NCBI GenBank assembly: GCA_016699975.1
Contig: CP064994.1
Coordinates: forward strand, 917,874-981,873
Direction of reading: 5' to 3'
Length of the DNA: 64,000 nucleotides
Source: Candidatus Moraniibacteriota bacterium
GTDB taxonomy: Bacteria > Patescibacteriota > Minisyncoccia > Moranbacterales > UBA1568
Shown: positions 1-64,000 of the stretch, piece by piece
How the letters are laid out: each line of letters starts with the position of its first letter
Position numbering within the stretch: the first letter of the stretch is position 1
The notes under the pieces: generated by a model
What the model was told of the DNA's origin: nothing
Databases searched by the model: none
Seen by the model: only the letters and a program-made list of their open reading frames with translations
Program-made: the position numbers and the translations under genes

Positions 1-192
1 ACTGATCGTCAAATGAGCGACTACTTCCAAAAATGCGAGTTTCTTGGGCAGAACTCTGGATCAGAGTTACCCGCCGGAATGTGTACTGTTCTACGGGAAC
101 GTAATTGGCAAGTATACTTCGAAAATGAAGACTCTCTCGTATACCTGCTAAGTGATGAGTATCAGCCTGACGAATTACCAGCCTTCGACTAA
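1..192 (+). CDS. 3' fragment of an unidentified protein-coding gene; stop TAA at 190-192, convergent with atpG
   Basis: Frame-1 translation from base 1 is open to TAA (…EDSLVYLLSDEYQPDELPAFD*). No family recognised. A hairpin plus T-run follows. Confidence 0.3.
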   Translation, partial: TDRQMSDYFQKCEFLGQNSGSELPAGMCTVLRERNWQVYFENEDSLVYLLSDEYQPDELPAFD

Positions 193-204
193 CTGACCTT
201 CAAC

Positions 205-232
205 AAAACCCTACCACCGGTGGGGTTTTTAC
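205..232. terminator. Possible bidirectional intrinsic terminator between the convergent partial ORF and atpG
   Basis: Palindrome CCACCGGTGG is flanked by an A-run upstream and a T-run (GGGGTTTTT) downstream. The stem is short and imperfect. Confidence 0.35.
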
Positions 233-349
233 TTTCTCAAAATTTTCAAATCGACAATTTCGAAATTCCACGAGCGAGACGTCTTTCGTGAATTTCCGGA
301 ATATCGCTTCAAGTGCTTTTCTCCAGAAAAAAACTAGTCCTTCCTCTTT

Positions 350-1264
350 TTAAGCAACCGCCGCCATGCCAGCCGAGAGCTCGGCGATTTCCTGCGTCAC
401 CTTCGCCTGTCGAAGCTGGTTGTACAAAAGTGTAAAGCTCTCGGTCATTTCTTTCGACGCATCGGTTGCGTTTCGCATTGCAACCATTCGCGCCGCTTCT
501 TCGGATGCCTTCGACTCAAAAAGCGCATGAAGTATTTGCATTTCCGTGAGTCGAAAGAGAAGAGTCGAAAGAACCCTTTCGGCGGAAGGCTCGATGACAT
601 ATTCGCTGCGCGCGCTCGATACCGTCTCAATAGGGAGCGGCTCGCCCATTTCACCCAATTCTTCTTCGGTATCGACTCGTGAAAACGGAAGAATCCGCCG
701 AACCCGCGGCTTCTGGAGGAGCGCCGAAACAAAATCGGTATACACCAAAAATACGTCGCTCCACCGCGAGTCTTCAAATCCCGAAAAGAGAAGGGACGCG
801 ACCGATCGAACGCTTTTGGATGTCGGCGAAAGCGCAACTTCCGGAAACGACGCCATAATGTCTCCCGGCAAGAAGCGCAGGCCCGTATCGCCCTTCTTTC
901 CAAGCGAGAGGTATTCGAATCGGACATCTGGCGAAAGTAAAGTCATCGAGACCACTTCCGATTTGATCCGCCGAAAAATTTGCGCGTTAAAGGATCCACA
1001 GAGGCCGCGACTCGAGGTCACAACAACAAAGAGCACCGTTTTCCTTGGACGCTCCGAAAGAAGAGGGAGGGTACTCACAATCTCGGGTGCCGCCCGAAGC
1101 GCCCGGAGCACTTCGAGCGCATGAAACGCATACGGACGCATCGCGTACACGCCTTCTACTGCTTTTCGCATTTTAACCGACGAGATCATTTCCATGGCAC
1201 GGGTGATTTTTCCCGTGTTCTTCACGCTCTTGATCCGCCGACGAATTTCACGAGTTCCAGGCAT
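350..1264 (-). CDS. atpG: F0F1 ATP synthase gamma subunit
   Basis: 304-aa ORF MPGTREIRRRIKSVKNTGKITRAMEMISSVKMRKA… has the typical gamma N-terminus and C-terminal helix (…QLRQAKVTQEIAELSAGMAAVA). Confidence 0.9.
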   Translation of the reverse strand: MPGTREIRRRIKSVKNTGKITRAMEMISSVKMRKAVEGVYAMRPYAFHALEVLRALRAAPEIVSTLPLLSERPRKTVLFVVVTSSRGLCGSFNAQIFRRIKSEVVSMTLLSPDVRFEYLSLGKKGDTGLRFLPGDIMASFPEVALSPTSKSVRSVASLLFSGFEDSRWSDVFLVYTDFVSALLQKPRVRRILPFSRVDTEEELGEMGEPLPIETVSSARSEYVIEPSAERVLSTLLFRLTEMQILHALFESKASEEAARMVAMRNATDASKEMTESFTLLYNQLRQAKVTQEIAELSAGMAAVA

Positions 1265-1323
1265 ATCAAAGATTCAACAATCAAAAGGGGGAAACGAAAA
1301 ATAATTTCTTCCACGATTATGCA

Positions 1324-2832
1324 TTACTCCAAGAAGAGTTCATTAAAATGCTCAATATGTTTTTTGAGAAGCGCCTCGCCTTCTTCGTCGAGCGCTTTTC
1401 GTTCACGAATGAGAGAGAGGATATCATCGCCATCCCGCTCCAAATATTCGAGAAATCCTTCCTCCCAACGAGCAATTTTTTCGATGATGATTTCATCGAG
1501 GAACCCGCGGGTGAGCGCATAGAGCACTGCCACTTCTTTTTCGACAGAGAGCGGCGCGTACTGTTTCTGTTTCAAAATCTCAACGCCACGCTTTCCGCGG
1601 TTTATCTGCTCGCGCGTTTTCTCGTCGAGATCGGAACCGAATTGCGCGAAAGCTTCGAGCTCTCGAAACTGCGCGAGATCGAGGCGAAGCGTCCCAGCTA
1701 CTTGCTTCATCGCTTTGATCTGCGCAGAACTTCCAACACGCGACACCGAAAGTCCCACATTGAGTGCGGGACGAATTCCTTTGTAGAAAAGATCTGACTC
1801 CAAATAAATTTGCCCGTCGGTAATCGAGATTACATTGGTGGGAATGTAGGCCGAGACATCGCCCGCTTGGGTTTCGATAATGGGAAGCGCGGTAATGGAG
1901 CCGCCACCCGCTTCTTTCGAAAGTTTTGCGCTCCGCTCAAGAAGACGCGAGTGAAGATAAAAGACGTCTCCCGGATATGCCTCGCGTCCCGGCGGGCGAC
2001 GCAAGATGAGTGAAATCTGCCGATACGATGCCGCGTGTTTCGAGAGATCGTCATAGACGACGAGCGCGTGTTTCCCTGCTTCCAGGAAGTGCTCCGCCAT
2101 CGCGCACCCGGCGTAGGGCGCAAGAAACGAGAGAGCCGCCGGCTCGGAAGCGCCCGCCACAACAACCGTCGTGTACTCCATGGCCCCGCCTTTTTCCAAC
2201 TCGGAGACGATGCGCGCCACCTTCGATTCTTTTTGACCAATCGCCACGTAGAAACAAAGAACATTCTGACCTTTCTGATTGAGAATGGTGTCGATCGCAA
2301 CCGCGGTCTTCCCGGTCTGCCGGTCCCCGATAATGAGCTCTCGCTGACCGCGGCCGATCGGAATAAGGGCGTCGATTGCTTTGATACCCGTCTGAAGCGG
2401 CTCCTTCGGAGACTCCCGGAGCATCACACCGGGCGCCACACGCTCGACCGATCGGGAGCCTTCGCTCTCGATCCCTCCCTTGCCGTCAATCGGTTCCCCG
2501 AGCACGTTCACAACGCGGCCAATGACTGCTTTGCCAACCGGAACCGAGAGAATTTTTCCTGTCGGCCGAACAATTCCGCCTTCAGCGATTGATCCTGCTT
2601 CGCCGAGAAGAATGATACCCGCAAGATCTTCCTCGAGATTCAAGGCAACTCCGAAAGTGCCGTTGTCAAATTCGACCATTTCGCCCGCCGCCACTTCGGA
2701 CAGTCCCGATACCCGCGCAACACCATCGCCAATTTCGAGTACCACTCCCGTTTGCTCGCGCTTTTCGGTCATCTCGAATTGCTCGATTCGCCGCCGAATT
2801 TCTTCCGCCATTGAATGTACGTTCTGTGTCAT
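1324..2832 (-). CDS. atpA: F0F1 ATP synthase alpha subunit
   Basis: Internal Met of the 633-aa ORF: [20 protein letters not shown]…[20 protein letters not shown] (Walker A)…[20 protein letters not shown]. About 503 aa of typical alpha. The 131 codons upstream in the same frame belong to the delta gene. Confidence 0.9.
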
Positions 2833-3323
2833 AGAAACATCGAAAATAAAACTCTGAATGAATCTCTGCCCACCGATACCAAAGTAAAGTCGCCAAAAAA
2901 TTCCGGAAAAGAAACAATTACGATTCTTTTTCAAAAATCGCGAAAGCTGGCGAAGCCTCCCGCCCATACTTGCGTCGAACGTTTCGTTTTCTGTTTGAAA
3001 GACAGCTCCGCCAAGAATGTCCGGCCGGAGTCGCGCTTTGAGCGCGATTTGATTCTCGCCGAAAATACGCTTCCCTTCATCAAGAACCGCTTCGAGCTCC
3101 GTCTCCGAAAGTTTTTTCGAAGAGAGCACTTCCACCGATCGCACGCCCGATCGCTCTTTTTCCAATCGCTCGAGGGCCCGAAGAATAGTGTCCACATCGC
3201 GCCTTCGACCATCCTTCCGAAGCAAAAAAGAAATCGATCAATTCGAATACGGCGCTCCGAAGGACTCGCGTCAACGAGAGCGGCGTATACTCCTTCCGCA
3301 TATTGTCTTGGCGTCATGCGCAT
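2833..3323 (-). CDS. atpH: F0F1 ATP synthase delta (OSCP) subunit, with apparent frame discontinuities
   Basis: N-terminus [32 protein letters not shown] (delta-like ARPYA motif) begins at 3323 in one frame. The delta C-terminal domain (…[25 protein letters not shown]) lies in another frame from about 3225. The switch sits at a T6/A6 run (3222-3228). No stop codon separates it from atpA in that frame. Confidence 0.5.
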
Positions 3324-3649
3324 AGAAAATCATGTATCTCTCGAACTCTTGAACATTCGAGGAAAGGGAGTACTTTTTTCCCTCGCTTCCGACACGGCCA
3401 CGCCTTCAACACTGTGTCGCAACGAGAATGCCCTCACCTTTCACCCTCTCTTTCAAATTCGCTTCGTCTCAATTTTTTTCGAAAAACTCCGACTTCTCTC
3501 ACCCCCTTCTCCTTCTTACAAAACCAATCGCCACCATTCTCTCATCTTTTAAGAATCCGTTCTTCAGGAAGATTCTTGATTCAACAGAAGCACTGAAAAC
3601 TATTGCGTCTGACCTCGTCATTTTTTGTGACTTTCTCTCCCCCTTCCAC

Positions 3650-4180
3650 TCACGAACGTTGAGCGCCTTCTGCGCTTTCTTCTCTTCCTTCCGCTCTCCG
3701 CACTGCTTCACGAACCAACGCTTCATCCTTCTCCGACGCCATTTTTTCACCGAGCACTTTTTCGGTCGCACGAAGGACGAGGTCGGTAAGCTCGCCTTTC
3801 ATGTCGGAGCGAAAACGCTCTCCTTCGGCTTCAATCTTCCGACGCGCCTCATCAAGAATCCACTCGGCTTCGCGGTGCGATTCGGCAACAAGGAGATCTC
3901 CGGTTTTCGCAGCTGATTCTTTCGCGGCACGCAAGAGTTCCGCTGCTTCACGACGCGCGTTCGAAAGCACCTCCTTTTCCTTCGCTTCGAGTTCAGTGAG
4001 CTTCTCGCTTGCTTTCTTTGCGTCGCGAAGTCCCACTTCGATTTTTTTCGAACGATGCTCGAGAAAATCAAGCATCGGACGATAAGCAAACTTCCGCAAA
4101 ACAAAGAGAAGCACCAAAAAGTTCACGATTTGCGCGAGAAGCAACTTCCAATCGATACCGAGTTTCAACAAGACTTCCAT
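3650..4180 (-). CDS. atpF: F0F1 ATP synthase subunit b
   Basis: 176 aa with an N-terminal TM helix (LLAQIVNFLVLLFVLRKFAYRP) and a long charged coiled-coil tail typical of subunit b. Lies between atpE and atpH. Confidence 0.85.
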   Translation of the reverse strand: MEVLLKLGIDWKLLLAQIVNFLVLLFVLRKFAYRPMLDFLEHRSKKIEVGLRDAKKASEKLTELEAKEKEVLSNARREAAELLRAAKESAAKTGDLLVAESHREAEWILDEARRKIEAEGERFRSDMKGELTDLVLRATEKVLGEKMASEKDEALVREAVRRAEGREESAEGAQRS

Positions 4181-4288
4181 ACAAGTGAAAGATTCGAAAA
4201 TTCAAAATCACATCTCTCCTTTCAGTTGATCGGCCCGCACTCTCTGCGAGCACTTCCAAGAAAAGAGAGTATGCGAAAACTACTGGCT

Positions 4289-4561
<273 letters not shown>

Positions 4562-5066
4562 TTACTGATAAATGCAATGGATAATTATGAATCAAAGCAA
4601 TGAAATATAAATTTCATCAATCGTCAAGAACCCTTCTGATTTTTCCATATATGCTGCTGATAATATTCAAGCGCTTCCTCTCTGGAATCAGTCATTATTC
4701 CATTCCTTTCCCTTCGACTCAAAATTTTTCAACAATCTTTTCGCAAACAGCCTCCAAGGCTTCTTGGTTCACTTCCTCTCTTTTATGCTTTTCAAAAGAA
4801 GGGAACTCTTGAGAATTTTCAATACTCATAAAATGAATGTTAAGAAAAAAATCCTTCAAAGTTTTTATCTCTACTTTTAAGTCTTCTTTCACTCTTATTT
4901 CAAAAAATAATTCAGAAACGACGATAAGTATTTTTCGACATGAGAATGTGAGAAGCAAAATCGAGGGGAATAGTGATGAAATTTCGATAAGATATCAAGA
5001 TATAATGTTTCCAAAACCCGAAAAGACTAGAACTCTAACCATAAACGATTTTGAGCTCAATATCCA

Positions 5067-5813
5067 TCAATGCCCGTGTTCCGCTTCGAGAGTTGCCATT
5101 TTGAGGAAAACAAGCGTCAGAATTGAAAAAACGGCCGCCTGCACCACGCCCACGAACAGCTCCAGAAAGAGAAACGGAATCGGCAGCAAAAACGGTACGA
5201 GGTGAAGAATAACAATGAGGAGCACTTCTCCTGCGAAGATATTGCCGAAGAGCCGAAAGGAAAACGACAGGACGCGCGTCGCCTCACCAAGAAGTTCGAG
5301 GAGACCCATAAAAGTTCCGACGCCGTAGGGCTTCCGAAACGGGCTCACCAAGAATTTTCTGGCATATGGAAGAACACCGATCGTAGCAATACCGATACCC
5401 TGAACCAGAAACACGACCGTGAGAGAAAGCGCAAGCGTCATATTGAGATCCGCCGAGGCGCTTCTCAGAAAGGGAGTAATTTCCTCTCCGTGCCGAATGC
5501 CAACGGTGCCAAGACCCGGCATGAGTTCCACCCAATTCGAGAACAAGACGAAAAAAAAGACTGTTGCGATAATGGGGAAAAACTTCCGCGCAAGCCGTTC
5601 ATCTCCCGCCACTTCCCCGACCAGATTCCAGAGCGATTCAAAAATCACTTCGACAGCCGCCTGAAACGGCCCCGGAACTTTTTTGAGTTTTCGAAAGAAC
5701 GTCGTCGAGAACAGAATCAGCAGAGAACTGATGGCCAGGGTCAGAAGAATGGTATTCGTGATCGGGAACCCTCCCCACCGAAAGAGCTCTTCCGCCGCAA
5801 TGGAAATATTCAT
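5067..5813 (-). CDS. atpB: F0F1 ATP synthase subunit a
   Basis: 248-aa polytopic membrane protein with the conserved …SFSFRLFGNIFAGEVLL… region carrying the essential Arg of subunit a. Confidence 0.9.
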   Translation of the reverse strand: MNISIAAEELFRWGGFPITNTILLTLAISSLLILFSTTFFRKLKKVPGPFQAAVEVIFESLWNLVGEVAGDERLARKFFPIIATVFFFVLFSNWVELMPGLGTVGIRHGEEITPFLRSASADLNMTLALSLTVVFLVQGIGIATIGVLPYARKFLVSPFRKPYGVGTFMGLLELLGEATRVLSFSFRLFGNIFAGEVLLIVILHLVPFLLPIPFLFLELFVGVVQAAVFSILTLVFLKMATLEAEHGH

Positions 5814-5933
5814 AGCGCGACAAGTGGAATCGACATCAACAACAAGCGCTCTTTACAAACAAAAACATTCCGCCCAAAGGCAGAGTCTCACATTTCCTTT
5901 CCTTCTTCAGTATTCCCGAAAAACGGGTTCCCG

Positions 5934-6203
5934 TCAATCTTTCCAATTCCACCATTTGAGTTTCTCGGGGTCGTGCCTCGTATGACTTGCAAAGAAAACG
6001 GCTGTACGAAAAACATACAACACGCACCGATCAATACGGGCGCCGCGTATTCGGCACAGTGATTCGTACAAAACTTCCGGATCCTGTCCTCGAAGATCCG
6101 TGGGCTCCCTTATGCCGAGATCACACAGATCCTCTGCAATACTTTTTCCCACTCCCGGAATATCAAGAAGACTGACCTTCTTTATTTTCTTCATACATTT
6201 CAC
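5934..6203 (-). CDS. Small helix-hairpin-helix DNA-binding protein (Cdd1 / pathogenicity-locus-like HhH family)
   Basis: 89 aa: …VSLLDIPGVGKSIAEDLCDLGIREPTDLRGQDPEVLYESLC…RIDRCVLYVF matches the HhH (GIG-type) motif of PF11731-like proteins. Directly upstream of atpB. Confidence 0.55.
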   Translation of the reverse strand: MKCMKKIKKVSLLDIPGVGKSIAEDLCDLGIREPTDLRGQDPEVLYESLCRIRGARIDRCVLYVFRTAVFFASHTRHDPEKLKWWNWKD

Positions 6204-6315
6204 AGGGTTCTTTTTTCAAGAATTACTGTCACGCTCCCACATGGTGAGAGAGAATCCATTATGAAGAGTAACCCTCTCACCTCTCCAACTGATTTCAAGA
6301 GAAACCAACGGAGCC

Positions 6316-6335
6316 GCGTGGTACAATAGTATCAT
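6316..6335 (+). promoter_or_regulatory. Candidate extended -10 promoter (TGgTACAAT) for the LamG gene; leader very short
   Basis: cgTGGTACAATagt lies 16-22 nt upstream of ATG 6344. No Shine-Dalgarno sequence is evident. Confidence 0.25.
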
Positions 6336-6343
6336 TCGCTTCT

Positions 6344-8605
6344 ATGAAGCACTTGTCAAAAACATTTTTTCGCCACCTCGTTCTTTCTCGTTCCTTCCAA
6401 TGGGCGGGGGTTGTTTTTCTCCTGATCATCCTCTCTGGCACTTTTTTGCACTATCGAGGAAACGCTGACACCATGATAAACGCGCCGACCGTGACAAATG
6501 ACACGCTCACCGAAGGCCTCGTTGGCCACTGGACATTCGACGGAAATGAAACCCAAGGCACCGTCGTCGTCGACCGATCGGGAAATGGAAACAACGGAAC
6601 CAGAGTCGGCGCTCCACAAAACACTGAAGGCCGTTTCGGGCAGGCGCTTCGATTCAATGGAACAAGCAATTTCGTTTCGATACCCAATACTCCTTCCCTC
6701 AGACCAACTACTGCCATCACCGTTTCGGCGTGGATCAAAACTCTTCCAAAAAATTTGTACCCGTTTATCGTGAGCAAAAAATACGACACTGACTTCGAAT
6801 CTTATGGACTGAGCGACTTTACAGATGTCGGAACCAATATCGGTTTTTGCATCAAGTGGGGCGCCATGGGAAACGAGTATACTTGCTCCGGGGTCGCAAG
6901 CGAATCATTGGGATTCTGGAACGATAGTTGGGTCCACGTCGTCGGAACGTATGACAAATCTTTCCTCCGGATCTATGTAAACGGGGGAGAAGTGGGAAGC
7001 GGAACACCTGAAACTCGAGATATTTTTTACGGCACTTCTCCCGACAATATTTTTATCGGATCCTTTGACGCTGCCAAGGGATTTTTTTCCGGAAGCATTG
7101 ATGATGTGCGTATCTATAATCGCGCGCTCCCCCCCGAAGACATCTTCACTCTCTCCCAGAGAGGAAAACACCTCATTCAAGCTGCTCCCGAGAATTCCCT
7201 TTCCCAAGGAATCCTCGGCTACTGGAAATTCGATGAAGGAGCAGGTACAGGAAGTGTCTCCGACGCAAGCGGGAACGCCACGGCGCTTACCATGTATTCT
7301 TTCGCGAATACCGATTGGACCACAGGAAAAGTTGGCCCCTTCTCGCTCAATTTTGATGGAGTGTCGAAACGACTTGCTGCAAGTGACCCTCCGATTCTTG
7401 ATTTCGATGCCTCAAAAAGCTTCACCCTCACGGGATGGTTTTATCGAAATAGCCTATCGGCGACCCATACCATTCTCGCCAAACGAAACGGCACTGCAAA
7501 TACCGACGACGGCTATATACTCTCCATAAATGGAGCGACCGACCAACTCATTTTCGAAGCATCCGATAATGCCGATACGGATGAGTATCAGATCGCCAGC
7601 GCTTCTCTTTTCAACGTTCCCGGATGGAATCACTTCGCCATTGTCTGGGACGACGACAGTCCACTCGAAACGACAATGTACACAAATGGCCAAAAAGAAG
7701 CGGCGTCAAAAACCGGAACCCTCTCGAGCATCGGGAACCTCTCAAACGCACTCGCCTTTACTATCGGCGCGGAAAGCGACGGTGGAAATCCTTTCGACGG
7801 GAGCCTCGATGACATTCGCGTTTACGGATACCCACTGTCCACAGAAGAAATCGGGACACTTTTTCGAACTGGCGCTCCCGCGGAACCCGTCGATACCCAG
7901 GTTATCGGTCACTGGACATTCGACGGGCCGGACATTCAAGGAACAAGAGCTCTCGACCGATCAAAAAATTCGCTTCAAGGAACACTCACGAACGGTCCTC
8001 AACCCGCAATCGGAAGACTCGGCCAAGCGCTGCGATTCGACGGCGTCGATGATTTCGTCTCTCTCGGAGACACGCCTCTTTTCACGCTTGATCCGTCGAA
8101 AAATTATACCTGGTCCATGTGGATACGAGGATCCGATTACTCTGGAACTTTCCAAAATATTCTGTGGTCTCAAGTGCAGGATACAAATAACGCGCTCTTG
8201 GTTTCGGCGCGTTCCATTTCGGGACATCCAGATTTTGGATCGGTCACCGATGGACTCTTTGTAACGTGGACCAATGCCGGATCCATTTGTTCTGGCGAAG
8301 CGACAACCGATTCTGTGTTGGAGAAAAACGCGTGGACACACATCGTGCTTCAGTATGAGGGAACCCTCCCTGCGGGTGCGCGCTTTTCCATCTGGGTAAA
8401 TAGTGTCGACCGCTCGAAAAATACGAATGCCTCACACTGCTCCCCGGGGAGCATCAACCCAACAGTCACCGCGCTCGGGAACAACGGGACTCTCCCGAGC
8501 CAGGGATTTGAGGGAAGTCTCGACGATATACGCCTGTACGATCGGCTTCTTACGGCAGAAGAAATACACACTCTTTTCCACTCTGGCACTCTTTCCCGGA
8601 ATTAA
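6344..8605 (+). CDS. Secreted or surface protein with three LamG (concanavalin-A-like lectin/glucanase, Laminin_G_3) domains
   Basis: 753 aa. N-terminal hydrophobic signal (VVFLLIILSGTFL). Three roughly 200-aa units each end in the Laminin_G_3 signature: FSGSIDDVRIYNRALPPEDIFTL, FDGSLDDIRVYGYPLSTEEIGTLF, FEGSLDDIRLYDRLLTAEEIHTLF. Each unit is preceded by GxWxFDG motifs. Confidence 0.8.
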   Translation: MKHLSKTFFRHLVLSRSFQWAGVVFLLIILSGTFLHYRGNADTMINAPTVTNDTLTEGLVGHWTFDGNETQGTVVVDRSGNGNNGTRVGAPQNTEGRFGQALRFNGTSNFVSIPNTPSLRPTTAITVSAWIKTLPKNLYPFIVSKKYDTDFESYGLSDFTDVGTNIGFCIKWGAMGNEYTCSGVASESLGFWNDSWVHVVGTYDKSFLRIYVNGGEVGSGTPETRDIFYGTSPDNIFIGSFDAAKGFFSGSIDDVRIYNRALPPEDIFTLSQRGKHLIQAAPENSLSQGILGYWKFDEGAGTGSVSDASGNATALTMYSFANTDWTTGKVGPFSLNFDGVSKRLAASDPPILDFDASKSFTLTGWFYRNSLSATHTILAKRNGTANTDDGYILSINGATDQLIFEASDNADTDEYQIASASLFNVPGWNHFAIVWDDDSPLETTMYTNGQKEAASKTGTLSSIGNLSNALAFTIGAESDGGNPFDGSLDDIRVYGYPLSTEEIGTLFRTGAPAEPVDTQVIGHWTFDGPDIQGTRALDRSKNSLQGTLTNGPQPAIGRLGQALRFDGVDDFVSLGDTPLFTLDPSKNYTWSMWIRGSDYSGTFQNILWSQVQDTNNALLVSARSISGHPDFGSVTDGLFVTWTNAGSICSGEATTDSVLEKNAWTHIVLQYEGTLPAGARFSIWVNSVDRSKNTNASHCSPGSINPTVTALGNNGTLPSQGFEGSLDDIRLYDRLLTAEEIHTLFHSGTLSRN

Positions 8606-9007
8606 TCCGACTCCCCCTCCTGATTCCTCCTCTCAACCAGAAAGGAGAAGTCCATGAAACTCTTTTAAGAATTTCTGAAGTGAAGGGCAGGGAGAGAAAA
8701 ATGGCGAGTCACGGCATCTCAAACCAGTGCCCCAAGGTTTGAAGTGTGAGAAAAGAAAGTTTGATTCCGGAAGGATTGTTGAGACAAGCCTGAAACTCTC
8801 AAGCAAGCATGCCAGAGAAAAATTTTTCCAAGAAGAAAAATTTTCTCAGTTTCTTTTTCATCTCTTTCAAAAAAAGAGTTTGGCATCACTCTCGTTTCCG
8901 ATGAAAACGAGTGAACGCGATCAGAAAAGAAGCGCTCGGTGTGAAAAAAGAGAAAGAGAAGCGACAGAGGTCATGAGCGCGTCTTCAAACTCGTCCACGT
9001 GAACAGC

Positions 9008-9045
9008 AAAAGAAAAATCTCCGACCTCGAAGTCGGAGATTTCCA
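9008..9045 (-). terminator. Intrinsic terminator downstream of the 1432-aa surface-protein gene
   Basis: On the minus strand: ggaaaTCTCCGACttcgagGTCGGAGAtttttctttt (8-bp perfect stem plus T-run). Confidence 0.55.
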
Positions 9046-9138
9046 AAACCAAAGTGCCCGTCGAAAAATTTCTGATGGAATTTGTGCGTCGCTCTTCCCG
9101 AATTTCCGAAGAAGAGCATGCTTCAGAAACGAAATACG

Positions 9139-12100
9139 CTACCGCTCTTCCACCAGCACCCAATCGAAGGGAATTTCTTCAGAAGTTTCGGTACGCACTT
9201 CTACTGTAAAGCTTTTTCCCTCATCAACTTTGGTAACCGCAAGCGGCGCGCTCGTCGCTTTTTTTGGCGTCACAAAAATTCTCGCTCCATTCGAAACCGC
9301 TTTCGTGGAAACAACCACTTTCTTTCCGTCCCGAGCGGCAACCTCCGGATCGTCCATGGCATCTCCCGTCCGATCATCCTTCCCGTCAGGAATGTCGTTT
9401 CCGGATTCATCGGTTTTCCCTTTGACATCAATGGCTTTCGCAAACAAAGTTGCCGCACCAATCGATGGCGCCTCGTCATCACTCACGGTAACCACAAGCG
9501 ATTCCGCTCGCAGTTCCTTCACACGCAGAACGCCTTTCGAGAGATCGAGATTTCCATCGGCGTCTTTCACGAGGACACTCCCCAAAGAAAGCGTATTGTA
9601 AAAATCAAGGAGAGTCTCATTCGAACTCTGCAGAAGTGACACGGCCGATTCAAGCGTTTCCAACTTTTTGGTGACTCCCGACATATCGGCAGTGTGTTGT
9701 TCGAATGTCGCAAGCCGCATCTTCGTTTCGGCATCCGATTGAGCAACGAGCGAGAAGCGCTCCTCGACCGACGTCTCCAGATCGGCAAGTGTGGTCGCGT
9801 GCCCGTCGGTCGAGAGCGTCACGCTTTCGAGCGTCGAGGCCAGATCCGACACACGACGATCCTCTTCTTGAACAGCCTTCACGAGAACCGGGATAAATTC
9901 CGCCTTCGAAATTCCCAGGTAACCGTTCTCGCCGGTCGAAATAACATTGGGATACACCTCTTGCACTTCTTGCGCAATAAAACCGGTGAGACGCGGACCG
10001 TCCGCATGGCTTACGCGATTAAAATCAACAACGCGTAAACGATTGATCACACCGAGTCCCTCAGTCAGGGTATTCTCGATATTCGTTTTGGTGCGAATAT
10101 CGGACGGATCGGTAATCGCAAATGTTCCCGCCGTATTCGCAATGTATCCGATTTGGGTGCCGTCACCATCGAGCGCATTTAAATAGTACGTCGTTCCACT
10201 TCCGTCATCCGCTCCGGCCTGCACTACCATGCCGTATCGATTGGCGTTGTTGCCATCGTTTCCAACACGCATTGCGTACCCGCTTGCTCGGTCGTCGCTC
10301 ACATCGAGACGAGAGCTCGGCGTCGTCGTTCCAATACCAACACCAAGCGAACCGACGCCGCCCGACCCATCAGCCACTCCATACACTGTAAGCACGGGAT
10401 TGGTGTCGAGTTGCGCCGAGTAACTGAGAACGGTATTCGAAGGCACGGCGGGTGTCACGGCCATATCAATCCATGAAAGGATACCCCCGTCTTCGGGAAA
10501 GTACTGCGCGCCCAGACGAGCGTCCGCGATTGTTGTGGTCCCCGTCGAAGTGATCGCAAAATCAGCCGAGGATCCAAGTGTATTTCCGGCATCAATCTTA
10601 AACGTATCCGCATCACTCGTATCGACACCGAGAGAAAATTTCACGCCCAGTGTCGTCGCGCTCGTGCGAAACTGAAGGAGAGGATCATGCGTCGTCGTCG
10701 CCGAAGTAATGGTAAGCACTTCATCGTTTGCGGAGGCTCCGTAGAGTTCAAGCGGCGATACAGGACTCGCGGTACCAATTCCGACCGCCCCTGCCCCATT
10801 TACCACAAAGGGGGTCGTGTCGCCAATCACATCATCGATGCGAAAAGCAAGATTGTTCGTGCCTGTTGCCGCATGCTCGATAAGGAGCGAGGTGTTCGCG
10901 TTTTGTACTCCGGTATTTTTGAGTGCAAGAAGAGAGCCTGTATTGGCGGCAGCGCTTCCCGAAAGCGAGAGGGTTGCAAGACTTCCTGAAAGTCCCGTCG
11001 AAGAAGAGAGGATTGAGAGTCCCGAGCCACTCGTGAGTCCATTCACGCTCATGGCAAGTGCGGTTTCCGTATCGATTACGTTGGCAGTAATATTGACGGC
11101 GTTCGCTGCATTCGACGCTTGAACAATATCAAGCGCCGAAACTGGTGCAGTCGCATTGAGCTGATTCAGCCCGAACAAAAATCCGGAATCCGTTCCCCCA
11201 GAAGCAGGATTTTCAAACACTACAGAATCGTCGAGCGAGGAAAGTCGGAGCGTCGCATTCGAACCGTCAGCATCAAAATCATAGGCTCTTTGGAGCGGTG
11301 TTTCATATCCGGCACACAGACTTCCTGATGTACAAATTGTCCCGCTCTCATTGGGGAGCGTCCAGGTGCGCGAAGCAGTCAGATTCGCACGAGTAAGTTG
11401 TCCACGTCCATCTGGATCATACCAATAGAGCGAGGTTCCCTGTGTCGAAGTCGATGTAAACGCCTCTCCTGCCGAAACATCGCCGATCGCGGTTATGTCT
11501 CCAATTCCTCCCCCGCCTGACGAGACCCATGAGAATCCGCCCGTCCCCGAATTAAATGTGAGAATCTGCCCATCAAGCGGAGCGCCTGATGCCCCAAGAT
11601 CAATACCAAGCACGCTTCCATTTTCAATTTCCGCGGAATCAATACTCACGCCAAGGGAGGATTCGAGATTAATAGTTCCCACGCCATTTGCGATCGTGAC
11701 GCTCCCCGCCAAAGAGGTAAGGGTTCCGAGAGTAGGCGCGCCGGAAGCTATCCCTATAAGAAGCTGCCCGTTTCCCAGAATGCCAAGCGACTGGATCGCA
11801 CCTGCTGCGTTCCCATAGAGTATGCCACCCGACGGAAACGAAGCATTTCCTGTTCCACCATGCGAAACTGAAAGTGCAGGACTATCAACTGACCAAACTC
11901 CGGATGACAGAAATGGTACGCCGGTGAATGAGGAGGTATCGATTCCTGTTCCACCATGCGAAACTGAAAGTGCGGGACTATCAACTGACCAAACTCCGGA
12001 TGACAGAAATGGTACGCCAGTGAATGAGGAGGTATCGATTCCTGTTCCACCATGCGAAACTGAAAGTGCGGGACTATCAACTGACCAAACTCCGGATGAC

Positions 12101-13437
12101 AGAAATGGTACGCCAGTGAATGAGGAGGTATCGATTCCTGTTCCACCATGCGAAACTGAAAGTGCGGGACTATCAACTGACCAAACTCCGGATGACAGAA
12201 ATGGTACGCCAGTGAATGAGGAGGTATCGATTCCTGTTCCACCATGCGAAACTGAAAGTGCAGGACTATCAACTGACCAAACTCCGGATGACAGAAATGG
12301 TACGCCAGTGAATGAGGAGGTATCGATTCCTGTTCCACCTCGAACCGCGGAAAGATAATTTTCTCCGGAAAGTGTGGTGCCGTTTATCCAATACGAAACC
12401 TGGCCCGGCGATCCGGAACCGTTCACCATTCCCGCAAATGCCGAAGTGAAAGAAGAGAACGTCGTCCCATCGTCCGAGAATTGCCACTCACCAATTCCTC
12501 CGTCATAGCGAAGCGCGGGGGCATTCGAAGCACTTGAGATTGACAAGCGAAACTGATTCGAGTTTATTGCAATCCCGGAACCAATGGTAAAAACCGTTGA
12601 GTTCGTCGCCGTATCGGTATTCTGCGTGTGTCCATTTCCTGAAATTGGTGCCACACGATCAAGGAGAGACTGAAAGTCATCGGAAAGATTCGAGAGATCG
12701 CCCGAGAGTGTATCGACATTCTTCGAGAGTGCAGAAACCTCTTTGACCGACGACGTAAAGTCTTTGTTGTCAGCAAGAAGAAGCGTTTTCCCTTTGGTAC
12801 CGGTTGGGAGTTGCTCGATCCCAAGTTTCCCTGCGACGCCATACGTCACAATATCTCCCGCATTGTTCCCGATCGCTCTCCCCCTTAAGAACTGCGAATT
12901 CACCGCATTCGGAAACTTTCCCAATTTTTTCCGCGGCACCATTTCCGCATCCGATTCCACGCGAATGCCCAGAAAATAGTTTCCTCCTTCGAAAGTAAAA
13001 TTATTCGGAAGTGGTGTGCTCTTTCCCAAAAAAGTCTCGAGCACACCGTTTTTTACTTCTACAATCTGTGTTTCTTCCCAGACCCGACTCGCACGATCGG
13101 CATCGGAAGGGTATGGATCCACTTGTGTGCGGTCGGATCGGTAGAGACTAAAGCGCACCGAGTAGGAAGCGTTCGGAACCATCTCTCCGTCTCCCTGGAG
13201 AAGCACCGCCGAAACTGAAATACTGCCGGTATCCGAAGAAGATGCACTTCCTCCAGAAACTTCTTGCGCAAAAACAGCCCGGGGAGCAAGTCCGCAGGCA
13301 AGAAATCCTGTCAGTACGACTACCGAAAGAAGCGAAATGAAAAAATATTTCCTTTCTTTGTTTTGAAAACAATGCATCGAGATTGACACGAAAAAGAAGT
13401 ACCAAATCGAACTTCTCCTCGTCTCCGTCGAGAGCAT
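9139..13437 (-). CDS. Giant (1432 aa) surface protein with 5x32-aa tandem repeats and a C-proximal peptidase S74 / tail-spike intramolecular-chaperone auto-processing domain
   Basis: N-terminal signal/TM (LLSVVVLTGFLACGLAPRAVFAQE). Long Gly/Ser/Thr-rich beta-rich body with GTGIDTSSFTGVPFLSSGVWSVDSPALSVSHG x5. Near the C-terminus, DPSDIRTKTNIENT…LRVVDFNRV…GFIAQEVQEVYPNVIS…AEFIPVLVKAVQE matches the S74 chaperone-of-endosialidase domain. It is followed by about 250 aa of coiled-coil and charged tail. Confidence 0.8.
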   Translation of the reverse strand: MLSTETRRSSIWYFFFVSISMHCFQNKERKYFFISLLSVVVLTGFLACGLAPRAVFAQEVSGGSASSSDTGSISVSAVLLQGDGEMVPNASYSVRFSLYRSDRTQVDPYPSDADRASRVWEETQIVEVKNGVLETFLGKSTPLPNNFTFEGGNYFLGIRVESDAEMVPRKKLGKFPNAVNSQFLRGRAIGNNAGDIVTYGVAGKLGIEQLPTGTKGKTLLLADNKDFTSSVKEVSALSKNVDTLSGDLSNLSDDFQSLLDRVAPISGNGHTQNTDTATNSTVFTIGSGIAINSNQFRLSISSASNAPALRYDGGIGEWQFSDDGTTFSSFTSAFAGMVNGSGSPGQVSYWINGTTLSGENYLSAVRGGTGIDTSSFTGVPFLSSGVWSVDSPALSVSHGGTGIDTSSFTGVPFLSSGVWSVDSPALSVSHGGTGIDTSSFTGVPFLSSGVWSVDSPALSVSHGGTGIDTSSFTGVPFLSSGVWSVDSPALSVSHGGTGIDTSSFTGVPFLSSGVWSVDSPALSVSHGGTGNASFPSGGILYGNAAGAIQSLGILGNGQLLIGIASGAPTLGTLTSLAGSVTIANGVGTINLESSLGVSIDSAEIENGSVLGIDLGASGAPLDGQILTFNSGTGGFSWVSSGGGGIGDITAIGDVSAGEAFTSTSTQGTSLYWYDPDGRGQLTRANLTASRTWTLPNESGTICTSGSLCAGYETPLQRAYDFDADGSNATLRLSSLDDSVVFENPASGGTDSGFLFGLNQLNATAPVSALDIVQASNAANAVNITANVIDTETALAMSVNGLTSGSGLSILSSSTGLSGSLATLSLSGSAAANTGSLLALKNTGVQNANTSLLIEHAATGTNNLAFRIDDVIGDTTPFVVNGAGAVGIGTASPVSPLELYGASANDEVLTITSATTTHDPLLQFRTSATTLGVKFSLGVDTSDADTFKIDAGNTLGSSADFAITSTGTTTIADARLGAQYFPEDGGILSWIDMAVTPAVPSNTVLSYSAQLDTNPVLTVYGVADGSGGVGSLGVGIGTTTPSSRLDVSDDRASGYAMRVGNDGNNANRYGMVVQAGADDGSGTTYYLNALDGDGTQIGYIANTAGTFAITDPSDIRTKTNIENTLTEGLGVINRLRVVDFNRVSHADGPRLTGFIAQEVQEVYPNVISTGENGYLGISKAEFIPVLVKAVQEEDRRVSDLASTLESVTLSTDGHATTLADLETSVEERFSLVAQSDAETKMRLATFEQHTADMSGVTKKLETLESAVSLLQSSNETLLDFYNTLSLGSVLVKDADGNLDLSKGVLRVKELRAESLVVTVSDDEAPSIGAATLFAKAIDVKGKTDESGNDIPDGKDDRTGDAMDDPEVAARDGKKVVVSTKAVSNGARIFVTPKKATSAPLAVTKVDEGKSFTVEVRTETSEEIPFDWVLVEER
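11855..12334. repeat. Five near-identical tandem copies of a 96-bp (32-codon) repeat inside the giant surface-protein gene
   Basis: The unit ccaccatgcgaaactgaaagtgc[a/g]ggactatcaactgaccaaactccggatgacagaaatggtacgcc[a/g]gtgaatgaggaggtatcgattcctgtt recurs at 11855, 11951, 12047, 12143 and 12239. Copies differ at only one or two positions. The overlapping shadow ORFs 11754..12338 and 11822..12358 are artefacts of it. Confidence 0.9.
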
Positions 13438-13537
13438 CCGAATAAAGAAACGCGAGGGCGTTCCTTCCTCATAGTACCTCCAAAATCACAAAAAAACAAT
13501 GTGTTTCTTTTTGAATTTCGTTCTCTAGAGATCCTGA

Positions 13538-14218
13538 TTATTTTTTGATTGCCCATCCAAATACCTCTTGAAGTGCACCGACGATAAGTTCGAAAAGAGA
13601 AACATTTTTTCGACCGGTCGAAACAGCGTACGCTTCGCTCGTCACTTCGCGACCGTATCGATCGCGAACCGTAATCGTATAAAGATAGGTGGAAGCAAGA
13701 TCGAGTCGTGAGAGAACCGCGCTGTGTGTCATTCCGAATCCTGTTTCCTCGACCGTGTTTTCCGCGCCGAGCGATTTTCCGAATCGCACCGTGGAATTCG
13801 CTGCTTTATTCGTTTGCCACGTAATGAGTACTCGTCCTTCATTCCGACTGGTATTTCCGAGCGTCTCAGCACGAATATCGTCAACGGAAAGCGGGAAAAA
13901 TTCCTCGTCGCGAGTGCGAAGCGCAATATCGCTTCCGACCGAAAGCGCTCCCACACGATAATGCTCACTCGAGAGTGTTCCGGGAGAGGCTTTCGAGATA
14001 TCCTGAAGCGTTCCGGGCACAACAACCGTGTCTTGAGGAAAAATATCAGTGGTCTGAGACCGAGCAATGAGCCATTCCCTTCCGAAAAAACTGAGCGCTC
14101 CCACAATCAAAGCCGCCAGGAGAAGTTGTCCGAAGTGAAGTACCCAACGCAAAAACGGACGACCCTCACACCACGATCGACGTTGGGACTCTAATTGAAA
14201 AGTATGACGTACGGACAT
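13538..14218 (-). CDS. Membrane-anchored hypothetical protein with an Fn3-like (purple-acid-phosphatase-N-like) domain
   Basis: 226 aa with an N-terminal TM helix (LLLAALIVGALSFF). Then …GRVLITWQTNKAANSTVRFGKS…YLYTITVRDRYGRE, an Fn3-like pattern. Sits directly upstream of the giant gene on the same strand. Confidence 0.45.
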   Translation of the reverse strand: MSVRHTFQLESQRRSWCEGRPFLRWVLHFGQLLLAALIVGALSFFGREWLIARSQTTDIFPQDTVVVPGTLQDISKASPGTLSSEHYRVGALSVGSDIALRTRDEEFFPLSVDDIRAETLGNTSRNEGRVLITWQTNKAANSTVRFGKSLGAENTVEETGFGMTHSAVLSRLDLASTYLYTITVRDRYGREVTSEAYAVSTGRKNVSLFELIVGALQEVFGWAIKK

Positions 14219-14629
14219 GGAATATGTGAATGTCGTCTCAAAAGTAAGAGGAAGACGATCGTGAAAATTTTTGAGGAGAAGAGGGTACGAAAGAAGACTG
14301 AGAGATATATCCCATATCAGTGTGACCTATTTGAAAATTCAAAAGATCGAAATTTTTGGTCAGGGAGAATTTTGGGATGATCCTTCGCAGGTATTATAGC
14401 AGAGGAAGAAATGTGATGGAGAAAAGCACTCAAACTTCGACAGTTCAAAAAAGAGTGAGCCCAAAAATTCGAGTTGACAAAATATCCTTTCTTGGATATG
14501 ATCGCTTCGCAGAACGCTCTTTTCTTCGAGAAAACTTTTCACGGATTTCCTGCAAAAAAGTTGAGGAACGACTTCTGGGAACAATGAAGTCGTTCTTCGC
14601 TCCCACATCTGATCGCGCATTATTCATAA

Positions 14630-15799
14630 TTGGTATTCGTTCTCGCTTTATCTTTTCGTCCTATGTCTTTCTCTCTTCCGAACACCCGACCTCACTCATA
14701 TGCCGTCATTATGGCAGGCGGGAGCGGCACACGCCTCTGGCCACTTTCTCGAAAGTCGTCGCCGAAACAATTTCATAATTTCGTCTCCGAATCCGGAGAA
14801 ACACTGATCGAAGAAACCGCGAGTCGTCTCCGACAAGTAGTATCAGACAAAAGCCATCTCTTCGTCTCGACAGGAGAAGCGTATCGCGATCGGATACGAG
14901 AAATTTTTCCTGATCTTCCTGAGAATCGCCTCATCCTCGAACCGGTTGCACGCGGTACGGCGGCCGCACTCGCGCTCATTTCTGCCATCATCACTCACGA
15001 AGATCCTGAGGCAATCATTGCTACCATTCCCTCGGATCACGTCATTGGAAATCCCGAAGAATTTGCCGCAACGCTCCTCTCCGCCTTTGACACTGCGGAA
15101 AAATTTCCGGAAAAAATGGTGACGATCGGAATCAATCCCACCGCCCCCGATACCGGGCTCGGCTACATACAAATGGGAGAAGAAATTGCAACTATCGGCA
15201 ATCATCGCGTGTTTTCGATCGCGATGTTTGCCGAAAAGCCCGATCGAGAAACCGCGGAAGAATATCTGAAGAATTGGGAATACCTGTGGAACGCCGGATA
15301 TTTTATTTTTTCCGGAAAAACATTTCTCTCTTGGGTGAAGCGCTATACACCGCTTCTCGCGAAAGCGATTGATTCGATTGCTCACGAACACGATTTTCCG
15401 CACAACGAAACGCTCGCCCTCGAACGTCTGCGATCGGCATTTGAACCATTACCAACTGAACCCGTCGAGCCCGCCATCATCGAAAAACTCTCTCCTGCGG
15501 AGCGAGCTGTCATTCCCTCTCCCCTTGAGTGGAATGACATTGGAAATTGGTCCGCACTTTTTGACCTCCTGAAGAATCGCCACGACACGCACACGATTGC
15601 ACAGGGAAACCATATCGATGTGGGAAGCGAACATTGTTTCGTTCTCTCAAACGACAAACTGATTGCAACAATCGGCCTTCAGGATACGATCATTGTGGAA
15701 ACACAAGACGCACTCCTTGTTGCCAACAAAAATCGGGTGGACGATATCAAAAAACTGCTCGAGAAACTCCGTGAAGAAAAAGGCGATCAGTATCTCTAG
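14630..15799 (+). CDS. Mannose-1-phosphate guanylyltransferase (GDP-mannose pyrophosphorylase), nucleotidyltransferase family
   Basis: …YAVIMAGGSGTRLWPLSRKSSPKQF… is the canonical ManC/CpsB N-terminal motif, with a 350-aa transferase body. The true start may be an internal Met near 14663 or 14711. Confidence 0.8.
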   Translation: MVFVLALSFRPMSFSLPNTRPHSYAVIMAGGSGTRLWPLSRKSSPKQFHNFVSESGETLIEETASRLRQVVSDKSHLFVSTGEAYRDRIREIFPDLPENRLILEPVARGTAAALALISAIITHEDPEAIIATIPSDHVIGNPEEFAATLLSAFDTAEKFPEKMVTIGINPTAPDTGLGYIQMGEEIATIGNHRVFSIAMFAEKPDRETAEEYLKNWEYLWNAGYFIFSGKTFLSWVKRYTPLLAKAIDSIAHEHDFPHNETLALERLRSAFEPLPTEPVEPAIIEKLSPAERAVIPSPLEWNDIGNWSALFDLLKNRHDTHTIAQGNHIDVGSEHCFVLSNDKLIATIGLQDTIIVETQDALLVANKNRVDDIKKLLEKLREEKGDQYL

Positions 15800-15878
15800 C
15801 GCGCGTCTCAAAAATTTTTCACGAACACAACCTTCGATCCTGTGAGGTTCCAAATTTTTCACGACCTCTCCAATGAAA

Positions 15879-15906
15879 ACCCCCGCAGAACGCGGGGGTT
15901 TTCATT
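15879..15906 (+). terminator. Intrinsic terminator after manC
   Basis: aaaaCCCCCGCagaaCGCGGGGGttttcattctt: 7-bp GC stem, 4-nt loop, T-run. Confidence 0.6.
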
Positions 15907-16246
15907 CTTCTTGAGAGGAGCGAAACGGCATCGCTTCTCCGTAATTTTTCGTCTCATGAAAAACGCTCACAATCGTCTCTCTGCTCTTCTTTGAAATAAG
16001 CCCAAAGAAGAGAATCAGAGAAACGATGCTCGATTCAAGGGAGGGAGAAGCCACCGGTGGCGCCCTGGTAGTCTCTGCGCACGTTCACGGTCTAGAGTGA
16101 GGCGTTTGGTGGTCGACGAAAAACGAATAAAGCTCTTCTTCGAATGCTTTTCGCTCCGTTTGTTCTGAAGAGTGATGCATCAAAAGAAGTATCTCGTAAA
16201 CCCTCGAAAATTCGAAAATATGAGCTTCTCAAGAAGAAGAACGTCG

Positions 16247-17365
16247 TCACTGCTCGGATGCTTCGTTCCCTGAAAGTTTGGAGAAGATGGCTTTAAATTC
16301 TTCATCCGAAAAATAGTCGATCCGAATAGAGCCACCGGTCGCGGTTTTCGCGATATGAACTTTTGTGCCGAAGCGTTCGGAAAGCGAAGCTTCCCTTGCC
16401 TTGGTATCTGGATCGAAACTGTGGAGGGTCCGCGGGCGGCGCGTGGAAATCGCCCGCGATTTTATTTCTGCTTCGCGCACCGTGAGTCCCTGCCCCACAA
16501 TGAGCTCAAAAAGTGCGCGCTGCTTTTCGGAATTTTCAATCGAAAGGAGTGCTTTGGCATGTCCTTCGGAAATCTTTCCGATGGAAACCGCACGCTGAAT
16601 ATCGATGGGCAGTTGCAAAAGACGCATGGTATTTGCTATCGCACTGCGGCTCCGACCCATTTTTTTGGCAATCTCTTCTTGAGAGAGGTGAAATTCCTTC
16701 GAAAGACGATCATATGCACGCGATTCTTCGATAGGATTGAGATCATGGCGTTGAATATTTTCGATGATCGCAAGCTCGAACTTTTGTTCCTCCTCTGCCT
16801 CTCGAACGAGAACAGGAACTTCCGCGAGTCCGACCATTTTTGCCGCTTCAAGACGTCGCTCGCCAGCGATAAGCTCGAAGGCGTCACCCCGACGAGTCAC
16901 GATGAGCGGCTGCAAAATGCCGTGCTCCCGAATGGATTGCGCCAACTCGAAAAGTTTTTCTTCACTAAACTGAGTACGGGGTTGATGCGGATTCGGCGCC
17001 ACTTTCTCGGTAGGAACCATGAGTGCGTGTCCCGATCCCAATTCGTCTGTCGTGGTCGAAAGCGATTCAACTGCCTGATTGGAAGAGGATGGTTCCGAAC
17101 CGCCCAGTGACGATCCTCCAGGCATGGGCAACACCTGCTCCTTTTCTTCTTGAACAATTTTTTTCAGCGGATGCGTCTCCTGAGGAGTGGGAGATGCGGG
17201 TGCTTCCGTTTCCAAAGACACCGCTGAAAAAACCGGGACCCGCACCGCCTTCTCGGAAGAGGGCGGTTCGGAAAACGGTCCTGGCTTTCGAGGAATAAGC
17301 GAGGAAAGACCCTTTCCAAGTCCATGCGATTGCGCCATACGTTTAGATAGAAAGGAGAAACTCAC
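16247..17365 (-). CDS. parB: Chromosome partitioning protein ParB/Spo0J
   Basis: …LQPLIVTRRGDAFELIAGERRLEAAKMVGLAEVPVLVRE… (ParB box) and …GLTVREAE… HTH. The N-terminal 110 aa are low-complexity, so the true start may be downstream. Confidence 0.85.
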   Translation of the reverse strand: MSFSFLSKRMAQSHGLGKGLSSLIPRKPGPFSEPPSSEKAVRVPVFSAVSLETEAPASPTPQETHPLKKIVQEEKEQVLPMPGGSSLGGSEPSSSNQAVESLSTTTDELGSGHALMVPTEKVAPNPHQPRTQFSEEKLFELAQSIREHGILQPLIVTRRGDAFELIAGERRLEAAKMVGLAEVPVLVREAEEEQKFELAIIENIQRHDLNPIEESRAYDRLSKEFHLSQEEIAKKMGRSRSAIANTMRLLQLPIDIQRAVSIGKISEGHAKALLSIENSEKQRALFELIVGQGLTVREAEIKSRAISTRRPRTLHSFDPDTKAREASLSERFGTKVHIAKTATGGSIRIDYFSDEEFKAIFSKLSGNEASEQ

Positions 17366-17403
17366 GCGTTTTCCTCATTATAGCACGAGGGAGCGCTTCG
17401 ATT

Positions 17404-18111
17404 TTAAAAGCGAATATAGTCACTCCAGAGTCGATAGAGTTCCGCCGTCGCCACAATATCGCGCGCATTATACCGGGCAATATCGCGAAAACGTTTTTCC
17501 TGGAAAAATTGAGCGACATGATCGCCGTCGATGCCATGGCTTTTGGGCGTCTCGATATGAAACGCCCGACAACACAGGTGAAGGCTGGGACGCCGACGAG
17601 TGGCTCCGTAAAACGTGAGTTGGTCAAGAAGATCTACATGCTTCACTCCCCGCTGAAGCGAAAGATATCGGTTCGAGAGAAGATCGCGCGTTCCCCGGAC
17701 TCGGTGAACCGCCGAGCGAATCGAAAGAAACGGAACATCGAATCCGCGTCCATTAAAAGTCACAAATGTCTCATATTGCTCGGCGACACGCCAAAATTCG
17801 CGCAGCATTGACGCTTCATCCATTGGCTTATAAGTAATGCTCCCCTCCTCAAACGATTCTTCCGCCACTCCGGGCGCCTGAAAGTAAACTGCGGATTTTC
17901 CCCGCTCCACATCGAGCATACCAATCGCAACAATCGATCCCGTGAGCGGAGAAAACCCCAAGCTGTTTTTCACATCATCTATCGCAGTACGGTATTCTTC
18001 CTCGCTCAACGAATCTTCACGAATCCACCGAGTCAGTGCTTTTTTCGTTGTTTCATCGAAAGTTTCAAAGTCTTCTCCGATCGTTTCGATGTCAAAAATA
18101 AGTGTTCCCAT
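17404..18111 (-). CDS. RNase H-like 3'-5' exonuclease-fold protein (YprB/PolB-exonuclease-like)
   Basis: MGTLIFDIETIGEDFE… has the DxE exonuclease motif I. …VTFNGRGFDVPFL… and …YNARDIVATAELY… match motifs II and III of the RNase_H-like family. Confidence 0.65.
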   Translation of the reverse strand: MGTLIFDIETIGEDFETFDETTKKALTRWIREDSLSEEEYRTAIDDVKNSLGFSPLTGSIVAIGMLDVERGKSAVYFQAPGVAEESFEEGSITYKPMDEASMLREFWRVAEQYETFVTFNGRGFDVPFLSIRSAVHRVRGTRDLLSNRYLSLQRGVKHVDLLDQLTFYGATRRRPSLHLCCRAFHIETPKSHGIDGDHVAQFFQEKRFRDIARYNARDIVATAELYRLWSDYIRF

Positions 18112-18271
18112 AGGAGAGAAAATGAACGTTCATCTCAAGAGTCACACTGAGGCAATTCTGAGAAATTTTGAAGAAATTCTTGAAAAATCAAAAAGGAAAA
18201 CGACTTCACTTTGCGAGGAGGAGAATGCGAAAACGAAAGACGGAAACGCGAGTGAAAATGTTTGAGACAAG

Positions 18272-18481
18272 TTAGTCTCGCCGTTTTTGTGAAGACACAC
18301 CGAAGATCACGGTCGTATCGACAATTTCTGCTTCCCGCACATTGAGCTTGAGAAGATTGATCGCCTTCACTGCATTTTCGCGAGTCGAATACCCCTCACT
18401 GACACAAATCGGTTCGCCGTTTCGCGCAACGAGCGTCCAAAAAAATTCATCTCTCACATTCTTTTTTATTTTGAATTTCAT
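18272..18481 (-). CDS. DUF1508 (YegP-like) single-domain protein
   Basis: MKFKIKKNVRDEFFWTLVARNGEPICVSEGYSTRENAVKAINLLK matches the DUF1508 repeat. The longer ORF upstream (to 18640) overlaps comEC and is probably not translated. Confidence 0.55.
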   Translation of the reverse strand: MKFKIKKNVRDEFFWTLVARNGEPICVSEGYSTRENAVKAINLLKLNVREAEIVDTTVIFGVSSQKRRD

Positions 18482-18578
18482 AGAATTTTCTTCGGAACGA
18501 ATCAAGACAATTTCGCTTTGGAAATGAAAATCGCTTGCCGCCTCTTTTTCTGTAGCATAGCGAGAAGGAAAGACGACG

Positions 18579-19457
18579 TCAAAGATATGAATCAATGTAC
18601 TCACACCCGCGCTCCCCAAGAAGCGGACACCGATAGACAATCGTCCCTTGCTGATCTGTCCTCAGAATGCGAATTCCGCGTTCATGAAGACGGCCCACCA
18701 CTTCTTCCGACGGGTGCCCATAGGAATTCTTTCCGACCGACAGTATTGCCTCCTCGGGTTTTATACGATCGAGAAACAGAGCGCTCGTCGAAAATCTCGA
18801 ACCGTGATGTGCTACTTTCAACACGCGAATATCTTCTTTCGCTTTTTCGGGAAGGTACAGCTCTTCTTTTGGCAGGTCGCCCGTAAATAAGAACGTGTCT
18901 TCATGGACGCGGAATCGTGCGACGACACTGGTTTCATTTGTTTCTTTTCTCCCCTCGTTTTCCGCAACGAATTTTTCTTCCGGAAACACGACCTCAAGCT
19001 GGGCAACAGTTCCGAATTTGAGAGAAAGTCCCGCTCGAGGGGCTGCGCGGCGCACCGAGTGCCGAGTGAGCGCTGCTCGAAGCATCTCTTGAAGTGGAGT
19101 GTTTTCGGAAAATTCTTCGGAAAGAATGAGCGAAACCCGGTACCGATCAAGCAAATCAGGAAGTGCTCCCACATGATCTTCATCGGAATGTGTCAAAAGC
19201 ACAGCATCAATCGTCCGATCCCAGGGCGCCATTCTCTTTCCCAATTCGGTAAGAAGTGCGCGACCATCTTTTCCTGTATCAATGAGAATCTGATGGGAAC
19301 CATGCGACAAAAGGAAAGCATCTCCTTGTCCCACATTGAGAAACGCCACTTCCACGAAAGCAGAGGACGTTGTGAATATGCGGTATCCGCAAAAAATTCC
19401 CAGAAACACCAGAAGCACTATTCCTCCCCACAGTGCAGCACGAGGAACTCGGTTCAT
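18579..19457 (-). CDS. comEC: ComEC/Rec2 C-terminal metallo-beta-lactamase domain protein (separate ORF)
   Basis: …VAFLNVGQGDAFLL…LLTHSDEDHVGALPDLL…FLFTGD…VAHHGSRFS… shows the MBL-fold motifs of ComEC. Has its own N-terminal TM helix. Its start overlaps the upstream ORF's stop by 4 nt (ATGA). Confidence 0.8.
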   Translation of the reverse strand: MNRVPRAALWGGIVLLVFLGIFCGYRIFTTSSAFVEVAFLNVGQGDAFLLSHGSHQILIDTGKDGRALLTELGKRMAPWDRTIDAVLLTHSDEDHVGALPDLLDRYRVSLILSEEFSENTPLQEMLRAALTRHSVRRAAPRAGLSLKFGTVAQLEVVFPEEKFVAENEGRKETNETSVVARFRVHEDTFLFTGDLPKEELYLPEKAKEDIRVLKVAHHGSRFSTSALFLDRIKPEEAILSVGKNSYGHPSEEVVGRLHERGIRILRTDQQGTIVYRCPLLGERGCEYIDSYL

Positions 19458-20989
19458 AGAAGTGAGAGAAAAGAAGCGCCGCGACGATGAGAGTATCTCC
19501 GACGAAGAAACTCAACAAAAAGAAAACTCGCTGCGTACCACAAAACGAGGAATCCTATCCCAAAATGCTCCACGGGAATCGTCGAAAATTTCCTTTCCGA
19601 AAAATATTCCGAAAAAGCAAGAATAGCTCGTGCAACCAGAAATGCAGGGAGACCAAAAAGAGGCGCGAGCGATGGAACGACCATGCCAAGAATTGACGCC
19701 ACAAACCCGAAAAGCATTGCGAGCGGAACGAGCGGCAGAATCACCATATTCGCCGCGAGAGAAAAAACTGAAAAAACCTTGAAATGAAATAAGAGAAGCG
19801 GCGTCACGAACCACTGCGCGGCAATCGTACTCGCGAGAAGCTCGCCCGCCCGAAGGGACACAAAAACATACGGTGTGAGCAATACCAATCCTATCGTCGC
19901 CGCGAAGGAAAGTTGAAATCCGATATCATAGCGAAGGAGAAGCGGATTCACAAAGAGCATGAGAGCACCGGCGCCAACGAGCGCTCGAGTAGGGTTTCCC
20001 ATGCGAGAAAATCCCATCGCACAGAGCATGACGGAAACCATGATCGCCGCCCGGACTGCCGAAGTCGGCATGCCAACCAAGGCAGTAAACATCCACACAC
20101 CAAAAAGCGCTCCCCAAACAGCACGCTGTCGGTAAAGTCCGAAAAAAATAAGGAACGAGAGGAGAAAGAAGGCAATCAGAGAAACATTGTATCCAGATAC
20201 CGCAACGATGTGAGAAACTCCCGCACGAGAAAAATGCTCCTGTATCCCCGGCGGTAATCGATCGTCTCCCCCAAGAAGGAGTCCCGCGACAAGGCCGGAC
20301 TCCGGACTCGGAAGCGCGCGTTCAATACTTTGCTCGAAGGAGCGTCTGGTCGAGCCAAGGAAGGTGAGTCCCGCACTCTTTGGCCCATCGCGCTCGACCT
20401 GCCACCCTTTCGGAAACCGACACCCGTAGCCGATATTTTTCGCAGCGAGAAAGAAGGGGTAATCGAAGTCGTCCGAAAACGAGCGGGGACGATTCAGGTT
20501 GCACGAAAGAAGTATCCGATCCCCACTCCGCAGATCGGCAAAAAGCGGGAAAGTTCCCAGAATGAGAGTATCAGGGCACGCTCCTTCGCATCGTAAAGGA
20601 CGAAGGGTCACTTCTCGCGATGCCTCCGTTCGTTCCACTGCTCGCACTACCTCCCCTTCATAAAGCTTCCCTCCCGATTCAGGGAGCGCATTCCAAAAAC
20701 GAATAGCATGATCCGCGCGCCACCATCCAATCAGAAAAAAGCCAAGGAGAAAAAAGAGTGCAAAAAGATGCCTCCAACTCCAGACCATTCCCATCGCAAG
20801 GACGAATGCGCCGAGCGTCACCCCTATCCACCAGGCCCATGCAAAAAAGAGACCGAGCCCGGTCCCTACCACAAAGACTGCCATTCCGAGAAAAAGCCAC
20901 TGCGAACGTGACATAGGAATTCCTTTTTCACCTTGAGAGACTCTACCCCAAAAGAAAAAGCTCCGCAACCGCTTGCTCTCTCCCCTCAC
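19454..20989 (-). CDS. comEC: ComEC/Rec2 DNA-uptake channel, N-terminal DUF4131 plus competence domain
   Basis: 511-aa polytopic membrane protein. …FSRAGVSHIVAVSGYNVSLIAFFLL… is the ComEC competence-domain signature. Confidence 0.8.
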   Translation of the reverse strand: MRGESKRLRSFFFWGRVSQGEKGIPMSRSQWLFLGMAVFVVGTGLGLFFAWAWWIGVTLGAFVLAMGMVWSWRHLFALFFLLGFFLIGWWRADHAIRFWNALPESGGKLYEGEVVRAVERTEASREVTLRPLRCEGACPDTLILGTFPLFADLRSGDRILLSCNLNRPRSFSDDFDYPFFLAAKNIGYGCRFPKGWQVERDGPKSAGLTFLGSTRRSFEQSIERALPSPESGLVAGLLLGGDDRLPPGIQEHFSRAGVSHIVAVSGYNVSLIAFFLLSFLIFFGLYRQRAVWGALFGVWMFTALVGMPTSAVRAAIMVSVMLCAMGFSRMGNPTRALVGAGALMLFVNPLLLRYDIGFQLSFAATIGLVLLTPYVFVSLRAGELLASTIAAQWFVTPLLLFHFKVFSVFSLAANMVILPLVPLAMLFGFVASILGMVVPSLAPLFGLPAFLVARAILAFSEYFSERKFSTIPVEHFGIGFLVLWYAASFLFVEFLRRRYSHRRGASFLSLL

Positions 20990-21544
20990 AATTCTCCTTC
21001 CCCTGTATTCCCTCTCAAACTCTTCTCGTGAGATTTAACCAATCCTCGGAAAAACACAGGAATCTCAAAAATTTTTCGGACATTTTTCTACCAAGAAAGA
21101 AAAAGAAAGAAAATCGCTCGAAAACTTTTTCGGCAAGAAACTGAGAACTTCAAAAAGATTCTTCGCAAGAATGGATGGACTCGAAGAATGGCTTAAGAAA
21201 ATGTCGACGGTCAGAATATTTTGGGCGAGAACAAAAGAGAAAAGAGAGAAAATGATAACACCCCGATATTACGGAGAATATTCGGGGCGAGAAAAGACAG
21301 AAACGTTTGAGCCATAGGTTCCCCAGGTTGACACCCGAGGAGTTCTCGCTGGATTAATGAATGAGGAGAGTACGAGGCGAGCTCGAAAAAAAGTTCCCAC
21401 AACTACGACCTCCTTGATTACTGCATTCAGGAATCAATACTGGAACAACGAAAGACTACTTCAAGAACGTACCAGAAATCAATACCTCAAGATGCATTCT
21501 TGGCGCAAGCCATGAAAGAGGAGTTTCTTATTCGAAGCGCCTCT

Positions 21545-22909
21545 TTAGGATTTCTTCATCTTTCTGCGAATAAAGGCGGGGATTTCAAGATCCTCCTCTT
21601 CCGAGCTCGCCTCTTTCGTTTCACCTCGAAGCGAGAGAGGTCGAGGCGCAATCTTTTCCTCGATAATCATTTTCGTTTCAAGTTTTCGAGTGGGAAACGT
21701 GATTTCTTCTCGCATCGCTCCCGCATCCTGGTTCGTGAGAGATGGGGACAATTCTTGGTGAGCCGGTGGCTGAAACGAAGAGGTTTCGGAGCGCTCCAAG
21801 TATTCTTCGCGCGGCGAAACGGGAGAAGTGTCCCGCGAAGTCACATTCCGCACTTCCCGGACATCGCGGTCATCGACCGTTTTCTCGGGAAGTGTGCCTG
21901 GGCGCGAGGAAGCAAGTCTCGTCAACTTTCGGAATGGATCTTCTACTATTCGACCCCCATCAAATCCCGTCGCCACCACGGTAATTTGCACTTCTCCTTT
22001 TCTTACTTGATCATCCGACACCGCCCCAAAGATCACTTTGGCATTGGGATCGATATTCTCGGTAATAATATTTGCCGCCTCGTTGATCTCGAGCATCGTG
22101 ACATCGCTCGAACCCGAAATATTAAAGAGCACCCCACGAGCACCATCGATCGAGAGATCGAGAAGCGGACTATTGATAGCAGCCTTTGCCGCTTCGACAG
22201 CACGGTTCTCTCCCGAGGCAACCCCAATCCCCATAAGCGCACTCCCACTGTCTTCCATAATGGCCCGCACATCGGCGAAGTCGACATTCACGATTCCTGG
22301 CTTGGTGATAAGATCGGAAATTCCTTGTACGCCCTGGCGAAGCACATCGTCGACGATGCGAAACGCATTAATGAGTGTGGTTTTTCGGTCAATGATGGAA
22401 AGAAGCTTGTCATTTGGGATCGTGATGAGAGAATCCACTCGTTCCTGCATATTCTTCAGACCTTCCTCGGCAATCGCGCGTCGCTGCGCACCCTCAAAGG
22501 CAAACGGTTTCGTAACAACGCCAATCGTCAGTGCGCCAATTTCTTTGGCAGTTTCCGCTACGATAGGAGCAGCGCCCGTTCCGGTTCCACCCCCCAACCC
22601 GCACGTCACAAAAACCATGTCAGCCCCTTTCAAAACTTCCTGAATCTCATCGCGGTTTTCTTCGGAAGCCTGACGCCCAATCTCCGGATTCATTCCCGCG
22701 CCGAGTCCTTTCGTGAGATTCTTGCCAATATGAATTTTCTCACTGGCGCGAGAATGATGGAGCGCTTGAGCATCGGTATTGACGACGACAAACTCCACTC
22801 CTTTAATCTTCGCTTCGATCATGCGCGAGATAGCATTCCCTCCTGATCCTCCCACTCCTACCACTTTTATCTTCGCAAATGTTTCTATTGCCGGTTTTAT
22901 TTCAGCCAT
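21545..22909 (-). CDS. ftsZ: Cell division GTPase FtsZ
   Basis: …[18 protein letters not shown]…[21 protein letters not shown]… (tubulin signature GGGTGTG)…NVDFADV… and the C-terminal conserved peptide [11 protein letters not shown]. Confidence 0.95.
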
Positions 22910-23263
22910 AACAGAAGAGAGATAACGCGATACTTTAGATACTGTATGAGAACTCGCGAAAGCAGTACCAAGAAAAACCGGCCCGAACGCCTCACGAGAA
23001 CGGATCTCTGAAAGAGCGAGCGGAAACCGGTTTGTATTTTCTTTTCTGAGATTTGATACCTTCGAATTGCGCGAGCTGCATCAAAACTTTTTTCAGTTTA
23101 CCAGAATTCACGCGGAACACCAAATAAACCGTTTAACTGCCTTTTTGATTCCTCTTTTTCCCGGTACCAAATTTTTTCGAAGGATCGATTTCTCCAATCA
23201 AGAGAGCAAAAAAATCACTCAGAGAAAGATCGCTTCTTTGTCCAATCCTTTTCCCTGATCGAT

Positions 23264-24496
23264 CTATGATCCGTATTTTTGAAGCGTCCAATAATTCTGA
23301 TCGCAACTGCTGTCTCGACATCCGCACTTCCATTCATTTCCCTCAAAACGACAGACGAAGGCAAGCACAAATCCCGAAGTTCCGCCGGAAATAGGCGGAA
23401 GACCCTCGGAGAAAGCCTCTCCAGAATACCATCCTGGATTATTTACAGCCTCTTCTCCCGAAAAAGAAATTGTCTGCCAGCTCCCGTTCGAGAAAACAAA
23501 TCCCGTGTTGTAAACCGACGTATTGAGAGTGGAATTTCCCGCGACCGCTCTCTTTCCTTCAGGACGGCACTCTACGCGAAGAAGCGGCTCCTGATTTTCC
23601 GAAAAAGGATTAAGTGGCGCCCCATATCCTTCGGGAACATCTGCAAAACTCGTAATAAGCGAACAATCCGTCGACGCTCCGCCCAGTCGCTTCGCAATAC
23701 ATGGGTCTGATCGCACACCTTCGGAAGGAGTGCATGTCCAAGAGCTCGAACTCCCTCCCAACGGGAAAGCTGGAGAAGCAGGTTGCGGAGATCCTGTTGC
23801 ACAGAGATCGCCAAGAAAAGCATTTTCCGTTTCCGAATAGATGCGAGCGGCGCTGCCACACACTCCCATGGGATCCGGCGACCCAAGAACGGGAGCCGAA
23901 CAAGAAACATTTTTTCCACTTTCTCCGAGACAAAGCCAAACCCATTCGTTTCCAGACGCGGAGACCGGACTTGCCGTCCCTCTCGCACACAGATTCGAGG
24001 AAGGGCGAGAAGCAATCGAAGTTCCATCCGCGGGTCCGCACGCTGGCAAAACAACAAGAGACGGAACTCGTTCACTCGCCATACGAACCCCTACCGTTTC
24101 CTCTTCCCCTTCAAACTGGCCAGTCACCTCGATCAGCGCAACCTTGGAAGTCGCGTCGCTACAAGAAAGGCGTCTTTCCGAAGCGTCTCGAAAGATAGCA
24201 ATAAAGCGTCCTGAAGAATTTTTTCCTCGAATTTCTTTGTCGACACAAGATCCTCCGGAAGCCGAGGTAAGTGAGCGGATCGTTCCTCGTTTCCGACGAA
24301 CTTCGGCAGAGAGCGCATCAAGCGCAATATGCGCGGACTTGAGAGCTGTCTTCTCTCCGATCGACTGGGCAGAAACAGAAAAAGGAGGCCAAATGAAAGA
24401 AAGAAGCACCGCAACCACACCAACCGAGTAAAAACGAAAACGCTTCAAGAGAAAAGGCATAAGTGAAGGCAACAAAAGAAAGAGAAAAATTGCCAA
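23264..24496 (-). CDS. Secreted cysteine-rich protein (410 aa), short paralog sharing a C-terminal domain with ORF 24809..27001
   Basis: Signal peptide (VGVVAVLLSFIWPPFSVSAQS). Motif CGSAARIYSE…LCATGSP…WTCTP…C. The C-terminal about 110 aa (…PEGYGAPLNP…VAGNSTLNTSVYNTGFV…GFVLAFVCRFEGNEWKCGCRDSSCDQNYWTLQKYGS) align with the C-terminus of the 730-aa neighbour. Confidence 0.7.
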   Translation of the reverse strand: MAIFLFLLLPSLMPFLLKRFRFYSVGVVAVLLSFIWPPFSVSAQSIGEKTALKSAHIALDALSAEVRRKRGTIRSLTSASGGSCVDKEIRGKNSSGRFIAIFRDASERRLSCSDATSKVALIEVTGQFEGEEETVGVRMASERVPSLVVLPACGPADGTSIASRPSSNLCARGTASPVSASGNEWVWLCLGESGKNVSCSAPVLGSPDPMGVCGSAARIYSETENAFLGDLCATGSPQPASPAFPLGGSSSSWTCTPSEGVRSDPCIAKRLGGASTDCSLITSFADVPEGYGAPLNPFSENQEPLLRVECRPEGKRAVAGNSTLNTSVYNTGFVFSNGSWQTISFSGEEAVNNPGWYSGEAFSEGLPPISGGTSGFVLAFVCRFEGNEWKCGCRDSSCDQNYWTLQKYGS

Positions 24497-24501
24497 ATAA
24501 A

Positions 24502-24735
24502 CTAGCGCGACGGAAGGAGGGGAGCAGGAGGCACGTCATTCGAAGGAGTTGCTTCCCCTTCCATGAAAGGAGGGTTCGTTGGAAGAGGCGGAAGCGGAGG
24601 AGGAGTTACAGGCATTTGAGATGTTCGCGATTTCGAAGAAAAGCTCGCAAGAAGAAAGGCAATCACCACCACAATCGCGATTCCCAGCACAACAAGTACC
24701 GCTTTGCGGCGCGCCGTCAGTTCAGTAATATTCAT
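24502..24735 (-). CDS. Small single-pass membrane protein with a proline-rich tail (77 aa)
   Basis: MNITELTARRKAVLVVLGIAIVVVIAFLLASFS… (TM) followed by …PVTPPPLPPLPTNPPF…PPAPLLPSR. Occupies exactly the gap between the two Cys-rich paralogs. Confidence 0.4.
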   Translation of the reverse strand: MNITELTARRKAVLVVLGIAIVVVIAFLLASFSSKSRTSQMPVTPPPLPPLPTNPPFMEGEATPSNDVPPAPLLPSR

Positions 24736-24808
24736 ATGTTTTATTTTTACGAACTAAATCAATTCACTCAAAAAAATCATCAAAAAATATCCTGTATACT
24801 GTTTCGCA

Positions 24809-27001
24809 CTACTTTTTTCCGTACGCCTGAATAGTCCAATAATTTTGGGAGCAGTCGCGATCTCGACATCCACACTTCCATTCGCTTCCCTCATATTGAC
24901 AGATAAAGGCAAGAACATAGTTTTGCCCGGATGAAGGTGCGGCGGGAAGTTCTGCAACTGCCGAACCACGGAACCAGCCAGCATTTCCCGAATCCGCTCT
25001 TCCCGAAAAGTCTATCTTGCTCCATTCGCCGTTTTGCGAAACAAAACCAGTTTTGTACACAAAGGTTGCTTGCGAACCGGCAACTGCCATTCCCCCTTGA
25101 TCAGAGCAACGGACGGTCAGCGTTTCTTCATTCTGAGAGGAAAGCATATTGAAAGGACTCCCATATCCTTCCGGAATTGAGCTCTGCAAAGAAGTGTATC
25201 GAGCGCAGGAAGAAGGATTTTCTCCATTCGAATTCGGGAAAGTAGGATTTTGTCCTTCAACCGTTCCACGAGTAGCAGTGCAACTTTCCGAATCTTTGCC
25301 TCCCGTAATACCGGCACAGCGCCACTCTGAAGCAGCATTTATGCTTGGGAATGAAGGATTGACGGGGTCCGGCAATCCCGTGTAACAGAACGACCCCGAA
25401 AAAGTCGTCTCTCCATCAGAATAGTTCCTCGCGGCATTCCCGCAGGATCCACTCACTTTAATGACTTCTCCTTCGGCAATAGGGTTTGAAGGGCCAGTAT
25501 TTCCAGAAACATCCCACGCCATACAGGTATTCGTGCCACATGGCCACGTCCAGTGAGCACATCGTCCTCCTGAACCAGTGAGACCTGAACAATCAGTGCT
25601 ATGCGTCATGCCAATTCCCGTAGTAATCGTTTGTCCCGAACAGAGGTTTTGAGTAGGTTGGGAGGTAAAGTCCTTCCCATGAGAGGTTCCACACTGAGAT
25701 CCAGGAGAAGGTGGGTCAGTGGGAACACAGCACTTCTTTCCCATGGTGCAGTCCGCTTTGACAAACTGCTGAGCTCCGTATCGACATGTCGCGGTTTCAT
25801 TGATACATTGTCCGCCCACTTGGGAGCAGCTTGTTACCTGAGAAGGATTACAACCGATTCCGGAACAACCTCCCTCTGGGGGAGAGGGGTTCGTTGGGGA
25901 ATTCGTACCATTTTTCACACACGTATCCGACTGAGCCGTAAAACCTTCTTTACAAGCGAAACACTTTCCTTGTCCCCCACACGTCCAATCCCATCCAGCA
26001 AATTCTCCATTTACGAATAAAGCATACGTATTTGTCCCCGAAGGTTCGGTTCCCGGAATTCCTGAAACTGCCCCTGAAGTGCAGCTGTATCGTTGGTCAG
26101 GACCGTTTTTCGGAAATGTCTTTCCATTATTGGAACCACAGACACCACTTGTTGGCGTAGGATTTCCGGAAGCGTTCCGTATGCACACATAGTTCCCACT
26201 CGTTACAGAATTGCACGTATATCCTGAAAGGGGTCGCATGGGTCCTCTTCCCGACTCGCATCCAGAGCCCCATTGACCATCCATTTGAAGCATTCCGTAG
26301 CGCCAACTGGCATTACAACCTCCCGTGATGCCGTCAGAAGAACCAACTTTAGAACACACGTAGTAAGCGTTATTTTCATAGGTAGAGACTTTTCCGCATT
26401 GGTAGCCCGATGGAGGCGTCGGATACCCCTCTTTTCCACCACCACACCCCACTCCCCATTCGTCATAGGTCCGGCGGACGGCGCTCGTCGTAGATTCGAT
26501 GCGGCATCCACCTGCTATATCTCCCGACGAGTTCGATTTGGAACAGATATAATATTGCGTCAGACCATCAGTAGTATCGGTTCCCACTATTCCGCATGCA
26601 TATCCTGCTGCCGCGCGAACATCGGGTCCGCTCCCTTCAAACCCCTTTCCCCAACTAGAAGAAAGCTGCATGATGCGATATTTGGATGTCTTTGTATAGC
26701 CTCCGGTCACACCGCTTGCGGCATCGGATCGCACACACCAATAATTTGCATTCTTAACGTTTTCTGTTTGAGGAACAGAACTCACTCGACCACAAACATA
26801 CCCCGAAGGAGGCTTGGGATAAGCATCATTGCCACAGCCAACCCCCCAATTCCCGACATTTTTGGGATTTCTCAACATCTGAATGGAGCACCCTCCCTCC
26901 ACATTCGCAAGCGCATGATCTGAAACCAAGAAAATTCCGATCGAGATCGCAAGCAAAGACCCCAGTAAAAACAAACGGACAGAGTTTCTTTGTGTATTCA
27001 T
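24809..27001 (-). CDS. Secreted cysteine-rich repeat protein (730 aa), long paralog
   Basis: Signal peptide. Three N-terminal repeats: WGVGCGNDAYPKPPSGYVCG…, WGVGCGGGKEGYPTPPSGYQCG…, WGSGCESGRGPMRPLSGYTCN…. Three CGxxxG…LC/SC…W.C.G…C.A modules. Cys-knot-like stretch CSGIGCNPSQVTSCSQVGGQCINETATCRYG. C-terminal domain …VLAFICQYEGSEWKCGCRDRDCSQNYWTIQAYGKK is shared with the 410-aa paralog. Confidence 0.75.
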   Translation of the reverse strand: MNTQRNSVRLFLLGSLLAISIGIFLVSDHALANVEGGCSIQMLRNPKNVGNWGVGCGNDAYPKPPSGYVCGRVSSVPQTENVKNANYWCVRSDAASGVTGGYTKTSKYRIMQLSSSWGKGFEGSGPDVRAAAGYACGIVGTDTTDGLTQYYICSKSNSSGDIAGGCRIESTTSAVRRTYDEWGVGCGGGKEGYPTPPSGYQCGKVSTYENNAYYVCSKVGSSDGITGGCNASWRYGMLQMDGQWGSGCESGRGPMRPLSGYTCNSVTSGNYVCIRNASGNPTPTSGVCGSNNGKTFPKNGPDQRYSCTSGAVSGIPGTEPSGTNTYALFVNGEFAGWDWTCGGQGKCFACKEGFTAQSDTCVKNGTNSPTNPSPPEGGCSGIGCNPSQVTSCSQVGGQCINETATCRYGAQQFVKADCTMGKKCCVPTDPPSPGSQCGTSHGKDFTSQPTQNLCSGQTITTGIGMTHSTDCSGLTGSGGRCAHWTWPCGTNTCMAWDVSGNTGPSNPIAEGEVIKVSGSCGNAARNYSDGETTFSGSFCYTGLPDPVNPSFPSINAASEWRCAGITGGKDSESCTATRGTVEGQNPTFPNSNGENPSSCARYTSLQSSIPEGYGSPFNMLSSQNEETLTVRCSDQGGMAVAGSQATFVYKTGFVSQNGEWSKIDFSGRADSGNAGWFRGSAVAELPAAPSSGQNYVLAFICQYEGSEWKCGCRDRDCSQNYWTIQAYGKK

Positions 27002-27149
27002 AGGCGTACTTCCTCAAGAGGAACATCGTTACGATTTTTGAACGAGTAAATAATCACGATATAAATTTCAGATATCTTTTTTTAGTATATCACAAAGAGA
27101 ACATTTTTCGAGAAAAATTTTTCCTCACGCACTCTGATTCATTCTTCCC

Positions 27150-28397
27150 TTACGGCAAAAATTTTCCGAAGAGGCGCTTTGCTCGATCGAGGGTTTGTGA
27201 AATTCCTGTGGTCGCAAACCAAGAAGCACCCGACCGCTCATTTCCTCTGTTTGCTTCAGCCCACAAAACGAGACCAAGAACAGTTGCGAATTCCGGATCA
27301 TCCACCTGATCCAGAACTCCTCCCAACGGTTTCGGATAGCCAATATGAGCGGGGAGACGAAGCGTTTCCTTGGCAAGCTCAACGACGCCCGGAAGACGAG
27401 CGCCTCCGCCTGAGAGGACCACGCCACCCGGAAGAAGGCCCGAACGACCGATTTGTTTCAGCTCCGCATCGACAAATTGGAAGAGTTCTTCGAGGCGCGC
27501 TTCGATAATCTCGGCAATATGCCGACGCGACACTTCTCCTTCTTCTTTGCTGCTGATTGCAGCGAGATCGATATCTTCTTTCTTATCAATATCACGCGAC
27601 AGAGCGCTTCCGAAACGAACCTTCACTGCTTCCGCAACATCAATCGACGTTCTCAGTCCGATCGCGATATCATTCGTGATATGCCCCGCTCCAATCGGCA
27701 AAATTTTCACATGGAGGAGATCTCCTTCCTCAAAAACAGCAAGCGACGTCGTGTCAGCGCCGATATCGACAAGCACCGCTCCGAGCTCCCGCTCTCTCGA
27801 TCCAAGGACCGCTTCCGAAGCGGCAAGAGGCGAAACGACAAACTGTTCGAGTCCGATGCCCGCTTGTTCGAGCGCTCGGGAAATATTTTTCGTATGTTGC
27901 GCGGAATCACCAATAAGAAGCGCCGAGACTTCGAGCCGAACGCCATTCATGCCGAGGGGGTCCTTGATATTTTTTTCGTCATCAAGGCGGTAGTGTTTCG
28001 GAATAATGTGGAGGATCTCCTGATTCGGCGAAAGAGGTGCGGTGTGCCGCGCTTGCTCGAGGACTCGATTGATATCGTCATCGAGCACTTCCCCGTCGGC
28101 CTTCCCAACCGCAATCACGCCCGTCGCTTCCCGAAAAAAAACTTCGTGACCGCCAAGCGCAACAGAGACTCGCTCAATTTGAGCTCCCGCCATACTTTCA
28201 GCCCGCGAGATCGATTCCACTATGGAAGACACAGCGGCTTCGATATCGACGATAGAGCCGCGCCTCACGCCCAACGTGGGAACTACTCCCACCCCGACGA
28301 TACGCGGCGCTTCCCGCTCCTTTCCGGGAGAAACGACAACGGTTCGAATGGACCCCGATCCGATATCGAGACCGGTAATGAAATTTCCACGCTTCAT
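27150..28397 (-). CDS. ftsA: Cell division protein FtsA (actin-like ATPase)
   Basis: MKRGNFITGLDIGSGSIRTVVV… (phosphate-1 motif)…VLVDIGADTTSLAVF…ILPIGAGHITNDIA… Stop overlaps the dgkA start region. Confidence 0.9.
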   Translation of the reverse strand: MKRGNFITGLDIGSGSIRTVVVSPGKEREAPRIVGVGVVPTLGVRRGSIVDIEAAVSSIVESISRAESMAGAQIERVSVALGGHEVFFREATGVIAVGKADGEVLDDDINRVLEQARHTAPLSPNQEILHIIPKHYRLDDEKNIKDPLGMNGVRLEVSALLIGDSAQHTKNISRALEQAGIGLEQFVVSPLAASEAVLGSRERELGAVLVDIGADTTSLAVFEEGDLLHVKILPIGAGHITNDIAIGLRTSIDVAEAVKVRFGSALSRDIDKKEDIDLAAISSKEEGEVSRRHIAEIIEARLEELFQFVDAELKQIGRSGLLPGGVVLSGGGARLPGVVELAKETLRLPAHIGYPKPLGGVLDQVDDPEFATVLGLVLWAEANRGNERSGASWFATTGISQTLDRAKRLFGKFLP

Positions 28398-28398
28398 A

Positions 28399-28806
28399 TT
28401 AACGAAAGAGGTGAAAGACGTGAGGAGCGAAAATAATGATACCCACTAAAAAAGCGCCGGAGGCGGAAACGAGTACCGCGGCCGCCATGACATCCTTAAT
28501 GATTCTTGCGTATGGGTGAATGCGTGGCTGAAGCACATCCATGATTCGTTCGACTGCGGTATTGACGAGCTCAAGCGTGAGCACCCATGCGATCGAGAGA
28601 ACCAGCACTACCCGCTCCATAACCGAAACATCGAAGAGAATCATTCCCAACACTACCATCGATGCAACCAAAAGTTCGATTTGAAAATTCCGTTCGCCGC
28701 GAAGCACATAGCGGAACCCACGTGCCGCAAAAGAAAAACTTCGTACGGTTCGATTCATACGCAAAAAACGGAAAGAGAGATGTTGACAAGAGAGATACGA
28801 AGTCAA
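28399..28806 (-). CDS. dgkA: Diacylglycerol/undecaprenol kinase family (DgkA-like) membrane protein
   Basis: …GFRYVLRGERNFQIELL… and …LELVNTAVERIMD… match the prokaryotic DAGK signature, with three TM helices. Confidence 0.65.
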   Translation of the reverse strand: MTSYLSCQHLSFRFLRMNRTVRSFSFAARGFRYVLRGERNFQIELLVASMVVLGMILFDVSVMERVVLVLSIAWVLTLELVNTAVERIMDVLQPRIHPYARIIKDVMAAAVLVSASGAFLVGIIIFAPHVFHLFR

Positions 28807-28902
28807 CTCGTATCATATCACAGAAATTCGACACCAAAAAACGGCCCCACACAAAGAGGGGGCCGCTTTTGTGAAAAGAGAATCGATACTTCTCAAGAAA
28901 AT

Positions 28903-29367
28903 CTACGAAAGAATTTCCAGAGCGATTCGTCGTACCTCGGATCCATCGGCGTGTGGCAAAGATTTCATAACAACACCGATCACTTTTCCAAGTTCTTTCG
29001 AAGAGTCGGCCTGAGTTTCTTCGATTGCTTGTTCGACTGCAAGACGCGTCGCCTGCGAATCGGGAGCGCTCGGCATATAGGCACTCAATATTTCTCGCTC
29101 ACGATCTTCCTTTTCAGCCAATTCTTCGCGAGAGCCCGCACGATATTGTTTTGCGCTGTCTTCGCGCTGCTTTATGCTCCGGCGAATAACCGCATGAATA
29201 TCGGATTCGGAAAGCTGCGAAAGCGCCAGGCGCTTTTCAATCGCCACGCTTTTAAGTGCGCTCTCCAAAAAACGAAGCGTGTCGCGCCGAAACGTCTCTC
29301 CGGAGCGCATGGCGCGTTTCATATCTTCATGAATCGTTTCGATGAGCGGTGGCATAGGCGAAATCAT
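28903..29367 (-). CDS. GatB/YqeY domain protein
   Basis: …DMKRAMRSGETFRRDTLRFLESALK…QREDSAKQYRAGSREELAEKEDREREILSAYMP…KELGKVIGVVMKSL… is the typical YqeY family layout. Confidence 0.7.
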   Translation of the reverse strand: MISPMPPLIETIHEDMKRAMRSGETFRRDTLRFLESALKSVAIEKRLALSQLSESDIHAVIRRSIKQREDSAKQYRAGSREELAEKEDREREILSAYMPSAPDSQATRLAVEQAIEETQADSSKELGKVIGVVMKSLPHADGSEVRRIALEILS

Positions 29368-29655
29368 GAGAGGAGACTCATACTATTCGAAAATGAGTTT
29401 TTCGAATTTCCCCTCAAAGACGATACAGGATCATTCTCTTACGTGCGCATTTTTTAGAGATGCCGAGGAAAGAAGAAGGGGATGCTGCCACGCAGATATC
29501 GATCCCACACTTCTCTCTCGTTTTCGCGATCTTTCACTCTTCCTTCAAACAACTTCAGAAACACAAAAAGAATCGAATCCGAAACAGACTTCCAAAAAAC
29601 GCGTGAAGAAATGCTTTCCGAAAAGAGTGAAGCGTACGTATGTTCTTATCATCCT

Positions 29656-29910
29656 TTAGCGGTTAAGTTTTCGACGAACTTCACGAAGAGACTCTTCGTC
29701 AAAGCGTCCGAGTTTTTTCAGCCGGTCGATTTCTTTTCGAATCTTCACTTTGTACAGCGCTTCTTCCCGACGTTTCACACGACTCTTTTCTTCGAGCCTG
29801 AAGCGACCCTTTCGGACTCGCTGCAAAACACCGCTCTGCTGAACACGACGCGAAAATCTCCGGATCATGCTTTCCGGCGTTTCGCGATCTTTTTTACGAA
29901 TATGAATCAT
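29656..29910 (-). CDS. rpsU: 30S ribosomal protein S21
   Basis: MIHIRKKDRETPESMIRRFSRRVQQSGVLQRVRKGRFRLEEKSRVKRREEALYKVKIRKE… matches the S21 pattern (RRFKR…, KPS…RKR). The longer ORF starts at 29937; the internal Met is more likely. Confidence 0.7.
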   Translation of the reverse strand: MIHIRKKDRETPESMIRRFSRRVQQSGVLQRVRKGRFRLEEKSRVKRREEALYKVKIRKEIDRLKKLGRFDEESLREVRRKLNR

Positions 29911-29969
29911 ATCAAAAACCTCCTTTCCGAATACCACTCTCGCACAAAATAGTGGGGAGTGAGAACAAA

Positions 29970-30317
29970 CTAGGCAGGACGAATATCTTCGCGAAGCTTC
30001 GCGCCACCTATCAAGTGGAGGTGAATGTGCGGAATTTCCTGTCCGCCGTCTTTCCCCACTCGAAAGAGAAGTTTATACCCTTTCTCGGAAATATTCAAGC
30101 GAGCGGCGAGGCGGCTTGCCACGAGAATCAGGTGTCCCATAAGCTCCTCATCTTCGGGCTTGAGGTCATTGATGGAAGGAATGTGCCGCTTTGGAATGAG
30201 AAGGATATGAACGGGAGCGAGCGGATGAATATCGCGAAACGCGAGTATTTGTTCATCCTCGTACACAATATCCGCAGGAATTTCCCGATTGATAATTTGA
30301 GTAAAAACCGTCGACAT
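29970..30317 (-). CDS. HIT (histidine triad) family hydrolase
   Basis: MSTVFTQIINREIPADIVYEDEQILAFRDIHPLAPVHILLIPKRHI…QEIPHIHLHLIGG contains the HxHxHxx motif. Confidence 0.8.
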   Translation of the reverse strand: MSTVFTQIINREIPADIVYEDEQILAFRDIHPLAPVHILLIPKRHIPSINDLKPEDEELMGHLILVASRLAARLNISEKGYKLLFRVGKDGGQEIPHIHLHLIGGAKLREDIRPA

Positions 30318-30403
30318 AGGAGGAATGCGAAAAAGAAAGGAAACGTTTTCTCCCAAAAATTCTGGAAGAATTCTCTGATGTCTAACTCCTCTCTGAAGAT
30401 CTT

Positions 30404-31123
30404 TCAAAAACGAAGTCGTGGAGGAGCAGAAGGAATCGGGCCCGACGAGATACCTCGCGCCGAAGAGAAGCGACCAAATCCGGAGCCTGGTCTCGTAGGA
30501 GTATTTTCAGCCGAAGGAGTGGAACTGAGATTCCCCTTTCCGGGAGGAACATCAAACAGCGAGGATCGAGCATCACGAGCCCGGAACCCGGCACTTGGGC
30601 TTTGCATCCCCACGTGAGGACGAGTTCGGTACCGCGTCTGGAATCGTTTCGGAAAAAGTGTCCAGGCAAGCTTCCGAGCTTCTTTGGCGTCAATTGTTTT
30701 TCCCGCTCCACTTCGAAATTCCTGAAGTACTTCCTGCAGCCCCCACACTGTCACTCCTCCCCCCCTCGTTTCCCGGGATTTCTCCCGAAGAAGGCGGTTA
30801 AATTCCCGCACCTCTTCCGGTTTGTCCAGCACCTCGGCAATAGCGGGATTCCTCATGAATTCCTGCATAGCACGATTGTGCTTCGGATTTTCGTACCGAA
30901 TATCTCTCTCGAAAAAAATTTTCCGATCACCGTACGCAATACCAAGCCGCTTCTCGGGAGCTTTCGATGGGACACTCAAGTCAAAAGGCTTCTCCCTTTT
31001 TCCGAATGCCGGAGAAGAATTTGGTTGTGAGGCACTCGCGCGCGAGACCGCCGACTGATTTCCCGTTTGGCGCATCGCAGACGAAGAGACGGATCCAGTA
31101 ACAAAATTTCCGGGAATAGCCAT
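30404..31123 (-). CDS. Hypothetical protein, no recognisable family; low-complexity Ser/Gly/Pro-rich termini
   Basis: 239-aa ORF between hisS and the HIT gene, co-directional and tightly packed. The central region (…FMRNPAIAEVLDKPEEVREFNRLLREKSRETRGGGVTVWGLQEVLQEF…) is ordinary. No TM helix. Confidence 0.4.
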   Translation of the reverse strand: MAIPGNFVTGSVSSSAMRQTGNQSAVSRASASQPNSSPAFGKREKPFDLSVPSKAPEKRLGIAYGDRKIFFERDIRYENPKHNRAMQEFMRNPAIAEVLDKPEEVREFNRLLREKSRETRGGGVTVWGLQEVLQEFRSGAGKTIDAKEARKLAWTLFPKRFQTRYRTRPHVGMQSPSAGFRARDARSSLFDVPPGKGNLSSTPSAENTPTRPGSGFGRFSSARGISSGPIPSAPPRLRF

Positions 31124-31202
31124 ATCATTTTTCGGAGAGATGATACGAGCAACCCTCCAAATATTCAGTCTGTGAAATGAGCGACCGAAGCTTTGAATAA
31201 GT

Positions 31203-32591
31203 TCAAGATTTCACGGGGTGATGGGACTGCGCATTACTCTTCAGAATTTTTTTGAGCGCACAAACAAGTTTATCCTGCCGAACCGTTTCCTGCGCACCTG
31301 TCACCATGTCTTTGAGAATAACGGTTCCGTCGAGCGCCTCCTTCTGTCCGATGATGAGCGTCACTTCGGCATTCGCTTTATTGGCCGAGCGCAGTTGCGA
31401 TTTCAAATTCCCACGACCAAAACTTTCCGCCACCAAGACATCGTTTTTTTGGAGCTCCGAAAAGACACGGAGACTCTTCCTCTTCGCAAGATCTCCAAGC
31501 TGCGCAAGAAACACTTTGGGACGCAGTTCGCGGTACGGCTTCCCGCCGAGGCGAATCATTTCGAGCACGAGCCGATCCATGCCGAGGCCAAATCCGATCG
31601 CGGGAGTGTTCTCCCCGCCCAGTGATTTTATAAGTCCATCATAGCGCCCACCTCCACCCAAAGACGCTTTTTTGCCTTCGCCAAGAGTACCAACCGAGTA
31701 AATTTCAAAAACGGTTTTCGTATAGTAATCGAGGCCGCGCACCAGTCGCGGATTCACTACATAGGGGATCGCCAGCTCATCAAGGTATTCGAGGAGCGAT
31801 TTAAAATGTGCTTTCGATTCGGGGTCAAGATATTCCGCCGACTTCGGGGCGTTCACGGTTACCTGAAAACACTTGTCTTCTTTGCAGTCAAGCACCCGAA
31901 GTGGATTTTTCACGAGACGGTCTTTGCAGTTTTGACACAACTTGTGCTTCTGAGATTCGAGATAACGAACCAGAATTTTCCGATATTCCTTTCGCCCTTC
32001 CGGCGTTCCTATGCTGTTTACTTGGAATTCGATATCTTTGAGTCCAAGCTGCGAAAGAATGCGAGACGCAATCTGAAAAATCTGCGCGTCGAGAATCGAG
32101 TCTTCTTCTCCGAAAATATCAAAATTCGCCTGCCAGTGCTCGCGGTATCGTCCTTCTTGTGGTCGATCATATCGGTACACGGGACCCGTCGAAAACAACT
32201 TGATCGGCTTCGGAAGCACCTGCATGCCATGTTCGATATAAGCGCGCGCCAAACTGGCCGTCAACTCAGGGCGAAGCGCCGCCCGATCTCCTCCGCGCGT
32301 TTCGAAGAGGTATATTTCTTTGTCGATAATATCCGTTCCCGTTCCAATCGACCGAGTAAAGAGGTGGGCGTATTCAGCAATCGGAGTGTCGATACGGTGA
32401 AACGCAAACTCCTGACACGCGCTCGAGAGAAGCCGACGAACACGTTCCCAGTACGGTTGTTCGTCGGGCAATATATCTCGCATCCCGCGAAGCGTCTGGA
32501 CGACGAGCGATTCTTTCGAACTTCCTGCTTTCTTGCCTCCCTCGAGATCTTTTTTTCGGGGAGACTCTTTTTTTGAAGCGACCGACATCAT
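31203..32591 (-). CDS. hisS: Histidyl-tRNA synthetase
   Basis: …VQTLRGMRDILPDEQPYWERV… (motif 1 region)…YRYDRPQEGRYREHWQANFDIFG… (class II motif 2)…GGGGRYDGL… (motif 3), with a C-terminal anticodon-binding domain. Confidence 0.9.
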   Translation of the reverse strand: MMSVASKKESPRKKDLEGGKKAGSSKESLVVQTLRGMRDILPDEQPYWERVRRLLSSACQEFAFHRIDTPIAEYAHLFTRSIGTGTDIIDKEIYLFETRGGDRAALRPELTASLARAYIEHGMQVLPKPIKLFSTGPVYRYDRPQEGRYREHWQANFDIFGEEDSILDAQIFQIASRILSQLGLKDIEFQVNSIGTPEGRKEYRKILVRYLESQKHKLCQNCKDRLVKNPLRVLDCKEDKCFQVTVNAPKSAEYLDPESKAHFKSLLEYLDELAIPYVVNPRLVRGLDYYTKTVFEIYSVGTLGEGKKASLGGGGRYDGLIKSLGGENTPAIGFGLGMDRLVLEMIRLGGKPYRELRPKVFLAQLGDLAKRKSLRVFSELQKNDVLVAESFGRGNLKSQLRSANKANAEVTLIIGQKEALDGTVILKDMVTGAQETVRQDKLVCALKKILKSNAQSHHPVKS

Positions 32592-32807
32592 AAGATCATG
32601 TCATAGAGAAACTCAATTTTTTCCGAAGCGCTGCACAACGCTTCACGCTCTCCCATCAGTATCAATTATTGTATTATTGTATCATCCACATGGTCTCTGC
32701 AAAACACAGAGTTTTCACGAAGAGACGATGTGGAGGATGCGCGAAGAGGCTCCAAAAAAACCAGAGAGCATTTCGATTCCCTTCTCTGTGGAGAGCTCCG
32801 TTTTCCT

Positions 32808-33473
32808 TTAAAAAATCTTCCATCGATCAAGCGGCCACGCACGAAGCAACACTTTTCCCGTCACTCGATCCTTCGAGACCGGTCCAAAAGATCGAGAGTC
32901 TCGACTTGCCGTTCGATTGTCCCCAAGCACAAAATATTCATTCTCGGTAAGTGTAAACGATTTCTCGCCAAGCGTTTTGACAGAAGGAAGTAAATACTGT
33001 CGCTCATCGACAAAAAATCCATCCGGGTTTTCTTTGTTTCGGACTCGAACTCGCGACCCCACCACCTCGACGGTTTCTCCAGGAAGTCCGATCACACGCT
33101 TGATAAAGTATTGTCCGGTGATACCGGGAGGACGAAACACCACCGGATCTCCGCGCTCAAGTTCTCGAGAAGGCCGGACACGAAAAATTTCTTTTGCGCC
33201 AAGAGCAAGCGATGTCTCTTTGTACCCAAACTCTCGAATAAGGAGATATTCTCCGTCATGAAAGTTGGGCTCCATACTCGAGCCCTGGACAAAGAACGGC
33301 TGGAACAAGAAAACCCGGACAGGTATAATGATAACGAACGCTAAGAGCGCGATCTTGAGAAGCTCCCACAAGAATCCCTTTACACCCACCATCTCTTCTT
33401 CAGAGGCAGGGAGAGGAGAGTCCCGGAATTTTCGTGTTTCCATACGAGAATCGTTCGATACCTGAGTTGCCAC
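32808..33473 (-). CDS. lepB: Signal peptidase I (S26 family)
   Basis: An N-terminal TM helix, then …FVQGSSMEPNFHDGEYLLI… (catalytic Ser box) and …YFVLGDNRTASRDSRSFGPV… (box E). Confidence 0.85.
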   Translation of the reverse strand: MATQVSNDSRMETRKFRDSPLPASEEEMVGVKGFLWELLKIALLAFVIIIPVRVFLFQPFFVQGSSMEPNFHDGEYLLIREFGYKETSLALGAKEIFRVRPSRELERGDPVVFRPPGITGQYFIKRVIGLPGETVEVVGSRVRVRNKENPDGFFVDERQYLLPSVKTLGEKSFTLTENEYFVLGDNRTASRDSRSFGPVSKDRVTGKVLLRAWPLDRWKIF

Positions 33474-33606
33474 TCAAACGCCGAGTACTCTTTCGTCTTT
33501 TGTGCAATGCTCTACTTTTCCAAGTCTTCTCTTTCTTTTCTCGAAGGACGAAATCAAAAAAAGCCGAGAGAGTCTTCTCAATCAATAAAGAGACAAAACC
33601 TTCCGC

Positions 33607-35373
33607 ATGCATTCCACTGTTTTTTGGTTCCTCAAAAAGAAAAATAACGCTCGAAATCAGGAGCAGGAAATCCGAGAAATACTCGACATAACATCGGCAG
33701 AATATCACGCTCACTCCTTGATTGGCAAGATAAGTCTTTTCCTTCTCGATTCCATGGACAGCCTCCGAAAAAAACCGCGCCACAAACCCCTTGCAGCCGG
33801 AAGATATATTCCTGTTTCTTCCGCGCAGGCAACACCTCCCTTCCTCGGTCCCCGAGAACAAATCTTTGCCTTTCCTCCTGCAAGAATATCGCAAAGCAAA
33901 CGAACACTCTCCCGAAAACTAGCAAGAGTCATCCTCACGATTGGACTCCTCCTTTTGTGTCTCTTTGGATACTTTTCCTGGAAAGTCGGGCAAGCAACAC
34001 GCCTTCTCGACCCCACTCCTTCCGCGTCCACCCCCTTCGCTGACACGCTTTCCGGAGCTGGTTCGCTTATTTCGCCCCTCACAGAGAGGGAACAATTTCC
34101 CCTCCTCGGCGAATCCGAAGGCAGAACCAATATCCTCCTTCTTGGAAAATCGAACGAGCACACCGCGGGACAACATTTGACCGACACGATTATGGTGGCA
34201 AGTCTTGACTTCGAGCGAAAAAAAATCGCACTTCTCTCTCTCCCGCGGGATCTCTATGTAACCCTGCCAGAACTCAACCTCTCCGCCAAAATAAATTCCC
34301 TCTACCAATATGATGTTAAAAATAATACCGGCGCCGACACTATCAAAGTGGCGGTTTCTGAAATTACAAATCTCCCTATTCATTACTTCGCAGTCGTCGA
34401 CTACGACGGATTTTCCGGAGTGGTCGATGCACTCGGTGGCGTGAGTGTCTATGTCGAGCGAGACCTTTTCGATCCGCGATTTCCCGGACCGAACTATAGT
34501 TATGAGACATTCGACATAAAGCGAGGGTGGCACACCCTTGATGGAAAAACCGCTCTCAAGTACGTCCGCGAGCGACATGCCGATCCCGAGGGCGATTTCG
34601 GAAGAGCCAAGCGTCAGCATGATGTGCTTCTCGCGCTCCGCAACAAAGCGTTTTCTCTCAAAATACTTCTCAATCCACTTGCCATTGGGAACGTCATCGA
34701 GAGTTTGAGTGAGCATATTCGAACTGATCTCTCCCCCAAGGAAATGCGCAGCCTTGTCGCGCGAGCCGAAGAATTTGATACAAAAAATATTTCCACAGCT
34801 GTTCTCGATGCCTGGAAGAAAACGAGCCTTCTCAGAGTATCACACATACCGGTAGGCCCGATCGCCATGTTCATCCTTCTTCCAAGAACAGGAAACTGGA
34901 GCGAAACGCGAGAGCTCGCCGAAAATATTTTCGATATCGAAAAAATAGAAGAGCGAAAGCGCCTTATCGTAGAAGAATCCGCGACGATCGTCCTGCGAAA
35001 TCAATCCGGTATCCCTTCTGCCGGGAAGCGACTACAGACACTGCTCCTCGAAGACCTCGGGATGAAGAAAGTGAAGCTCTCCGACGACACACCGAAAAAC
35101 GTCATTATGGACACGCAGCTGCGAGCATCCACGGGAACCGAGAGTATTACAACGCTCGACGAGCTGGCTCAAAAATTCTCCATCAGAAATATTGAGCGAA
35201 AAGATTTCACGCGTACCGAAGACGGCGATACAGATATTGTGATCACCATTGGGAAAGATCTTGCACAACGCCTTTCCTTCGAAGAGAATTCTCCGGACGA
35301 TATCCGTCGTTCCGAAAATGATGTAGAGTATCAGAAAAAGATACATGATCTTCTTGCGCCATCCAACCTATGA
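33607..35373 (+). CDS. LytR-CpsA-Psr (LCP) family cell-envelope phosphotransferase with C-terminal LytR_C domain
   Basis: TM anchor (LTIGLLLLCLFGYF), then …NILLLGKSNEHTAGQHLTDTIMVASLD…LSLPRDLYV…HYFAVVDYDGFSGVVDALGGVSV…LKYVRERHADPEGDFGRAKRQHDVL…. Confidence 0.8.
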   Translation: MHSTVFWFLKKKNNARNQEQEIREILDITSAEYHAHSLIGKISLFLLDSMDSLRKKPRHKPLAAGRYIPVSSAQATPPFLGPREQIFAFPPARISQSKRTLSRKLARVILTIGLLLLCLFGYFSWKVGQATRLLDPTPSASTPFADTLSGAGSLISPLTEREQFPLLGESEGRTNILLLGKSNEHTAGQHLTDTIMVASLDFERKKIALLSLPRDLYVTLPELNLSAKINSLYQYDVKNNTGADTIKVAVSEITNLPIHYFAVVDYDGFSGVVDALGGVSVYVERDLFDPRFPGPNYSYETFDIKRGWHTLDGKTALKYVRERHADPEGDFGRAKRQHDVLLALRNKAFSLKILLNPLAIGNVIESLSEHIRTDLSPKEMRSLVARAEEFDTKNISTAVLDAWKKTSLLRVSHIPVGPIAMFILLPRTGNWSETRELAENIFDIEKIEERKRLIVEESATIVLRNQSGIPSAGKRLQTLLLEDLGMKKVKLSDDTPKNVIMDTQLRASTGTESITTLDELAQKFSIRNIERKDFTRTEDGDTDIVITIGKDLAQRLSFEENSPDDIRRSENDVEYQKKIHDLLAPSNL

Positions 35374-35942
35374 AATACATTATCGGCCTCGGCAATCCGG
35401 GAGAGCGCTACCAAAACACTCGCCATAATATCGGTGCGGCTTTCACAAAACGCCTTAGAGCTCAATGGGGATTTCCTGAATTCCGGGATTCTTCGCGATT
35501 CCTCGCAGATGTGTCAATCGGTGAAAAACACAGAGAGAAAATTCTGATGGCGCTCCCTACCACATTTATGAATCTTTCCGGCGATTGCGTCCGAGCCATA
35601 CTCCGTTTCTATCGTGGTTCGCTCAAAGATCTCATTATCGTACACGACGAACTCGATCTCCCGCTCGGAACCTTTCGCGCCTCATTCGATTCCCGATCAG
35701 CCGGTCATCACGGTGTCGAAAGCATCATTGACGCTCTCGGCAGCAAAGCATTTCTTCGATATCGTATCGGAATTGGTCCTAAAACAGTCGAGGGCCAAAC
35801 AAAACCGGACGCTTCCGAACTCGTACTCAATTCTTTCCTCTCTGAAGAACGCGCGCTCGTTGAATCCTGTTTCCTGCCTTCGAATCCGCTCTCGAAGAGT
35901 TCTTCACCTCAATCAATCCTCTCAAAGCCTCCACTTAAATAA
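35370..35942 (+). CDS. pth: Peptidyl-tRNA hydrolase
   Basis: MKYIIGLGNPGERYQNTRHNIGAAFTKRL…TFMNLSGDCV…IIVHDELDLPLGTFR…GHHGVESI… Start overlaps the LCP stop (ATGA). Confidence 0.9.
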   Translation: MKYIIGLGNPGERYQNTRHNIGAAFTKRLRAQWGFPEFRDSSRFLADVSIGEKHREKILMALPTTFMNLSGDCVRAILRFYRGSLKDLIIVHDELDLPLGTFRASFDSRSAGHHGVESIIDALGSKAFLRYRIGIGPKTVEGQTKPDASELVLNSFLSEERALVESCFLPSNPLSKSSSPQSILSKPPLK

Positions 35943-35965
35943 CTTTCAAAATTCCACAAAAAGAA

Positions 35966-35995
35966 ACGTCCCGAAAAAGCGGGACGCTTTTTTTG
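35966..35995 (+). terminator. Intrinsic terminator after pth
   Basis: aacGTCCCGaaaaaGCGGGACgcttttttt: 6-bp stem plus T7. Confidence 0.55.
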
Positions 35996-35998
35996 CTG

Positions 35999-36125
35999 GC
36001 ACATCGGGTTCCATCCGCAGTCACGACATCGGAAAAACCGTTATCGCGTACCCTTCGGGGACTTAAGGAGGGATAGTCCTCGAACGTTCTGCGGACGGAG
36101 CCGGATGTGCCGTAGCAGGAGCTCA
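35999..36125. ncRNA. Candidate structured small RNA in the pth-rplY convergent gap; identity unknown
   Basis: Nested long-range complementarity: GGCACATC (35999) with GATGTGCC (36106), and TCCGCAG (36014) with CTGCGGA (36089). Local hairpins CCCTTCGGGG (UUCG tetraloop) and GAGGGATAGTCCTC. No ORF. The 550-bp gap is otherwise unexplained. Confidence 0.25.
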
Positions 36126-36498
36126 TACCTTATCGAGGAAATCGGAGTCTAGCAGGAAAAGAACAGGGTGTCAAGGTGTTTTCCCCTTTCTTGTCAGTGT
36201 TTCCTAACACAAGAAGAAAAAATTGTCTAGAGAAGAACCCTCATTGTCGCCGTGATCTCAAAAGAGCGAATGACCGACATCGTGTTTTCGCCCCAGCCTC
36301 CACAGGGAAACCGCCGGACGTCAAATCCTCGCACGTGCCTGTAACTCGTCTTCAAACTTAAAAAAATCGAGAGACAATGATAGCGAGAAATTTTTAAGGA
36401 AAGGAAAACCAAAGAGGAATCCGAGTTTCTCTTCTTCGGTTTGAAAGAGCGAGAGAAAAGACGGGGGATCGAATCTGGAAAGAGAAAGAAGCGAAAGT

Positions 36499-37161
36499 CT
36501 AGGCAGACTTTTCTTCGGAAGCAGGCGTCTCTTTGACTACTCCCTCAATTTTGGTAACATCGGCTTCAATTTTGGAGTCAAGCGCCGCCATTTCTTCGTC
36601 ACTTCGCGGACGTTCCACAAGCGCTACAACCGTTTGCGGATCATCAGTAACGCGTACTCCTTCGGGAACTACCACATCCGAAACACGTATCTGATCGTCA
36701 AAAGTAGTAAGTGCGGAAATATCAACGGAGAGCTCGTGCGGGAGAGCAGCCGGCAAACAGGAAACCCCCACTTCGTCGAGCGCTTTTACAAGCACCCCGC
36801 CGAGCGCTTTCACAGCAGGCGCTTCTCCAATAAACATGAGCGGAATATTAGCTTCTATCTCCTCATCCATTCTCACTTGGTAGAAATCGGCGTGAATATA
36901 CCGACCCGAAAGAGGATCGATCGCCACATCATAAATAAGAACAGAGCTCTTTTTCCCGGAAGAGAGGGCGAGTTCGATGATAGTATTTTCTCCCGCCTGG
37001 GAATAAATTCTGGAAAATTCCAAAAAAGAAACCGAGAGCGCTTCGGAGTCGAGGCCTCGTCCGTACAAAACAGCCGGTATTCTTCCGTCCTTCCGCAGAA
37101 GATGATTTTTTCCTTTTCCTTTTTTTCGCTCTTCGGCCGATAATGTAAGTGGAGTCGTCAT
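36499..37161 (-). CDS. rplY: 50S ribosomal protein L25 / general stress protein Ctc
   Basis: …LSAEERKKGKGKNHLLRKDGRIPAVLYGRG… is the canonical L25/Ctc N-terminus. Also …HADFYQV… and a C-terminal beta-barrel domain. Confidence 0.85.
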   Translation of the reverse strand: MTTPLTLSAEERKKGKGKNHLLRKDGRIPAVLYGRGLDSEALSVSFLEFSRIYSQAGENTIIELALSSGKKSSVLIYDVAIDPLSGRYIHADFYQVRMDEEIEANIPLMFIGEAPAVKALGGVLVKALDEVGVSCLPAALPHELSVDISALTTFDDQIRVSDVVVPEGVRVTDDPQTVVALVERPRSDEEMAALDSKIEADVTKIEGVVKETPASEEKSA

Positions 37162-37242
37162 AATAAAATCTTCTCAAAGACTGGAATTACCGAAATACGT
37201 ATCCGCTTCCTCGGGAGACTTTACACTCCCGTCCCTTCCCGT

Positions 37243-37596
37243 TCAATCGAGAATTTCTGCCAATTGATCCGCCGATTGGTTCAGAAAAATGTAGGCGTCA
37301 AGCGCGTCTTCCACGGGCACTGCTTCTTTTCCGACAGAGGCACGCGCTTCTTCTCCGGAAAGATCCGTGAGAACGCCGATACTCGCCACCCCCCACTGAC
37401 TTGCGGAGACGGAGAGAATACTCGATACGCCACATGATGGACACGAGAGGTGGAGCGTCGAGTGAGTGTCGTCATCGGAGAGAGGGACCCCCATCGCCGA
37501 GGCGTACTTCTTTTGGCACACCGGGCATTTGGCAAGGGGCGTAACATGACCAAGAGGCACATTCATAGAAACGTTCGAAGAATCGGAAAGGAACAA
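37243..37596 (-). CDS. Hypothetical zinc-ribbon protein (CxxC…CxxC)
   Basis: …LAKCPVCQKKY…LHLSCPSCGVSS… followed by an acidic C-terminal tail. No family recognised. The true start could be the internal Met (MNVPLGH). Confidence 0.35.
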   Translation of the reverse strand: MFLSDSSNVSMNVPLGHVTPLAKCPVCQKKYASAMGVPLSDDDTHSTLHLSCPSCGVSSILSVSASQWGVASIGVLTDLSGEEARASVGKEAVPVEDALDAYIFLNQSADQLAEILD

Positions 37597-37695
37597 ACTG
37601 TTCGAAAGGAGCGTACCACAAGAAAAGATTTCCCGTCAAGATTTCGCTATTGGTGTCTTGGACAGACAAGAGGGAAATATTGCCTCAAACGGAAT

Positions 37696-39740
<2,045 letters not shown>

Positions 39741-40310
39741 TCAAGGATTGAGACGGGAAATTCCACCAGATGTCGTCTTCTTCTGTGTTCGAGACTGAGA
39801 CAATCGGAGAAAAAATATTTCTATGAGAAGAAAGGGAAGAAAAAGAAAAACAGCTCCCCACCACACGAGCCATCCCCTCTGAAAAAAAACGAGAAGTGAC
39901 ATCGCAAAGAGCGACAACAGTGCTCCTTGTCGAAAGCTTTTTCCCAGAAGAAAGAGTGCCTCTTCTTCCCCGAAGAGCGCTTTTCGTACCAGAAGGAGAA
40001 TGCCGGACCCAATTCCCCCAGAGAGGAGAAAGAACGTTGTCCCGACGAGCGCCCACTCAGAGAAGCCGGCCGTCTCGGGATCAATGTACCAAAGAAGAGC
40101 GGCTCCAGAAAAAAAGGCAACCCCCACCGCCAAAAAAAGTGCGCCCAGAGTCAGCGACCACTTCATAGAAAAAGCGACAAACAAAGAAAGAGAGTCCTTC
40201 TCCGTGCTTTTGAGTATAGCCAAAATCCTTTCCCCAAGCAAGGCCAGAAACAAAAAAGAGTCGCCTGAGGCGCACTCTCTTTTCTCTCTGAGATGCCTTC
40301 ATGATCACCC

Positions 40311-40868
40311 TCACACACGAGAGACATAGGTTCCCCTTTCAGTATTCACAATGACCCTCTCTCCTTCTTTCACAAAAAGCGGAGCAGTGATTTCAAGACC
40401 CGTTTCGAGTTTGACCACTTTGTCACCCGAGGAAACACTATCGCCACGAATGCCAGGAGGCGCATCGACGACGCGAAGCGTCACCTTAGGAGGAAGTTCA
40501 ATGGTAAGCGGCGTGCCGCCAAATTGGAGAAGAATAACTTCGATTCCTTCCGTCAGAAAACGTTCAGCTCCATTTAAAACGGACGTTGGAAGCGAGATCT
40601 GATCATAGGATTCCATTTCCATAAATGCATACGAATCCCCTTCTCGGTACAAGTATTGAGCTTTTGTCTTTACAACATCTGCTTCTTCGACCTTGTCCCC
40701 TCCCTGAAACGTCCGATCAAGGACCGCGCCCGTTCGAAGATTTTTGAGCTTCGTTCGCAGCACGGCGCCGGCGCGACCCATTTTGGAGTGCTCATGCGAG
40801 AGAACGGCGTACGGATCCCCGTCGATTACTACTCGCTTTCCGGTTTTGATATCACTTATTCCCATCAT
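40311..40868 (-). CDS. efp: Translation elongation factor P
   Basis: MMGISDIKTGKRVVIDGDPYAVLSHEHSKMGRAGAVLRTKLKNLRTGAV… has the KPGKG-loop region of EF-P. Three-domain length. The upstream in-frame 42 aa (F/L-rich) are probably not translated. Confidence 0.85.
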   Translation of the reverse strand: MMGISDIKTGKRVVIDGDPYAVLSHEHSKMGRAGAVLRTKLKNLRTGAVLDRTFQGGDKVEEADVVKTKAQYLYREGDSYAFMEMESYDQISLPTSVLNGAERFLTEGIEVILLQFGGTPLTIELPPKVTLRVVDAPPGIRGDSVSSGDKVVKLETGLEITAPLFVKEGERVIVNTERGTYVSRV

Positions 40869-41087
40869 ACAAAAGCATTCAAAAAAATATTCAAACAAAA
40901 ACTGAAAGACTTCTCGAAAAAAATGTGGAAGAATTGCAAGAATTATTCGAGCGAAGAAAAAATCGAAAAGGGAGAAGAATCTCCTTTGCTTCACTGTGAA
41001 ATATTTGGAGCGGAAAACTGCGGACCTCGATGTCCGAAGTTTTTGAAGCGAGCTTACGTTGTCTTTTCTCTCTGCTCCTTCCTTCCC

Positions 41088-41297
41088 CTACTGAATGACA
41101 TACGGGATAAGTCCCATGTACCGCGCTCGCTTTATCGTAACAGAAAGACGACGCTGTTCCTTGGTTGTCAATCCGAACTTCTTTGGAGGATAGATTTTTC
41201 CCTGGGAATTGAGAAAACGCCGAAGAAAATACGCGTCTTTATAGTCAAGACTCTCGAGTTTCTTTCGCATTGCTTGTTCTTGATCGCTCGTTTGCAT
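41088..41297 (-). CDS. rpsR: 30S ribosomal protein S18
   Basis: …DYKDAYFLRRFLNSQGKIYPPKKFGLTTKEQRRLSVTIKRARYMGLIPY matches the S18 signature. Confidence 0.8.
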   Translation of the reverse strand: MQTSDQEQAMRKKLESLDYKDAYFLRRFLNSQGKIYPPKKFGLTTKEQRRLSVTIKRARYMGLIPYVIQ

Positions 41298-41433
41298 AAA
41301 AAGAATAATAAAGAAAAAGGGAGAAACGAAGCAAACATTTTTCTTCAGAAAGTTCTTCCTTCGTTCAAAGCGATACAAGAAAAACCATTCTGAAAATTAA
41401 ATTAGTACCTCTCCACCTGCGAATCTAAAATTT

Positions 41434-41946
41434 CTAAAACGGAACGTCTTCTATTTTGATTTCTTCTTTGTCATCATCGAGGTTAATGGTTGGAATATCC
41501 TCTTCTAAGGGGGAGACTGGGGCACCGGCGCGACTGACCGAACCTGATCGGGACGGGGCACCTCCCGAATTTCCCTCGCGATATCCGCCATTTGAGGCCG
41601 ACCCCCCGCCTTGTCCCATGGGACGGCTCCCCATTTGCATATTTTCAGCAACGATTTCCGTCACCCGGCGTTCCACACCGTCTTTTCCGGTATAGGCGCG
41701 CGTTTGAAGGCGCCCCTCAAAATACGCCTCCTGTCCTTTTGTGAGATACTGTCCCGCGATTTCCCCAAGCTTCCCCCAGAGAATGATGGTATGAAACTCC
41801 GTCTTCTCTTGTTTTTGTCCGCTTTTGTCACTCCAGCGGTGACTCGTTGCGAGGCCGATAGTCGTCACAGTCTGCCCCCCTTGTGTCGATCGTGTTTCGG
41901 GATCGCGCGTGAGTCTCCCTACAAGAATCGCTTTGTTGATATTCAT
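41434..41946 (-). CDS. ssb: Single-stranded DNA-binding protein
   Basis: MNINKAILVGRLTRDPETRST…FHTIILWGKLGE…EGRLQTRAYTGKDGVERRVTEIVA… (OB fold), a Gly-rich linker, and the acidic tip …EEDIPF. Confidence 0.9.
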   Translation of the reverse strand: MNINKAILVGRLTRDPETRSTQGGQTVTTIGLATSHRWSDKSGQKQEKTEFHTIILWGKLGEIAGQYLTKGQEAYFEGRLQTRAYTGKDGVERRVTEIVAENMQMGSRPMGQGGGSASNGGYREGNSGGAPSRSGSVSRAGAPVSPLEEDIPTINLDDDKEEIKIEDVPF

Positions 41947-42285
41947 AGGAAATATACTACCAATTTATACACAGAGCACTTTTCTATCAGACTCATGACC
42001 CTCAAAAAGGAGCTCTGTAACGTTACTCCGAGAGAATGAAAATACTCTTTCAGAATTAAGAGGGCGCATTCGAGAGAAGAAATCGGAGCTCCCCTTCCAC
42101 CTGCGCTTACCGATCCACGAAATTAACAATTCATGAGAAACGCTTCATGCGTTATTCAATTCAGTCAAGTGCAGGAAGGAACTCTCGCACAAACGAAACG
42201 CCTCGATATTTTACTTTCTTCGAAAGAAAATAGCTTGAAATCTTTCCACAAAAAGTTTCTGGAAATGCCTGTAATCTCAAGTTTT

Positions 42286-42780
42286 TCAGATATCAAGTAC
42301 CTCACCCAACTTTTTGTCAATTTCCGTATCGGAAAGTCCGGGCTTTTGTTTTTCCGGAGCGACGGCCGCAGGAGTCACCGAAGGAGAAGGAAGCGGCCTC
42401 GTCGGACGAAAAGAAGAGGGCCGCCCGGGAGCACGGCGACGCGTATCCGCGACGCGCTTCACTCGCTCCTGCGATTCCTCAAGCGCTGGGAGTCCTTCCG
42501 ATCGAACCACGAGAAAACGGAGAATATCGCCGTTCAACAAGAGCTTCTTCGAAAGATTCCCGGGAACATCGCCCGCCGCCTCCTTCGTCGTAAATCGCTT
42601 TGCAACATAAATGCCACGACGCTCTTTCTTAATAGGATATTCCATGCGCCGCTCGTCGATAAATTCTCCGGGCTGCATTTCTCCTCCTTCTCCGACGACA
42701 AGCGTTTCGAGCTCTTTCTGAATCCGATCGAGATCGGCCCGCTTTGACTCTGCAATCAGATAAAACAATTCGTATTCCAT
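42286..42780 (-). CDS. rpsF: 30S ribosomal protein S6 (with C-terminal extension)
   Basis: MEYELFYLIAESKRADLDRIQKELETLV…YPIKKERRGIYVAKRF… First gene of the rpsF-ssb-rpsR cluster. Confidence 0.85.
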   Translation of the reverse strand: MEYELFYLIAESKRADLDRIQKELETLVVGEGGEMQPGEFIDERRMEYPIKKERRGIYVAKRFTTKEAAGDVPGNLSKKLLLNGDILRFLVVRSEGLPALEESQERVKRVADTRRRAPGRPSSFRPTRPLPSPSVTPAAVAPEKQKPGLSDTEIDKKLGEVLDI

Positions 42781-43020
42781 AGACACATGTACCAAGAAAA
42801 ATTATCGAAAGAAGAAAAACTCCTCCCATTTCCGCCTCTCCCTGCTTTCAAAAAAACCGCGGCCAAAAGCCGCGGAACCTGATGAATGGTTTCCTGTCCG
42901 ATTCTATCCCCACACGTTCTCGTCTATCGTTCTTTGCGTGAGGCGGAACCAGTTCGGCCTTTCGAAATATGCTTTTACCGTATCACACGTACTGATACTG
43001 TCAAGAAGAGTGATCGTTTC

Positions 43021-45558
43021 CTAGACTTGCCACTGATCATCGGACGAAAATCGCTTCTCCGGAAGAGACGATTCACTTTCGACTTCGGGCGCAGTTGGCC
43101 GCGACGACACGGATGAGGGACTCCCGTTTTTTGCAGCAAAAACCTCTCTCGGCTTCGAGCCATCAGCCGGACCGATTACCCCTTCCTGCTCCAGAAGATC
43201 AATAAGTTTGGCGGCACGCGAGTAGCCAAGCCCCATGCGTCGTTGCAAAAAAGAAGTGGAGGCGCGACCGAATTCCAGAACCACCCGCTTCGCATCTTCA
43301 TAACGCGGATCCCGTTCGCCGTCCCCACTCTCTTCCGTATCGTCGAGCGAGAACACCATCTCATCAGAGAGCGGCTCGTCACGGTTGGACTCGGGAACTA
43401 CCGAAGCTATATGAGTACCATCTTGAGAATCCGCGCGCGTCGGAATCGCGAATTCCCGTTCAGGAAAGTTCGTCTTTGTCACCGTTTCTCCGATCGGCTC
43501 TTCATATCCCGACCGAACTTTTTGTTCCCGCAAAAATTCCACCACGTTTGCAATTTCTTCTTCCGTAACAAGCGCGCCTTGGAGGCGTCTCGGCTGCGCA
43601 AGTCCCGCGGTCGTAAAGAGCATATCGCCGCGTCCCAAAAGTTTTTCGGCACCGCTTTGGTCGAGAATGGTACGCGAATCGATTTGTGTAGCAACCTGAA
43701 ACGCGACCCGACTCACGATATTGGCTTTGATGAGCCCGGTAATGACTTCGACACTGGGGCGCTGTGTCGCCAGCACCAAATGAATTCCAACAGCACGCGC
43801 CATTTGCGCAAGCCGCACAATTGCCGCCTCCACCTCGCGACCATGGGCCATCATGAGATCCGCCATTTCATCAATGACGATCACAATGTACGGGAGTTTG
43901 GGCAATTCTTCTTCACGACTCCCGCCGCCAGGGAGCGAAATTTCTCGCTTCTCGCCGCGCAAAGATCGGGCATGATACGAGGCAATATCCCGCGATCCCA
44001 CTTCCTGCAACAATTTATAGCGACGCTCCATCTCGCCCACCATCGAGCGGAGCGCATTCACTACTTTTTTTGAATCGACAATGACGTCGGTAATGAGATG
44101 TGGGATGCCATTATAGAGAGAGAGTTCGACGCGCTTCGGGTCAATCAAGACCAACTGCAAATTTTCGGGCGCATGATGGTACAAGAGCGAAAGAAGAAGC
44201 GAGTTGATAAAAATACTTTTCCCTGAGTTTGTTGCACCCGCAACCAACAAGTGTGGCATGCGCGCCAAATCAGAAACCGCGTACTCACCGTAAACATCCT
44301 TTCCGAGCGCAATCGTGAGAGACGACGAAGCAGGTCGCTTCACAAAAGACGGGCTCTCCAAAATACTCCGCAGTCGAACGATTGCCTGAGCGGTATTGGG
44401 CACTTCTATTCCAAGGAGTGCTCTTCCGGGAATCGGCGCCTCGATGCGAATAGAGGGGGCAGCGAGCGCAAGAGCGAGATCATTGTGAAGTGTTGTGATA
44501 CGAGAAATTTTGACACCGCTTGCCGGACTAAACGTATATTGAGTCACGCTCGGTCCCTCCTTAATTTCTTTGGGAATCACTTCGATGCCAAAGTTCATGA
44601 GGGTCTGTCGAATCACTTCGGCACGCGCCGCCGTATCTCCACCAAACCCTTGCTCATCGGAAGCGTCAAGAAGATCAAGGGGTGGAAGTTGCCAAAAGCG
44701 ATGTCGTTTCATGGGCGCGCGCCGAGGAAGCGCCGGTGCCACACTCGGTTCACTTGAAAGAAAATAGGCGGGAACAGAAGTAAGACCCTCCGTTTTCTCC
44801 GAGGGCGACGCCTCCGGAGCCGATTCATCAGGAAAGTGAATGCGCTTAATGTTTTCTCGATGGAGGAGTGGGTCAGACACAGGTGATTCCCGAGATTCTT
44901 CGGGAGAAGCATTGGCTTCTGCTTCTTCCACAGGGACAACATTCGGCACCGGTTCTTCTTGCGCTTCTTCGTTCGACTCTTCTTCAGTCTTCCCTTTGGC
45001 CGAGAGACGCGCCCCGATTCCATCCGAAAACCGAAGGAGAGAAACATTGAGGGCCGCAATAGTTCCTACCAAAAAGAACGTAAGAAAAAGAATCGTTCCT
45101 CCTATGTCACCCGCGAGCGTTCCAAAGAGAGTTGCGAGCGCATACCCAACATAGCCGCCGCCTTCACCCACATCTGCAACCTTCTTGAGGTTTCCGCCCT
45201 GAAAGAAATGGATGAGTCCAAGTAAGGACAGAAATGACGTCGAAAGTCCACCAAGCTTTACCGCATCGGACCACGAGCTCGTTCGACGACGGAAGAGAAA
45301 AATTCCGGAGAGAAACAAAACGAAGGGGAATATCCACTTGCCCTAACCAAGCATTCGTCTTGAAAGCGTATCGAAAAAATTTCCGAGCATCCCCGCATTT
45401 TCAAAAAACCCAAGCGTAAAAAGCGCACCAAGAGAAAAAAGAAAAATCGCCGCGATACTCCGCTTCACATCGTGATCCAAAACGCCTGAGCGTGATGACT
45501 CTTTTTCCTCTTTTTTTTCGGGAAACGTTTCCGCTTCCCCCTTCTTTTTTCTTGCCAT
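43021..45558 (-). CDS. ftsK: DNA translocase FtsK/SpoIIIE, reading frame interrupted by an in-frame TAG at 45343-45345
   Basis: N-terminal TM segment (45343..45558: …IAAIFLFSLGALFTLGFF…), then in-frame TAG, eight codons, and the 765-aa body. The body has Walker A (LVAGATNSGKS), Walker B (YIVIVIDEMADLM), …LATQRPSV… and the C-terminal gamma winged-helix (…TSFLQRRMGLGYSRAAKLIDLLEQEGVIGP…). Confidence 0.85.
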
Positions 45559-45920
45559 ACAATCAATAGTGACTCACCTTCTCAAAAATGAGCGCCTTTC
45601 AAAAAATCTCTTCTCGTCGTCCTTTCGAAAACTCTTGATTCTTCTCTCCTCTCGACGTATTCCGATAAAGCCCCTCCTCTTCGAAGAACAGTCGAAAGAA
45701 CAGCGGAAAGTTTCCGAAAGAAAATCAGAGCACGGCATTCGATATACGTTCCGCTGACCTCGGAGAATCAAGAGGCAGTGTAACAGAAAGAGAGAATTCG
45801 CCTCGTCACAAAAAAGTGAAGTCTTTCGAAGAACTTTCTTGCATTTTTTGGAGGTGAAACTCCCCTGAGACGAGGAAAGGAGACGATGAAAGAAAGCTCC
45901 TCAGAGAGCGGGTTTATTAT

Positions 45921-45956
45921 ATCACAGAGGACCAAGTATATCCGAAAGGGAAAACG
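45921..45956 (-). terminator. Intrinsic terminator downstream of rpoC
   Basis: On the minus strand: gaaaACGCTTCCCccaGGGAAGCGTtttccctttc (9-bp stem, T-rich tail). Confidence 0.5.
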
Positions 45957-46022
45957 CTTCCCTGGGGGAAGCGTTTTCAGAAAGCATCGTCGGGAAAGCC
46001 GTGAACCCTTCTCTTAATTCTC

Positions 46023-53109
<7,087 letters not shown>

Positions 53110-53315
53110 AAAAGCCCTCCGAAGAAGTTGGAGTTGATGAGAATTACGACTCGCTTAACGTGAATTGAAGGATTCTTTCGGCAAAAGCGTCGACATGCGC
53201 TTGGAAAACCGGGGCCTATCAAACCAAATCCGAGAAAATCACATGGCCCAGCATTGGAAAAAGAGTCCAAAATCATGAAACTCCAAGCCAGACAAGCCTC
53301 TCTATCTGTCGATCG

Positions 53316-53343
53316 AGTATATCAGCGATAGATAATTTGTCAA
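53316..53343 (-). promoter_or_regulatory. Candidate sigma70-type promoter upstream of rpoB (TTGACA, 16-nt spacer, TATACT)
   Basis: Minus-strand sequence aaaTTGACAaattatctatcgctgaTATACTcg lies about 200 nt upstream of the rpoB start. Confidence 0.4.
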
Positions 53344-53585
53344 ATTTCTGAGAAGACGCTCGCTCAAGGACTTAGCCTCTCAAAAGAGTGCCAATTTCAA
53401 AACAAGGAAGTTGAGCAAGAAAAACCATCTACTCTTCACAATACCTCCTCTTCAGGAAGAGAGGATCGGAAGCTTCTGTATGAAAGAAAAAACAAGGAAA
53501 CTTCCGATCACTATTTCAATTTTCTTTCTATCTTCGGAGCGACTCTCTCAAGAATCGCTCCGTTTTTCAGAATCTCTTCGGGGTT

Positions 53586-56500
53586 CTACACTCCCCGTTG
53601 TTTCCACCAGAAGAAGAAGAGGGAAAGAACGGAAACGGGAAGCAGAATGAGAAGGGTGAATGAGGTAAAGCTCTTGAAAGGATTCCACCAGGGAGCCGCT
53701 TCTTCTATGGGAGCGGTTTCGGAAGAAACAGGAACAGGAGGAGTTGTTTCGGTCTCGGTCATACGCTCGGGAGCTTTCTCCATTTCTTGTTTCGACTCAT
53801 TTGGTGGTGTGCTCACACTTTCGGCCGCACGACGGAGTCGTTCTTCGGCTTCACGATCCGCTGTCGAAGACATATCGGTTTTTGAAGGAAGTGTCTGAGA
53901 GACAGAGGGCGAAGAAGTAAGAGAAGAGGCAGGCTTTGTTGGAGACGAGGTTTTCTCGGAAGGAAGGGTCTTCATGCTCGGCGCAGCGAGCGTCTTTACG
54001 AAATGAATACGGCTTGAATCGGTGTTGTCATTCCCATCTTTTGCCTTGACGCGGAAGTAGTAGAGGGTGTTTGGCTTGAGGCCCGTCAAGATGACTCGGT
54101 GATCTTTGTCTTTTTGGTTTTCCTCTCGCTTCTCGAGGAGCATCTTCGTGGTTCCGTAGCGTACCACACCTGTTGTGGGATAATCCGTGTCCCACGTAAT
54201 CGTGATGGTGTCTTTGGTGGCATTCGACTTCACATGATGAACGTTCAGATTTCGACTCTCGTCTTCGTCATCATCGTCATTACTCTTTGTGGGAGAGACG
54301 GCCGGAGCAGGAGCGGGGGTTTGTCCGGGTGTGGCAATCGCAAAGCTAATGAAAGAATCGGTTGTGTTGACGTTCCCGCCTGTATCGGTGCAACGAACGT
54401 AATAGGTGTAGCTCTGTCCGTTCATGAGACCCGTTACCACCTGCGAATGACTCGTGGTGCCGGTGGTTGTGAAGGTGTTGGGGAGAGAGGCATAGGCCTG
54501 TGAAGTCGTACCATACTTACAGGTCGCGTTCATATTGGTCGAAAGAGAGAGGGTCGCCTGAGTTGTCCCAGCAGCGAGGGTGCCCGATGGAAGCAAGTTG
54601 GAGCGAACAGGCGCGGCTCCTGCGGTCACGGCTTTCGAGAAGGAGCGCTGTGCTGTTCCCGTGTTCCCTGAGGGGTCAGTGTCTCTGAGGTAGAGGGTGA
54701 AGGTTGCCCCTTCCGCAATACTGCCCCACCCGGTCATTTGGGAAAGGGTAGTGGAGCCACTGGTGCAGGAGACCCAGTCGGTATTGTTTACGGAGCACTG
54801 CGGAGCAGTCGGTTCAGAGTTGGTGAAGGTCACCGTGTCGGAGGAAGAGACCGTGGCGCCGGAAGCAGGAGCAGAGATGGTGAGGACAGGAGCCGTCGTA
54901 TCTGCCGGGTTCGCTACCGAAAAAGAAACCGTGAAGTCAGTGGTGTTTGCATTGCCTGCCGTATCCTGACAGCGGATGTGATAGGTGTAGCTTTGTCCAT
55001 TACTGAGACCCGAAATGGTTTGTGAGTGGCTGGTGCTGTTTGTGGTTGTGAAGGTGTTCGGGAGAGACGCGTAGGCTTGATCGGTGGTGCCGTACTTACA
55101 GGTTGCGGTTTCATTGGTGGTAAGCGTCATCGTGGTACTTGTGGTTCCAGCGGTGAGGCTTCCTGAGGGAGCGGGGTTGGAGCGAGTCGGCACTGTTGCG
55201 TCAATGGTAAACGTGTCTGTTGCTGCATTGGCATTTGTGACGACATTGCCGGAGCTATCTGTTGCTCGGACATACATGGTATGGGAGCCGTCAGTGAGGG
55301 CGGCACTCACGGTACAGGTAAAGGCTTCCGTTCCTGCATTAAAGGTGCCGTCATTGGGAGTACAGGCATTCCAGGTGCCTGCGGTGCTGTCCATCTGGTA
55401 CTGGACAGAAGAGATGGTACTCCCCGCGTCCGTTGCGGAGCCTGTGAGCGCCGGGGTGTTGTCTGTGTTGGGATCAGGAGAGAGTGCGGTCAGGGTGAGG
55501 ACAGGAGCCGTCGTATCTGCCGGGTTCGCTACTGAAAAAGAAACCGTGAAGTCAGTGGTGTTTGCATTGCCTGCCGTATCCTGACAGCGGATGTGATAGG
55601 TGTAGCTTTGTCCATTACTGAGACCCGAAATGGTTTGTGAGTGGCTGGTGCTGTTTGTGGTTGTGAAGGTGTTCGGGAGAGACGCGTAGGCTTGATCGGT
55701 GGTGCCGTACTTACAGGTTGCGGTTTCATTGGTAGTAAGCGTCATCGTGGTACTTGTGGTTCCAGCGGTGAGGCTTCCTGAGGGAGCGGGGTTGGAGCGA
55801 ACGGGAGGGGTGGTGTCGGTCACTGCTTTTGTGAGATTTGCAACTTGTGCTGTTCCCGTGTTCCCTGAGGGGTCAGTGTCTCTGAGGTAGAGGGTGAAGG
55901 AGAATCCTTCGGGAAGCGCGCTCCACCCGGTCATTTGGGAAAGGGTAGTGGAGCCACTGGTGCAGGAGACCCAGTCGGTATTGTTTACGGAGCACTGCGG
56001 AGCAGTCGGTTCAGAGTTGGTGAAGGTCACAACTTGCGAACCGTTTACCGTCGATCCTGTTGTTGGTGCCGTCACGGAGAGCGAAGGAGCGGTAGTGTCT
56101 ATGCTAAAAGTATCGGAGGATTCGCTGCCGGGAGGGGTCGTTTTGGAATTTGAGTCTGTTGCGCGGACATACATGGTGTGGGATCCATTAGAGAGAGCAG
56201 CACTTACTGTACAGGTGAAGGCTTCCGTCGCCCCGTCGAAGGTACCGTCATTGGGAGTACAGGCATTCCAAGTTCCTGCGGTACTGTCGATTTGGTACTC
56301 AACAGACACAAGAGCGCTTCCGACATCGGTAACAGATCCAGTAAGTGCGGGGGTTGAGTCGTTATTTGGGTCAGGAGTGAGTGCGGTGAGCGTGATGGTG
56401 GGAGCTGCCTCATTATAGGATGTGACAAAAGAATTGGTTGTCGCAGAACTCGTTTTGGAATCCGTACCAGGGCCAGGATTGAAGTCAACCGTGGCACCGT

Positions 56501-58000
56501 AAGATCCAGAAGCATATAAAAGCGTGTCAGAAACATAGGCAAGACCCACTACCGAATCCGCTCCCGTTCCACCGATACTCCAGGCGTTTTGATAGGATCC
56601 ATTCGAAGCGTACCGAACAAAGAACATATCGTTCCCACCGGCACTTACAAGGTTATTAATCCCGGCACCTGGATCTGAATCCATTGTTGCATTAAAAAAT
56701 CCTCCTGCTATGACATTTCCCGTCGGACTCACAGAGACAATATTCACGCGGTCATCGCCAGTGCCCCCAATAGTCTGAACCCATCGATATGCACCGGTCG
56801 AATCAAAGGAGACAAGAAAACCATCAGCTCCTCCTGCGCCCGTACGAGTATCAGTCCCCGTACCCGGGTCGAAATCAATTGTTCCACTTGTCGAGTACCC
56901 TGTTACATAGATTTCGTTCCCAGACGGACTCACTTTTACATTTGTTCCGTAGTCATTACTTGTCCCTCCGAACGATCGGCCCCATAGATATCCTCCCGAC
57001 GTGGTGTAAGAGGCGAGGAAGACGTCGTGGACACTTGAACCGCCATTCGTTTTGATATCAGTGCCAGCAGTAGGGTCAAGATCAATGGAGGAACTCGCGA
57101 AATTTCCCGTCGCGTAAATATTCCCATCGGCTCCAATAGTGATTCCATTCATTACATCACTACCTGTCGATCCCAGCGTAAAAGTCCAATTGTATACTCC
57201 GGCCGACGAAAGCGATGTCAGAAACATGTCCCCTGAGCCGGCACTCGTTTTCTCGTCAACTCCAGCCGGATCGGGGTTGAAATCGATTGGCGTTGCACTC
57301 GCAAACTGTCCCGAAACAAAAACGTTTCCATTTGTATCACTTGTTATTCCAAATGATATATCGCTACCCGTTCCGCCAGCATTCCACGCCCAGCGGTAAT
57401 TTCCGTTCGAATCGTACGAAACGAGAAAGGCATCAAAACCGCCCGCATTCGTTCGCGAATCAATGCCAGTACCAGCATCAAAGTCAGTCGTCGATGTATA
57501 GAGACCAGAAACATACACATCACCCGAAGGAGCAACAATATATGCCGCGCTTCATCGGTTCCAGTGCCACCGAAAGTTCGAGTCCAGCGATACGCGCCAG
57601 AAGCATCAAAAGAAGTAATAAAGATATCCGCTTGACCAACTGAAGTCCTTGAATCTATAGGGGTTCCCGGATTAAAGTCAGCTGTTCCAAAAAAGTACCC
57701 CGTCGTATAGACATTTCCGCTTGCGTCAACCGCCATGAAGTTCGAAGCACTCGTGGTACCACCCATCTGCGGAACCTGCGTCCAGTTGTATTCGAGCGCT
57801 GCCGCCGCGGGAGACGAAAAAGATATCGCTCCAAGAAGAAGGAGGAACGAAAAAAAAGTTCCTCGAAGAAAATTCTTTCTTCGAAAACTTTGGAAGAGAC
57901 ACTTCATACTTTTTCTTTTATACAGTTTAGCTATTAGTTTCATAAACAAAGAAAAACATTTCGTAGTCGAGAGAGAAAAACGGGATCGCTCGACTCTCAA
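53586..58000 (-). CDS. Giant (about 1470 aa) cell-surface protein with SBBP beta-propeller repeats, Ig/Fn3-like cassettes and a C-terminal TM anchor; single frame break near 57540
   Basis: 57344..58000: signal peptide plus the first SBBP-like repeats (…ASGNVYTTGYFFGTADFNPG…ADIFITSFDASGAYRWTRTFGGTGTDEA). 53586..57518: eight or more further SBBP-type repeats (…GNxYxTGxFxxxxDFDPGxG…FLxSYxxxGxYxW…GGTGxD). Then repeated Fn3-like cassettes (…CKYGTTDQAYASLPNTF…SYTYHIRCQDTAGN…), an S/T/P-rich stalk, and a hydrophobic tail (LLILLPVSVLSLFFFWW). Confidence 0.8.
54650..56030. repeat. Near-identical intragenic direct repeats (about 308 bp x2, about 180 bp x2) encoding duplicated Fn3-like cassettes
   Basis: 54879-55186 is nearly identical to 55494-55801 (offset 615, 2 mismatches seen). 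54652-54830 is nearly identical to 55849-56030 (offset 1197). The identical shadow ORFs 54914..55114 / 55529..55729 and 54697.. / 55894.. reflect these copies. Confidence 0.85.
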
Positions 58001-58502
58001 ATGGAAACAAAATGATTATACCACATTGGAAAATAAATGATGAAAAATGAGAGGGCGTCAAGAGTCAAAAATACTCGTCCCAAAATCTCAGCGCACGAAA
58101 GAAAGCGCGGCAAAATCTTTAAAAATTCGTTCATTGTTTCTTGCTACCTAATTCCTCTGTTTTTTTAGAAAGAAGGAACAAGAAGGATTTTCTCCACTCC
58201 GCCGAGCACTGAAATTCAAAATATCTTTCTCTCGCGTCTTTCCCACCCTCTTCTTCGTATGACTTCCCTTCCTCCAAATGGCACAAGTTAAATTCGAATG
58301 TTATAAGCCTGCCTTGAACGGAGAAGGTGTGTAGGTATTCCCACAGCGCCTTGCCCATTCTCAAAAAATTTGGTTCAAGAGGAAAAGCTGAAAGACCAGT
58401 GTCTCACATATTTCAAAACGTCCTTCCAAAAAGTTCTTACAAATAATATAGAGAAGTGAGAGAAAACCTGTAAAAAATTCCCAACGCTTCCCTTTCAAAA
58501 GA

Positions 58503-58545
58503 AAAACGCTTGAACAAGGTTCTGTTCAAGCGTTTTCACACTGTG
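58503..58545 (-). terminator. Intrinsic terminator after the 61-aa small ORF
   Basis: On the minus strand: aaaACGCTTGAACAgaaccTTGTTCAAGCGTttttctttt. Confidence 0.5.
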
Positions 58546-58549
58546 AGTA

Positions 58550-58735
58550 TTAATCCTCGGGCGCCGTCGCCGCAGCATACGTAAAGCGGCATTCCAGAGG
58601 ACAGTCTTGGTAACGATTCTTAAAGGAATTATTGCGCGAAGGTCCACCTTTATTATTACCGCGCTGTTGTGATTTATTTTCTGGAATAATGGGTGACGCA
58701 CCTTTGCCTGACTTTCTTTTAGAGTGCATCGACAT
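58550..58735 (-). CDS. Small basic hypothetical protein (61 aa) with strong RBS
   Basis: GAAGGAGG lies 7 nt upstream of ATG. The protein is MSMHSKRKSGKGASPIIPENKSQQRGNNKGGPSRNNSFKNRYQDCPLECRFTYAAATAPED. Followed by a hairpin terminator. Sits in an AT-rich gap. Confidence 0.45.
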   Translation of the reverse strand: MSMHSKRKSGKGASPIIPENKSQQRGNNKGGPSRNNSFKNRYQDCPLECRFTYAAATAPED

Positions 58736-59273
58736 CTGTTATGCCTCCTTCTCGTTGGAGAGAAAAAGAAATGCAAATACCCGTGCGGAAACTTTCCAGG
58801 AAACTCACCTCCTCCTCACGCAGAACAATAATGACAAAACCGCTCTCGCCCTCATGAAGCTTCCGAGCAGTTTCTTTCGCTGCAAAAAAACTAGAAAGCA
58901 AAAGAGAGTTCCTCGTATACCCACCCTTCCAGTACCCGCCCTTCCAGTGAGGGAAAAAACATATGTCATAATAATACCTCTTGTCTCTTTCTCCTTTGTT
59001 TTCGGAAGAAGACGAAGCAGCTGGGCATACCCTCTTCTTTTCTTTCATAATGCGCTTACTCCTCATTTTCTGTAGCCGACATATTTACTTTACAGATTGA
59101 GAGAAAAAAGAAAAAAGCGAGGAGGATGTAATCCACACTTCGCTCAGTTTTTAAAAAAACAATGTGAAATTGTAGCAAATCACACACTTCCGTCAAGACC
59201 AAACGGCGAGCGGTGAATTCAAACCCCGAAGCCCCTTTTCTGGTATACTCCGGCGTTAACTTCCAAAAACGCT

Positions 59274-60281
59274 ATGAATATGCCAAAAGGAACGTCCATA
59301 ACCTTCTTTGAACGAGAGCGAATCGAAAGCTTTCTCCGCATGAAGAAAAAGAAAACATGGATCGCGGAGAAACTTGGAAGAGATTACTCCGTCATCAAGC
59401 GAGAGATACGAAGAAATTCGAGTCCGCACCTTCCCTATGTTGCCATCCGAGCTGAAGCGTATGCGGAAAGACGAAAGAAAATACCAACAAAAGAAAACTG
59501 GAAAAATGGCAAAACGAGAAACTGAAAAAGTTTGTCGAAAGCGAACTCCTGAAGGGACATTCACCGGAGCAGATAGCCGGCCGGTTGAAAACATCTCCTC
59601 CGAAAAATCTTTCCTCGTGTACGGATACCTCGATAAGTTACGAATCCATCTATGATTACATTTACCGCGGAGAAGGAAGGGTCGGCGGATGGTACAAACA
59701 TCTGCGACGAAAACAGAAGCGGAGACGACCAAAGTTCTCTCGAAAACCGCGAAAAGAGACGATTCCGGATAGAATACCCATTCACGAAAGACCCGCGGTC
59801 ATTACCAAGCGTACACTTTGGAGACTGGGAAACCGATTCCGTGATATTCGCAAAACAGAAGTCAGTACTCTCGGTACAGTACGAGCGAAAAATGAAGCTA
59901 TGCCGATTAAAGAAAGTTCCAAACAAAACAGCGGTCGAAAGCGAACGAGCGATACAGGGACATTTCTCTCGGCTTCCGCAGCAATTGAGGAGAAGTATTA
60001 CGAGAGATAATGGAACGGAGAATGTTTTGCACGGAGAAACGAAACAAAAACTTTCTCTTCCTTCCTACTTCTGCGATACCTACAAAAGTTGGCAGAAAGG
60101 AGGTGTGGAAAACTTGAATGGATTGTTACGAGAGTATTTTCCGAAGAAATGCCCGTTTGATAAAATTTCCCAAAAAGAAGTTCGGTCAGTTCAGGACAAA
60201 CTCAACAATCGACCGAGGAAAGCGCTTAACTATTTGACGCCGAATGAAGTTTTTGCCAGGGTACTGGAAAAGGGGCATTAA
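59274..60281 (+). mobile_element. IS30-family insertion sequence (transposase region); ends/IRs not resolved
   Basis: The transposase is spread over three frames. N-terminal HTH is in 59274..59525. The segment …WSPEQIAGRLKTSPPKNLSSCTDTSISYESIYDYIYRGEGRVGGWYKHLRRKQKRRRPKF…RIPIHERPAVITKRT… is in frame 2. The DDE core …HFGDWETDSVIFAKQ…ITRDNGTENV…SYFCDTYKSWQKGGVENLNGLLREYFPK…LNNRPRKALNYLTPNEVF is in 59652..60281. Confidence 0.8.
59274..60281 (+). pseudogene. IS30-family transposase ORF with two or more frameshifts (about 59.49-59.52 kb and about 59.815 kb)
   Basis: Frame 0 to 2 to 0 switches are required to read the full IS30 consensus. The first lies in an A-rich tract (gaaagacgaaagaaaataccaacaaaagaaaa). 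Confidence 0.6.
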
Positions 60282-60371
60282 ATTCTTGAACTCACCAGCA
60301 CTGTGAACTGAGAGAGGTGCAAAGCACTTTTGAAAGCACTCTGGTGCATGGATGTGTGTAAGAAAACTTTC

Positions 60372-60722
60372 TTACAAAGGTGCGAAGGCATTCCAGGTTC
60401 GTGCCGCCGTTTCTGCAATATTCCGAGAAGAATACCCTTCCGGCACATTCGACTCCACGCGAACGTCTGCGATGTCTCGCCGTGAGAGATCGTGGCGACG
60501 CAGCATTTCGTCCGCTGAGAGAAGAAGTCGCTCCAATACTTCGCGACTGTTTTCAATCAAGATACGATCACGCTCACCCTTTTTTTTTTTAAGAATAACT
60601 TTTGTTGAATTAAGTTCGATATGAAAAAGAAGGCAAAAGTGCTCGCTCTTCCGGGACAACACTGTGGGGGCGATTTCCTCCGAAGTCTTACCGGGAAACG
60701 AAGCGTTGTTTGTCGCGTCCAT
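60372..60722 (-). CDS. Hypothetical protein (116 aa) containing an 11-nt homopolymer (A11 on the coding strand, 60580-60590) encoding KKKK
   Basis: Protein is MDATNNASFPGKTSEEIAPTVLSRKSEHFCLLFHIELNSTKVILKKKKGERDRILIENSREVLERLLLSADEML…. No family recognised. Lies immediately 3' of the IS30 element. Confidence 0.35.
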   Translation of the reverse strand: MDATNNASFPGKTSEEIAPTVLSRKSEHFCLLFHIELNSTKVILKKKKGERDRILIENSREVLERLLLSADEMLRRHDLSRRDIADVRVESNVPEGYSSRNIAETAARTWNAFAPL

Positions 60723-60939
60723 AGTGGATGTCTCAAGAGAATATCATCACAAAATCATCGTTTTTGAGAAGCAACAAAGAGGAGATCGATTTCATGCCTA
60801 CCACTCTTCAGATCCCTCGTGCAAAAAAATGGAATGAAGCATCGAGTACACGTATCTCATTCAAACCCTCGAGGAAAATAAAAAAAAATGGGAACACCTT
60901 TGTACAACACTCGGCGCTTTGCAAAAAGATCAAATTTTT

Positions 60940-61806
60940 TTATCGAAGTCGCTTCCCGCCAATCTTGTCCCAATCGAATCCCCACGGATCGGTCTTGCGA
61001 TCAGGCGCAATGTCGGAGTGCCCCACCCTATACCGAATGGCGTGACGCGTTTCGATATCGGCAATAAGTTTTGTGAGCGCCGAATACTGTGCCGAAGTCG
61101 GCGAGCCATCGTCTTTCCCTAGGACTTCTATCCCAATCGAGAAATCGTTTACATTCTTTCGTCCGTCAGGCATCCGAGAGGCGCCCGCGTGATAGGACGT
61201 ATTTTTTTCATCGACGAGTCGGTACACTTTTCCGTCGCGAGCAACCAGATAGTGAGCCGAAACTCCGTAGCTCTTATAAATATCGAGCACACTCGAGACC
61301 GAAAACGGATCACCACGAAGCGCATTATAGGTCGAATGAATCACGATCGTATCAACAGGACGCGAACGCCCTTCCGCAAATCCAAACGACACCAAGCGAT
61401 TCGTGACGGAAAACTGATCAGGCGCTTTCTCCACACGATTCTCTGTTTCTGTTGGCTTCCCACTCAAGACGTGCGTCTCGTCTTTCCGAGGAGGCGCGCT
61501 TGATTCATTGGGTGCTGGCGTCGATTCGATCACCGATCGAGAGTCCTCAGCATGATTTGAAACAGAGTTTTCTGGAGAACGCTCTTCCTCAGGCTCTTCG
61601 GGCACATCGCTTCGTTTCTCGAGTTCCCGCACAATCGTCGCTGACTCTTGAGAAGAAGGCGTCTCCAACAACAAAGAATTCTCTTCACTCGTATTCATGA
61701 GTACGGAAGTTTTCGGCTTGCCCGCAAAGAACACGGTTCCTCCAATACAGAGAAGTGAAAAAATGAAAAAAACAATTATCCGCGGATTTCGAAAAAAATC
61801 ATTCAT
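60940..61806 (-). CDS. N-acetylmuramoyl-L-alanine amidase (amidase_2 / PGRP-AmpD fold) with N-terminal membrane anchor
   Basis: A TM helix and an acidic linker, then …IVIHSTYNAL…HYLVARDGKVYRLVDEKNTSYHAG…NDFSIGIEVLG…AQYSALTKLIADIETRHAIRYRVGHSDIAPDRKTDPWGFDW…. Confidence 0.8.
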   Translation of the reverse strand: MNDFFRNPRIIVFFIFSLLCIGGTVFFAGKPKTSVLMNTSEENSLLLETPSSQESATIVRELEKRSDVPEEPEEERSPENSVSNHAEDSRSVIESTPAPNESSAPPRKDETHVLSGKPTETENRVEKAPDQFSVTNRLVSFGFAEGRSRPVDTIVIHSTYNALRGDPFSVSSVLDIYKSYGVSAHYLVARDGKVYRLVDEKNTSYHAGASRMPDGRKNVNDFSIGIEVLGKDDGSPTSAQYSALTKLIADIETRHAIRYRVGHSDIAPDRKTDPWGFDWDKIGGKRLR

Positions 61807-61932
61807 GAGAGAACGATAGCAAAAACCTTCTCCAAAGAGAAGGTGTGGGGCATATTCTAACGGCTAGAGAACCAACCAAAAAGACAAAGAACTTTATTCT
61901 GAAATCTCTCTCCTCCGAGACAATCGGACGAT

Positions 61933-62292
61933 TCAGCGAGATGTGAAAAAACTCGCCAGATCTTTCCCAGAAAACCACACGATGTAAGCCTCAAACAATT
62001 TCCATTGCAAGGCAGTAAGTTCTTCAAGCTCAATATACCAAAGGCGTTCCCCATCCATCTCAGGATGACATCTATCGCATTTCTTCATCTGTTTTTGAAT
62101 ACACTCCCGCAGAGTACGAACCTCTGGGGGCGGTATATTCTCCCGAAAAACTGTAACGAGCTCCTCCCTCAACGAGTCTGGAAAATACGGTGGACAAGAT
62201 ACCATGGAAACCTCCTGTTCTCTTCTCCAAAAATATGGAGGAAATGGAGCAAAGTTTTTCGCTATGAAAGAACAACGGGTGCGAGCAAACAA
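61933..62292 (-). CDS. Hypothetical Cys-containing protein (119 aa), no family recognised
   Basis: Protein is …MVSCPPYFPDSLREELVTVFRENIPPPEVRTLRECIQKQMKKCDRCHPEMDGERLWYIELEELTALQWKLFEAYIVW…. Co-directional with the amidase. Confidence 0.3.
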   Translation of the reverse strand: MFARTRCSFIAKNFAPFPPYFWRREQEVSMVSCPPYFPDSLREELVTVFRENIPPPEVRTLRECIQKQMKKCDRCHPEMDGERLWYIELEELTALQWKLFEAYIVWFSGKDLASFFTSR

Positions 62293-62394
62293 GAAAGTCG
62301 GAGGATTTTCTTTCTCTTCTCGACTATAAATAAAATGAACACATTCCCAATTGGGAATGTGTTCATGATACTAAACTCGCTGTGAACCGGTCAA

Positions 62395-62670
62395 CTACCG
62401 ACGTCGACCTCCACCCATCAAAAGTCCCAGAATCAAGCCGACAATCGCTCCGATTCCGAGCGCCATACCGGCTGCTTTTTCAGGATTTTCTTGGGTGTAC
62501 TTTTGCGCTTCACGCGCTTTATCATACACATTCTTTCGAACTCGATCCGCCTGATCGACGATCATATCGCGCGCTTCTTCGGCGCGAGAAACGAGTTCCT
62601 CTTTGGCATCCTGCATACGCGAAGTCATGTGATCCGCTTCGCGCTTTGCTTTGTTTACAAAATCGCTCAT
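62395..62670 (-). CDS. DUF883 (YqjD/ElaB-like) membrane-anchored protein
   Basis: A long charged helix (…RMQDAKEELVSRAEEARDMIVDQADRVRKNVYDKAREAQKYTQENP…) and a C-terminal TM anchor (AAGMALGIGAIVGLILGLLMG) are the classic YqjD/ElaB architecture. Confidence 0.7.
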   Translation of the reverse strand: MSDFVNKAKREADHMTSRMQDAKEELVSRAEEARDMIVDQADRVRKNVYDKAREAQKYTQENPEKAAGMALGIGAIVGLILGLLMGGGRRR

Positions 62671-62856
62671 AAACGTACTTCAAAAAATTATTTTCTTGAA
62701 AACAGACCGATACAGAAAATTTTCACAATGATATTCACGCTCTATTCAAATCAAACGCGGAAACATTTCCTTACGAAAGTAGAAAATTTTTGAACGCGCA
62801 TTTTGAATACACGCAACAAAGGGTCCACTTTCTCGCATTCAACCTCGTACACAATA

Positions 62857-63219
62857 TCAGCGCCGCCGAACAAAGACAAACACCACGACACCAAGCACAG
62901 CAAAGAGCGCGCCAACCAGAATCGATCCCAAGACAGGGCCCATTCCCAAGGCTTGTACTATTGCCATGCCGATACCGAACACCATAAATCCAATGCCCGC
63001 AAAGAGGAGGACAGCGATAATAATCATTTCGCGCACAAACTTCATTACCGATATCTTGACGCTCGTCTCCACCTCTTCGACTACGGAGAGCGCATTTCCA
63101 ACTGCTTTCCACGCATGCCCCGTCGCCACATCGAGAGCAAGAGAAAAAAGTGATCGGCGCGCAAGCGGTTTTCTGGGAGAGTCAAACATACGCATGAAGA
63201 ATGGTGAGAAAAGAAACAC
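62857..63219 (-). CDS. DUF1469 / YqjE-like (holin-X superfamily III-like) inner-membrane protein
   Basis: Two TM helices (IIIAVLLFAGIGFMVFGIGMAIV / VLGSILVGALFAVLGVVVFVFV). The small yqjD-yqjE-like pairing supports the call. Confidence 0.55.
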   Translation of the reverse strand: MFLFSPFFMRMFDSPRKPLARRSLFSLALDVATGHAWKAVGNALSVVEEVETSVKISVMKFVREMIIIAVLLFAGIGFMVFGIGMAIVQALGMGPVLGSILVGALFAVLGVVVFVFVRRR

Positions 63220-64000
63220 TGCCTCTCGACTATAGCATACTCATTCTTCTGTGCAACCTTCCCTTATTCTCAGTATTTTCTATCGGATTCAAGGCAAAGT
63301 GAGAAGCAAAATCTTGTACCGGTTGCTATCGTAGAGAAAGTATCCGTAAGAACAAAAAAGTGACATGTCCTTCCCTTTCCCCGCACACTAAAACGCCCGA
63401 CCAGAAAGAGTGAGTGAACAATATATCACGGCACACTCTCTAAAGTAAAAATTTTGAAAGTGAAAATCCCAAAACGCTCTCTGAAGCATTCTCTCTTTCA
63501 AACTTTCAAACAACGTTCACGCGACAAAAATTTCTCAAAAAATACATTCACCTGCATAGATATTATGTACCTCTGACGGAGAGAGACTTCCCTCTCCCTA
63601 ACTTTCCGAAACGGCTTTTTGGAAATGAAGAAGAAAAGAAATGCTAGTTCGAATATCTTTCATAATTCATCAAACTCGAGAAGAGCATCAAAAAAAGAAG
63701 AAGTGCGCTCCCCACTTGACAATCGACTTTCGAGTGACTACGCTCATGGCAACCGAAAATTCTCGGTTCTTCCTGTATCTTTCTGTGTCTGTATCGCTTC
63801 CCGCACGACGTTTTCCTTGGATGAAATACTCGACTCTATTCTATATTATTATGAATTGAATGAAACGCTATGATTCTCCTCCGCACTCTTTCTGATACTC
63901 GTTCCCTCACGCGAAATGTTCGTTCTGCAAAGTCTCTCTCCTTCGCTTTCGCCGCTCTCTCCTTCCTTTGGATCGGAGCGACTCCCACATTCGCCTCCGA

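Follow-up and report, generated by a model that had tools for sequence, protein, structure and literature searches.

The gene on the reverse strand at positions 9139..13437 of the window (the whole stretch of DNA that was analysed, 64 kb in length) encodes, in the explanation that we favour with moderate confidence, a Sec-secreted, tail-fibre-like, trimeric and self-processing host-attachment fibre of Moranbacteria, laid out on a plan like that of the mosaic adhesive trimeric (MAT) fibres of Bdellovibrio that belong to the S74 subgroup. That the protein forms trimers, cuts itself, sheds a fragment, sits on the cell surface and binds a host is in each case a prediction. Its owner, a bacterium that is tiny and, on an assumption made from its phylum, probably host-dependent, would probably use the fibre to attach itself to other cells. 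The 1432-amino-acid (aa) open reading frame named in a preliminary description of this DNA is present in the list of ORFs, with its stop codon at 9139–9141. Because homologues align from M21, that residue (nt 13377) is probably the true start of the protein. NCBI holds an identical protein of 1416 aa under the name ‘tail fiber domain-containing protein [Candidatus Moraniibacteriota bacterium]’. A terminator-like hairpin with a 14-bp stem and a T run, a consensus match only from a pattern scan, is located at 9013..9044 on the reverse strand, ∼95 nt past the fibre stop codon.

Near its C-terminus, as had been proposed from the first inspection, the protein contains an S74 intramolecular chaperone/auto-protease domain (aa 1112–1191; 9865..10104, reverse strand), which was located by Pfam, PDB alignments and a fold search. 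The Pfam family Peptidase_S74 (PF13884) matches aa 1112–1165 (nt 9943–10104) with an E-value of 1.7e-11 and a score of 44.7 bits, above the curated cut-off of 22, and the match covers 56 of the 58 model positions (1–56); the closing helix of the domain reaches aa 1191. Five PHROG tail-fibre/receptor-binding families also match this region, and a BFVD fold search with a model of it returned 132 matches at E ≤ 0.001, the named ones among those listed being phage ICA/S74 or tail-fibre proteins. An NCBIfam search of the fibre protein gave no match, and no further S74 or tail genes were found in the 64-kb window. The AlphaFold2 (AF2) model of the monomer is poor in the S74 part, an observation that we counted against our favoured explanation.

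The segment DPSDIRTK quoted in the preliminary description begins at aa 1110, which places Ser1112 at nt 10102–10104; Lys1117 follows at nt 10087–10089, giving the spacing S1112-D-I-R-T-K1117 (SDxxxK). That description had taken a Ser-Asp pair to be catalytic, and this must be corrected to Ser-Lys. An alignment of the catalytic residues, whose absence it had named as grounds for refutation, found both intact: Ser1112 and Lys1117 align with the equivalent positions of MYRF (7dc3, the best single-sequence PDB match, in whose chain the catalytic Ser position is occupied by Ala) and of a phage tail fibre (8jov). All 118 aligned related S74 domains (65/65 tail-bearing and 53/53 other) have both the Ser and the Lys of the dyad, and the query conforms to the SD-R-K consensus. 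The S74 domain with its intact catalytic motif is, by sequence, genuine, and we infer that it cleaves the chain, the predicted cut falling between Pro1111 and Ser1112; the upstream side of this putative site ends in ...TAGTFAITDP, and the C-terminal fragment would start with SDIRTKTNIENTLTEGLGVINR.

Conservation of the dyad to this extent is hard to explain without catalysis. We therefore think it quite improbable that the S74 domain is a structural relic that helps folding and no longer cuts, in which case the 1400-aa chain would keep the C-terminal cassette described below as its permanent distal end, even though the unusual length of that extension and its independent occurrence in other proteins would make sense if it stayed attached.

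The fibre gene lies in the core chromosome of Candidatus Moraniibacteriota, and its neighbours are housekeeping genes (ATP synthase, ParB, ComEC, FtsZ/A, GyrB, FtsK and RpoB/C). A Pfam scan of the 22 larger ORFs of the window found housekeeping or surface proteins, and no phage, tailocin or extracellular contractile injection system (eCIS) genes among them, in keeping with the earlier remark that phage genes are missing from the neighbourhood. The locus is also syntenic in other Moranbacteria chromosomes. One of these is a related complete genome, in which the same N- and C-modules surround a much longer middle, the pattern expected of a diversifying adhesin. A prophage or tailocin origin was ruled out on the absence of particle genes from the window and the conserved synteny. 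More broadly, the gene might be left over from a prophage, tailocin or eCIS, or be carried by one as cargo, with the fibre belonging to a particle. The S74 domain and distal shaft are strongly similar to phage tail-fibre families, and the name given by NCBI points the same way. Set against this, in addition to the gene content and synteny of the locus, are a Sec signal peptide, which is needless for particle fibres assembled in the cytoplasm, and the C-terminal cassette, which was found in no GenBank phage (tblastn), PHROG family or IMG/VR contig. We give such a particle origin a very slight chance.

Directly upstream of the fibre gene is a partner gene (13538..14218, reverse strand) whose 226-aa product combines a membrane helix at its N-terminus with an FN3-like domain, the latter corresponding to a weak Pfam match to Pur_ac_phosph_N (FN3-like). 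In four of four loci, namely the window, L001, L002 and L003, the gene next upstream of the fibre gene is a homologue of the partner (30–46% identity).

The signal peptide, which had also been claimed at the outset and which we called by inspection only, spans aa 21–57 (13267..13377, reverse strand) and reads MHCFQNKERK, then YFFISLLSVVVLTGFLACGL, then APRAVFA, with Q as the next residue. It has a hydrophobic core (Kyte-Doolittle >2), and its basic n-region and its site, (F/L)A followed by Q, are kept in ∼19 homologues. Lipoprotein anchoring via Cys48 was ruled out: this Cys varies among homologues and is therefore not part of a lipobox, to which the sequence in any case conforms poorly. The fibre chain was also scanned for a cell tether beyond the signal peptide, and neither a sortase motif nor a lipobox was recognised, a result that we counted against a surface-held fibre. 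As a guess, anchoring might be achieved via the N-domain or the partner protein.

The signal peptide is followed by a shared N-terminal module (aa ∼58–417) that is 31–54% identical to many giant proteins of Moranbacteria and other Patescibacteria. Within it sits a conserved beta-sandwich N-domain core (aa ∼73–173; 12919..13221, reverse strand), defined by alignment and by an AF2 model with a pLDDT of ∼90, in which Y, W, E, G, P and R positions are invariant. Comparison of the N-domain with PDB folds gave no significant match, and a profile search with it found Patescibacteria-type proteins only, with none from Bdellovibrio. The shaft contains five near-identical 96-bp (32-aa) tandem repeats, GGTGIDTSSFTGVPFLSSGVWSVDSPALSVSH (aa 367–530; 11847..12339, reverse strand), identified by TRF with a period of 96, 5.1 copies and 99% matches, and flanked by degenerate copies that are 68–69% identical. 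A short-read contig (P0002) that is otherwise 99.7–99.9% identical has one copy of the 96-bp repeat; a true difference in repeat number is here indistinguishable from short-read assembly collapse.

The suggestion that a fibre-like body precedes the S74 domain is borne out by profile matches, which relate the distal shaft and tip (aa 782–1111; 10105..11094, reverse strand) both to the tail fibres of phages and to Bdellovibrio MAT surface fibres. Residues 782–1206 match the PHROG family phrog_1980, ‘tail fiber protein’, with an E-value of 1.1e-13, and VGIGTxxPxxxL capping-loop motifs are found at aa 885 (VGIGTASPVSPL) and aa 1033 (VGIGTTTPSSRL). The profile matches to the solved structures of trimeric MAT shafts, 8ond, 8oml, 8ol4, 8on4 and 8ojn (E 4e-7 to 0.03) rest on these loops, with the motif aligned in 8ond, 8oml and 8ol4. 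The tip is conserved in homologues, and a search for DGR-type tip diversification found no template/variable repeat pair within 5800–16500.

The region beyond the S74 domain had been called unusually long, and rightly so: 321 aa separate Ser1112 from the end of the protein (267 aa follow the Pfam domain), whereas the distance from S74 start to stop codon is 76–138 aa in 18 phage S74 ORFs from 17 phage contigs. An end located ∼80–150 aa past the serine is typical of S74 proteins, though not strictly defining, and the value of 321 aa lies outside that range. The predicted fragment is two to four times the phage length and also exceeds the 141-aa post-cleavage fragment of Bd3182 from Bdellovibrio bacteriovorus (PMC10769870), which we counted against our favoured explanation. 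The preliminary description saw in this region a coiled coil and an acidic tail. Its helices and acidic composition (56 D+E versus 36 K+R) agree with that, but the AF2 model and the homologues add beta strands and a beta domain, and reveal a separate cassette of ∼240 aa, made up of a coiled coil, a beta segment, an acidic linker and a small beta-sandwich. In the AF2 model, helices at aa 1178–1205 and 1217–1282 are followed by beta strands and the acidic linker, and a beta domain (aa ∼1330–1429) is modelled confidently with a pLDDT of 85–89.

The four parts of the cassette, all on the reverse strand, are as follows. The first is a long helix or coiled-coil stalk (aa 1217–1282; 9592..9789), corresponding to residues 178–243 of the AF2 model (pLDDT 70–76), with a hydrophobic a/d occupancy of 0.63–0.78 versus 0.21–0.28 elsewhere; it is preceded by a conserved ‘L-TD-N-TTL--LQ-SVD’ segment and differs in length among homologues. 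The second is a conserved beta segment (aa 1288–1331; 9445..9576; LDFY..KD-GN-DL..G-L-A...APTIG), in which D, G, G, L, A, I and G columns of the tail alignment are (nearly) invariant, and for which the AF2 strands are of low confidence (pLDDT ∼50–63). The third, recognised by composition and alignment, is an acidic variable linker with DG-DD motifs (aa 1335–1372; 9322..9435). A 46-residue window across it (aa 1330–1375) contains 12 D/E residues, some homologues enlarge it by D-rich, Cys-containing inserts, and the DG-DD motif suggests a possible role in calcium binding.

The fourth part, at the extreme C-terminus, is a small beta-sandwich (aa 1373–1432; 9142..9321) with the sequence pattern DGK-V-V-T-A...IFVTPK...GF-V...FDWVLVEER and, again, an AF2 pLDDT of 85–89. 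Its best Foldseek matches are the C-terminal domains of the cyanophage Pam1 tailspike (7eea), the Klebsiella phage K64-1 depolymerase (9k4a) and the R2 pyocin fibre (6ct8); these matches are weak (E 0.02–0.1, probability 0.96–1.0, ∼65 columns, rmsd 2.3–3.1). The Pfam family K1-lyase_C (PF24146) is sub-threshold in the query (20.6–22.5 bits, cut-off 27), and one homologue (P0052) passes the cut-off with 33.5 bits. The relation of the terminal domain to K1-lyase_C is one of resemblance, not membership.

At least 2000 protein clusters carry the cassette, always as their last C-terminal element, with a median of 2 residues remaining past the end of its profile, and every named owner belongs to the Patescibacteria; single-protein scans of loci reach close relatives only. 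It lies behind an S74 domain, behind a phi29 gp12-like auto-chaperone or behind unrelated modules. In sister proteins it follows an ‘ADYAEYF...ISRRNQSL’ module, for which the two best PDB matches are the phi29 gp12 and Dpo31 auto-chaperones (marginal, with E-values of 0.0095 and 0.08). A Pfam scan of the alternative modules upstream of the cassette, this one included, returned nothing, and a ‘GFQIPxYE’ module had no PDB or PHROG match. Other proteins carry the cassette without any auto-chaperone, either behind LamG-like and CBM-like domains or in short proteins with a transmembrane (TM) segment and a coiled coil; the cassette must therefore do something by itself, so that it is not necessarily a chaperone to be discarded, and we counted this occurrence against our favoured explanation. 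The notion that the tail is a mere extension of a phage-type chaperone was ruled out, given its position behind unrelated modules and its absence from the phage collections searched. At the level of sequence, the cassette is an undescribed, separate, conserved, widespread and multi-domain element.

That an S74 or phi29-gp12/Dpo31-like chaperone precedes the cassette in most cases fits a C-terminal assembly or processing role. We tentatively suggest, as a possibility that falls well short of a probable one, that the cassette is a Patescibacteria-wide maturation module of giant surface fibres, placed behind at least two unrelated phage-type self-cleaving chaperones (S74 and phi29-gp12-like), and that with the partner protein it may form an assembly, sorting or release system arming host-attachment fibres whose middles are swapped or resized between strains. 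A competing idea, which we rate as rather unlikely, is that the S74 domain works as proposed while the cassette is a business end or anchor instead of a discarded chaperone. It could be a stalk with a trimeric lectin-like binding head, which would either remain bound without a covalent link or leave as a soluble trimer. Or else it could be a domain, specific to Patescibacteria, for sorting or for anchoring in the envelope, analogous to the T9SS C-terminal domain found behind S74 in certain Bacteroidota proteins. The independence of the tail, its invariably terminal position in so many clusters and its use in proteins that have no auto-chaperone (short TM proteins, and proteins in which it follows LamG-like or CBM-like domains) would suit such a role, as would the resemblance of the terminal domain to tailspike and depolymerase C-termini, the weak resemblance of some variants (of a Saccharibacteria/P0060 type) to H-type lectins, and the Por_Secre_tail sorting domain that Bacteroidota S74 proteins have in the same position. 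However, all matches of the terminal beta-sandwich are sub-threshold or weak, no envelope- or sugar-binding residues were identified in the tail, and the N-module is the better cell-proximal candidate, as it is in MAT fibres (PMC10769870). Furthermore, in roughly three quarters of testable cases the tail follows a module whose known relatives self-cleave, and a cut there would sever the anchor or head from the fibre.

In our favoured explanation of a self-processing attachment fibre, the signal peptide (aa 21–57) would carry the chain over the membrane, and the conserved beta-sandwich N-module would tether the fibre to the cell, maybe via the upstream membrane/FN3 protein. The coiled coil, the terminal beta domain and the S74 chaperone would register three chains from the C-terminal end, such that the beta-helical shaft and the tip could fold as a trimer. 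After folding, Ser1112, activated by Lys1117, would cut the chain just before itself, releasing a C-terminal fragment of 321 aa and exposing the conserved tip (aa ∼1040–1111). The exposed tip might then attach to some structure on the surface of a second cell, which would most likely be the host of this reduced-genome bacterium.

To our knowledge, little has been learned about how Patescibacteria (CPR) recognise and hold their hosts, and hardly any of them have been cultured. The locus suggests that they share a solution with phages and Bdellovibrio, in the form of long trimeric fibres that reach their mature state by shedding a C-terminal chaperone through self-cleavage, and that the fibre design combines conserved N- and C-modules with a freely exchangeable middle. 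It offers a defined, testable unit: the fibre gene, the partner gene, the predicted Pro1111/Ser1112 cut and an undescribed cassette in thousands of clusters. The advance is incremental and not categorical, since the S74 domain and the idea of cellular S74 fibres were already known; if the reading of the cassette as a maturation module is true, it would explain in general terms how ultra-small episymbionts construct and vary the apparatus with which they recognise their hosts.

Fibre and spike proteins with a C-terminal S74 chaperone (PF13884, MEROPS S74) include the phage K1F endosialidase, T5 pb1 and the T4-like gp37-type distal fibres. The Moranbacteria protein resembles phage tail fibres and tailspikes in its S74 domain and catalytic motif, the PHROG match of its shaft and the look of its terminal beta-sandwich; it differs in its non-phage locus, its signal peptide, the 321 aa past the S74 start (against 76–138 aa) and a tail cassette found in no phage collection searched. 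In eukaryotes, the ICA domain of MYRF is likewise an S74-type domain in a cellular protein. It drives trimerisation-dependent self-cleavage of a membrane-bound transcription factor, freeing the N-terminal part for the nucleus, and unlike the query MYRF has no fibre or adhesin role. The phi29 gp12/Dpo31-type (Peptidase G2-type) auto-chaperone is not in the query protein and precedes the same cassette in its sisters, so that both kinds of phage-type C-terminal chaperone occur in combination with the cassette.

The closest likeness in plan is to those MAT fibres that form the S74 subgroup, Bd3182 among them (Caulton et al. 2024, PMC10769870). For this subgroup a self-processing trimeric surface fibre has been demonstrated experimentally: Bd3182 self-cleaves at the S74 serine, a Ser-to-Ala change blocks the cleavage, and MAT fibres are found on the surface of the predator (PMC10769870). 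Patescibacteria are absent from the MAT-like examples in Supplementary Table S3 of that paper (PMC10769870), and our literature searches returned no paper linking S74 or MAT fibres with Patescibacteria. Both fibres are cellular, chromosomally encoded proteins that have, in the same order, a signal peptide, a conserved N-domain that is beta-rich and alike in position, a long fibre with capping loops (VGIGxxxPxxxL-type; V-G-x-G/N-x-x-x-P-x-x-x-L in the MAT family) and an S74 domain with SDxxxK. The present fibre differs in coming from another phylum, in the envelope of its owner, which unlike that of Bdellovibrio probably has no outer membrane, in its conserved upstream membrane/FN3 partner gene, and in an S74 domain that is not terminal and is followed by the ∼240-aa cassette, which Bd3182 lacks. 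The analogy extends to lifestyle, each fibre belonging to a small bacterium for which recognition of other bacteria is a necessity.

The fibre gene occupies positions 9139..13437 on the reverse strand as an uninterrupted reading frame encoding 1432 amino acids. An identical protein is present in NCBI on a 1.05-Mb contig, where it is called from an internal start (1416 aa) and named 'MAG: tail fiber domain-containing protein [Candidatus Moraniibacteriota bacterium]'. Homologues align from Met21, which makes this residue the probable true start. No obvious ribosome-binding site precedes either the listed start (13437) or the probable one (13377); a GGAGG Shine-Dalgarno-like sequence together with an ATG lies at 13441-13472 on the same strand, ~35 nt upstream of the listed start and in a different frame.

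The Pfam Peptidase_S74 model (PF13884) matched, near its full length, residues 1112-1165 (nt 9943-10104) with an E-value of 1.7e-11 and a score of 44.7 bits, against a curated cut-off of 22. The same stretch was also matched by five PHROG tail-fibre/receptor-binding families, one of which (phrog_1980) reaches back to residue 782. The domain contains the motif D-P-S1112-D-I-R-T-K1117, the SDxxxK arrangement of the S74 dyad, which aligns residue for residue to two solved S74-type structures (phage tail fibre 8jov and MYRF 7dc3). Both serine and lysine are kept in 118 of 118 aligned related S74 domains. Of these, 65 precede the same tail and 16 lack it, while genome loci contributed 19 and viral contigs 18. 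Since the domain scores well and its dyad is kept, the S74 assignment in the preliminary description stands, with Ser1112 and Lys1117 as an intact catalytic pair.

At the N-terminus, a basic n-region and hydrophobic core lead up to a '...VFA|Q' site, a layout conserved on inspection in ~19 homologues and in keeping with the signal peptide proposed earlier. A lipoprotein signal was ruled out because the cysteine is not conserved, leaving a Sec signal peptide. It is followed by a conserved beta-sandwich (the N-domain; aa ~73-173, model pLDDT ~90) with no significant neighbour in the PDB. The profile built from the C-terminal tail also matches a short heptad-like segment just after this domain (SVKEVSALSKNVDTLSGDLSNLSDDFQSLLDRV, ~12640-12770, aa ~224-265), so the fibre may have a second coiled-coil collar near its N-terminus. 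The N-domain profile is also matched by several Patescibacteria proteins, short or partial ones (P0244-P0248 and P0255), that carry a phage-integrase N-terminal SAM-like domain (PF02899), one of them being named 'site-specific integrase'; they may be products of fused gene calls, or they may hint at fibre switching linked to a recombinase.

The shaft contains five near-identical 32-residue repeats (nt 11847-12339), encoded by 96-bp tandem copies of 99% identity and flanked by older copies of 68-69% (whole region 11751-12435). Contig L037, from a k141 short-read assembly of another sample and 99.7-99.9% identical, contains just one 96-bp copy, reflecting either real copy-number variation or assembly collapse. 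Two VGIGTxxPxxxL motifs are found at residues 885 and 1033, and a profile of the distal region matches the solved Bdellovibrio 'cell wall surface anchor family' proteins 8ond, 8oml, 8ol4, 8on4 and 8ojn, with the match falling exactly on those motifs.

The surrounding DNA is core chromosome, encoding an ATP synthase operon (350-5813), ParB, a ComEC-type protein, a GDP-mannose-type nucleotidyltransferase, FtsZ, FtsA, GyrB, FtsK, RpoB and RpoC. As had been noted at the outset, no phage genes accompany the fibre: none of the 22 larger reading frames scanned in the window encodes a phage, tailocin or injection-system protein, and no tRNA was found in the 64 kb. A prophage origin of the gene is essentially excluded.

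The fibre locus is conserved in a complete Moraniibacteriota genome (CP064974), where the order is ParB, nucleotidyltransferase, small protein and fibre, the last as two consecutive giant reading frames of 2147 and >3299 residues. The first has the N-module of the query (aa ~58-417) at 54% identity; the second begins with a segment located mid-protein in the query and ends in the distal shaft, S74 domain and tail known from the query, at 52% identity over 514 aa. It is therefore the middle that differs greatly in length, between N- and C-terminal modules that are shared. The two frames (10001-26444 of that locus) are 100 nt apart, and the second starts inside a shaft segment that the query has in one piece; a frameshift may have split a single ~5500-residue gene, or the locus may truly contain two genes.

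Directly upstream of the fibre gene, positions 13538-14218 encode a 226-residue partner protein with a membrane helix and an FN3-like domain. Each of the four loci examined has a homologue of this gene next to the fibre gene on its upstream side, and LamG-repeat proteins close by. The one convergent to the fibre gene here (6344-8605, forward strand) is a 753-residue secreted protein with three LamG/ConA-like domains; others lie at 1-5958 of the CP064974 locus and at 17723-27131 of a further locus (L003). Elsewhere in the window, the ATP synthase delta (OSCP) gene is apparently split (1324-3323, reverse strand): its C-terminal half is in frame with the alpha subunit with no stop between them (a 633-residue reading frame), and an N-terminal-looking piece (2931-3323) is in a different frame, which could be an assembly frameshift error, a pseudogene or a real delta-alpha fusion. 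Another large surface protein, of 1310 residues with Big_13 and FN3 domains (53586-57518, reverse strand), coincides with the only stretch of the window where G+C is raised (0.55) and GC skew is strongly positive (+0.25), and is possibly of foreign origin or repeat-rich.

What follows the S74 domain had been described as a long coiled coil and acidic tail. Homologue alignment and an AF2 model established the order of its parts: the helix and acidic linker are present, but the region is not simply a coiled coil. A conserved first segment seen in the alignment ('L-TD-N-TTL--LQ-SVD') leads into a helix of variable length with heptad-type hydrophobic periodicity (aa 1217-1282), then, by alignment and model, a beta segment (conserved LDFY..KD-GN-DL..APTIG) and a variable acidic linker with DG-DD motifs, and finally a small beta-sandwich ending ...FDWVLVEER at the very C-terminus (AF2 pLDDT 85-89). 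The sandwich has weak but consistent fold matches to the C-terminal domains of a cyanophage tailspike, a Klebsiella phage depolymerase and the R2 pyocin fibre; its match to Pfam K1-lyase_C is sub-threshold in the query and above threshold in one homologue.

From the start of S74 to the stop codon the query measures 321 residues, versus 76-138 in phage contigs, so that the extension is indeed unusually long. The corresponding distance is 92-240 residues in Bacteroidota cellular proteins, several with a T9SS-type sorting domain after S74, and 213-288 in Saccharibacteria, with other extensions. On four Bacteroidota contigs (L029, L030, L032 and L033) a short coiled coil follows S74, and after it comes the C-terminal sorting domain of T9SS type; the one protein tested scored 25.4 bits for Por_Secre_tail. 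Cleavage at S74 would there cut the secretion tag off the fibre.

When 1.84 billion representative proteins were searched with a tail-only profile, at least 2000 clusters matched at E<=0.001, and 189 reached E<=1e-30. The module nearly always forms the extreme C-terminus of its owners, which are often giant (up to 6169 aa), and all owners bearing a taxonomic name are Moranbacteria/Moraniibacteriota or 'Patescibacteria group'. It was found neither in GenBank phages (tblastn) nor in PHROG families, and an IMG/VR scan reaching close relatives only matched just the S74 part.

The module preceding the tail was classified in 105 representatives with enough upstream sequence. It is S74 by HMM in 50, a divergent S74-like domain (SxxxxK motif) in about 10, an 'ADYAEYF...ISRRNQSL' module in 16-17 and a 'GFQIPxYE...DGAVHGLYA' module in 14; the remainder have a LamG-like, CBM-like or 'PDYVFEPNY...KHLPG' module, or a membrane helix and coiled coil alone. 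The two best PDB matches of the ADYAEYF module, both marginal, were 'chaperon domain D4 for tailspike protein Dpo31' (E 0.0095) and phi29 gp12 (E 0.08). Both are tailspike C-terminal auto-chaperones, with which the DYAEYFE and IGLxGQ motifs align. Given these counts and matches, in most cases, though not all, the cassette goes together with one or other of two unrelated self-processing chaperones of phage type. The occurrence of the tail without any chaperone module favours the main rival explanation, that it is a functional head or an envelope-sorting/anchoring domain and not a disposable chaperone; what counts against this rival is that the cleavage dyad immediately before the tail is strictly conserved.

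Two further observations concern these modules. LamG-like domains directly precede the cassette in P0081, P0099, P0107 and P0110. The well conserved GFQIPxYE module (~180 aa, between fibre and tail in P0070, P0072, P0076, P0089 and others; alignment A5) has the consensus 'TKV-AG-C-D--F--DT-G--C-DS--GR-Y-RYGG-WHY---GGFQIPNYE...DGAVHGLYARF-DVK' and no Pfam, PDB or PHROG match, and may itself act in C-terminal processing, as a third type of such module.

The sequence data show the domains, the conservation of the motif, the modular build, the genomic context and the distribution. In the most likely mechanism, which we infer, the secreted fibre would trimerise from its C-terminal end, with the coiled coil, terminal sandwich and S74 chaperone as registration device, and then cut itself before Ser1112, shedding a 321-residue fragment. 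The conserved tip thus exposed on the cell surface would bind another cell. Attachment to the producer would fall to the N-module, perhaps via the membrane protein encoded by the conserved upstream gene. A middle of variable length and repeats inside the shaft are what an adhesin under diversifying pressure might show.

The S74 domain, cellular S74-terminated fibres and the protein's generic 'tail fiber domain' label are already known. New are the conserved partner gene, the extension to Patescibacteria of a plan like that of the mosaic adhesive trimeric (MAT) fibres and, above all, the C-terminal cassette, which is undescribed, occurs very widely and is combined with either of two types of auto-chaperone. 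We found no paper linking S74 or MAT fibres to Patescibacteria, which are also absent from the list of MAT-like proteins in other predators and symbionts (PMC10769870). MAT fibres were defined in Bdellovibrio by Caulton et al. 2024 (PMC10769870), the source of the five structures matched by the distal region. They are located on the predator surface and have a signal peptide, a conserved ~130-residue beta-rich N-domain, a long trimeric beta-helical body with a capping-loop motif, and a tip that is S74 with SDxxxK in 13/21 and another domain in 8/21; one of them, Bd3182, cuts itself at the S74 serine, which a Ser-to-Ala change blocks (PMC10769870). In a comparison covering features other than N-domain homology, the query fits the MAT plan in every feature tested.

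Follow-up and report, generated by a model that had tools for sequence, protein, structure and literature searches.

A putative cell-surface cassette of cysteine-rich paralogs and a proline-rich membrane mini-protein in the ftsA–ftsZ spacer of a Candidatus Moraniibacteriota genome

Attachment to other cells is the presumed lifestyle of the CPR/Patescibacteria, most of whose surface proteins lack annotation. In the dcw cluster, the junction between ftsA and ftsZ is normally invariant. The closest described relatives of the proteins considered here in terms of design are the modular surface proteins of the Gram-positive type (SLH proteins, cell-wall-binding repeats, and CBMs on exoenzymes), in which a signal peptide, a variable functional head, and a repeat stalk are combined with a terminal module that anchors or binds non-covalently and stays constant across numerous paralogs. 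A second point of comparison is provided by the type IV pilin-like and surface proteins of the CPR; it is through pili and surface proteins that these bacteria presumably interact with their hosts (10.1101/335083).

The window analyzed, a 64,000-nucleotide stretch of the Candidatus Moraniibacteriota assembly GCA_016699975.1 (contig CP064994.1, positions 917,874 to 981,873), carries a genuine ftsA and ftsZ in canonical order and orientation. As a preliminary description of this DNA had reported, the two genes are co-directional yet lie ~4.2 kb apart; the coordinates were reproduced, with 4,240 bp from the ftsA stop to the ftsZ start, and both flanks were identified by TIGRFAM and Pfam models (Table 1). 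All five genes, the two flanks and the three intervening ORFs, are on the minus strand. The split arrangement is not an assembly artefact, as four runs or samples, each assembled independently, yielded it whole or in part (SRR11674037, SRR15021097, ERZ15185987, and SRR32934939). Relatives of the window genome keep the backbone yqeY–dagK–ftsA–ftsZ–comEC–MBL. The departure from the typical dcw cluster is the interrupted adjacency of ftsA and ftsZ (4.2 kb in the window, 2.4 kb of other genes in locus L006, and >10 kb in L005), and the genes inserted in the window have no division-related homology and are located elsewhere in a relative. The best explanation, with a probability of roughly 0.6, is that the three genes form a lineage-specific cell-surface cassette of the Candidatus Moraniibacteriota, involved in surface display or adhesion, and not a division module. 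A surface module had been suggested earlier, alongside a secretion module or an effector, and the genes do encode secreted-type Cys-rich paralogs with a conserved transmembrane (TM) partner.

Table 1. Features of the ftsA–ftsZ interval, in window coordinates
Feature	Coordinates	Strand	Identification or score
ftsA (415 aa), upstream flank of cassette	27150..28397	minus	TIGR01174 E 2.3e-110; Pfam FtsA, SHS2_FTSA
Cassette promoter-like site (TCGAAA, 16 nt, TG-a-TATACT)	27084..27111	minus	extended −10 at 27092..27084
Long paralog (730 aa, 44 Cys)	24809..27001	minus	no curated family
CTD of long paralog, ending WKCGCRD··C··YW·IQ	24815..25210	minus	HMM E 1e-61
Mini-protein (77 aa)	24502..24735	minus	one hydrophobic segment, Kyte-Doolittle maximum 3.34
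Short paralog (398 aa, 16 Cys)	23264..24460 (to 24496 if 410 aa)	minus	NCBI IPL87_04860, hypothetical protein
CTD of short paralog	23270..23668	minus	HMM E 7e-64
Second extended −10-like element (TGgTAAACT), presumed ftsZ promoter	23095..23103	minus	194 nt upstream of ftsZ
Conserved long hairpin then TTTTTCTT, ftsZ leader, terminator/attenuator-like	22970..23033	minus	ΔG −26.4 kcal/mol
ftsZ (454 aa), downstream flank	21545..22909	minus	TIGR00065 E 1.4e-128; Pfam Tubulin, FtsZ_C

The two large proteins are paralogs, with 37% identity (BLASTP, E 1e-52) over ~320 C-terminal residues. The long paralog, whose ATG is preceded at 8–14 nt by a GAGGA Shine-Dalgarno-like motif, consists of a signal peptide (aa ~1–32), four degenerate N-terminal units recognized by eye ('GGC…WG·GC…SGY·CG', aa ~36–276), three four-Cys repeats ('CG··G…C··G…W·W·C…C', aa ~287–578), and a C-terminal β-sandwich. 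The short paralog has a signal peptide, a helix-plus-β N-domain ('GKNSSG…') modeled with low confidence (pLDDT < 50), two four-Cys repeats, and the same C-terminal domain (CTD). Its N-domain is common to a 280-aa insert protein of L006 (39% identity, E 4e-10) and is also present in protein P0004. The lengths first assigned to the pair, 730 and 410 aa, hold for the long paralog; for the short one, the ATG at 24460 is a more likely start than the TTG at 24496, being the choice of both NCBI and the metagenome gene callers and giving a canonical n/h/c signal peptide that ends VSA|Q. Each large protein has one hydrophobic segment, which is N-terminal, and none at the C-terminus. Paralogy, hydrophobicity, and Cys counts agree with the original picture of a pair of Cys-rich signal-peptide proteins around a TM mini-protein. 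Because each protein combines a single N-terminal hydrophobic segment with an even number of cysteines, both can be read as disulfide-rich secreted proteins, and we infer from these sequence features that they are modular, Sec-exported, and fully disulfide-bonded. CPR genomes are enriched in an MdbA-like oxidoreductase and VKOR (bioRxiv 10.1101/335083).

None of the three cassette proteins matches a curated family in Pfam, NCBIfam, PADLOC, PHROGs, or PDB sequences, which agrees with the earlier view that they lie outside any nameable family. The novelty attached to that view was overstated, since the CTD occurs in 1,327 clusters and the four-Cys repeats are also found in pilin-like and SLH-type proteins. 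The CTD, ~134 aa in length, was modeled by AlphaFold2 as an all-β sandwich (pLDDT 92.9, pTM 0.88), and its homologues were counted as cluster representatives. Both window paralogs carry the family signature of six conserved cysteines, conserved Trp residues, and the motif WKCGCRD··C···W··Q. The position of the domain in its carriers is always terminal (N- or C-), and the partner domains in 78 carriers include fn3 (17), Ig (11), Beta_helix (8), and LamG (5). Additional partners are polysaccharide lyases, GH16, GH26, esterases, CBM6/35/60, and malectin, and CTD paralogs occur in tandem arrays. The family is large and uncurated, with no entry in Pfam or NCBIfam, and is attached to many exported proteins that act on glycans or belong to the surface. 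Its terminal position and its company of lyases, glycoside hydrolases, LamG, FN3, and CBMs suggest that the CTD serves as a targeting or binding 'foot' for a glycan or a surface.

The likeness to the Gram-positive-type modular surface proteins lies in the overall architecture, the terminal CTD on lyases, hydrolases, LamG, and FN3 proteins, and the tandem paralog arrays. Unlike those proteins, the window proteins have no LPXTG/sortase, SLH, LysM, CWB, or lipoprotein sorting signal and no known CBM signature in Pfam or NCBIfam searches, their constant module is an uncurated six-Cys β-sandwich, and a narrow subfamily co-inherits a dedicated Pro-rich membrane mini-protein. The CPR pilin-like and surface proteins (P0008 with N_methyl and P0009 with SLH) share ~45-aa repeats of the form 'CGsanG…P…LC…G…W·W·C·G·nGG…C·A'. 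However, the signal peptides of the window proteins are of the Sec type. The prepilin cleavage/methylation motif (PF07963) is absent from all three, and its sole occurrence was in P0008, a distant protein that shares the repeats; P0007–P0010 in turn have neither the CTD nor a mini partner. Among the solved folds nearest to the CTD are those of CBM56 and of an accessory domain of a lyase, at similarities below significance. For the β-1,3-glucan-binding CBM56 (PDB 5t7a, 6a6c, and 7quz), identity is 11–13% with no sequence relationship, scores are just as good for Ig and FN3 domains, and the six conserved cysteines and WKCGCRD motif of the CTD are absent.

The mini-protein consists of RRK, a TM helix, and a Pro-rich tail (LP·TPPPLP··P·NPP…PP·P·LP), with 18% Pro overall and the string PPPLPPLP. 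It is predicted by the positive-inside rule to be a type II signal-anchor protein (N-in/C-out) with an extracytoplasmic tail. Homologues lie directly 3′ of a long-type gene in L001, L011 (twice), L012, L013, and L014 (HMM E 5e-27 to 7e-35), such that a mini gene follows 7/7 close long-type genes and 0/~45 distant CTD genes. In L011, a perfect repeat of 860 bp comprising the final Cys repeat along with the CTD and nearly the whole mini gene has been duplicated as a unit. This shared inheritance and duplication with the CTD makes the mini-protein a likely membrane tether or docking partner of the secreted proteins. The short paralog has a CTD and no mini of its own, and, as the distant CTD proteins also do without one, the mini-protein is not generally required for CTD function.

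Based on these features, the large proteins would be exported by the Sec system, each with a variable N-terminal 'head', a stalk of ~45–60-aa four-Cys repeats, and the constant CTD. The mini-protein would sit in the membrane in type II orientation with its polyproline tail of ~45 residues directed outward, keeping the secreted proteins on the cell surface, where they may attach the bacterium to a host cell or to a polymer. The co-inherited Pro-rich protein could thus be a simple tethering device. A bolder and tentative extension, which we consider possible but on the unlikely side, is that the CTD and the polyproline mini-protein constitute an undescribed non-covalent surface-anchoring system of the CPR, with the CTD family as a new surface-targeting or carbohydrate-binding class. 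If true, a disulfide-locked β-sandwich would dock on a membrane-embedded polyproline-II stalk, and ultra-small bacteria would use the WKCGCRD family (>1,300 clusters) to present enzymes and adhesins.

The location of the cassette differs among relatives. The genome GCA_964515255.1, with an FtsA 72% identical to that of the window, has a contiguous ftsA–ftsZ (L007, 278-bp spacer) and a homologous cassette (L011) between the pyruvate:ferredoxin oxidoreductase (POR) genes and tgt, in the order 449 aa, mini, 644 aa, mini, 399 aa. The functional tie to the division cluster drawn in the preliminary description is not supported by this comparison, which yields the arrangement that the description had itself named in advance as contrary evidence. 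As a close relative keeps the cassette elsewhere with an intact ftsA–ftsZ, its position in the window appears accidental and does not reflect a new division function. The two fts genes are also contiguous in L008 and in distant bacteria, the long-gene-plus-mini pair occurs in at least 5 different genomic contexts, and neither ftsA nor ftsZ was found near the other long-plus-mini loci or 34 further CTD loci. The three insert-bearing genomes group together in an FtsA tree (single-gene NJ, five taxa, unsupported), on which we base the scenario of one insertion into the ftsA–ftsZ spacer before a small clade diversified. The inserts of the other two genomes are also of the secreted type (LamG, FN3+CTD, S26 signal peptidase). 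The contents of the slot differ completely among the window, L005, and L006.

Four other explanations can be weighed against a surface cassette. A role at the septum, for example with the mini-protein linking the divisome in the manner of ZipA or FtsN while the Cys-rich proteins remodel or mark the septal envelope in co-expression with ftsA and ftsZ, would fit the co-directional, tight embedding of the cassette, a spacer between ftsA and the 730-aa gene in which no terminator-like site was predicted, and the extra genes after ftsA in three related genomes; the divisome also includes bitopic proteins with Pro-rich linkers, such as ZipA. This explanation is largely refuted by synteny and is very improbable, given the relocated cassette, the absence of fts genes from the other loci, and the changing contents of the slot. 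Additionally, the mini gene tracks the Cys-rich gene and not the fts genes, no homology to a divisome family (ZipA, FtsN, FtsQ/L/B, or SepF) rose above noise at E ≤ 1 in Pfam and NCBIfam, and the cassette has a promoter-like element of its own. The variable location would also suit a recent mobile or phage-derived island, that is, 3.7 kb of foreign DNA such as a prophage remnant or the cargo of a transposon or integrative element, for example receptor-binding proteins. A tail-fibre-like motif noted by eye in the L006 insert protein and a 22-nt imperfect direct repeat around the cassette (family D2, 73% identity, 27075..27096 and the ftsZ-side element) point the same way, but the repeat coincides with the promoter elements, so that its similarity is expected from function. 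With no transposase, integrase, tRNA, or terminal inverted repeats found, native GC, codon usage, and tetranucleotide composition (89th percentile), and searches of 50,697 phage records, IMG/VR contigs, PHROGs, and BFVD all without a match, such an origin is highly unlikely; the mobile insertion considered earlier applies loosely at most, to a native cassette that has been relocated.

The remaining two explanations concern what the proteins do. A small TM gene after each long-type gene is compatible with, though not specific to, a bacteriocin/immunity pair, in which the Cys-rich proteins would be antagonistic effectors and the mini-protein their cognate immunity protein. The joint duplication of the effector end and the mini gene would fit, as would sub-threshold β-defensin-like hints at residues ~368–426 (crotamine, E 0.069; tick carboxypeptidase inhibitor, E 0.08). 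In polymorphic toxins, however, the variable part is the C-terminal tip, while here that tip is constant and the N-termini vary. The mini-paired unit is a β-sandwich found elsewhere on lyases, hydrolases, FN3, and CBM proteins, as expected of a binding or anchoring module and not of a toxic domain; an immunity protein would not typically span the membrane once and carry a long polyproline tail outside the cell, and the short paralog has the CTD without a mini. With no toxin or defence family in Pfam, NCBIfam, or PADLOC, we regard this explanation as quite improbable. The CTD might instead be a true CBM of soluble or substrate-directed proteins, directed at an external polysaccharide for polymer capture or scavenging and neither at a host cell nor at the surface of the bacterium itself, with the mini-protein in an unrelated role, such as help in export or folding. 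The glycan-active partners of the CTD and the presence of CBM56 and the lyase accessory domain among its nearest folds are in keeping with this, but the fold similarity is under significance, the window proteins lack a catalytic domain in Pfam and NCBIfam, and carriers that already have CBM6, CBM35, or CBM60 also bear the CTD, which suggests a distinct role. As it also leaves the strict co-inheritance of CTD and mini unexplained, substrate-directed glycan binding is doubtful. A surface cassette leaves the understanding of cell division unchanged, and its value is in annotation and in hypotheses for CPR surface biology.

The promoter-like sites at the junction bear on how the cassette is expressed. 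The cassette site lies 58 nt past the stop codon of ftsA, with another 83 nt to the ATG of the 730-aa gene, and an equivalent extended −10 element occurs 44–85 nt past the ftsA stop in L005–L008. The pattern TGNTAYAMT was observed 11 times in the window where 1.55 are expected (~7-fold), a count reached in 0/100 shuffles. The ftsZ-side element is a relaxed match (TAAACT), and its equivalent in the contiguous L007 and L008 is a single element 223–237 nt before ftsZ. The proposal that the cassette is co-transcribed with the division genes is weakened by these separate elements and by the ftsZ leader, although read-through from ftsA may occur. The cassette would have entered the spacer between an extended −10 promoter, directly on its 5′ side, and the leader of ftsZ on its 3′ side, to be transcribed from its own promoter copy while a second copy and the leader hairpin stayed with ftsZ. 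The locus offers a concrete case of an ftsA–ftsZ junction opened without loss of the ftsZ promoter and leader. The leader hairpin is more stable than its shuffles (z −4.4), as is the homologous element in L007 (z −5.2), and it is also present in L006.

The split of ftsA and ftsZ holds up: the two genes are co-directional yet lie about 4.2 kb apart (a gap of 4,240 bp), and the profile matches identify FtsA and FtsZ unambiguously. Five co-directional minus-strand genes are present in the six-frame ORF list of the window, and between the two division genes stand, as the preliminary description had it, two Cys-rich signal-peptide paralogs flanking a 77-aa single-pass protein (the mini-protein), whose one very hydrophobic segment is preceded by RRK and followed by a Pro-rich PPPLPPLP tail. 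The large proteins are paralogous across ~320 C-terminal residues (37% identity, E 1e-52), each has a single hydrophobic segment, located N-terminally, and the Cys count is even in both (44 in the 730-aa protein, 16 in the short paralog). The short paralog more probably starts at the ATG at 24460, giving 398 aa, because NCBI and metagenome gene callers annotate it there and this start yields a canonical signal peptide. Independent assemblies of four different runs/samples recover the arrangement wholly or in part, which confirms the observation.

Coordinates of the genes, promoter-like elements and other features discussed in the text (window positions unless a locus is named)
Feature	Position	Strand	Details
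ftsA	27150..28397	-	TIGR01174 E 2e-110; Pfam FtsA/SHS2
Long paralog, 730-aa ORF	24809..27001	-	six-frame ORF list
Mini-protein, 77-aa ORF	24502..24735	-	six-frame ORF list
Short paralog, 410-aa ORF	23264..24496	-	six-frame ORF list
ftsZ	21545..22909	-	TIGR00065 E 1e-128; Pfam Tubulin/FtsZ_C
Cassette extended −10	27092..27084	-	58 nt past ftsA stop, 83 nt before 730-aa ATG
Second element TGgTAAACT	23103	-	194 nt before ftsZ
Second element TGCTACACT	L006		243 nt before ftsZ
ftsZ-leader hairpin plus T-run	23033..22970	-	ΔG −26.4, z −4.4
1,432-aa putative surface protein	9139..13437	-	Peptidase_S74 intramolecular-chaperone (endosialidase-chaperone, tail-fibre-like) domain
LamG×3 putative surface protein	6344..8605	+	Pfam domains
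Big_13/FN3 putative surface protein	53586..57518	-	Pfam domains

The three cassette proteins, said earlier to match no known family, gave no match above noise against Pfam, NCBIfam, PADLOC, PHROGs or PDB sequences, and nothing specific was found in the literature on the C-terminal domain motif, Moranbacteria Cys-rich proteins or CPR division-cluster organisation. A word-indexed homolog search returned two matches for the 730-aa protein (itself and one relative) and eight for the short paralog. These homologs fall into two layers, the more distant of which (P0007–P0010) resembles the window proteins solely in repeats of ~45–60 aa with four Cys each (CG··G…P…LC··G…W·W·C·G··GG…C·A), whereas the true relatives also share the C-terminal domain (CTD). 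Proteins bearing the four-Cys repeats include a prepilin-type one (PF07963) and another whose SLH match is near threshold. When the short paralog was modelled at full length, the repeats and the CTD came out confident (pLDDT 85–94), unlike the first ~130 residues (predicted as a helix with β-strands), for which the alignment was too shallow. The 730-aa protein also contains a Cys-dense stretch (…CSGIGCNPSQVTSCSQVGGQCINETATCRYGAQQFVKADCTMGKKCC…; residues ~368–426, window ~25724..25900, minus strand), which has sub-threshold β-defensin-fold matches to crotamine (Pfam, E 0.069) and a tick carboxypeptidase inhibitor (PDB 1zlh, E 0.08).

Aligned across the true relatives, the CTD is ~134 aa long, ends in WKCGCRD··C···YW·IQ and has six conserved Cys; it is modelled confidently as a β-sandwich, with three disulfides predicted. 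The word-indexed search had given the impression of an extremely rare family, which was corrected by an exhaustive HMM search in which all 1.84 billion cluster representatives were scored, and 1,327 proteins carried the CTD at E ≤ 1e-3 (350 at E ≤ 1e-30). The claim of novelty was overstated: the proteins are uncurated, and no description of their partnership with a Pro-rich bitopic mini-protein turned up in the libraries and literature searched, but the CTD itself is widespread. An organism name was attached to two of 20 sampled CTD clusters, both Moraniibacteriota "fibronectin type III domain-containing proteins", and the others were unlabelled metagenome proteins. The domain always occupies the extreme C-terminus or lies directly behind the N-terminal signal region, and its Pfam partners in 78 carriers include fn3 (17), Ig-like (11), Beta_helix (8) and LamG (5) domains, together with polysaccharide and pectate lyases, GH26, chondroitinase B, CBM6/35/60, malectin, M23 and MopE repeats. 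This terminal position and the exoenzyme and surface partners characterize the CTD, at the level of sequence, as an uncurated, widespread terminal accessory module of secreted proteins. Distant CTD genes also occur on metagenome contigs in head-to-tail tandem arrays of large paralogs (600–1,460 aa) that are free of mini-proteins, with five genes on L015, three on L017 and two each on L016, L024 and L043.

Within the narrow family, sequence comparison strictly links the mini-protein to the CTD. Its gene directly follows the long-type gene, the homolog of the 730-aa gene, in seven of seven cases (the window, L001, L012, L013, L014 and twice on L011, a contig of assembly GCA_964515255.1), with spacers of ~30–75 bp, HMM E-values of 5e-27 to 7e-35 and a common signature of RRK, TM helix and LP·(T/S)PPPLP··P·NPP…PP·P·LP. 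It follows none of about 45 more distant CTD genes on 34 metagenome loci, and the short-type paralog (P0003, P0004) is the last cassette gene and has no mini-protein of its own. On L011, an 860-bp perfectly identical direct repeat (6192..7051 and 8423..9282) runs from the final Cys repeat through the CTD and spacer into nearly all of the mini-protein gene, joined to two unrelated N-terminal gene halves; the CTD and mini-protein are therefore inherited and duplicated as one unit. The repeat indicates a recent tandem duplication or gene conversion, less probably a MAG assembly artefact. The positive-inside rule and the lack of a conserved AXA site predict an N-in, C-out topology for the mini-protein, with an uncleaved signal-anchor.

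Synteny speaks against the proposal of a division-linked module. A scan for FtsA across 185,579 species genomes provided four relatives and two distant bacteria, which were mapped by tblastn. The ftsA and ftsZ genes are contiguous, with a spacer of about 280 bp, in relatives L007 (72% FtsA identity) and L008 (55%) and in both distant genomes. Relative L006 (73%) has a different 2.4-kb insert, encoding two unknown proteins and an S26 signal peptidase, and in L005 (78%) more than 10 kb of other genes follow ftsA, with ftsZ not in reach; Pfam identifies these as a LamG protein, an FN3 protein ending in the CTD, an MFS transporter, a phosphoesterase and an FN3×5 protein. Judged by Pfam, both inserts likewise encode secreted-type proteins. 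One of the L006 proteins (280 aa) has the same N-terminal domain as the short paralog (39% identity, E 4e-10); its Cys unit also weakly matches the N-terminal units of the 730-aa protein, a similarity (pairwise E 1e-5, computed without composition correction) on which no conclusion rests. The same protein (11762..12604) appears to be a mosaic of the short-paralog N-domain, a phage-tail-fibre-like 'NVAAPTSSSDAATKAYVD' motif recognized by eye and a Cys unit. An FtsA neighbour-joining tree (single gene, without support values) groups the window with L005 and L006 and leaves the contiguous L007 and L008 outside, which suggests that the spacer opened once, in an ancestor, and that its contents turned over afterwards.

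The decisive case is GCA_964515255.1, in which ftsA–ftsZ is intact on CAZETL010000057.1 (L007) and the cassette (449 aa, 69-aa mini-protein, 644 aa, 69-aa mini-protein, 399 aa; including P0004 and P0005) lies on CAZETL010000002.1 between pyruvate:ferredoxin oxidoreductase genes and tgt/proS. The preliminary description had named just such an outcome as counting against a link to division. Neither ftsA nor ftsZ lies alongside the other pairs of long-type gene and mini-protein (L001, L012, L013 and L014). The ftsA–ftsZ split is therefore a lineage-specific positional accident. A role in division is contradicted by this synteny, by slot contents that vary among genomes and by the lack of divisome homology, and is very improbable. 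A mobile or phage island is equally hard to credit, as no hallmark of one was found. Within the window there is no integrase/transposase, tRNA or terminal inverted repeat at the cassette (ORF list, tRNA scan and repeat scan), and the scan for insertion scars recovered only the paralogous 3' ends and a 22-nt repeat coinciding with promoters; phage records, IMG/VR contigs, PHROGs and a BFVD fold search were negative for the cassette. Its composition is native (GC 0.50–0.52, codon usage, tetranucleotide 89th percentile).

The window also reveals a candidate promoter signature. The extended −10 motif TGNTAYAMT occurs 11 times against 1.55 expected, an enrichment of about 7-fold that none of 100 shuffles reached (6319, 14393, 17377, 27084, 32676, 45777, 45916, 53316, 58015, 59169 and 59241). 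Compared with the ORF list, at least nine of the 11 sites fall in a spacer with a co-oriented ORF immediately downstream, and this placement and enrichment argue that the motif is the promoter signature of this organism, usable as a promoter predictor for this Moraniibacteriota genome. It often stands just 12–20 nt before a start codon, which suggests very short leaders or leaderless mRNAs. The same element occurs 44–85 nt past the ftsA stop in all four relatives, and since in the contiguous genomes it is the sole such element, 223–237 nt upstream of ftsZ, it would be the ftsZ promoter with a long leader. The insert-bearing genomes (the window and L006) have a second copy ahead of the ftsZ leader, and the two copies in the window constitute the 22-nt imperfect direct repeat (D2).

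Inside the ~200-nt ftsZ leader, downstream of the distal extended −10, lies a hairpin that is conserved in L007 (2209..2284, z −5.2) and in L006 (~13455..13530), where both relatives have a proximal promoter-like TTGAC(A/T)-N16-TGATAAAGT on its ftsZ side. Rfam has no matches in the window, including the hairpin. The hairpin was also considered as an ancestral ftsA terminator before which the cassette had inserted, an idea dropped since the extended −10 is upstream of the hairpin in all genomes. It belongs more plausibly to the ftsZ leader, and may be an attenuator or regulatory leader in this clade. We read the cassette as sitting downstream of the original ftsZ promoter and probably using that promoter or its copy, with ftsZ apparently retaining a promoter-like element and leader; transcription may also run on from ftsA into the cassette and from there into ftsZ. 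The locus is a tidy example of a division junction opened with the ftsZ control region preserved.

The two paralogs are secreted-type, Cys-rich and modular, and the cassette has been relocated between genomes and has a promoter of its own. The cassette is rated as a modular surface-protein cassette, and we place the probability that it encodes surface or secreted binding proteins unrelated to division at about 0.75. The large proteins would be exported by Sec and then oxidised; CPR genomes are enriched in MdbA-like oxidoreductase and VKOR (10.1101/335083). The variable N-terminal heads and Cys repeats could form the functional or stalk part and the CTD a constant targeting 'foot', and the proteins, held at the surface, would bind host-cell or polymer ligands. 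More tentatively, the outward polyproline tail of the mini-protein may tether or dock at the membrane those large proteins that otherwise lack an anchor, and so hold them at the cell surface, a specific role that we consider possible and somewhat short of an even chance. Binding of external polysaccharides by the large proteins, with an unrelated mini-protein, would suit the domain partners of the CTD but leaves its co-inheritance with the mini-protein unexplained and is unlikely. Less likely still is a toxin with its immunity protein: the gene order fits, and residues 368–426 of the 730-aa protein show β-defensin-like matches below threshold, but no toxin domain was detected, it is the C-terminus that stays constant, and the domain partners of the CTD argue for a binding module. 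As surface-held binding proteins, the cassette products would be functionally analogous to Gram-positive-type modular surface proteins that end in an anchoring or binding module (SLH, CWB, CBMs), although no match assigns them to any of those families, and the similarity of the CTD to CBM56 is below significance. The domain family to which the large proteins do belong is large, uncurated and delimited here by sequence and model. The cassette is not surprising to a specialist and not informative about division; its usefulness is in CPR surface-protein annotation.

Three other large putative surface-protein genes (S74, LamG×3 and Big_13/FN3) are interspersed with the core genes atpA, gyrB, ftsK, rpoB and rpoC in the same 64 kb, so that surface genes wedged among housekeeping genes are normal for this genome; the CTD and mini-protein are absent from these three proteins. 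On metagenome locus L040, a gene for a 938-aa CTD protein (1427..4240) is convergent to a yqeY homolog (4546..4995; 67% identity to the window YqeY), which suggests that in this further relative surface genes are also accumulating near the yqeY–dagK–ftsA neighbourhood. A 448-aa open frame lies antisense to ftsZ (21500..22846, plus strand), and this and other long antisense ORFs throughout the region are not evidence of genes. A 633-aa ORF (1324..3225, minus strand) holds the C-terminal half of an OSCP/delta-subunit domain and a complete ATP synthase alpha subunit in one frame, and represents an atpH–atpA fusion unless the frame has been extended too far.

Follow-up and report, generated by a model that had tools for sequence, protein, structure and literature searches.

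An undescribed six-cysteine domain of secreted Patescibacteria proteins and its candidate role as a binding module

Introduction

How Patescibacteria (CPR bacteria) attach to their hosts and feed on them is poorly understood, and the majority of the proteins on their surface carry no annotation. In a 64-kb window of a Candidatus Moraniibacteriota chromosome, the whole stretch of DNA analysed here, two neighbouring genes encode secreted cysteine-rich proteins that we term pA and pB. A preliminary description made from the letters of this DNA had singled out the C-termini of the two proteins as a novel domain shared by both paralogs. This proposal raises three questions: whether the common tail is a genuine domain, whether it belongs to any family already described, and what such a domain might do outside the cell.

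Results and discussion

Two secreted cysteine-rich proteins encoded between ftsA and ftsZ

The pA gene (23264..24496, minus strand) specifies a secreted protein with 16 cysteines, 410 aa long when read from a TTG codon. Its true start is likely the ATG at 24460, which yields a 398 aa protein equal to QQS20845.1 and carrying the leader MPFLLKRF...FSVSA/QS (24368-24460, minus). The pB gene (24809..27001, minus) encodes a secreted cysteine-rich repeat protein of 730 aa with 44 cysteines, whose leader spans residues 1-32 (...DHALA/NV; 26906-27001, minus). This protein is near-identical to QQS20847.1, with which it falls into a common 90% cluster. Both database entries come from a Candidatus Moraniibacteriota (Moranbacteria, CPR) MAG and are annotated as 'hypothetical protein'. 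Scans of pA and pB against Pfam-A and NCBIfam produced nothing above sub-threshold noise (DUF6069, 13.9 bits; Myotoxin, 13.9 bits; SecE, 16.6 bits), and the Pfam-A scan revealed no enzyme domain in either protein.

Between pB and pA lies a 77 aa ORF (24502..24735, minus) with one transmembrane helix and a proline-rich tail, which is annotated as a gene in near-identical contigs. The equivalent position in a related locus, L001, holds an 82 aa ORF that is weakly similar to it in the transmembrane part (32% identity over 41 aa, E=3e-6). The gene order in the near-identical contigs is YqeY, DAGK, FtsA, pB, the 77 aa ORF, pA and FtsZ. In the window, ftsA (27150-28397) flanks the pB side and ftsZ (21545-22909) the pA side, so that pB, the 77 aa ORF and pA interrupt what is usually an ftsA-ftsZ pair (21545-28397). 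A link to cell division, which this position might suggest, was rejected because the flanking genes are not retained in relatives: L001 has infA downstream, and a second relative, L002, adjoins ribonucleotide reductase genes. Scans for promoters and terminators around the pA and pB genes gave results at or below shuffle expectation.

The shared C-terminal region is about 133 residues long

The two C-termini align clearly, as had been claimed for them: BLASTP of pA against pB returns E=8e-53 over 327 columns, and the last 133 residues are 51% identical, with 68 invariant columns. The remainder of the two proteins is less well conserved, again in agreement with the initial reading, since the aligned part upstream is gap-rich and only ~28% identical and the N-terminal parts cannot be aligned. 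A conserved cysteine opens the common region in each protein (pA C278, nt 23665; pB C599, nt 25207). On this basis the domain extends over 23267..23665 in pA (minus; residues 278-410 of the 410 aa ORF; stop codon at 23264-23266) and over 24812..25207 in pB (minus; residues 599-730; stop codon at 24809-24811). The length of ~110 aa given earlier was therefore too short, and the ranges assigned at that time (23264-23600 and 24809-25150) clip ~20 residues of the domain, including the PEGYG motif at 23621-23635 in pA and 25160-25174 in pB. The motifs PEGYG[AS]P.N, NG.W..I.FSG, GW..G.A and VLAF.C..EG.EWKCGCRD..C.QNYWT.Q.YG are all found in both proteins; VAG...Y.TGFV is also present, but only if a two-residue indel is allowed.

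How old is this similarity? The tails match each other in tblastn with E=1e-38, and a tblastn search disclosed no third copy of the domain in the 64-kb window. Their nucleotide identity is 55%, falling to 40% at third codon positions, and gene conversion between pA and pB was rejected on these values. So low an identity at third positions indicates instead that the similarity is old and has been maintained by selection. Judged from the sequences, the duplication that gave rise to pA and pB is thus an old one whose products appear to be under purifying selection. Both paralog types also lie side by side in L001, and the duplication therefore predates the divergence of that relative.

The domain defines a large family

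We used a profile built from the two tails for an exhaustive HMM search of 1.84 billion cluster representatives (50% identity). At least 999 representatives match at E<=1e-3, 603 of them at E<=1e-10 and 14 at E<=1e-30, and the top two matches are pA (P0001, E=1e-73) and pB (P0002) themselves. A profile search of this kind had been proposed in the preliminary description. Because at least 999 representatives carry the domain, it can be called novel only in the sense of being undescribed; that part of the original claim stands, whereas the domain is by no means confined to the two paralogs. Word-indexed searches were far less productive, as the pB tail found no match and a 60-sequence profile recovered only 26 short proteins, all of them unnamed or labelled 'hypothetical protein'.

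The six cysteines are present in 146 of the best 150 members. Among these 150, W63, W79, W125 and Q128 are invariant and W111 occurs in at least 90%. The family signature is WKCGCRDxxCxxxW.xQ, and the consensus begins C....S....VP.GYGAPYN..S...ELL..V.C....A....G.G...QYIY..GY.W.NG.W..I...G......W..G.A and continues with ...L......NYV.AY.C.W.G..WKCGCRD..C....WQLQ.F. Numbered by the pB tail, the features that define a member are C2, C35, C104, C113, C115, C120, W63, W79, W111, W125 and Q128 in an extracellular unit of ~130 aa, and pA and pB possess all of them.

The two proteins belong to a divergent subfamily in which the domain is always C-terminal, is preceded by cysteine-rich units, and has W-T-[IL]-Q-x-Y instead of W-Q-L-Q-x-F. 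Within it, pB groups with P0003, P0004, P0006 and P0009 (63-65% identity) and pA with P0005 and P0010 (51-54% identity).

These data bear on the simplest objection, namely that there is no real domain and that the similarity is due to chance or simply marks the stretch that two recently duplicated paralogs have kept best. The genes are near neighbours in matching orientation and their products have other repeats in common, as this objection would predict. However, third codon positions are near saturation, the fold prediction described below is confident, and the ~130 aa unit recurs with sharp boundaries in hundreds of unrelated architectures. We have rejected this explanation and assign it a negligible probability.

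The domain matches no family in Pfam, NCBIfam or the PDB

To place the family, 60 isolated domains were compared with Pfam-A (2025 copy) and NCBIfam (release 20, 2026) by hmmscan. The domain did not reach the gathering threshold of any family in either collection, and no family was hit by more than two members (best E 0.0095 and 0.0029, respectively). The family profile likewise had no match among all PDB sequences (2026; best E 0.4). The preliminary description had staked its claim of novelty on the failure of a profile search to lead to a Pfam domain with an annotated function, and the search indeed led to none. Text searches of the literature found nothing on a WKCGCRD-type motif and nothing relevant on Patescibacteria in combination with cysteine-rich proteins and polysaccharide lyases. 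The WKCGCRD family is therefore undescribed relative to Pfam, NCBIfam, the PDB and the searchable literature.

A predicted Ig-like sandwich with six invariant cysteines

The fold was predicted with AlphaFold, as had also been proposed at the outset. A 60-sequence alignment headed by the pB tail gave an all-beta sandwich with a pLDDT of 95.7 and a pTM of 0.90, as expected for a discrete, independently folding module; a 2-sequence alignment gave a pLDDT of 38. The nearest solved folds in Foldseek are Ig-like sandwiches, among them NEAT, DsbD-N and CBM21 structures (TM 0.27-0.47), although none qualifies as a close match at E<1e-3 and TM>0.5. The model thus describes the domain as an Ig-like beta-sandwich of ~130 aa.

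The near-invariance of all six cysteines (146/150) fits three disulfide bonds, which probably lock the domain. In the predicted structure, strands 103-107 and 110-113 form a hairpin that sets C104 opposite C113. The preliminary description had read CGC as a disulfide motif; the hairpin suggests that its two cysteines probably pair with different partners and not with each other. The bonds we predict are C104-C113 and, for C2 and C35, one bond each to either C115 or C120. About 10 of the 150 members (P0041, P0054, P0140 and others; for example ...YNCSNLISNAWCVG...) carry two additional cysteines that occur together in a loop region, which suggests an optional fourth disulfide.

The best Foldseek match is a NEAT domain (Listeria Hbp2 N2, PDB 4myp). 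Like the WKCGCRD domain, it is an Ig-like sandwich of ~120 aa that monoderm bacteria carry on proteins they secrete or display at the surface, but the similarity is loose (E=4.9e-3, TM 0.42-0.46, 7% identity, rmsd 5-10 A) and the domain has no match to the Pfam NEAT model. Moreover, NEAT domains, which bind heme through a YXXXY motif, lack disulfides, whereas the WKCGCRD domain probably has three.

A second group of structures, the N-terminal domain of DsbD (PDB 1l6p and 3pfu), is also Ig-like and likewise has a close pair of cysteines near a C-terminal hairpin. These structures occupy Foldseek ranks 3-5, 8 and 9 (E 0.015-0.03) and bring to mind a redox function, in which a reactive disulfide at the CGC (CXC) motif or at C115-x4-C120, on an Ig-like scaffold as in DsbD-N, would aid the oxidative folding of cysteine-rich exoproteins. 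The CGC and neighbouring cysteines are invariant, and pA, pB and the partners with MopE repeats (see below) are rich in cysteine, all of which such a function would accommodate. Against it, hhalign with E. coli DsbD-N gives a probability of 0.24% over 25 columns with the cysteines unaligned, values on which homology to DsbD-N was rejected, and the structural matches have a TM of at most 0.47 (0.37-0.47) and an E above 1e-3. Six invariant cysteines also suit three structural disulfides, most of the partner enzymes are not cysteine-rich, and fusion to a lyase or glycosidase would make no sense for a foldase. DsbD-N is in addition part of a membrane electron-transfer protein, whereas the WKCGCRD domain resides in secreted enzymes. 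A thiol-disulfide exchange role is consequently very unlikely.

Terminal placement and the company of polysaccharide-degrading enzymes

The position of the domain within proteins is highly restricted. In 95 of the 150 members (63%) it directly follows a hydrophobic leader, with a median start at residue 36; in 51 it forms the extreme C-terminus, and in 4 it is internal. Almost all of the 150 proteins have a single copy. P0026, P0031, P0041, P0086 and P0140 consist of a signal peptide and the domain only.

Such a distribution recalls the C-terminal domain of type IX secretion substrates in Bacteroidota (Por_Secre_tail), likewise a small, terminal beta-sandwich that is found on many secreted hydrolases and is lineage-restricted with many copies per genome. 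However, the type IX domain must lie at the extreme C-terminus, whereas the 95 copies noted above are N-terminal, behind a Sec leader. The WKCGCRD domain matches neither the Por_Secre_tail nor the TIGR04183 model (Pfam, NCBIfam). To our knowledge, Patescibacteria have neither an outer membrane nor a type IX secretion system.

The partner domains were surveyed twice. In the first survey, 71 long members carry Beta_helix (9), MopE (7), Polysacc_lyase (4), Chondroitinase B (3), Pel9A (3), Hint (3), GH26 (2), apiosidase (2), peptidase M64 (2) and PL14 (2) domains, and further partners include GH114, GH18, peptidases S8 and M23, esterases, a nucleoside hydrolase and others. A second set, 64 proteins taken from genome loci, has fn3 (9), TIG (5), Polysacc_lyase (3), Beta_helix (3), S8 (2), GH18 (2) and LamG (2) domains, together with malectin, sulfatase, polysaccharide deacetylase, GH71 and M23. 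Partners of this kind are the typical company of carbohydrate-binding modules (CBMs).

The comparison with CBMs can be taken further. Modules such as CBM21 (PDB 7qf7) are likewise non-catalytic beta-sandwiches of ~130 aa with conserved aromatic residues that may also occur alone, and they too are attached, by way of fn3, TIG or PKD spacers, to polysaccharide lyases, glycoside hydrolases, sulfatases and deacetylases. If the model is right, the WKCGCRD domain has one of the properties by which a CBM is defined, that of a contiguous, independently folding and probably non-catalytic module within carbohydrate-active enzymes. For the CAZy families that have a Pfam model or a solved structure, the resemblance stops short of sequence, as the domain matches neither Pfam CBM models nor CBM chains in the PDB, and the Foldseek TM to CBM21 is only 0.27. 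Six invariant cysteines that probably form three disulfides, the WKCGCRD signature, the almost exclusively terminal position and the inclusion of peptidases among the partners further distinguish the domain from CBMs. It is best seen as an undescribed family within a known class, the beta-sandwich binding modules that secreted enzymes carry as accessories.

A binding module is the leading candidate function

Partners and terminal position make a role in binding or anchoring the most reasonable inference. Our leading proposal, held with middling confidence, is a non-catalytic, CBM- or lectin-like module that binds a surface or a sugar. Among the catalytic partners, polysaccharide lyases, beta-helix proteins and glycosidases are found most often, which makes a glycan or cell-surface polymer the most likely ligand; both the act of binding and the glycan nature of the ligand we infer from domain architecture. 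Residues K112, R116, D117, N21 and Q128, along with the many aromatics, would suit the binding of sugars, acidic ones possibly among them. The existence of stand-alone forms indicates that the module works by itself, as would be expected of a lectin more than of an anchor dependent on its cargo. Under this proposal the domain would keep its fused partner in contact with a glycan outside the cell or with a polymer of a cell surface. Other CPR proteins would present polysaccharide lyases, glycosidases, sulfatases or peptidases in this way, whereas in pA and pB the cargo would be cysteine-rich repeat stalks. These two would be secreted surface or adhesin-type proteins of the Moraniibacteriota cell whose C-terminal tip binds.

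Several observations run counter to this proposal. Those partners that are not carbohydrate-active (peptidases, esterases, nucleoside hydrolase, Hint, MopE) equally fit a general module for surface retention or docking, and a position so nearly confined to the protein ends is better known from anchors and dockerins than from CBMs. Foldseek finds no close likeness to a solved CBM, and pA and pB themselves have no enzyme domain.

The main rival is accordingly a self-surface anchor, through which the domain would bind an envelope polymer of the producing cell (peptidoglycan, a secondary cell-wall polymer or the S-layer) and keep secreted enzymes and cysteine-rich proteins on the CPR cell. In monoderm bacteria SLH, LysM and CWB domains retain proteins in this manner. 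Placement at either end of the protein (146/150), very diverse cargo that includes peptidases and esterases, and a lineage-restricted distribution with many copies per genome would all be natural for an anchor. Sortase, SLH and LysM are also missing from the partner families listed, so that another retention device would be needed. In contrast, the proteins made up of a signal peptide and the domain have nothing to anchor, and the single copy per protein differs from classical wall anchors, which are usually tandem repeats. The domain is furthermore found in MAGs labelled, as deposited, as Bdellovibrionales and Proteobacteria, whose envelopes are expected to differ. We regard retention on the producer's own envelope as possible but rather improbable, and docking and redox functions as less likely still.

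Distribution and genomic neighbourhood

A 10-sequence alignment with an invariant WKCGCRD was used to scan genomes, an approach that covers only members having WKCGCRDxxC. It located 61 loci, nearly all in Patescibacteria MAGs, whose labels include Saccharibacteria, Falkow-, Giovannoni-, Morani-, Paceibacterota, Peregrini-, Peri-, Niyogi-, Ryan- and Kaiserbacteria. The few others lie in MAGs deposited under the labels Bdellovibrionales, Gamma- or Deltaproteobacteria, Geminicoccaceae or Rhodospirillales. The domain occurs more than once in many genomes, and at least 15 loci have two to four domain genes in tandem, a pattern that suggests local expansion by duplication. Examples of tandem genes are L011, L019, L046, L009, L020, L025, L029, L030, L038 and L002; L019 has three consecutive genes of the C-terminal type, and L046 has four domain genes within 12 kb.

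No neighbouring gene family recurs beside the domain genes in the 61 loci, and a conserved partner or operon gene was rejected on this account. The same result weighs on a further alternative, that the domain is a dockerin-like or oligomerization module that fastens enzymes to a scaffold, to a pilus or to each other. A single terminal copy per protein, diverse cargo and tandem clusters of domain genes would suit docking, and Ig-like sandwiches commonly mediate contacts between proteins. However, no recurrent partner or scaffold gene lies beside the domain genes in the 61 loci, no protein with multiple receptor-like repeats was found to co-vary with the domain, and stand-alone copies exist. We consider docking unlikely.

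A narrower form of the binding proposal concerns the epibiont or predator lifestyle. Here the domain would be a recognition module that reads a glycan or envelope polymer of the host or prey. In CPR bacteria, and in predators of the Bdellovibrio type, it would steer lytic or depolymerizing enzymes, and with them the adhesins pA and pB, towards the partner cell; tandem, fast-diverging paralogs would encode host range. We view this version as speculative, and about as improbable as the self-envelope anchor.

What the domain means for CPR biology depends on which of these functions it serves. Across many CPR lineages the domain marks cysteine-rich surface proteins as well as secreted polysaccharide lyases, glycosidases, sulfatases and peptidases. 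Should it serve as a handle that binds glycans or surfaces, it would constitute a new CBM-like family, a practical marker of the exoproteome used for attack and attachment, and, through a domain of 130 aa, a direct experimental entry point. If it is a mere structural spacer or generic anchor, it would be a routine new domain of unknown function. The domain is useful for annotating CPR exoproteomes and would be conceptually surprising only if it determines host recognition.

Cysteine-rich units upstream of the domain

The cysteine-rich regions that precede the domain in pA and pB contain repeats of their own. In pA, two 4-Cys units of the form CG..G...C..G...W.W.C...C (23699..24040, minus; residues 153-199 and 213-266) lie ahead of the domain, and two matching units in pB (25280..25693, minus; residues 437-493 and 520-574) align with them. 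Units of this type are ~50-60 aa long, follow the fuller pattern CG..(N)G......P...LC..G........W.W.C.....C, and occur two to three times in pA and pB, those of pB being at 25961-26140, 25523-25693 and 25280-25444 (minus). Up to four repeats are present in the orthologues P0003, P0008 and P0009. Whole-protein scans gave no Pfam or NCBIfam match for these units, which look like a second undescribed family of extracellular repeats.

Two other segments of pB stand out. Residues 36-286 (26144-26896, minus) comprise four tandem cysteine-containing repeats of ~63 aa each, with the pattern ...W-G-x-G-C...P-x-S-G-Y-x-C-G-x-V......Y-[YW]-x-C......S-G-[IV]-[TA]-G-G; nothing in Pfam matches these repeats, and pA lacks a counterpart. 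Residues 379-425 (25727-25867, minus) form a compact 8-Cys segment, knottin- or defensin-like in appearance (CSGIGCNPSQVTSCSQVGGQCINETATCRYGAQQFVKADCTMGKKCC), whose similarities to crotamine/myotoxin (E 0.069) and to a tick carboxypeptidase inhibitor (E 0.078) are sub-threshold. An akin segment, C..GG.C...C..GE......DC......CC, is found in P0003 and P0008.

Other features of the window

Elsewhere the window consists of ordinary chromosomal genes (ATP synthase, rpoB, rpoC, gyrB and ftsK) with a few large surface proteins. Putative surface proteins include a 1432 aa ORF (9139-13437, minus) with a Peptidase_S74 domain, the intramolecular chaperone of endosialidases, as in tail-fibre-like proteins; a 753 aa ORF (6344-8605, plus) with three LamG domains; and a 1310 aa ORF (53586-57518, minus) with Big_13 and fn3 domains. 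In a 633 aa ORF (1324-3225, minus), residues 2-96 match the C-terminal half of the ATP synthase delta subunit (OSCP profile 76-170) and are followed, in one frame, by a complete alpha subunit. The arrangement represents a delta-alpha fusion or else arises from the ORF start having been set mechanically.
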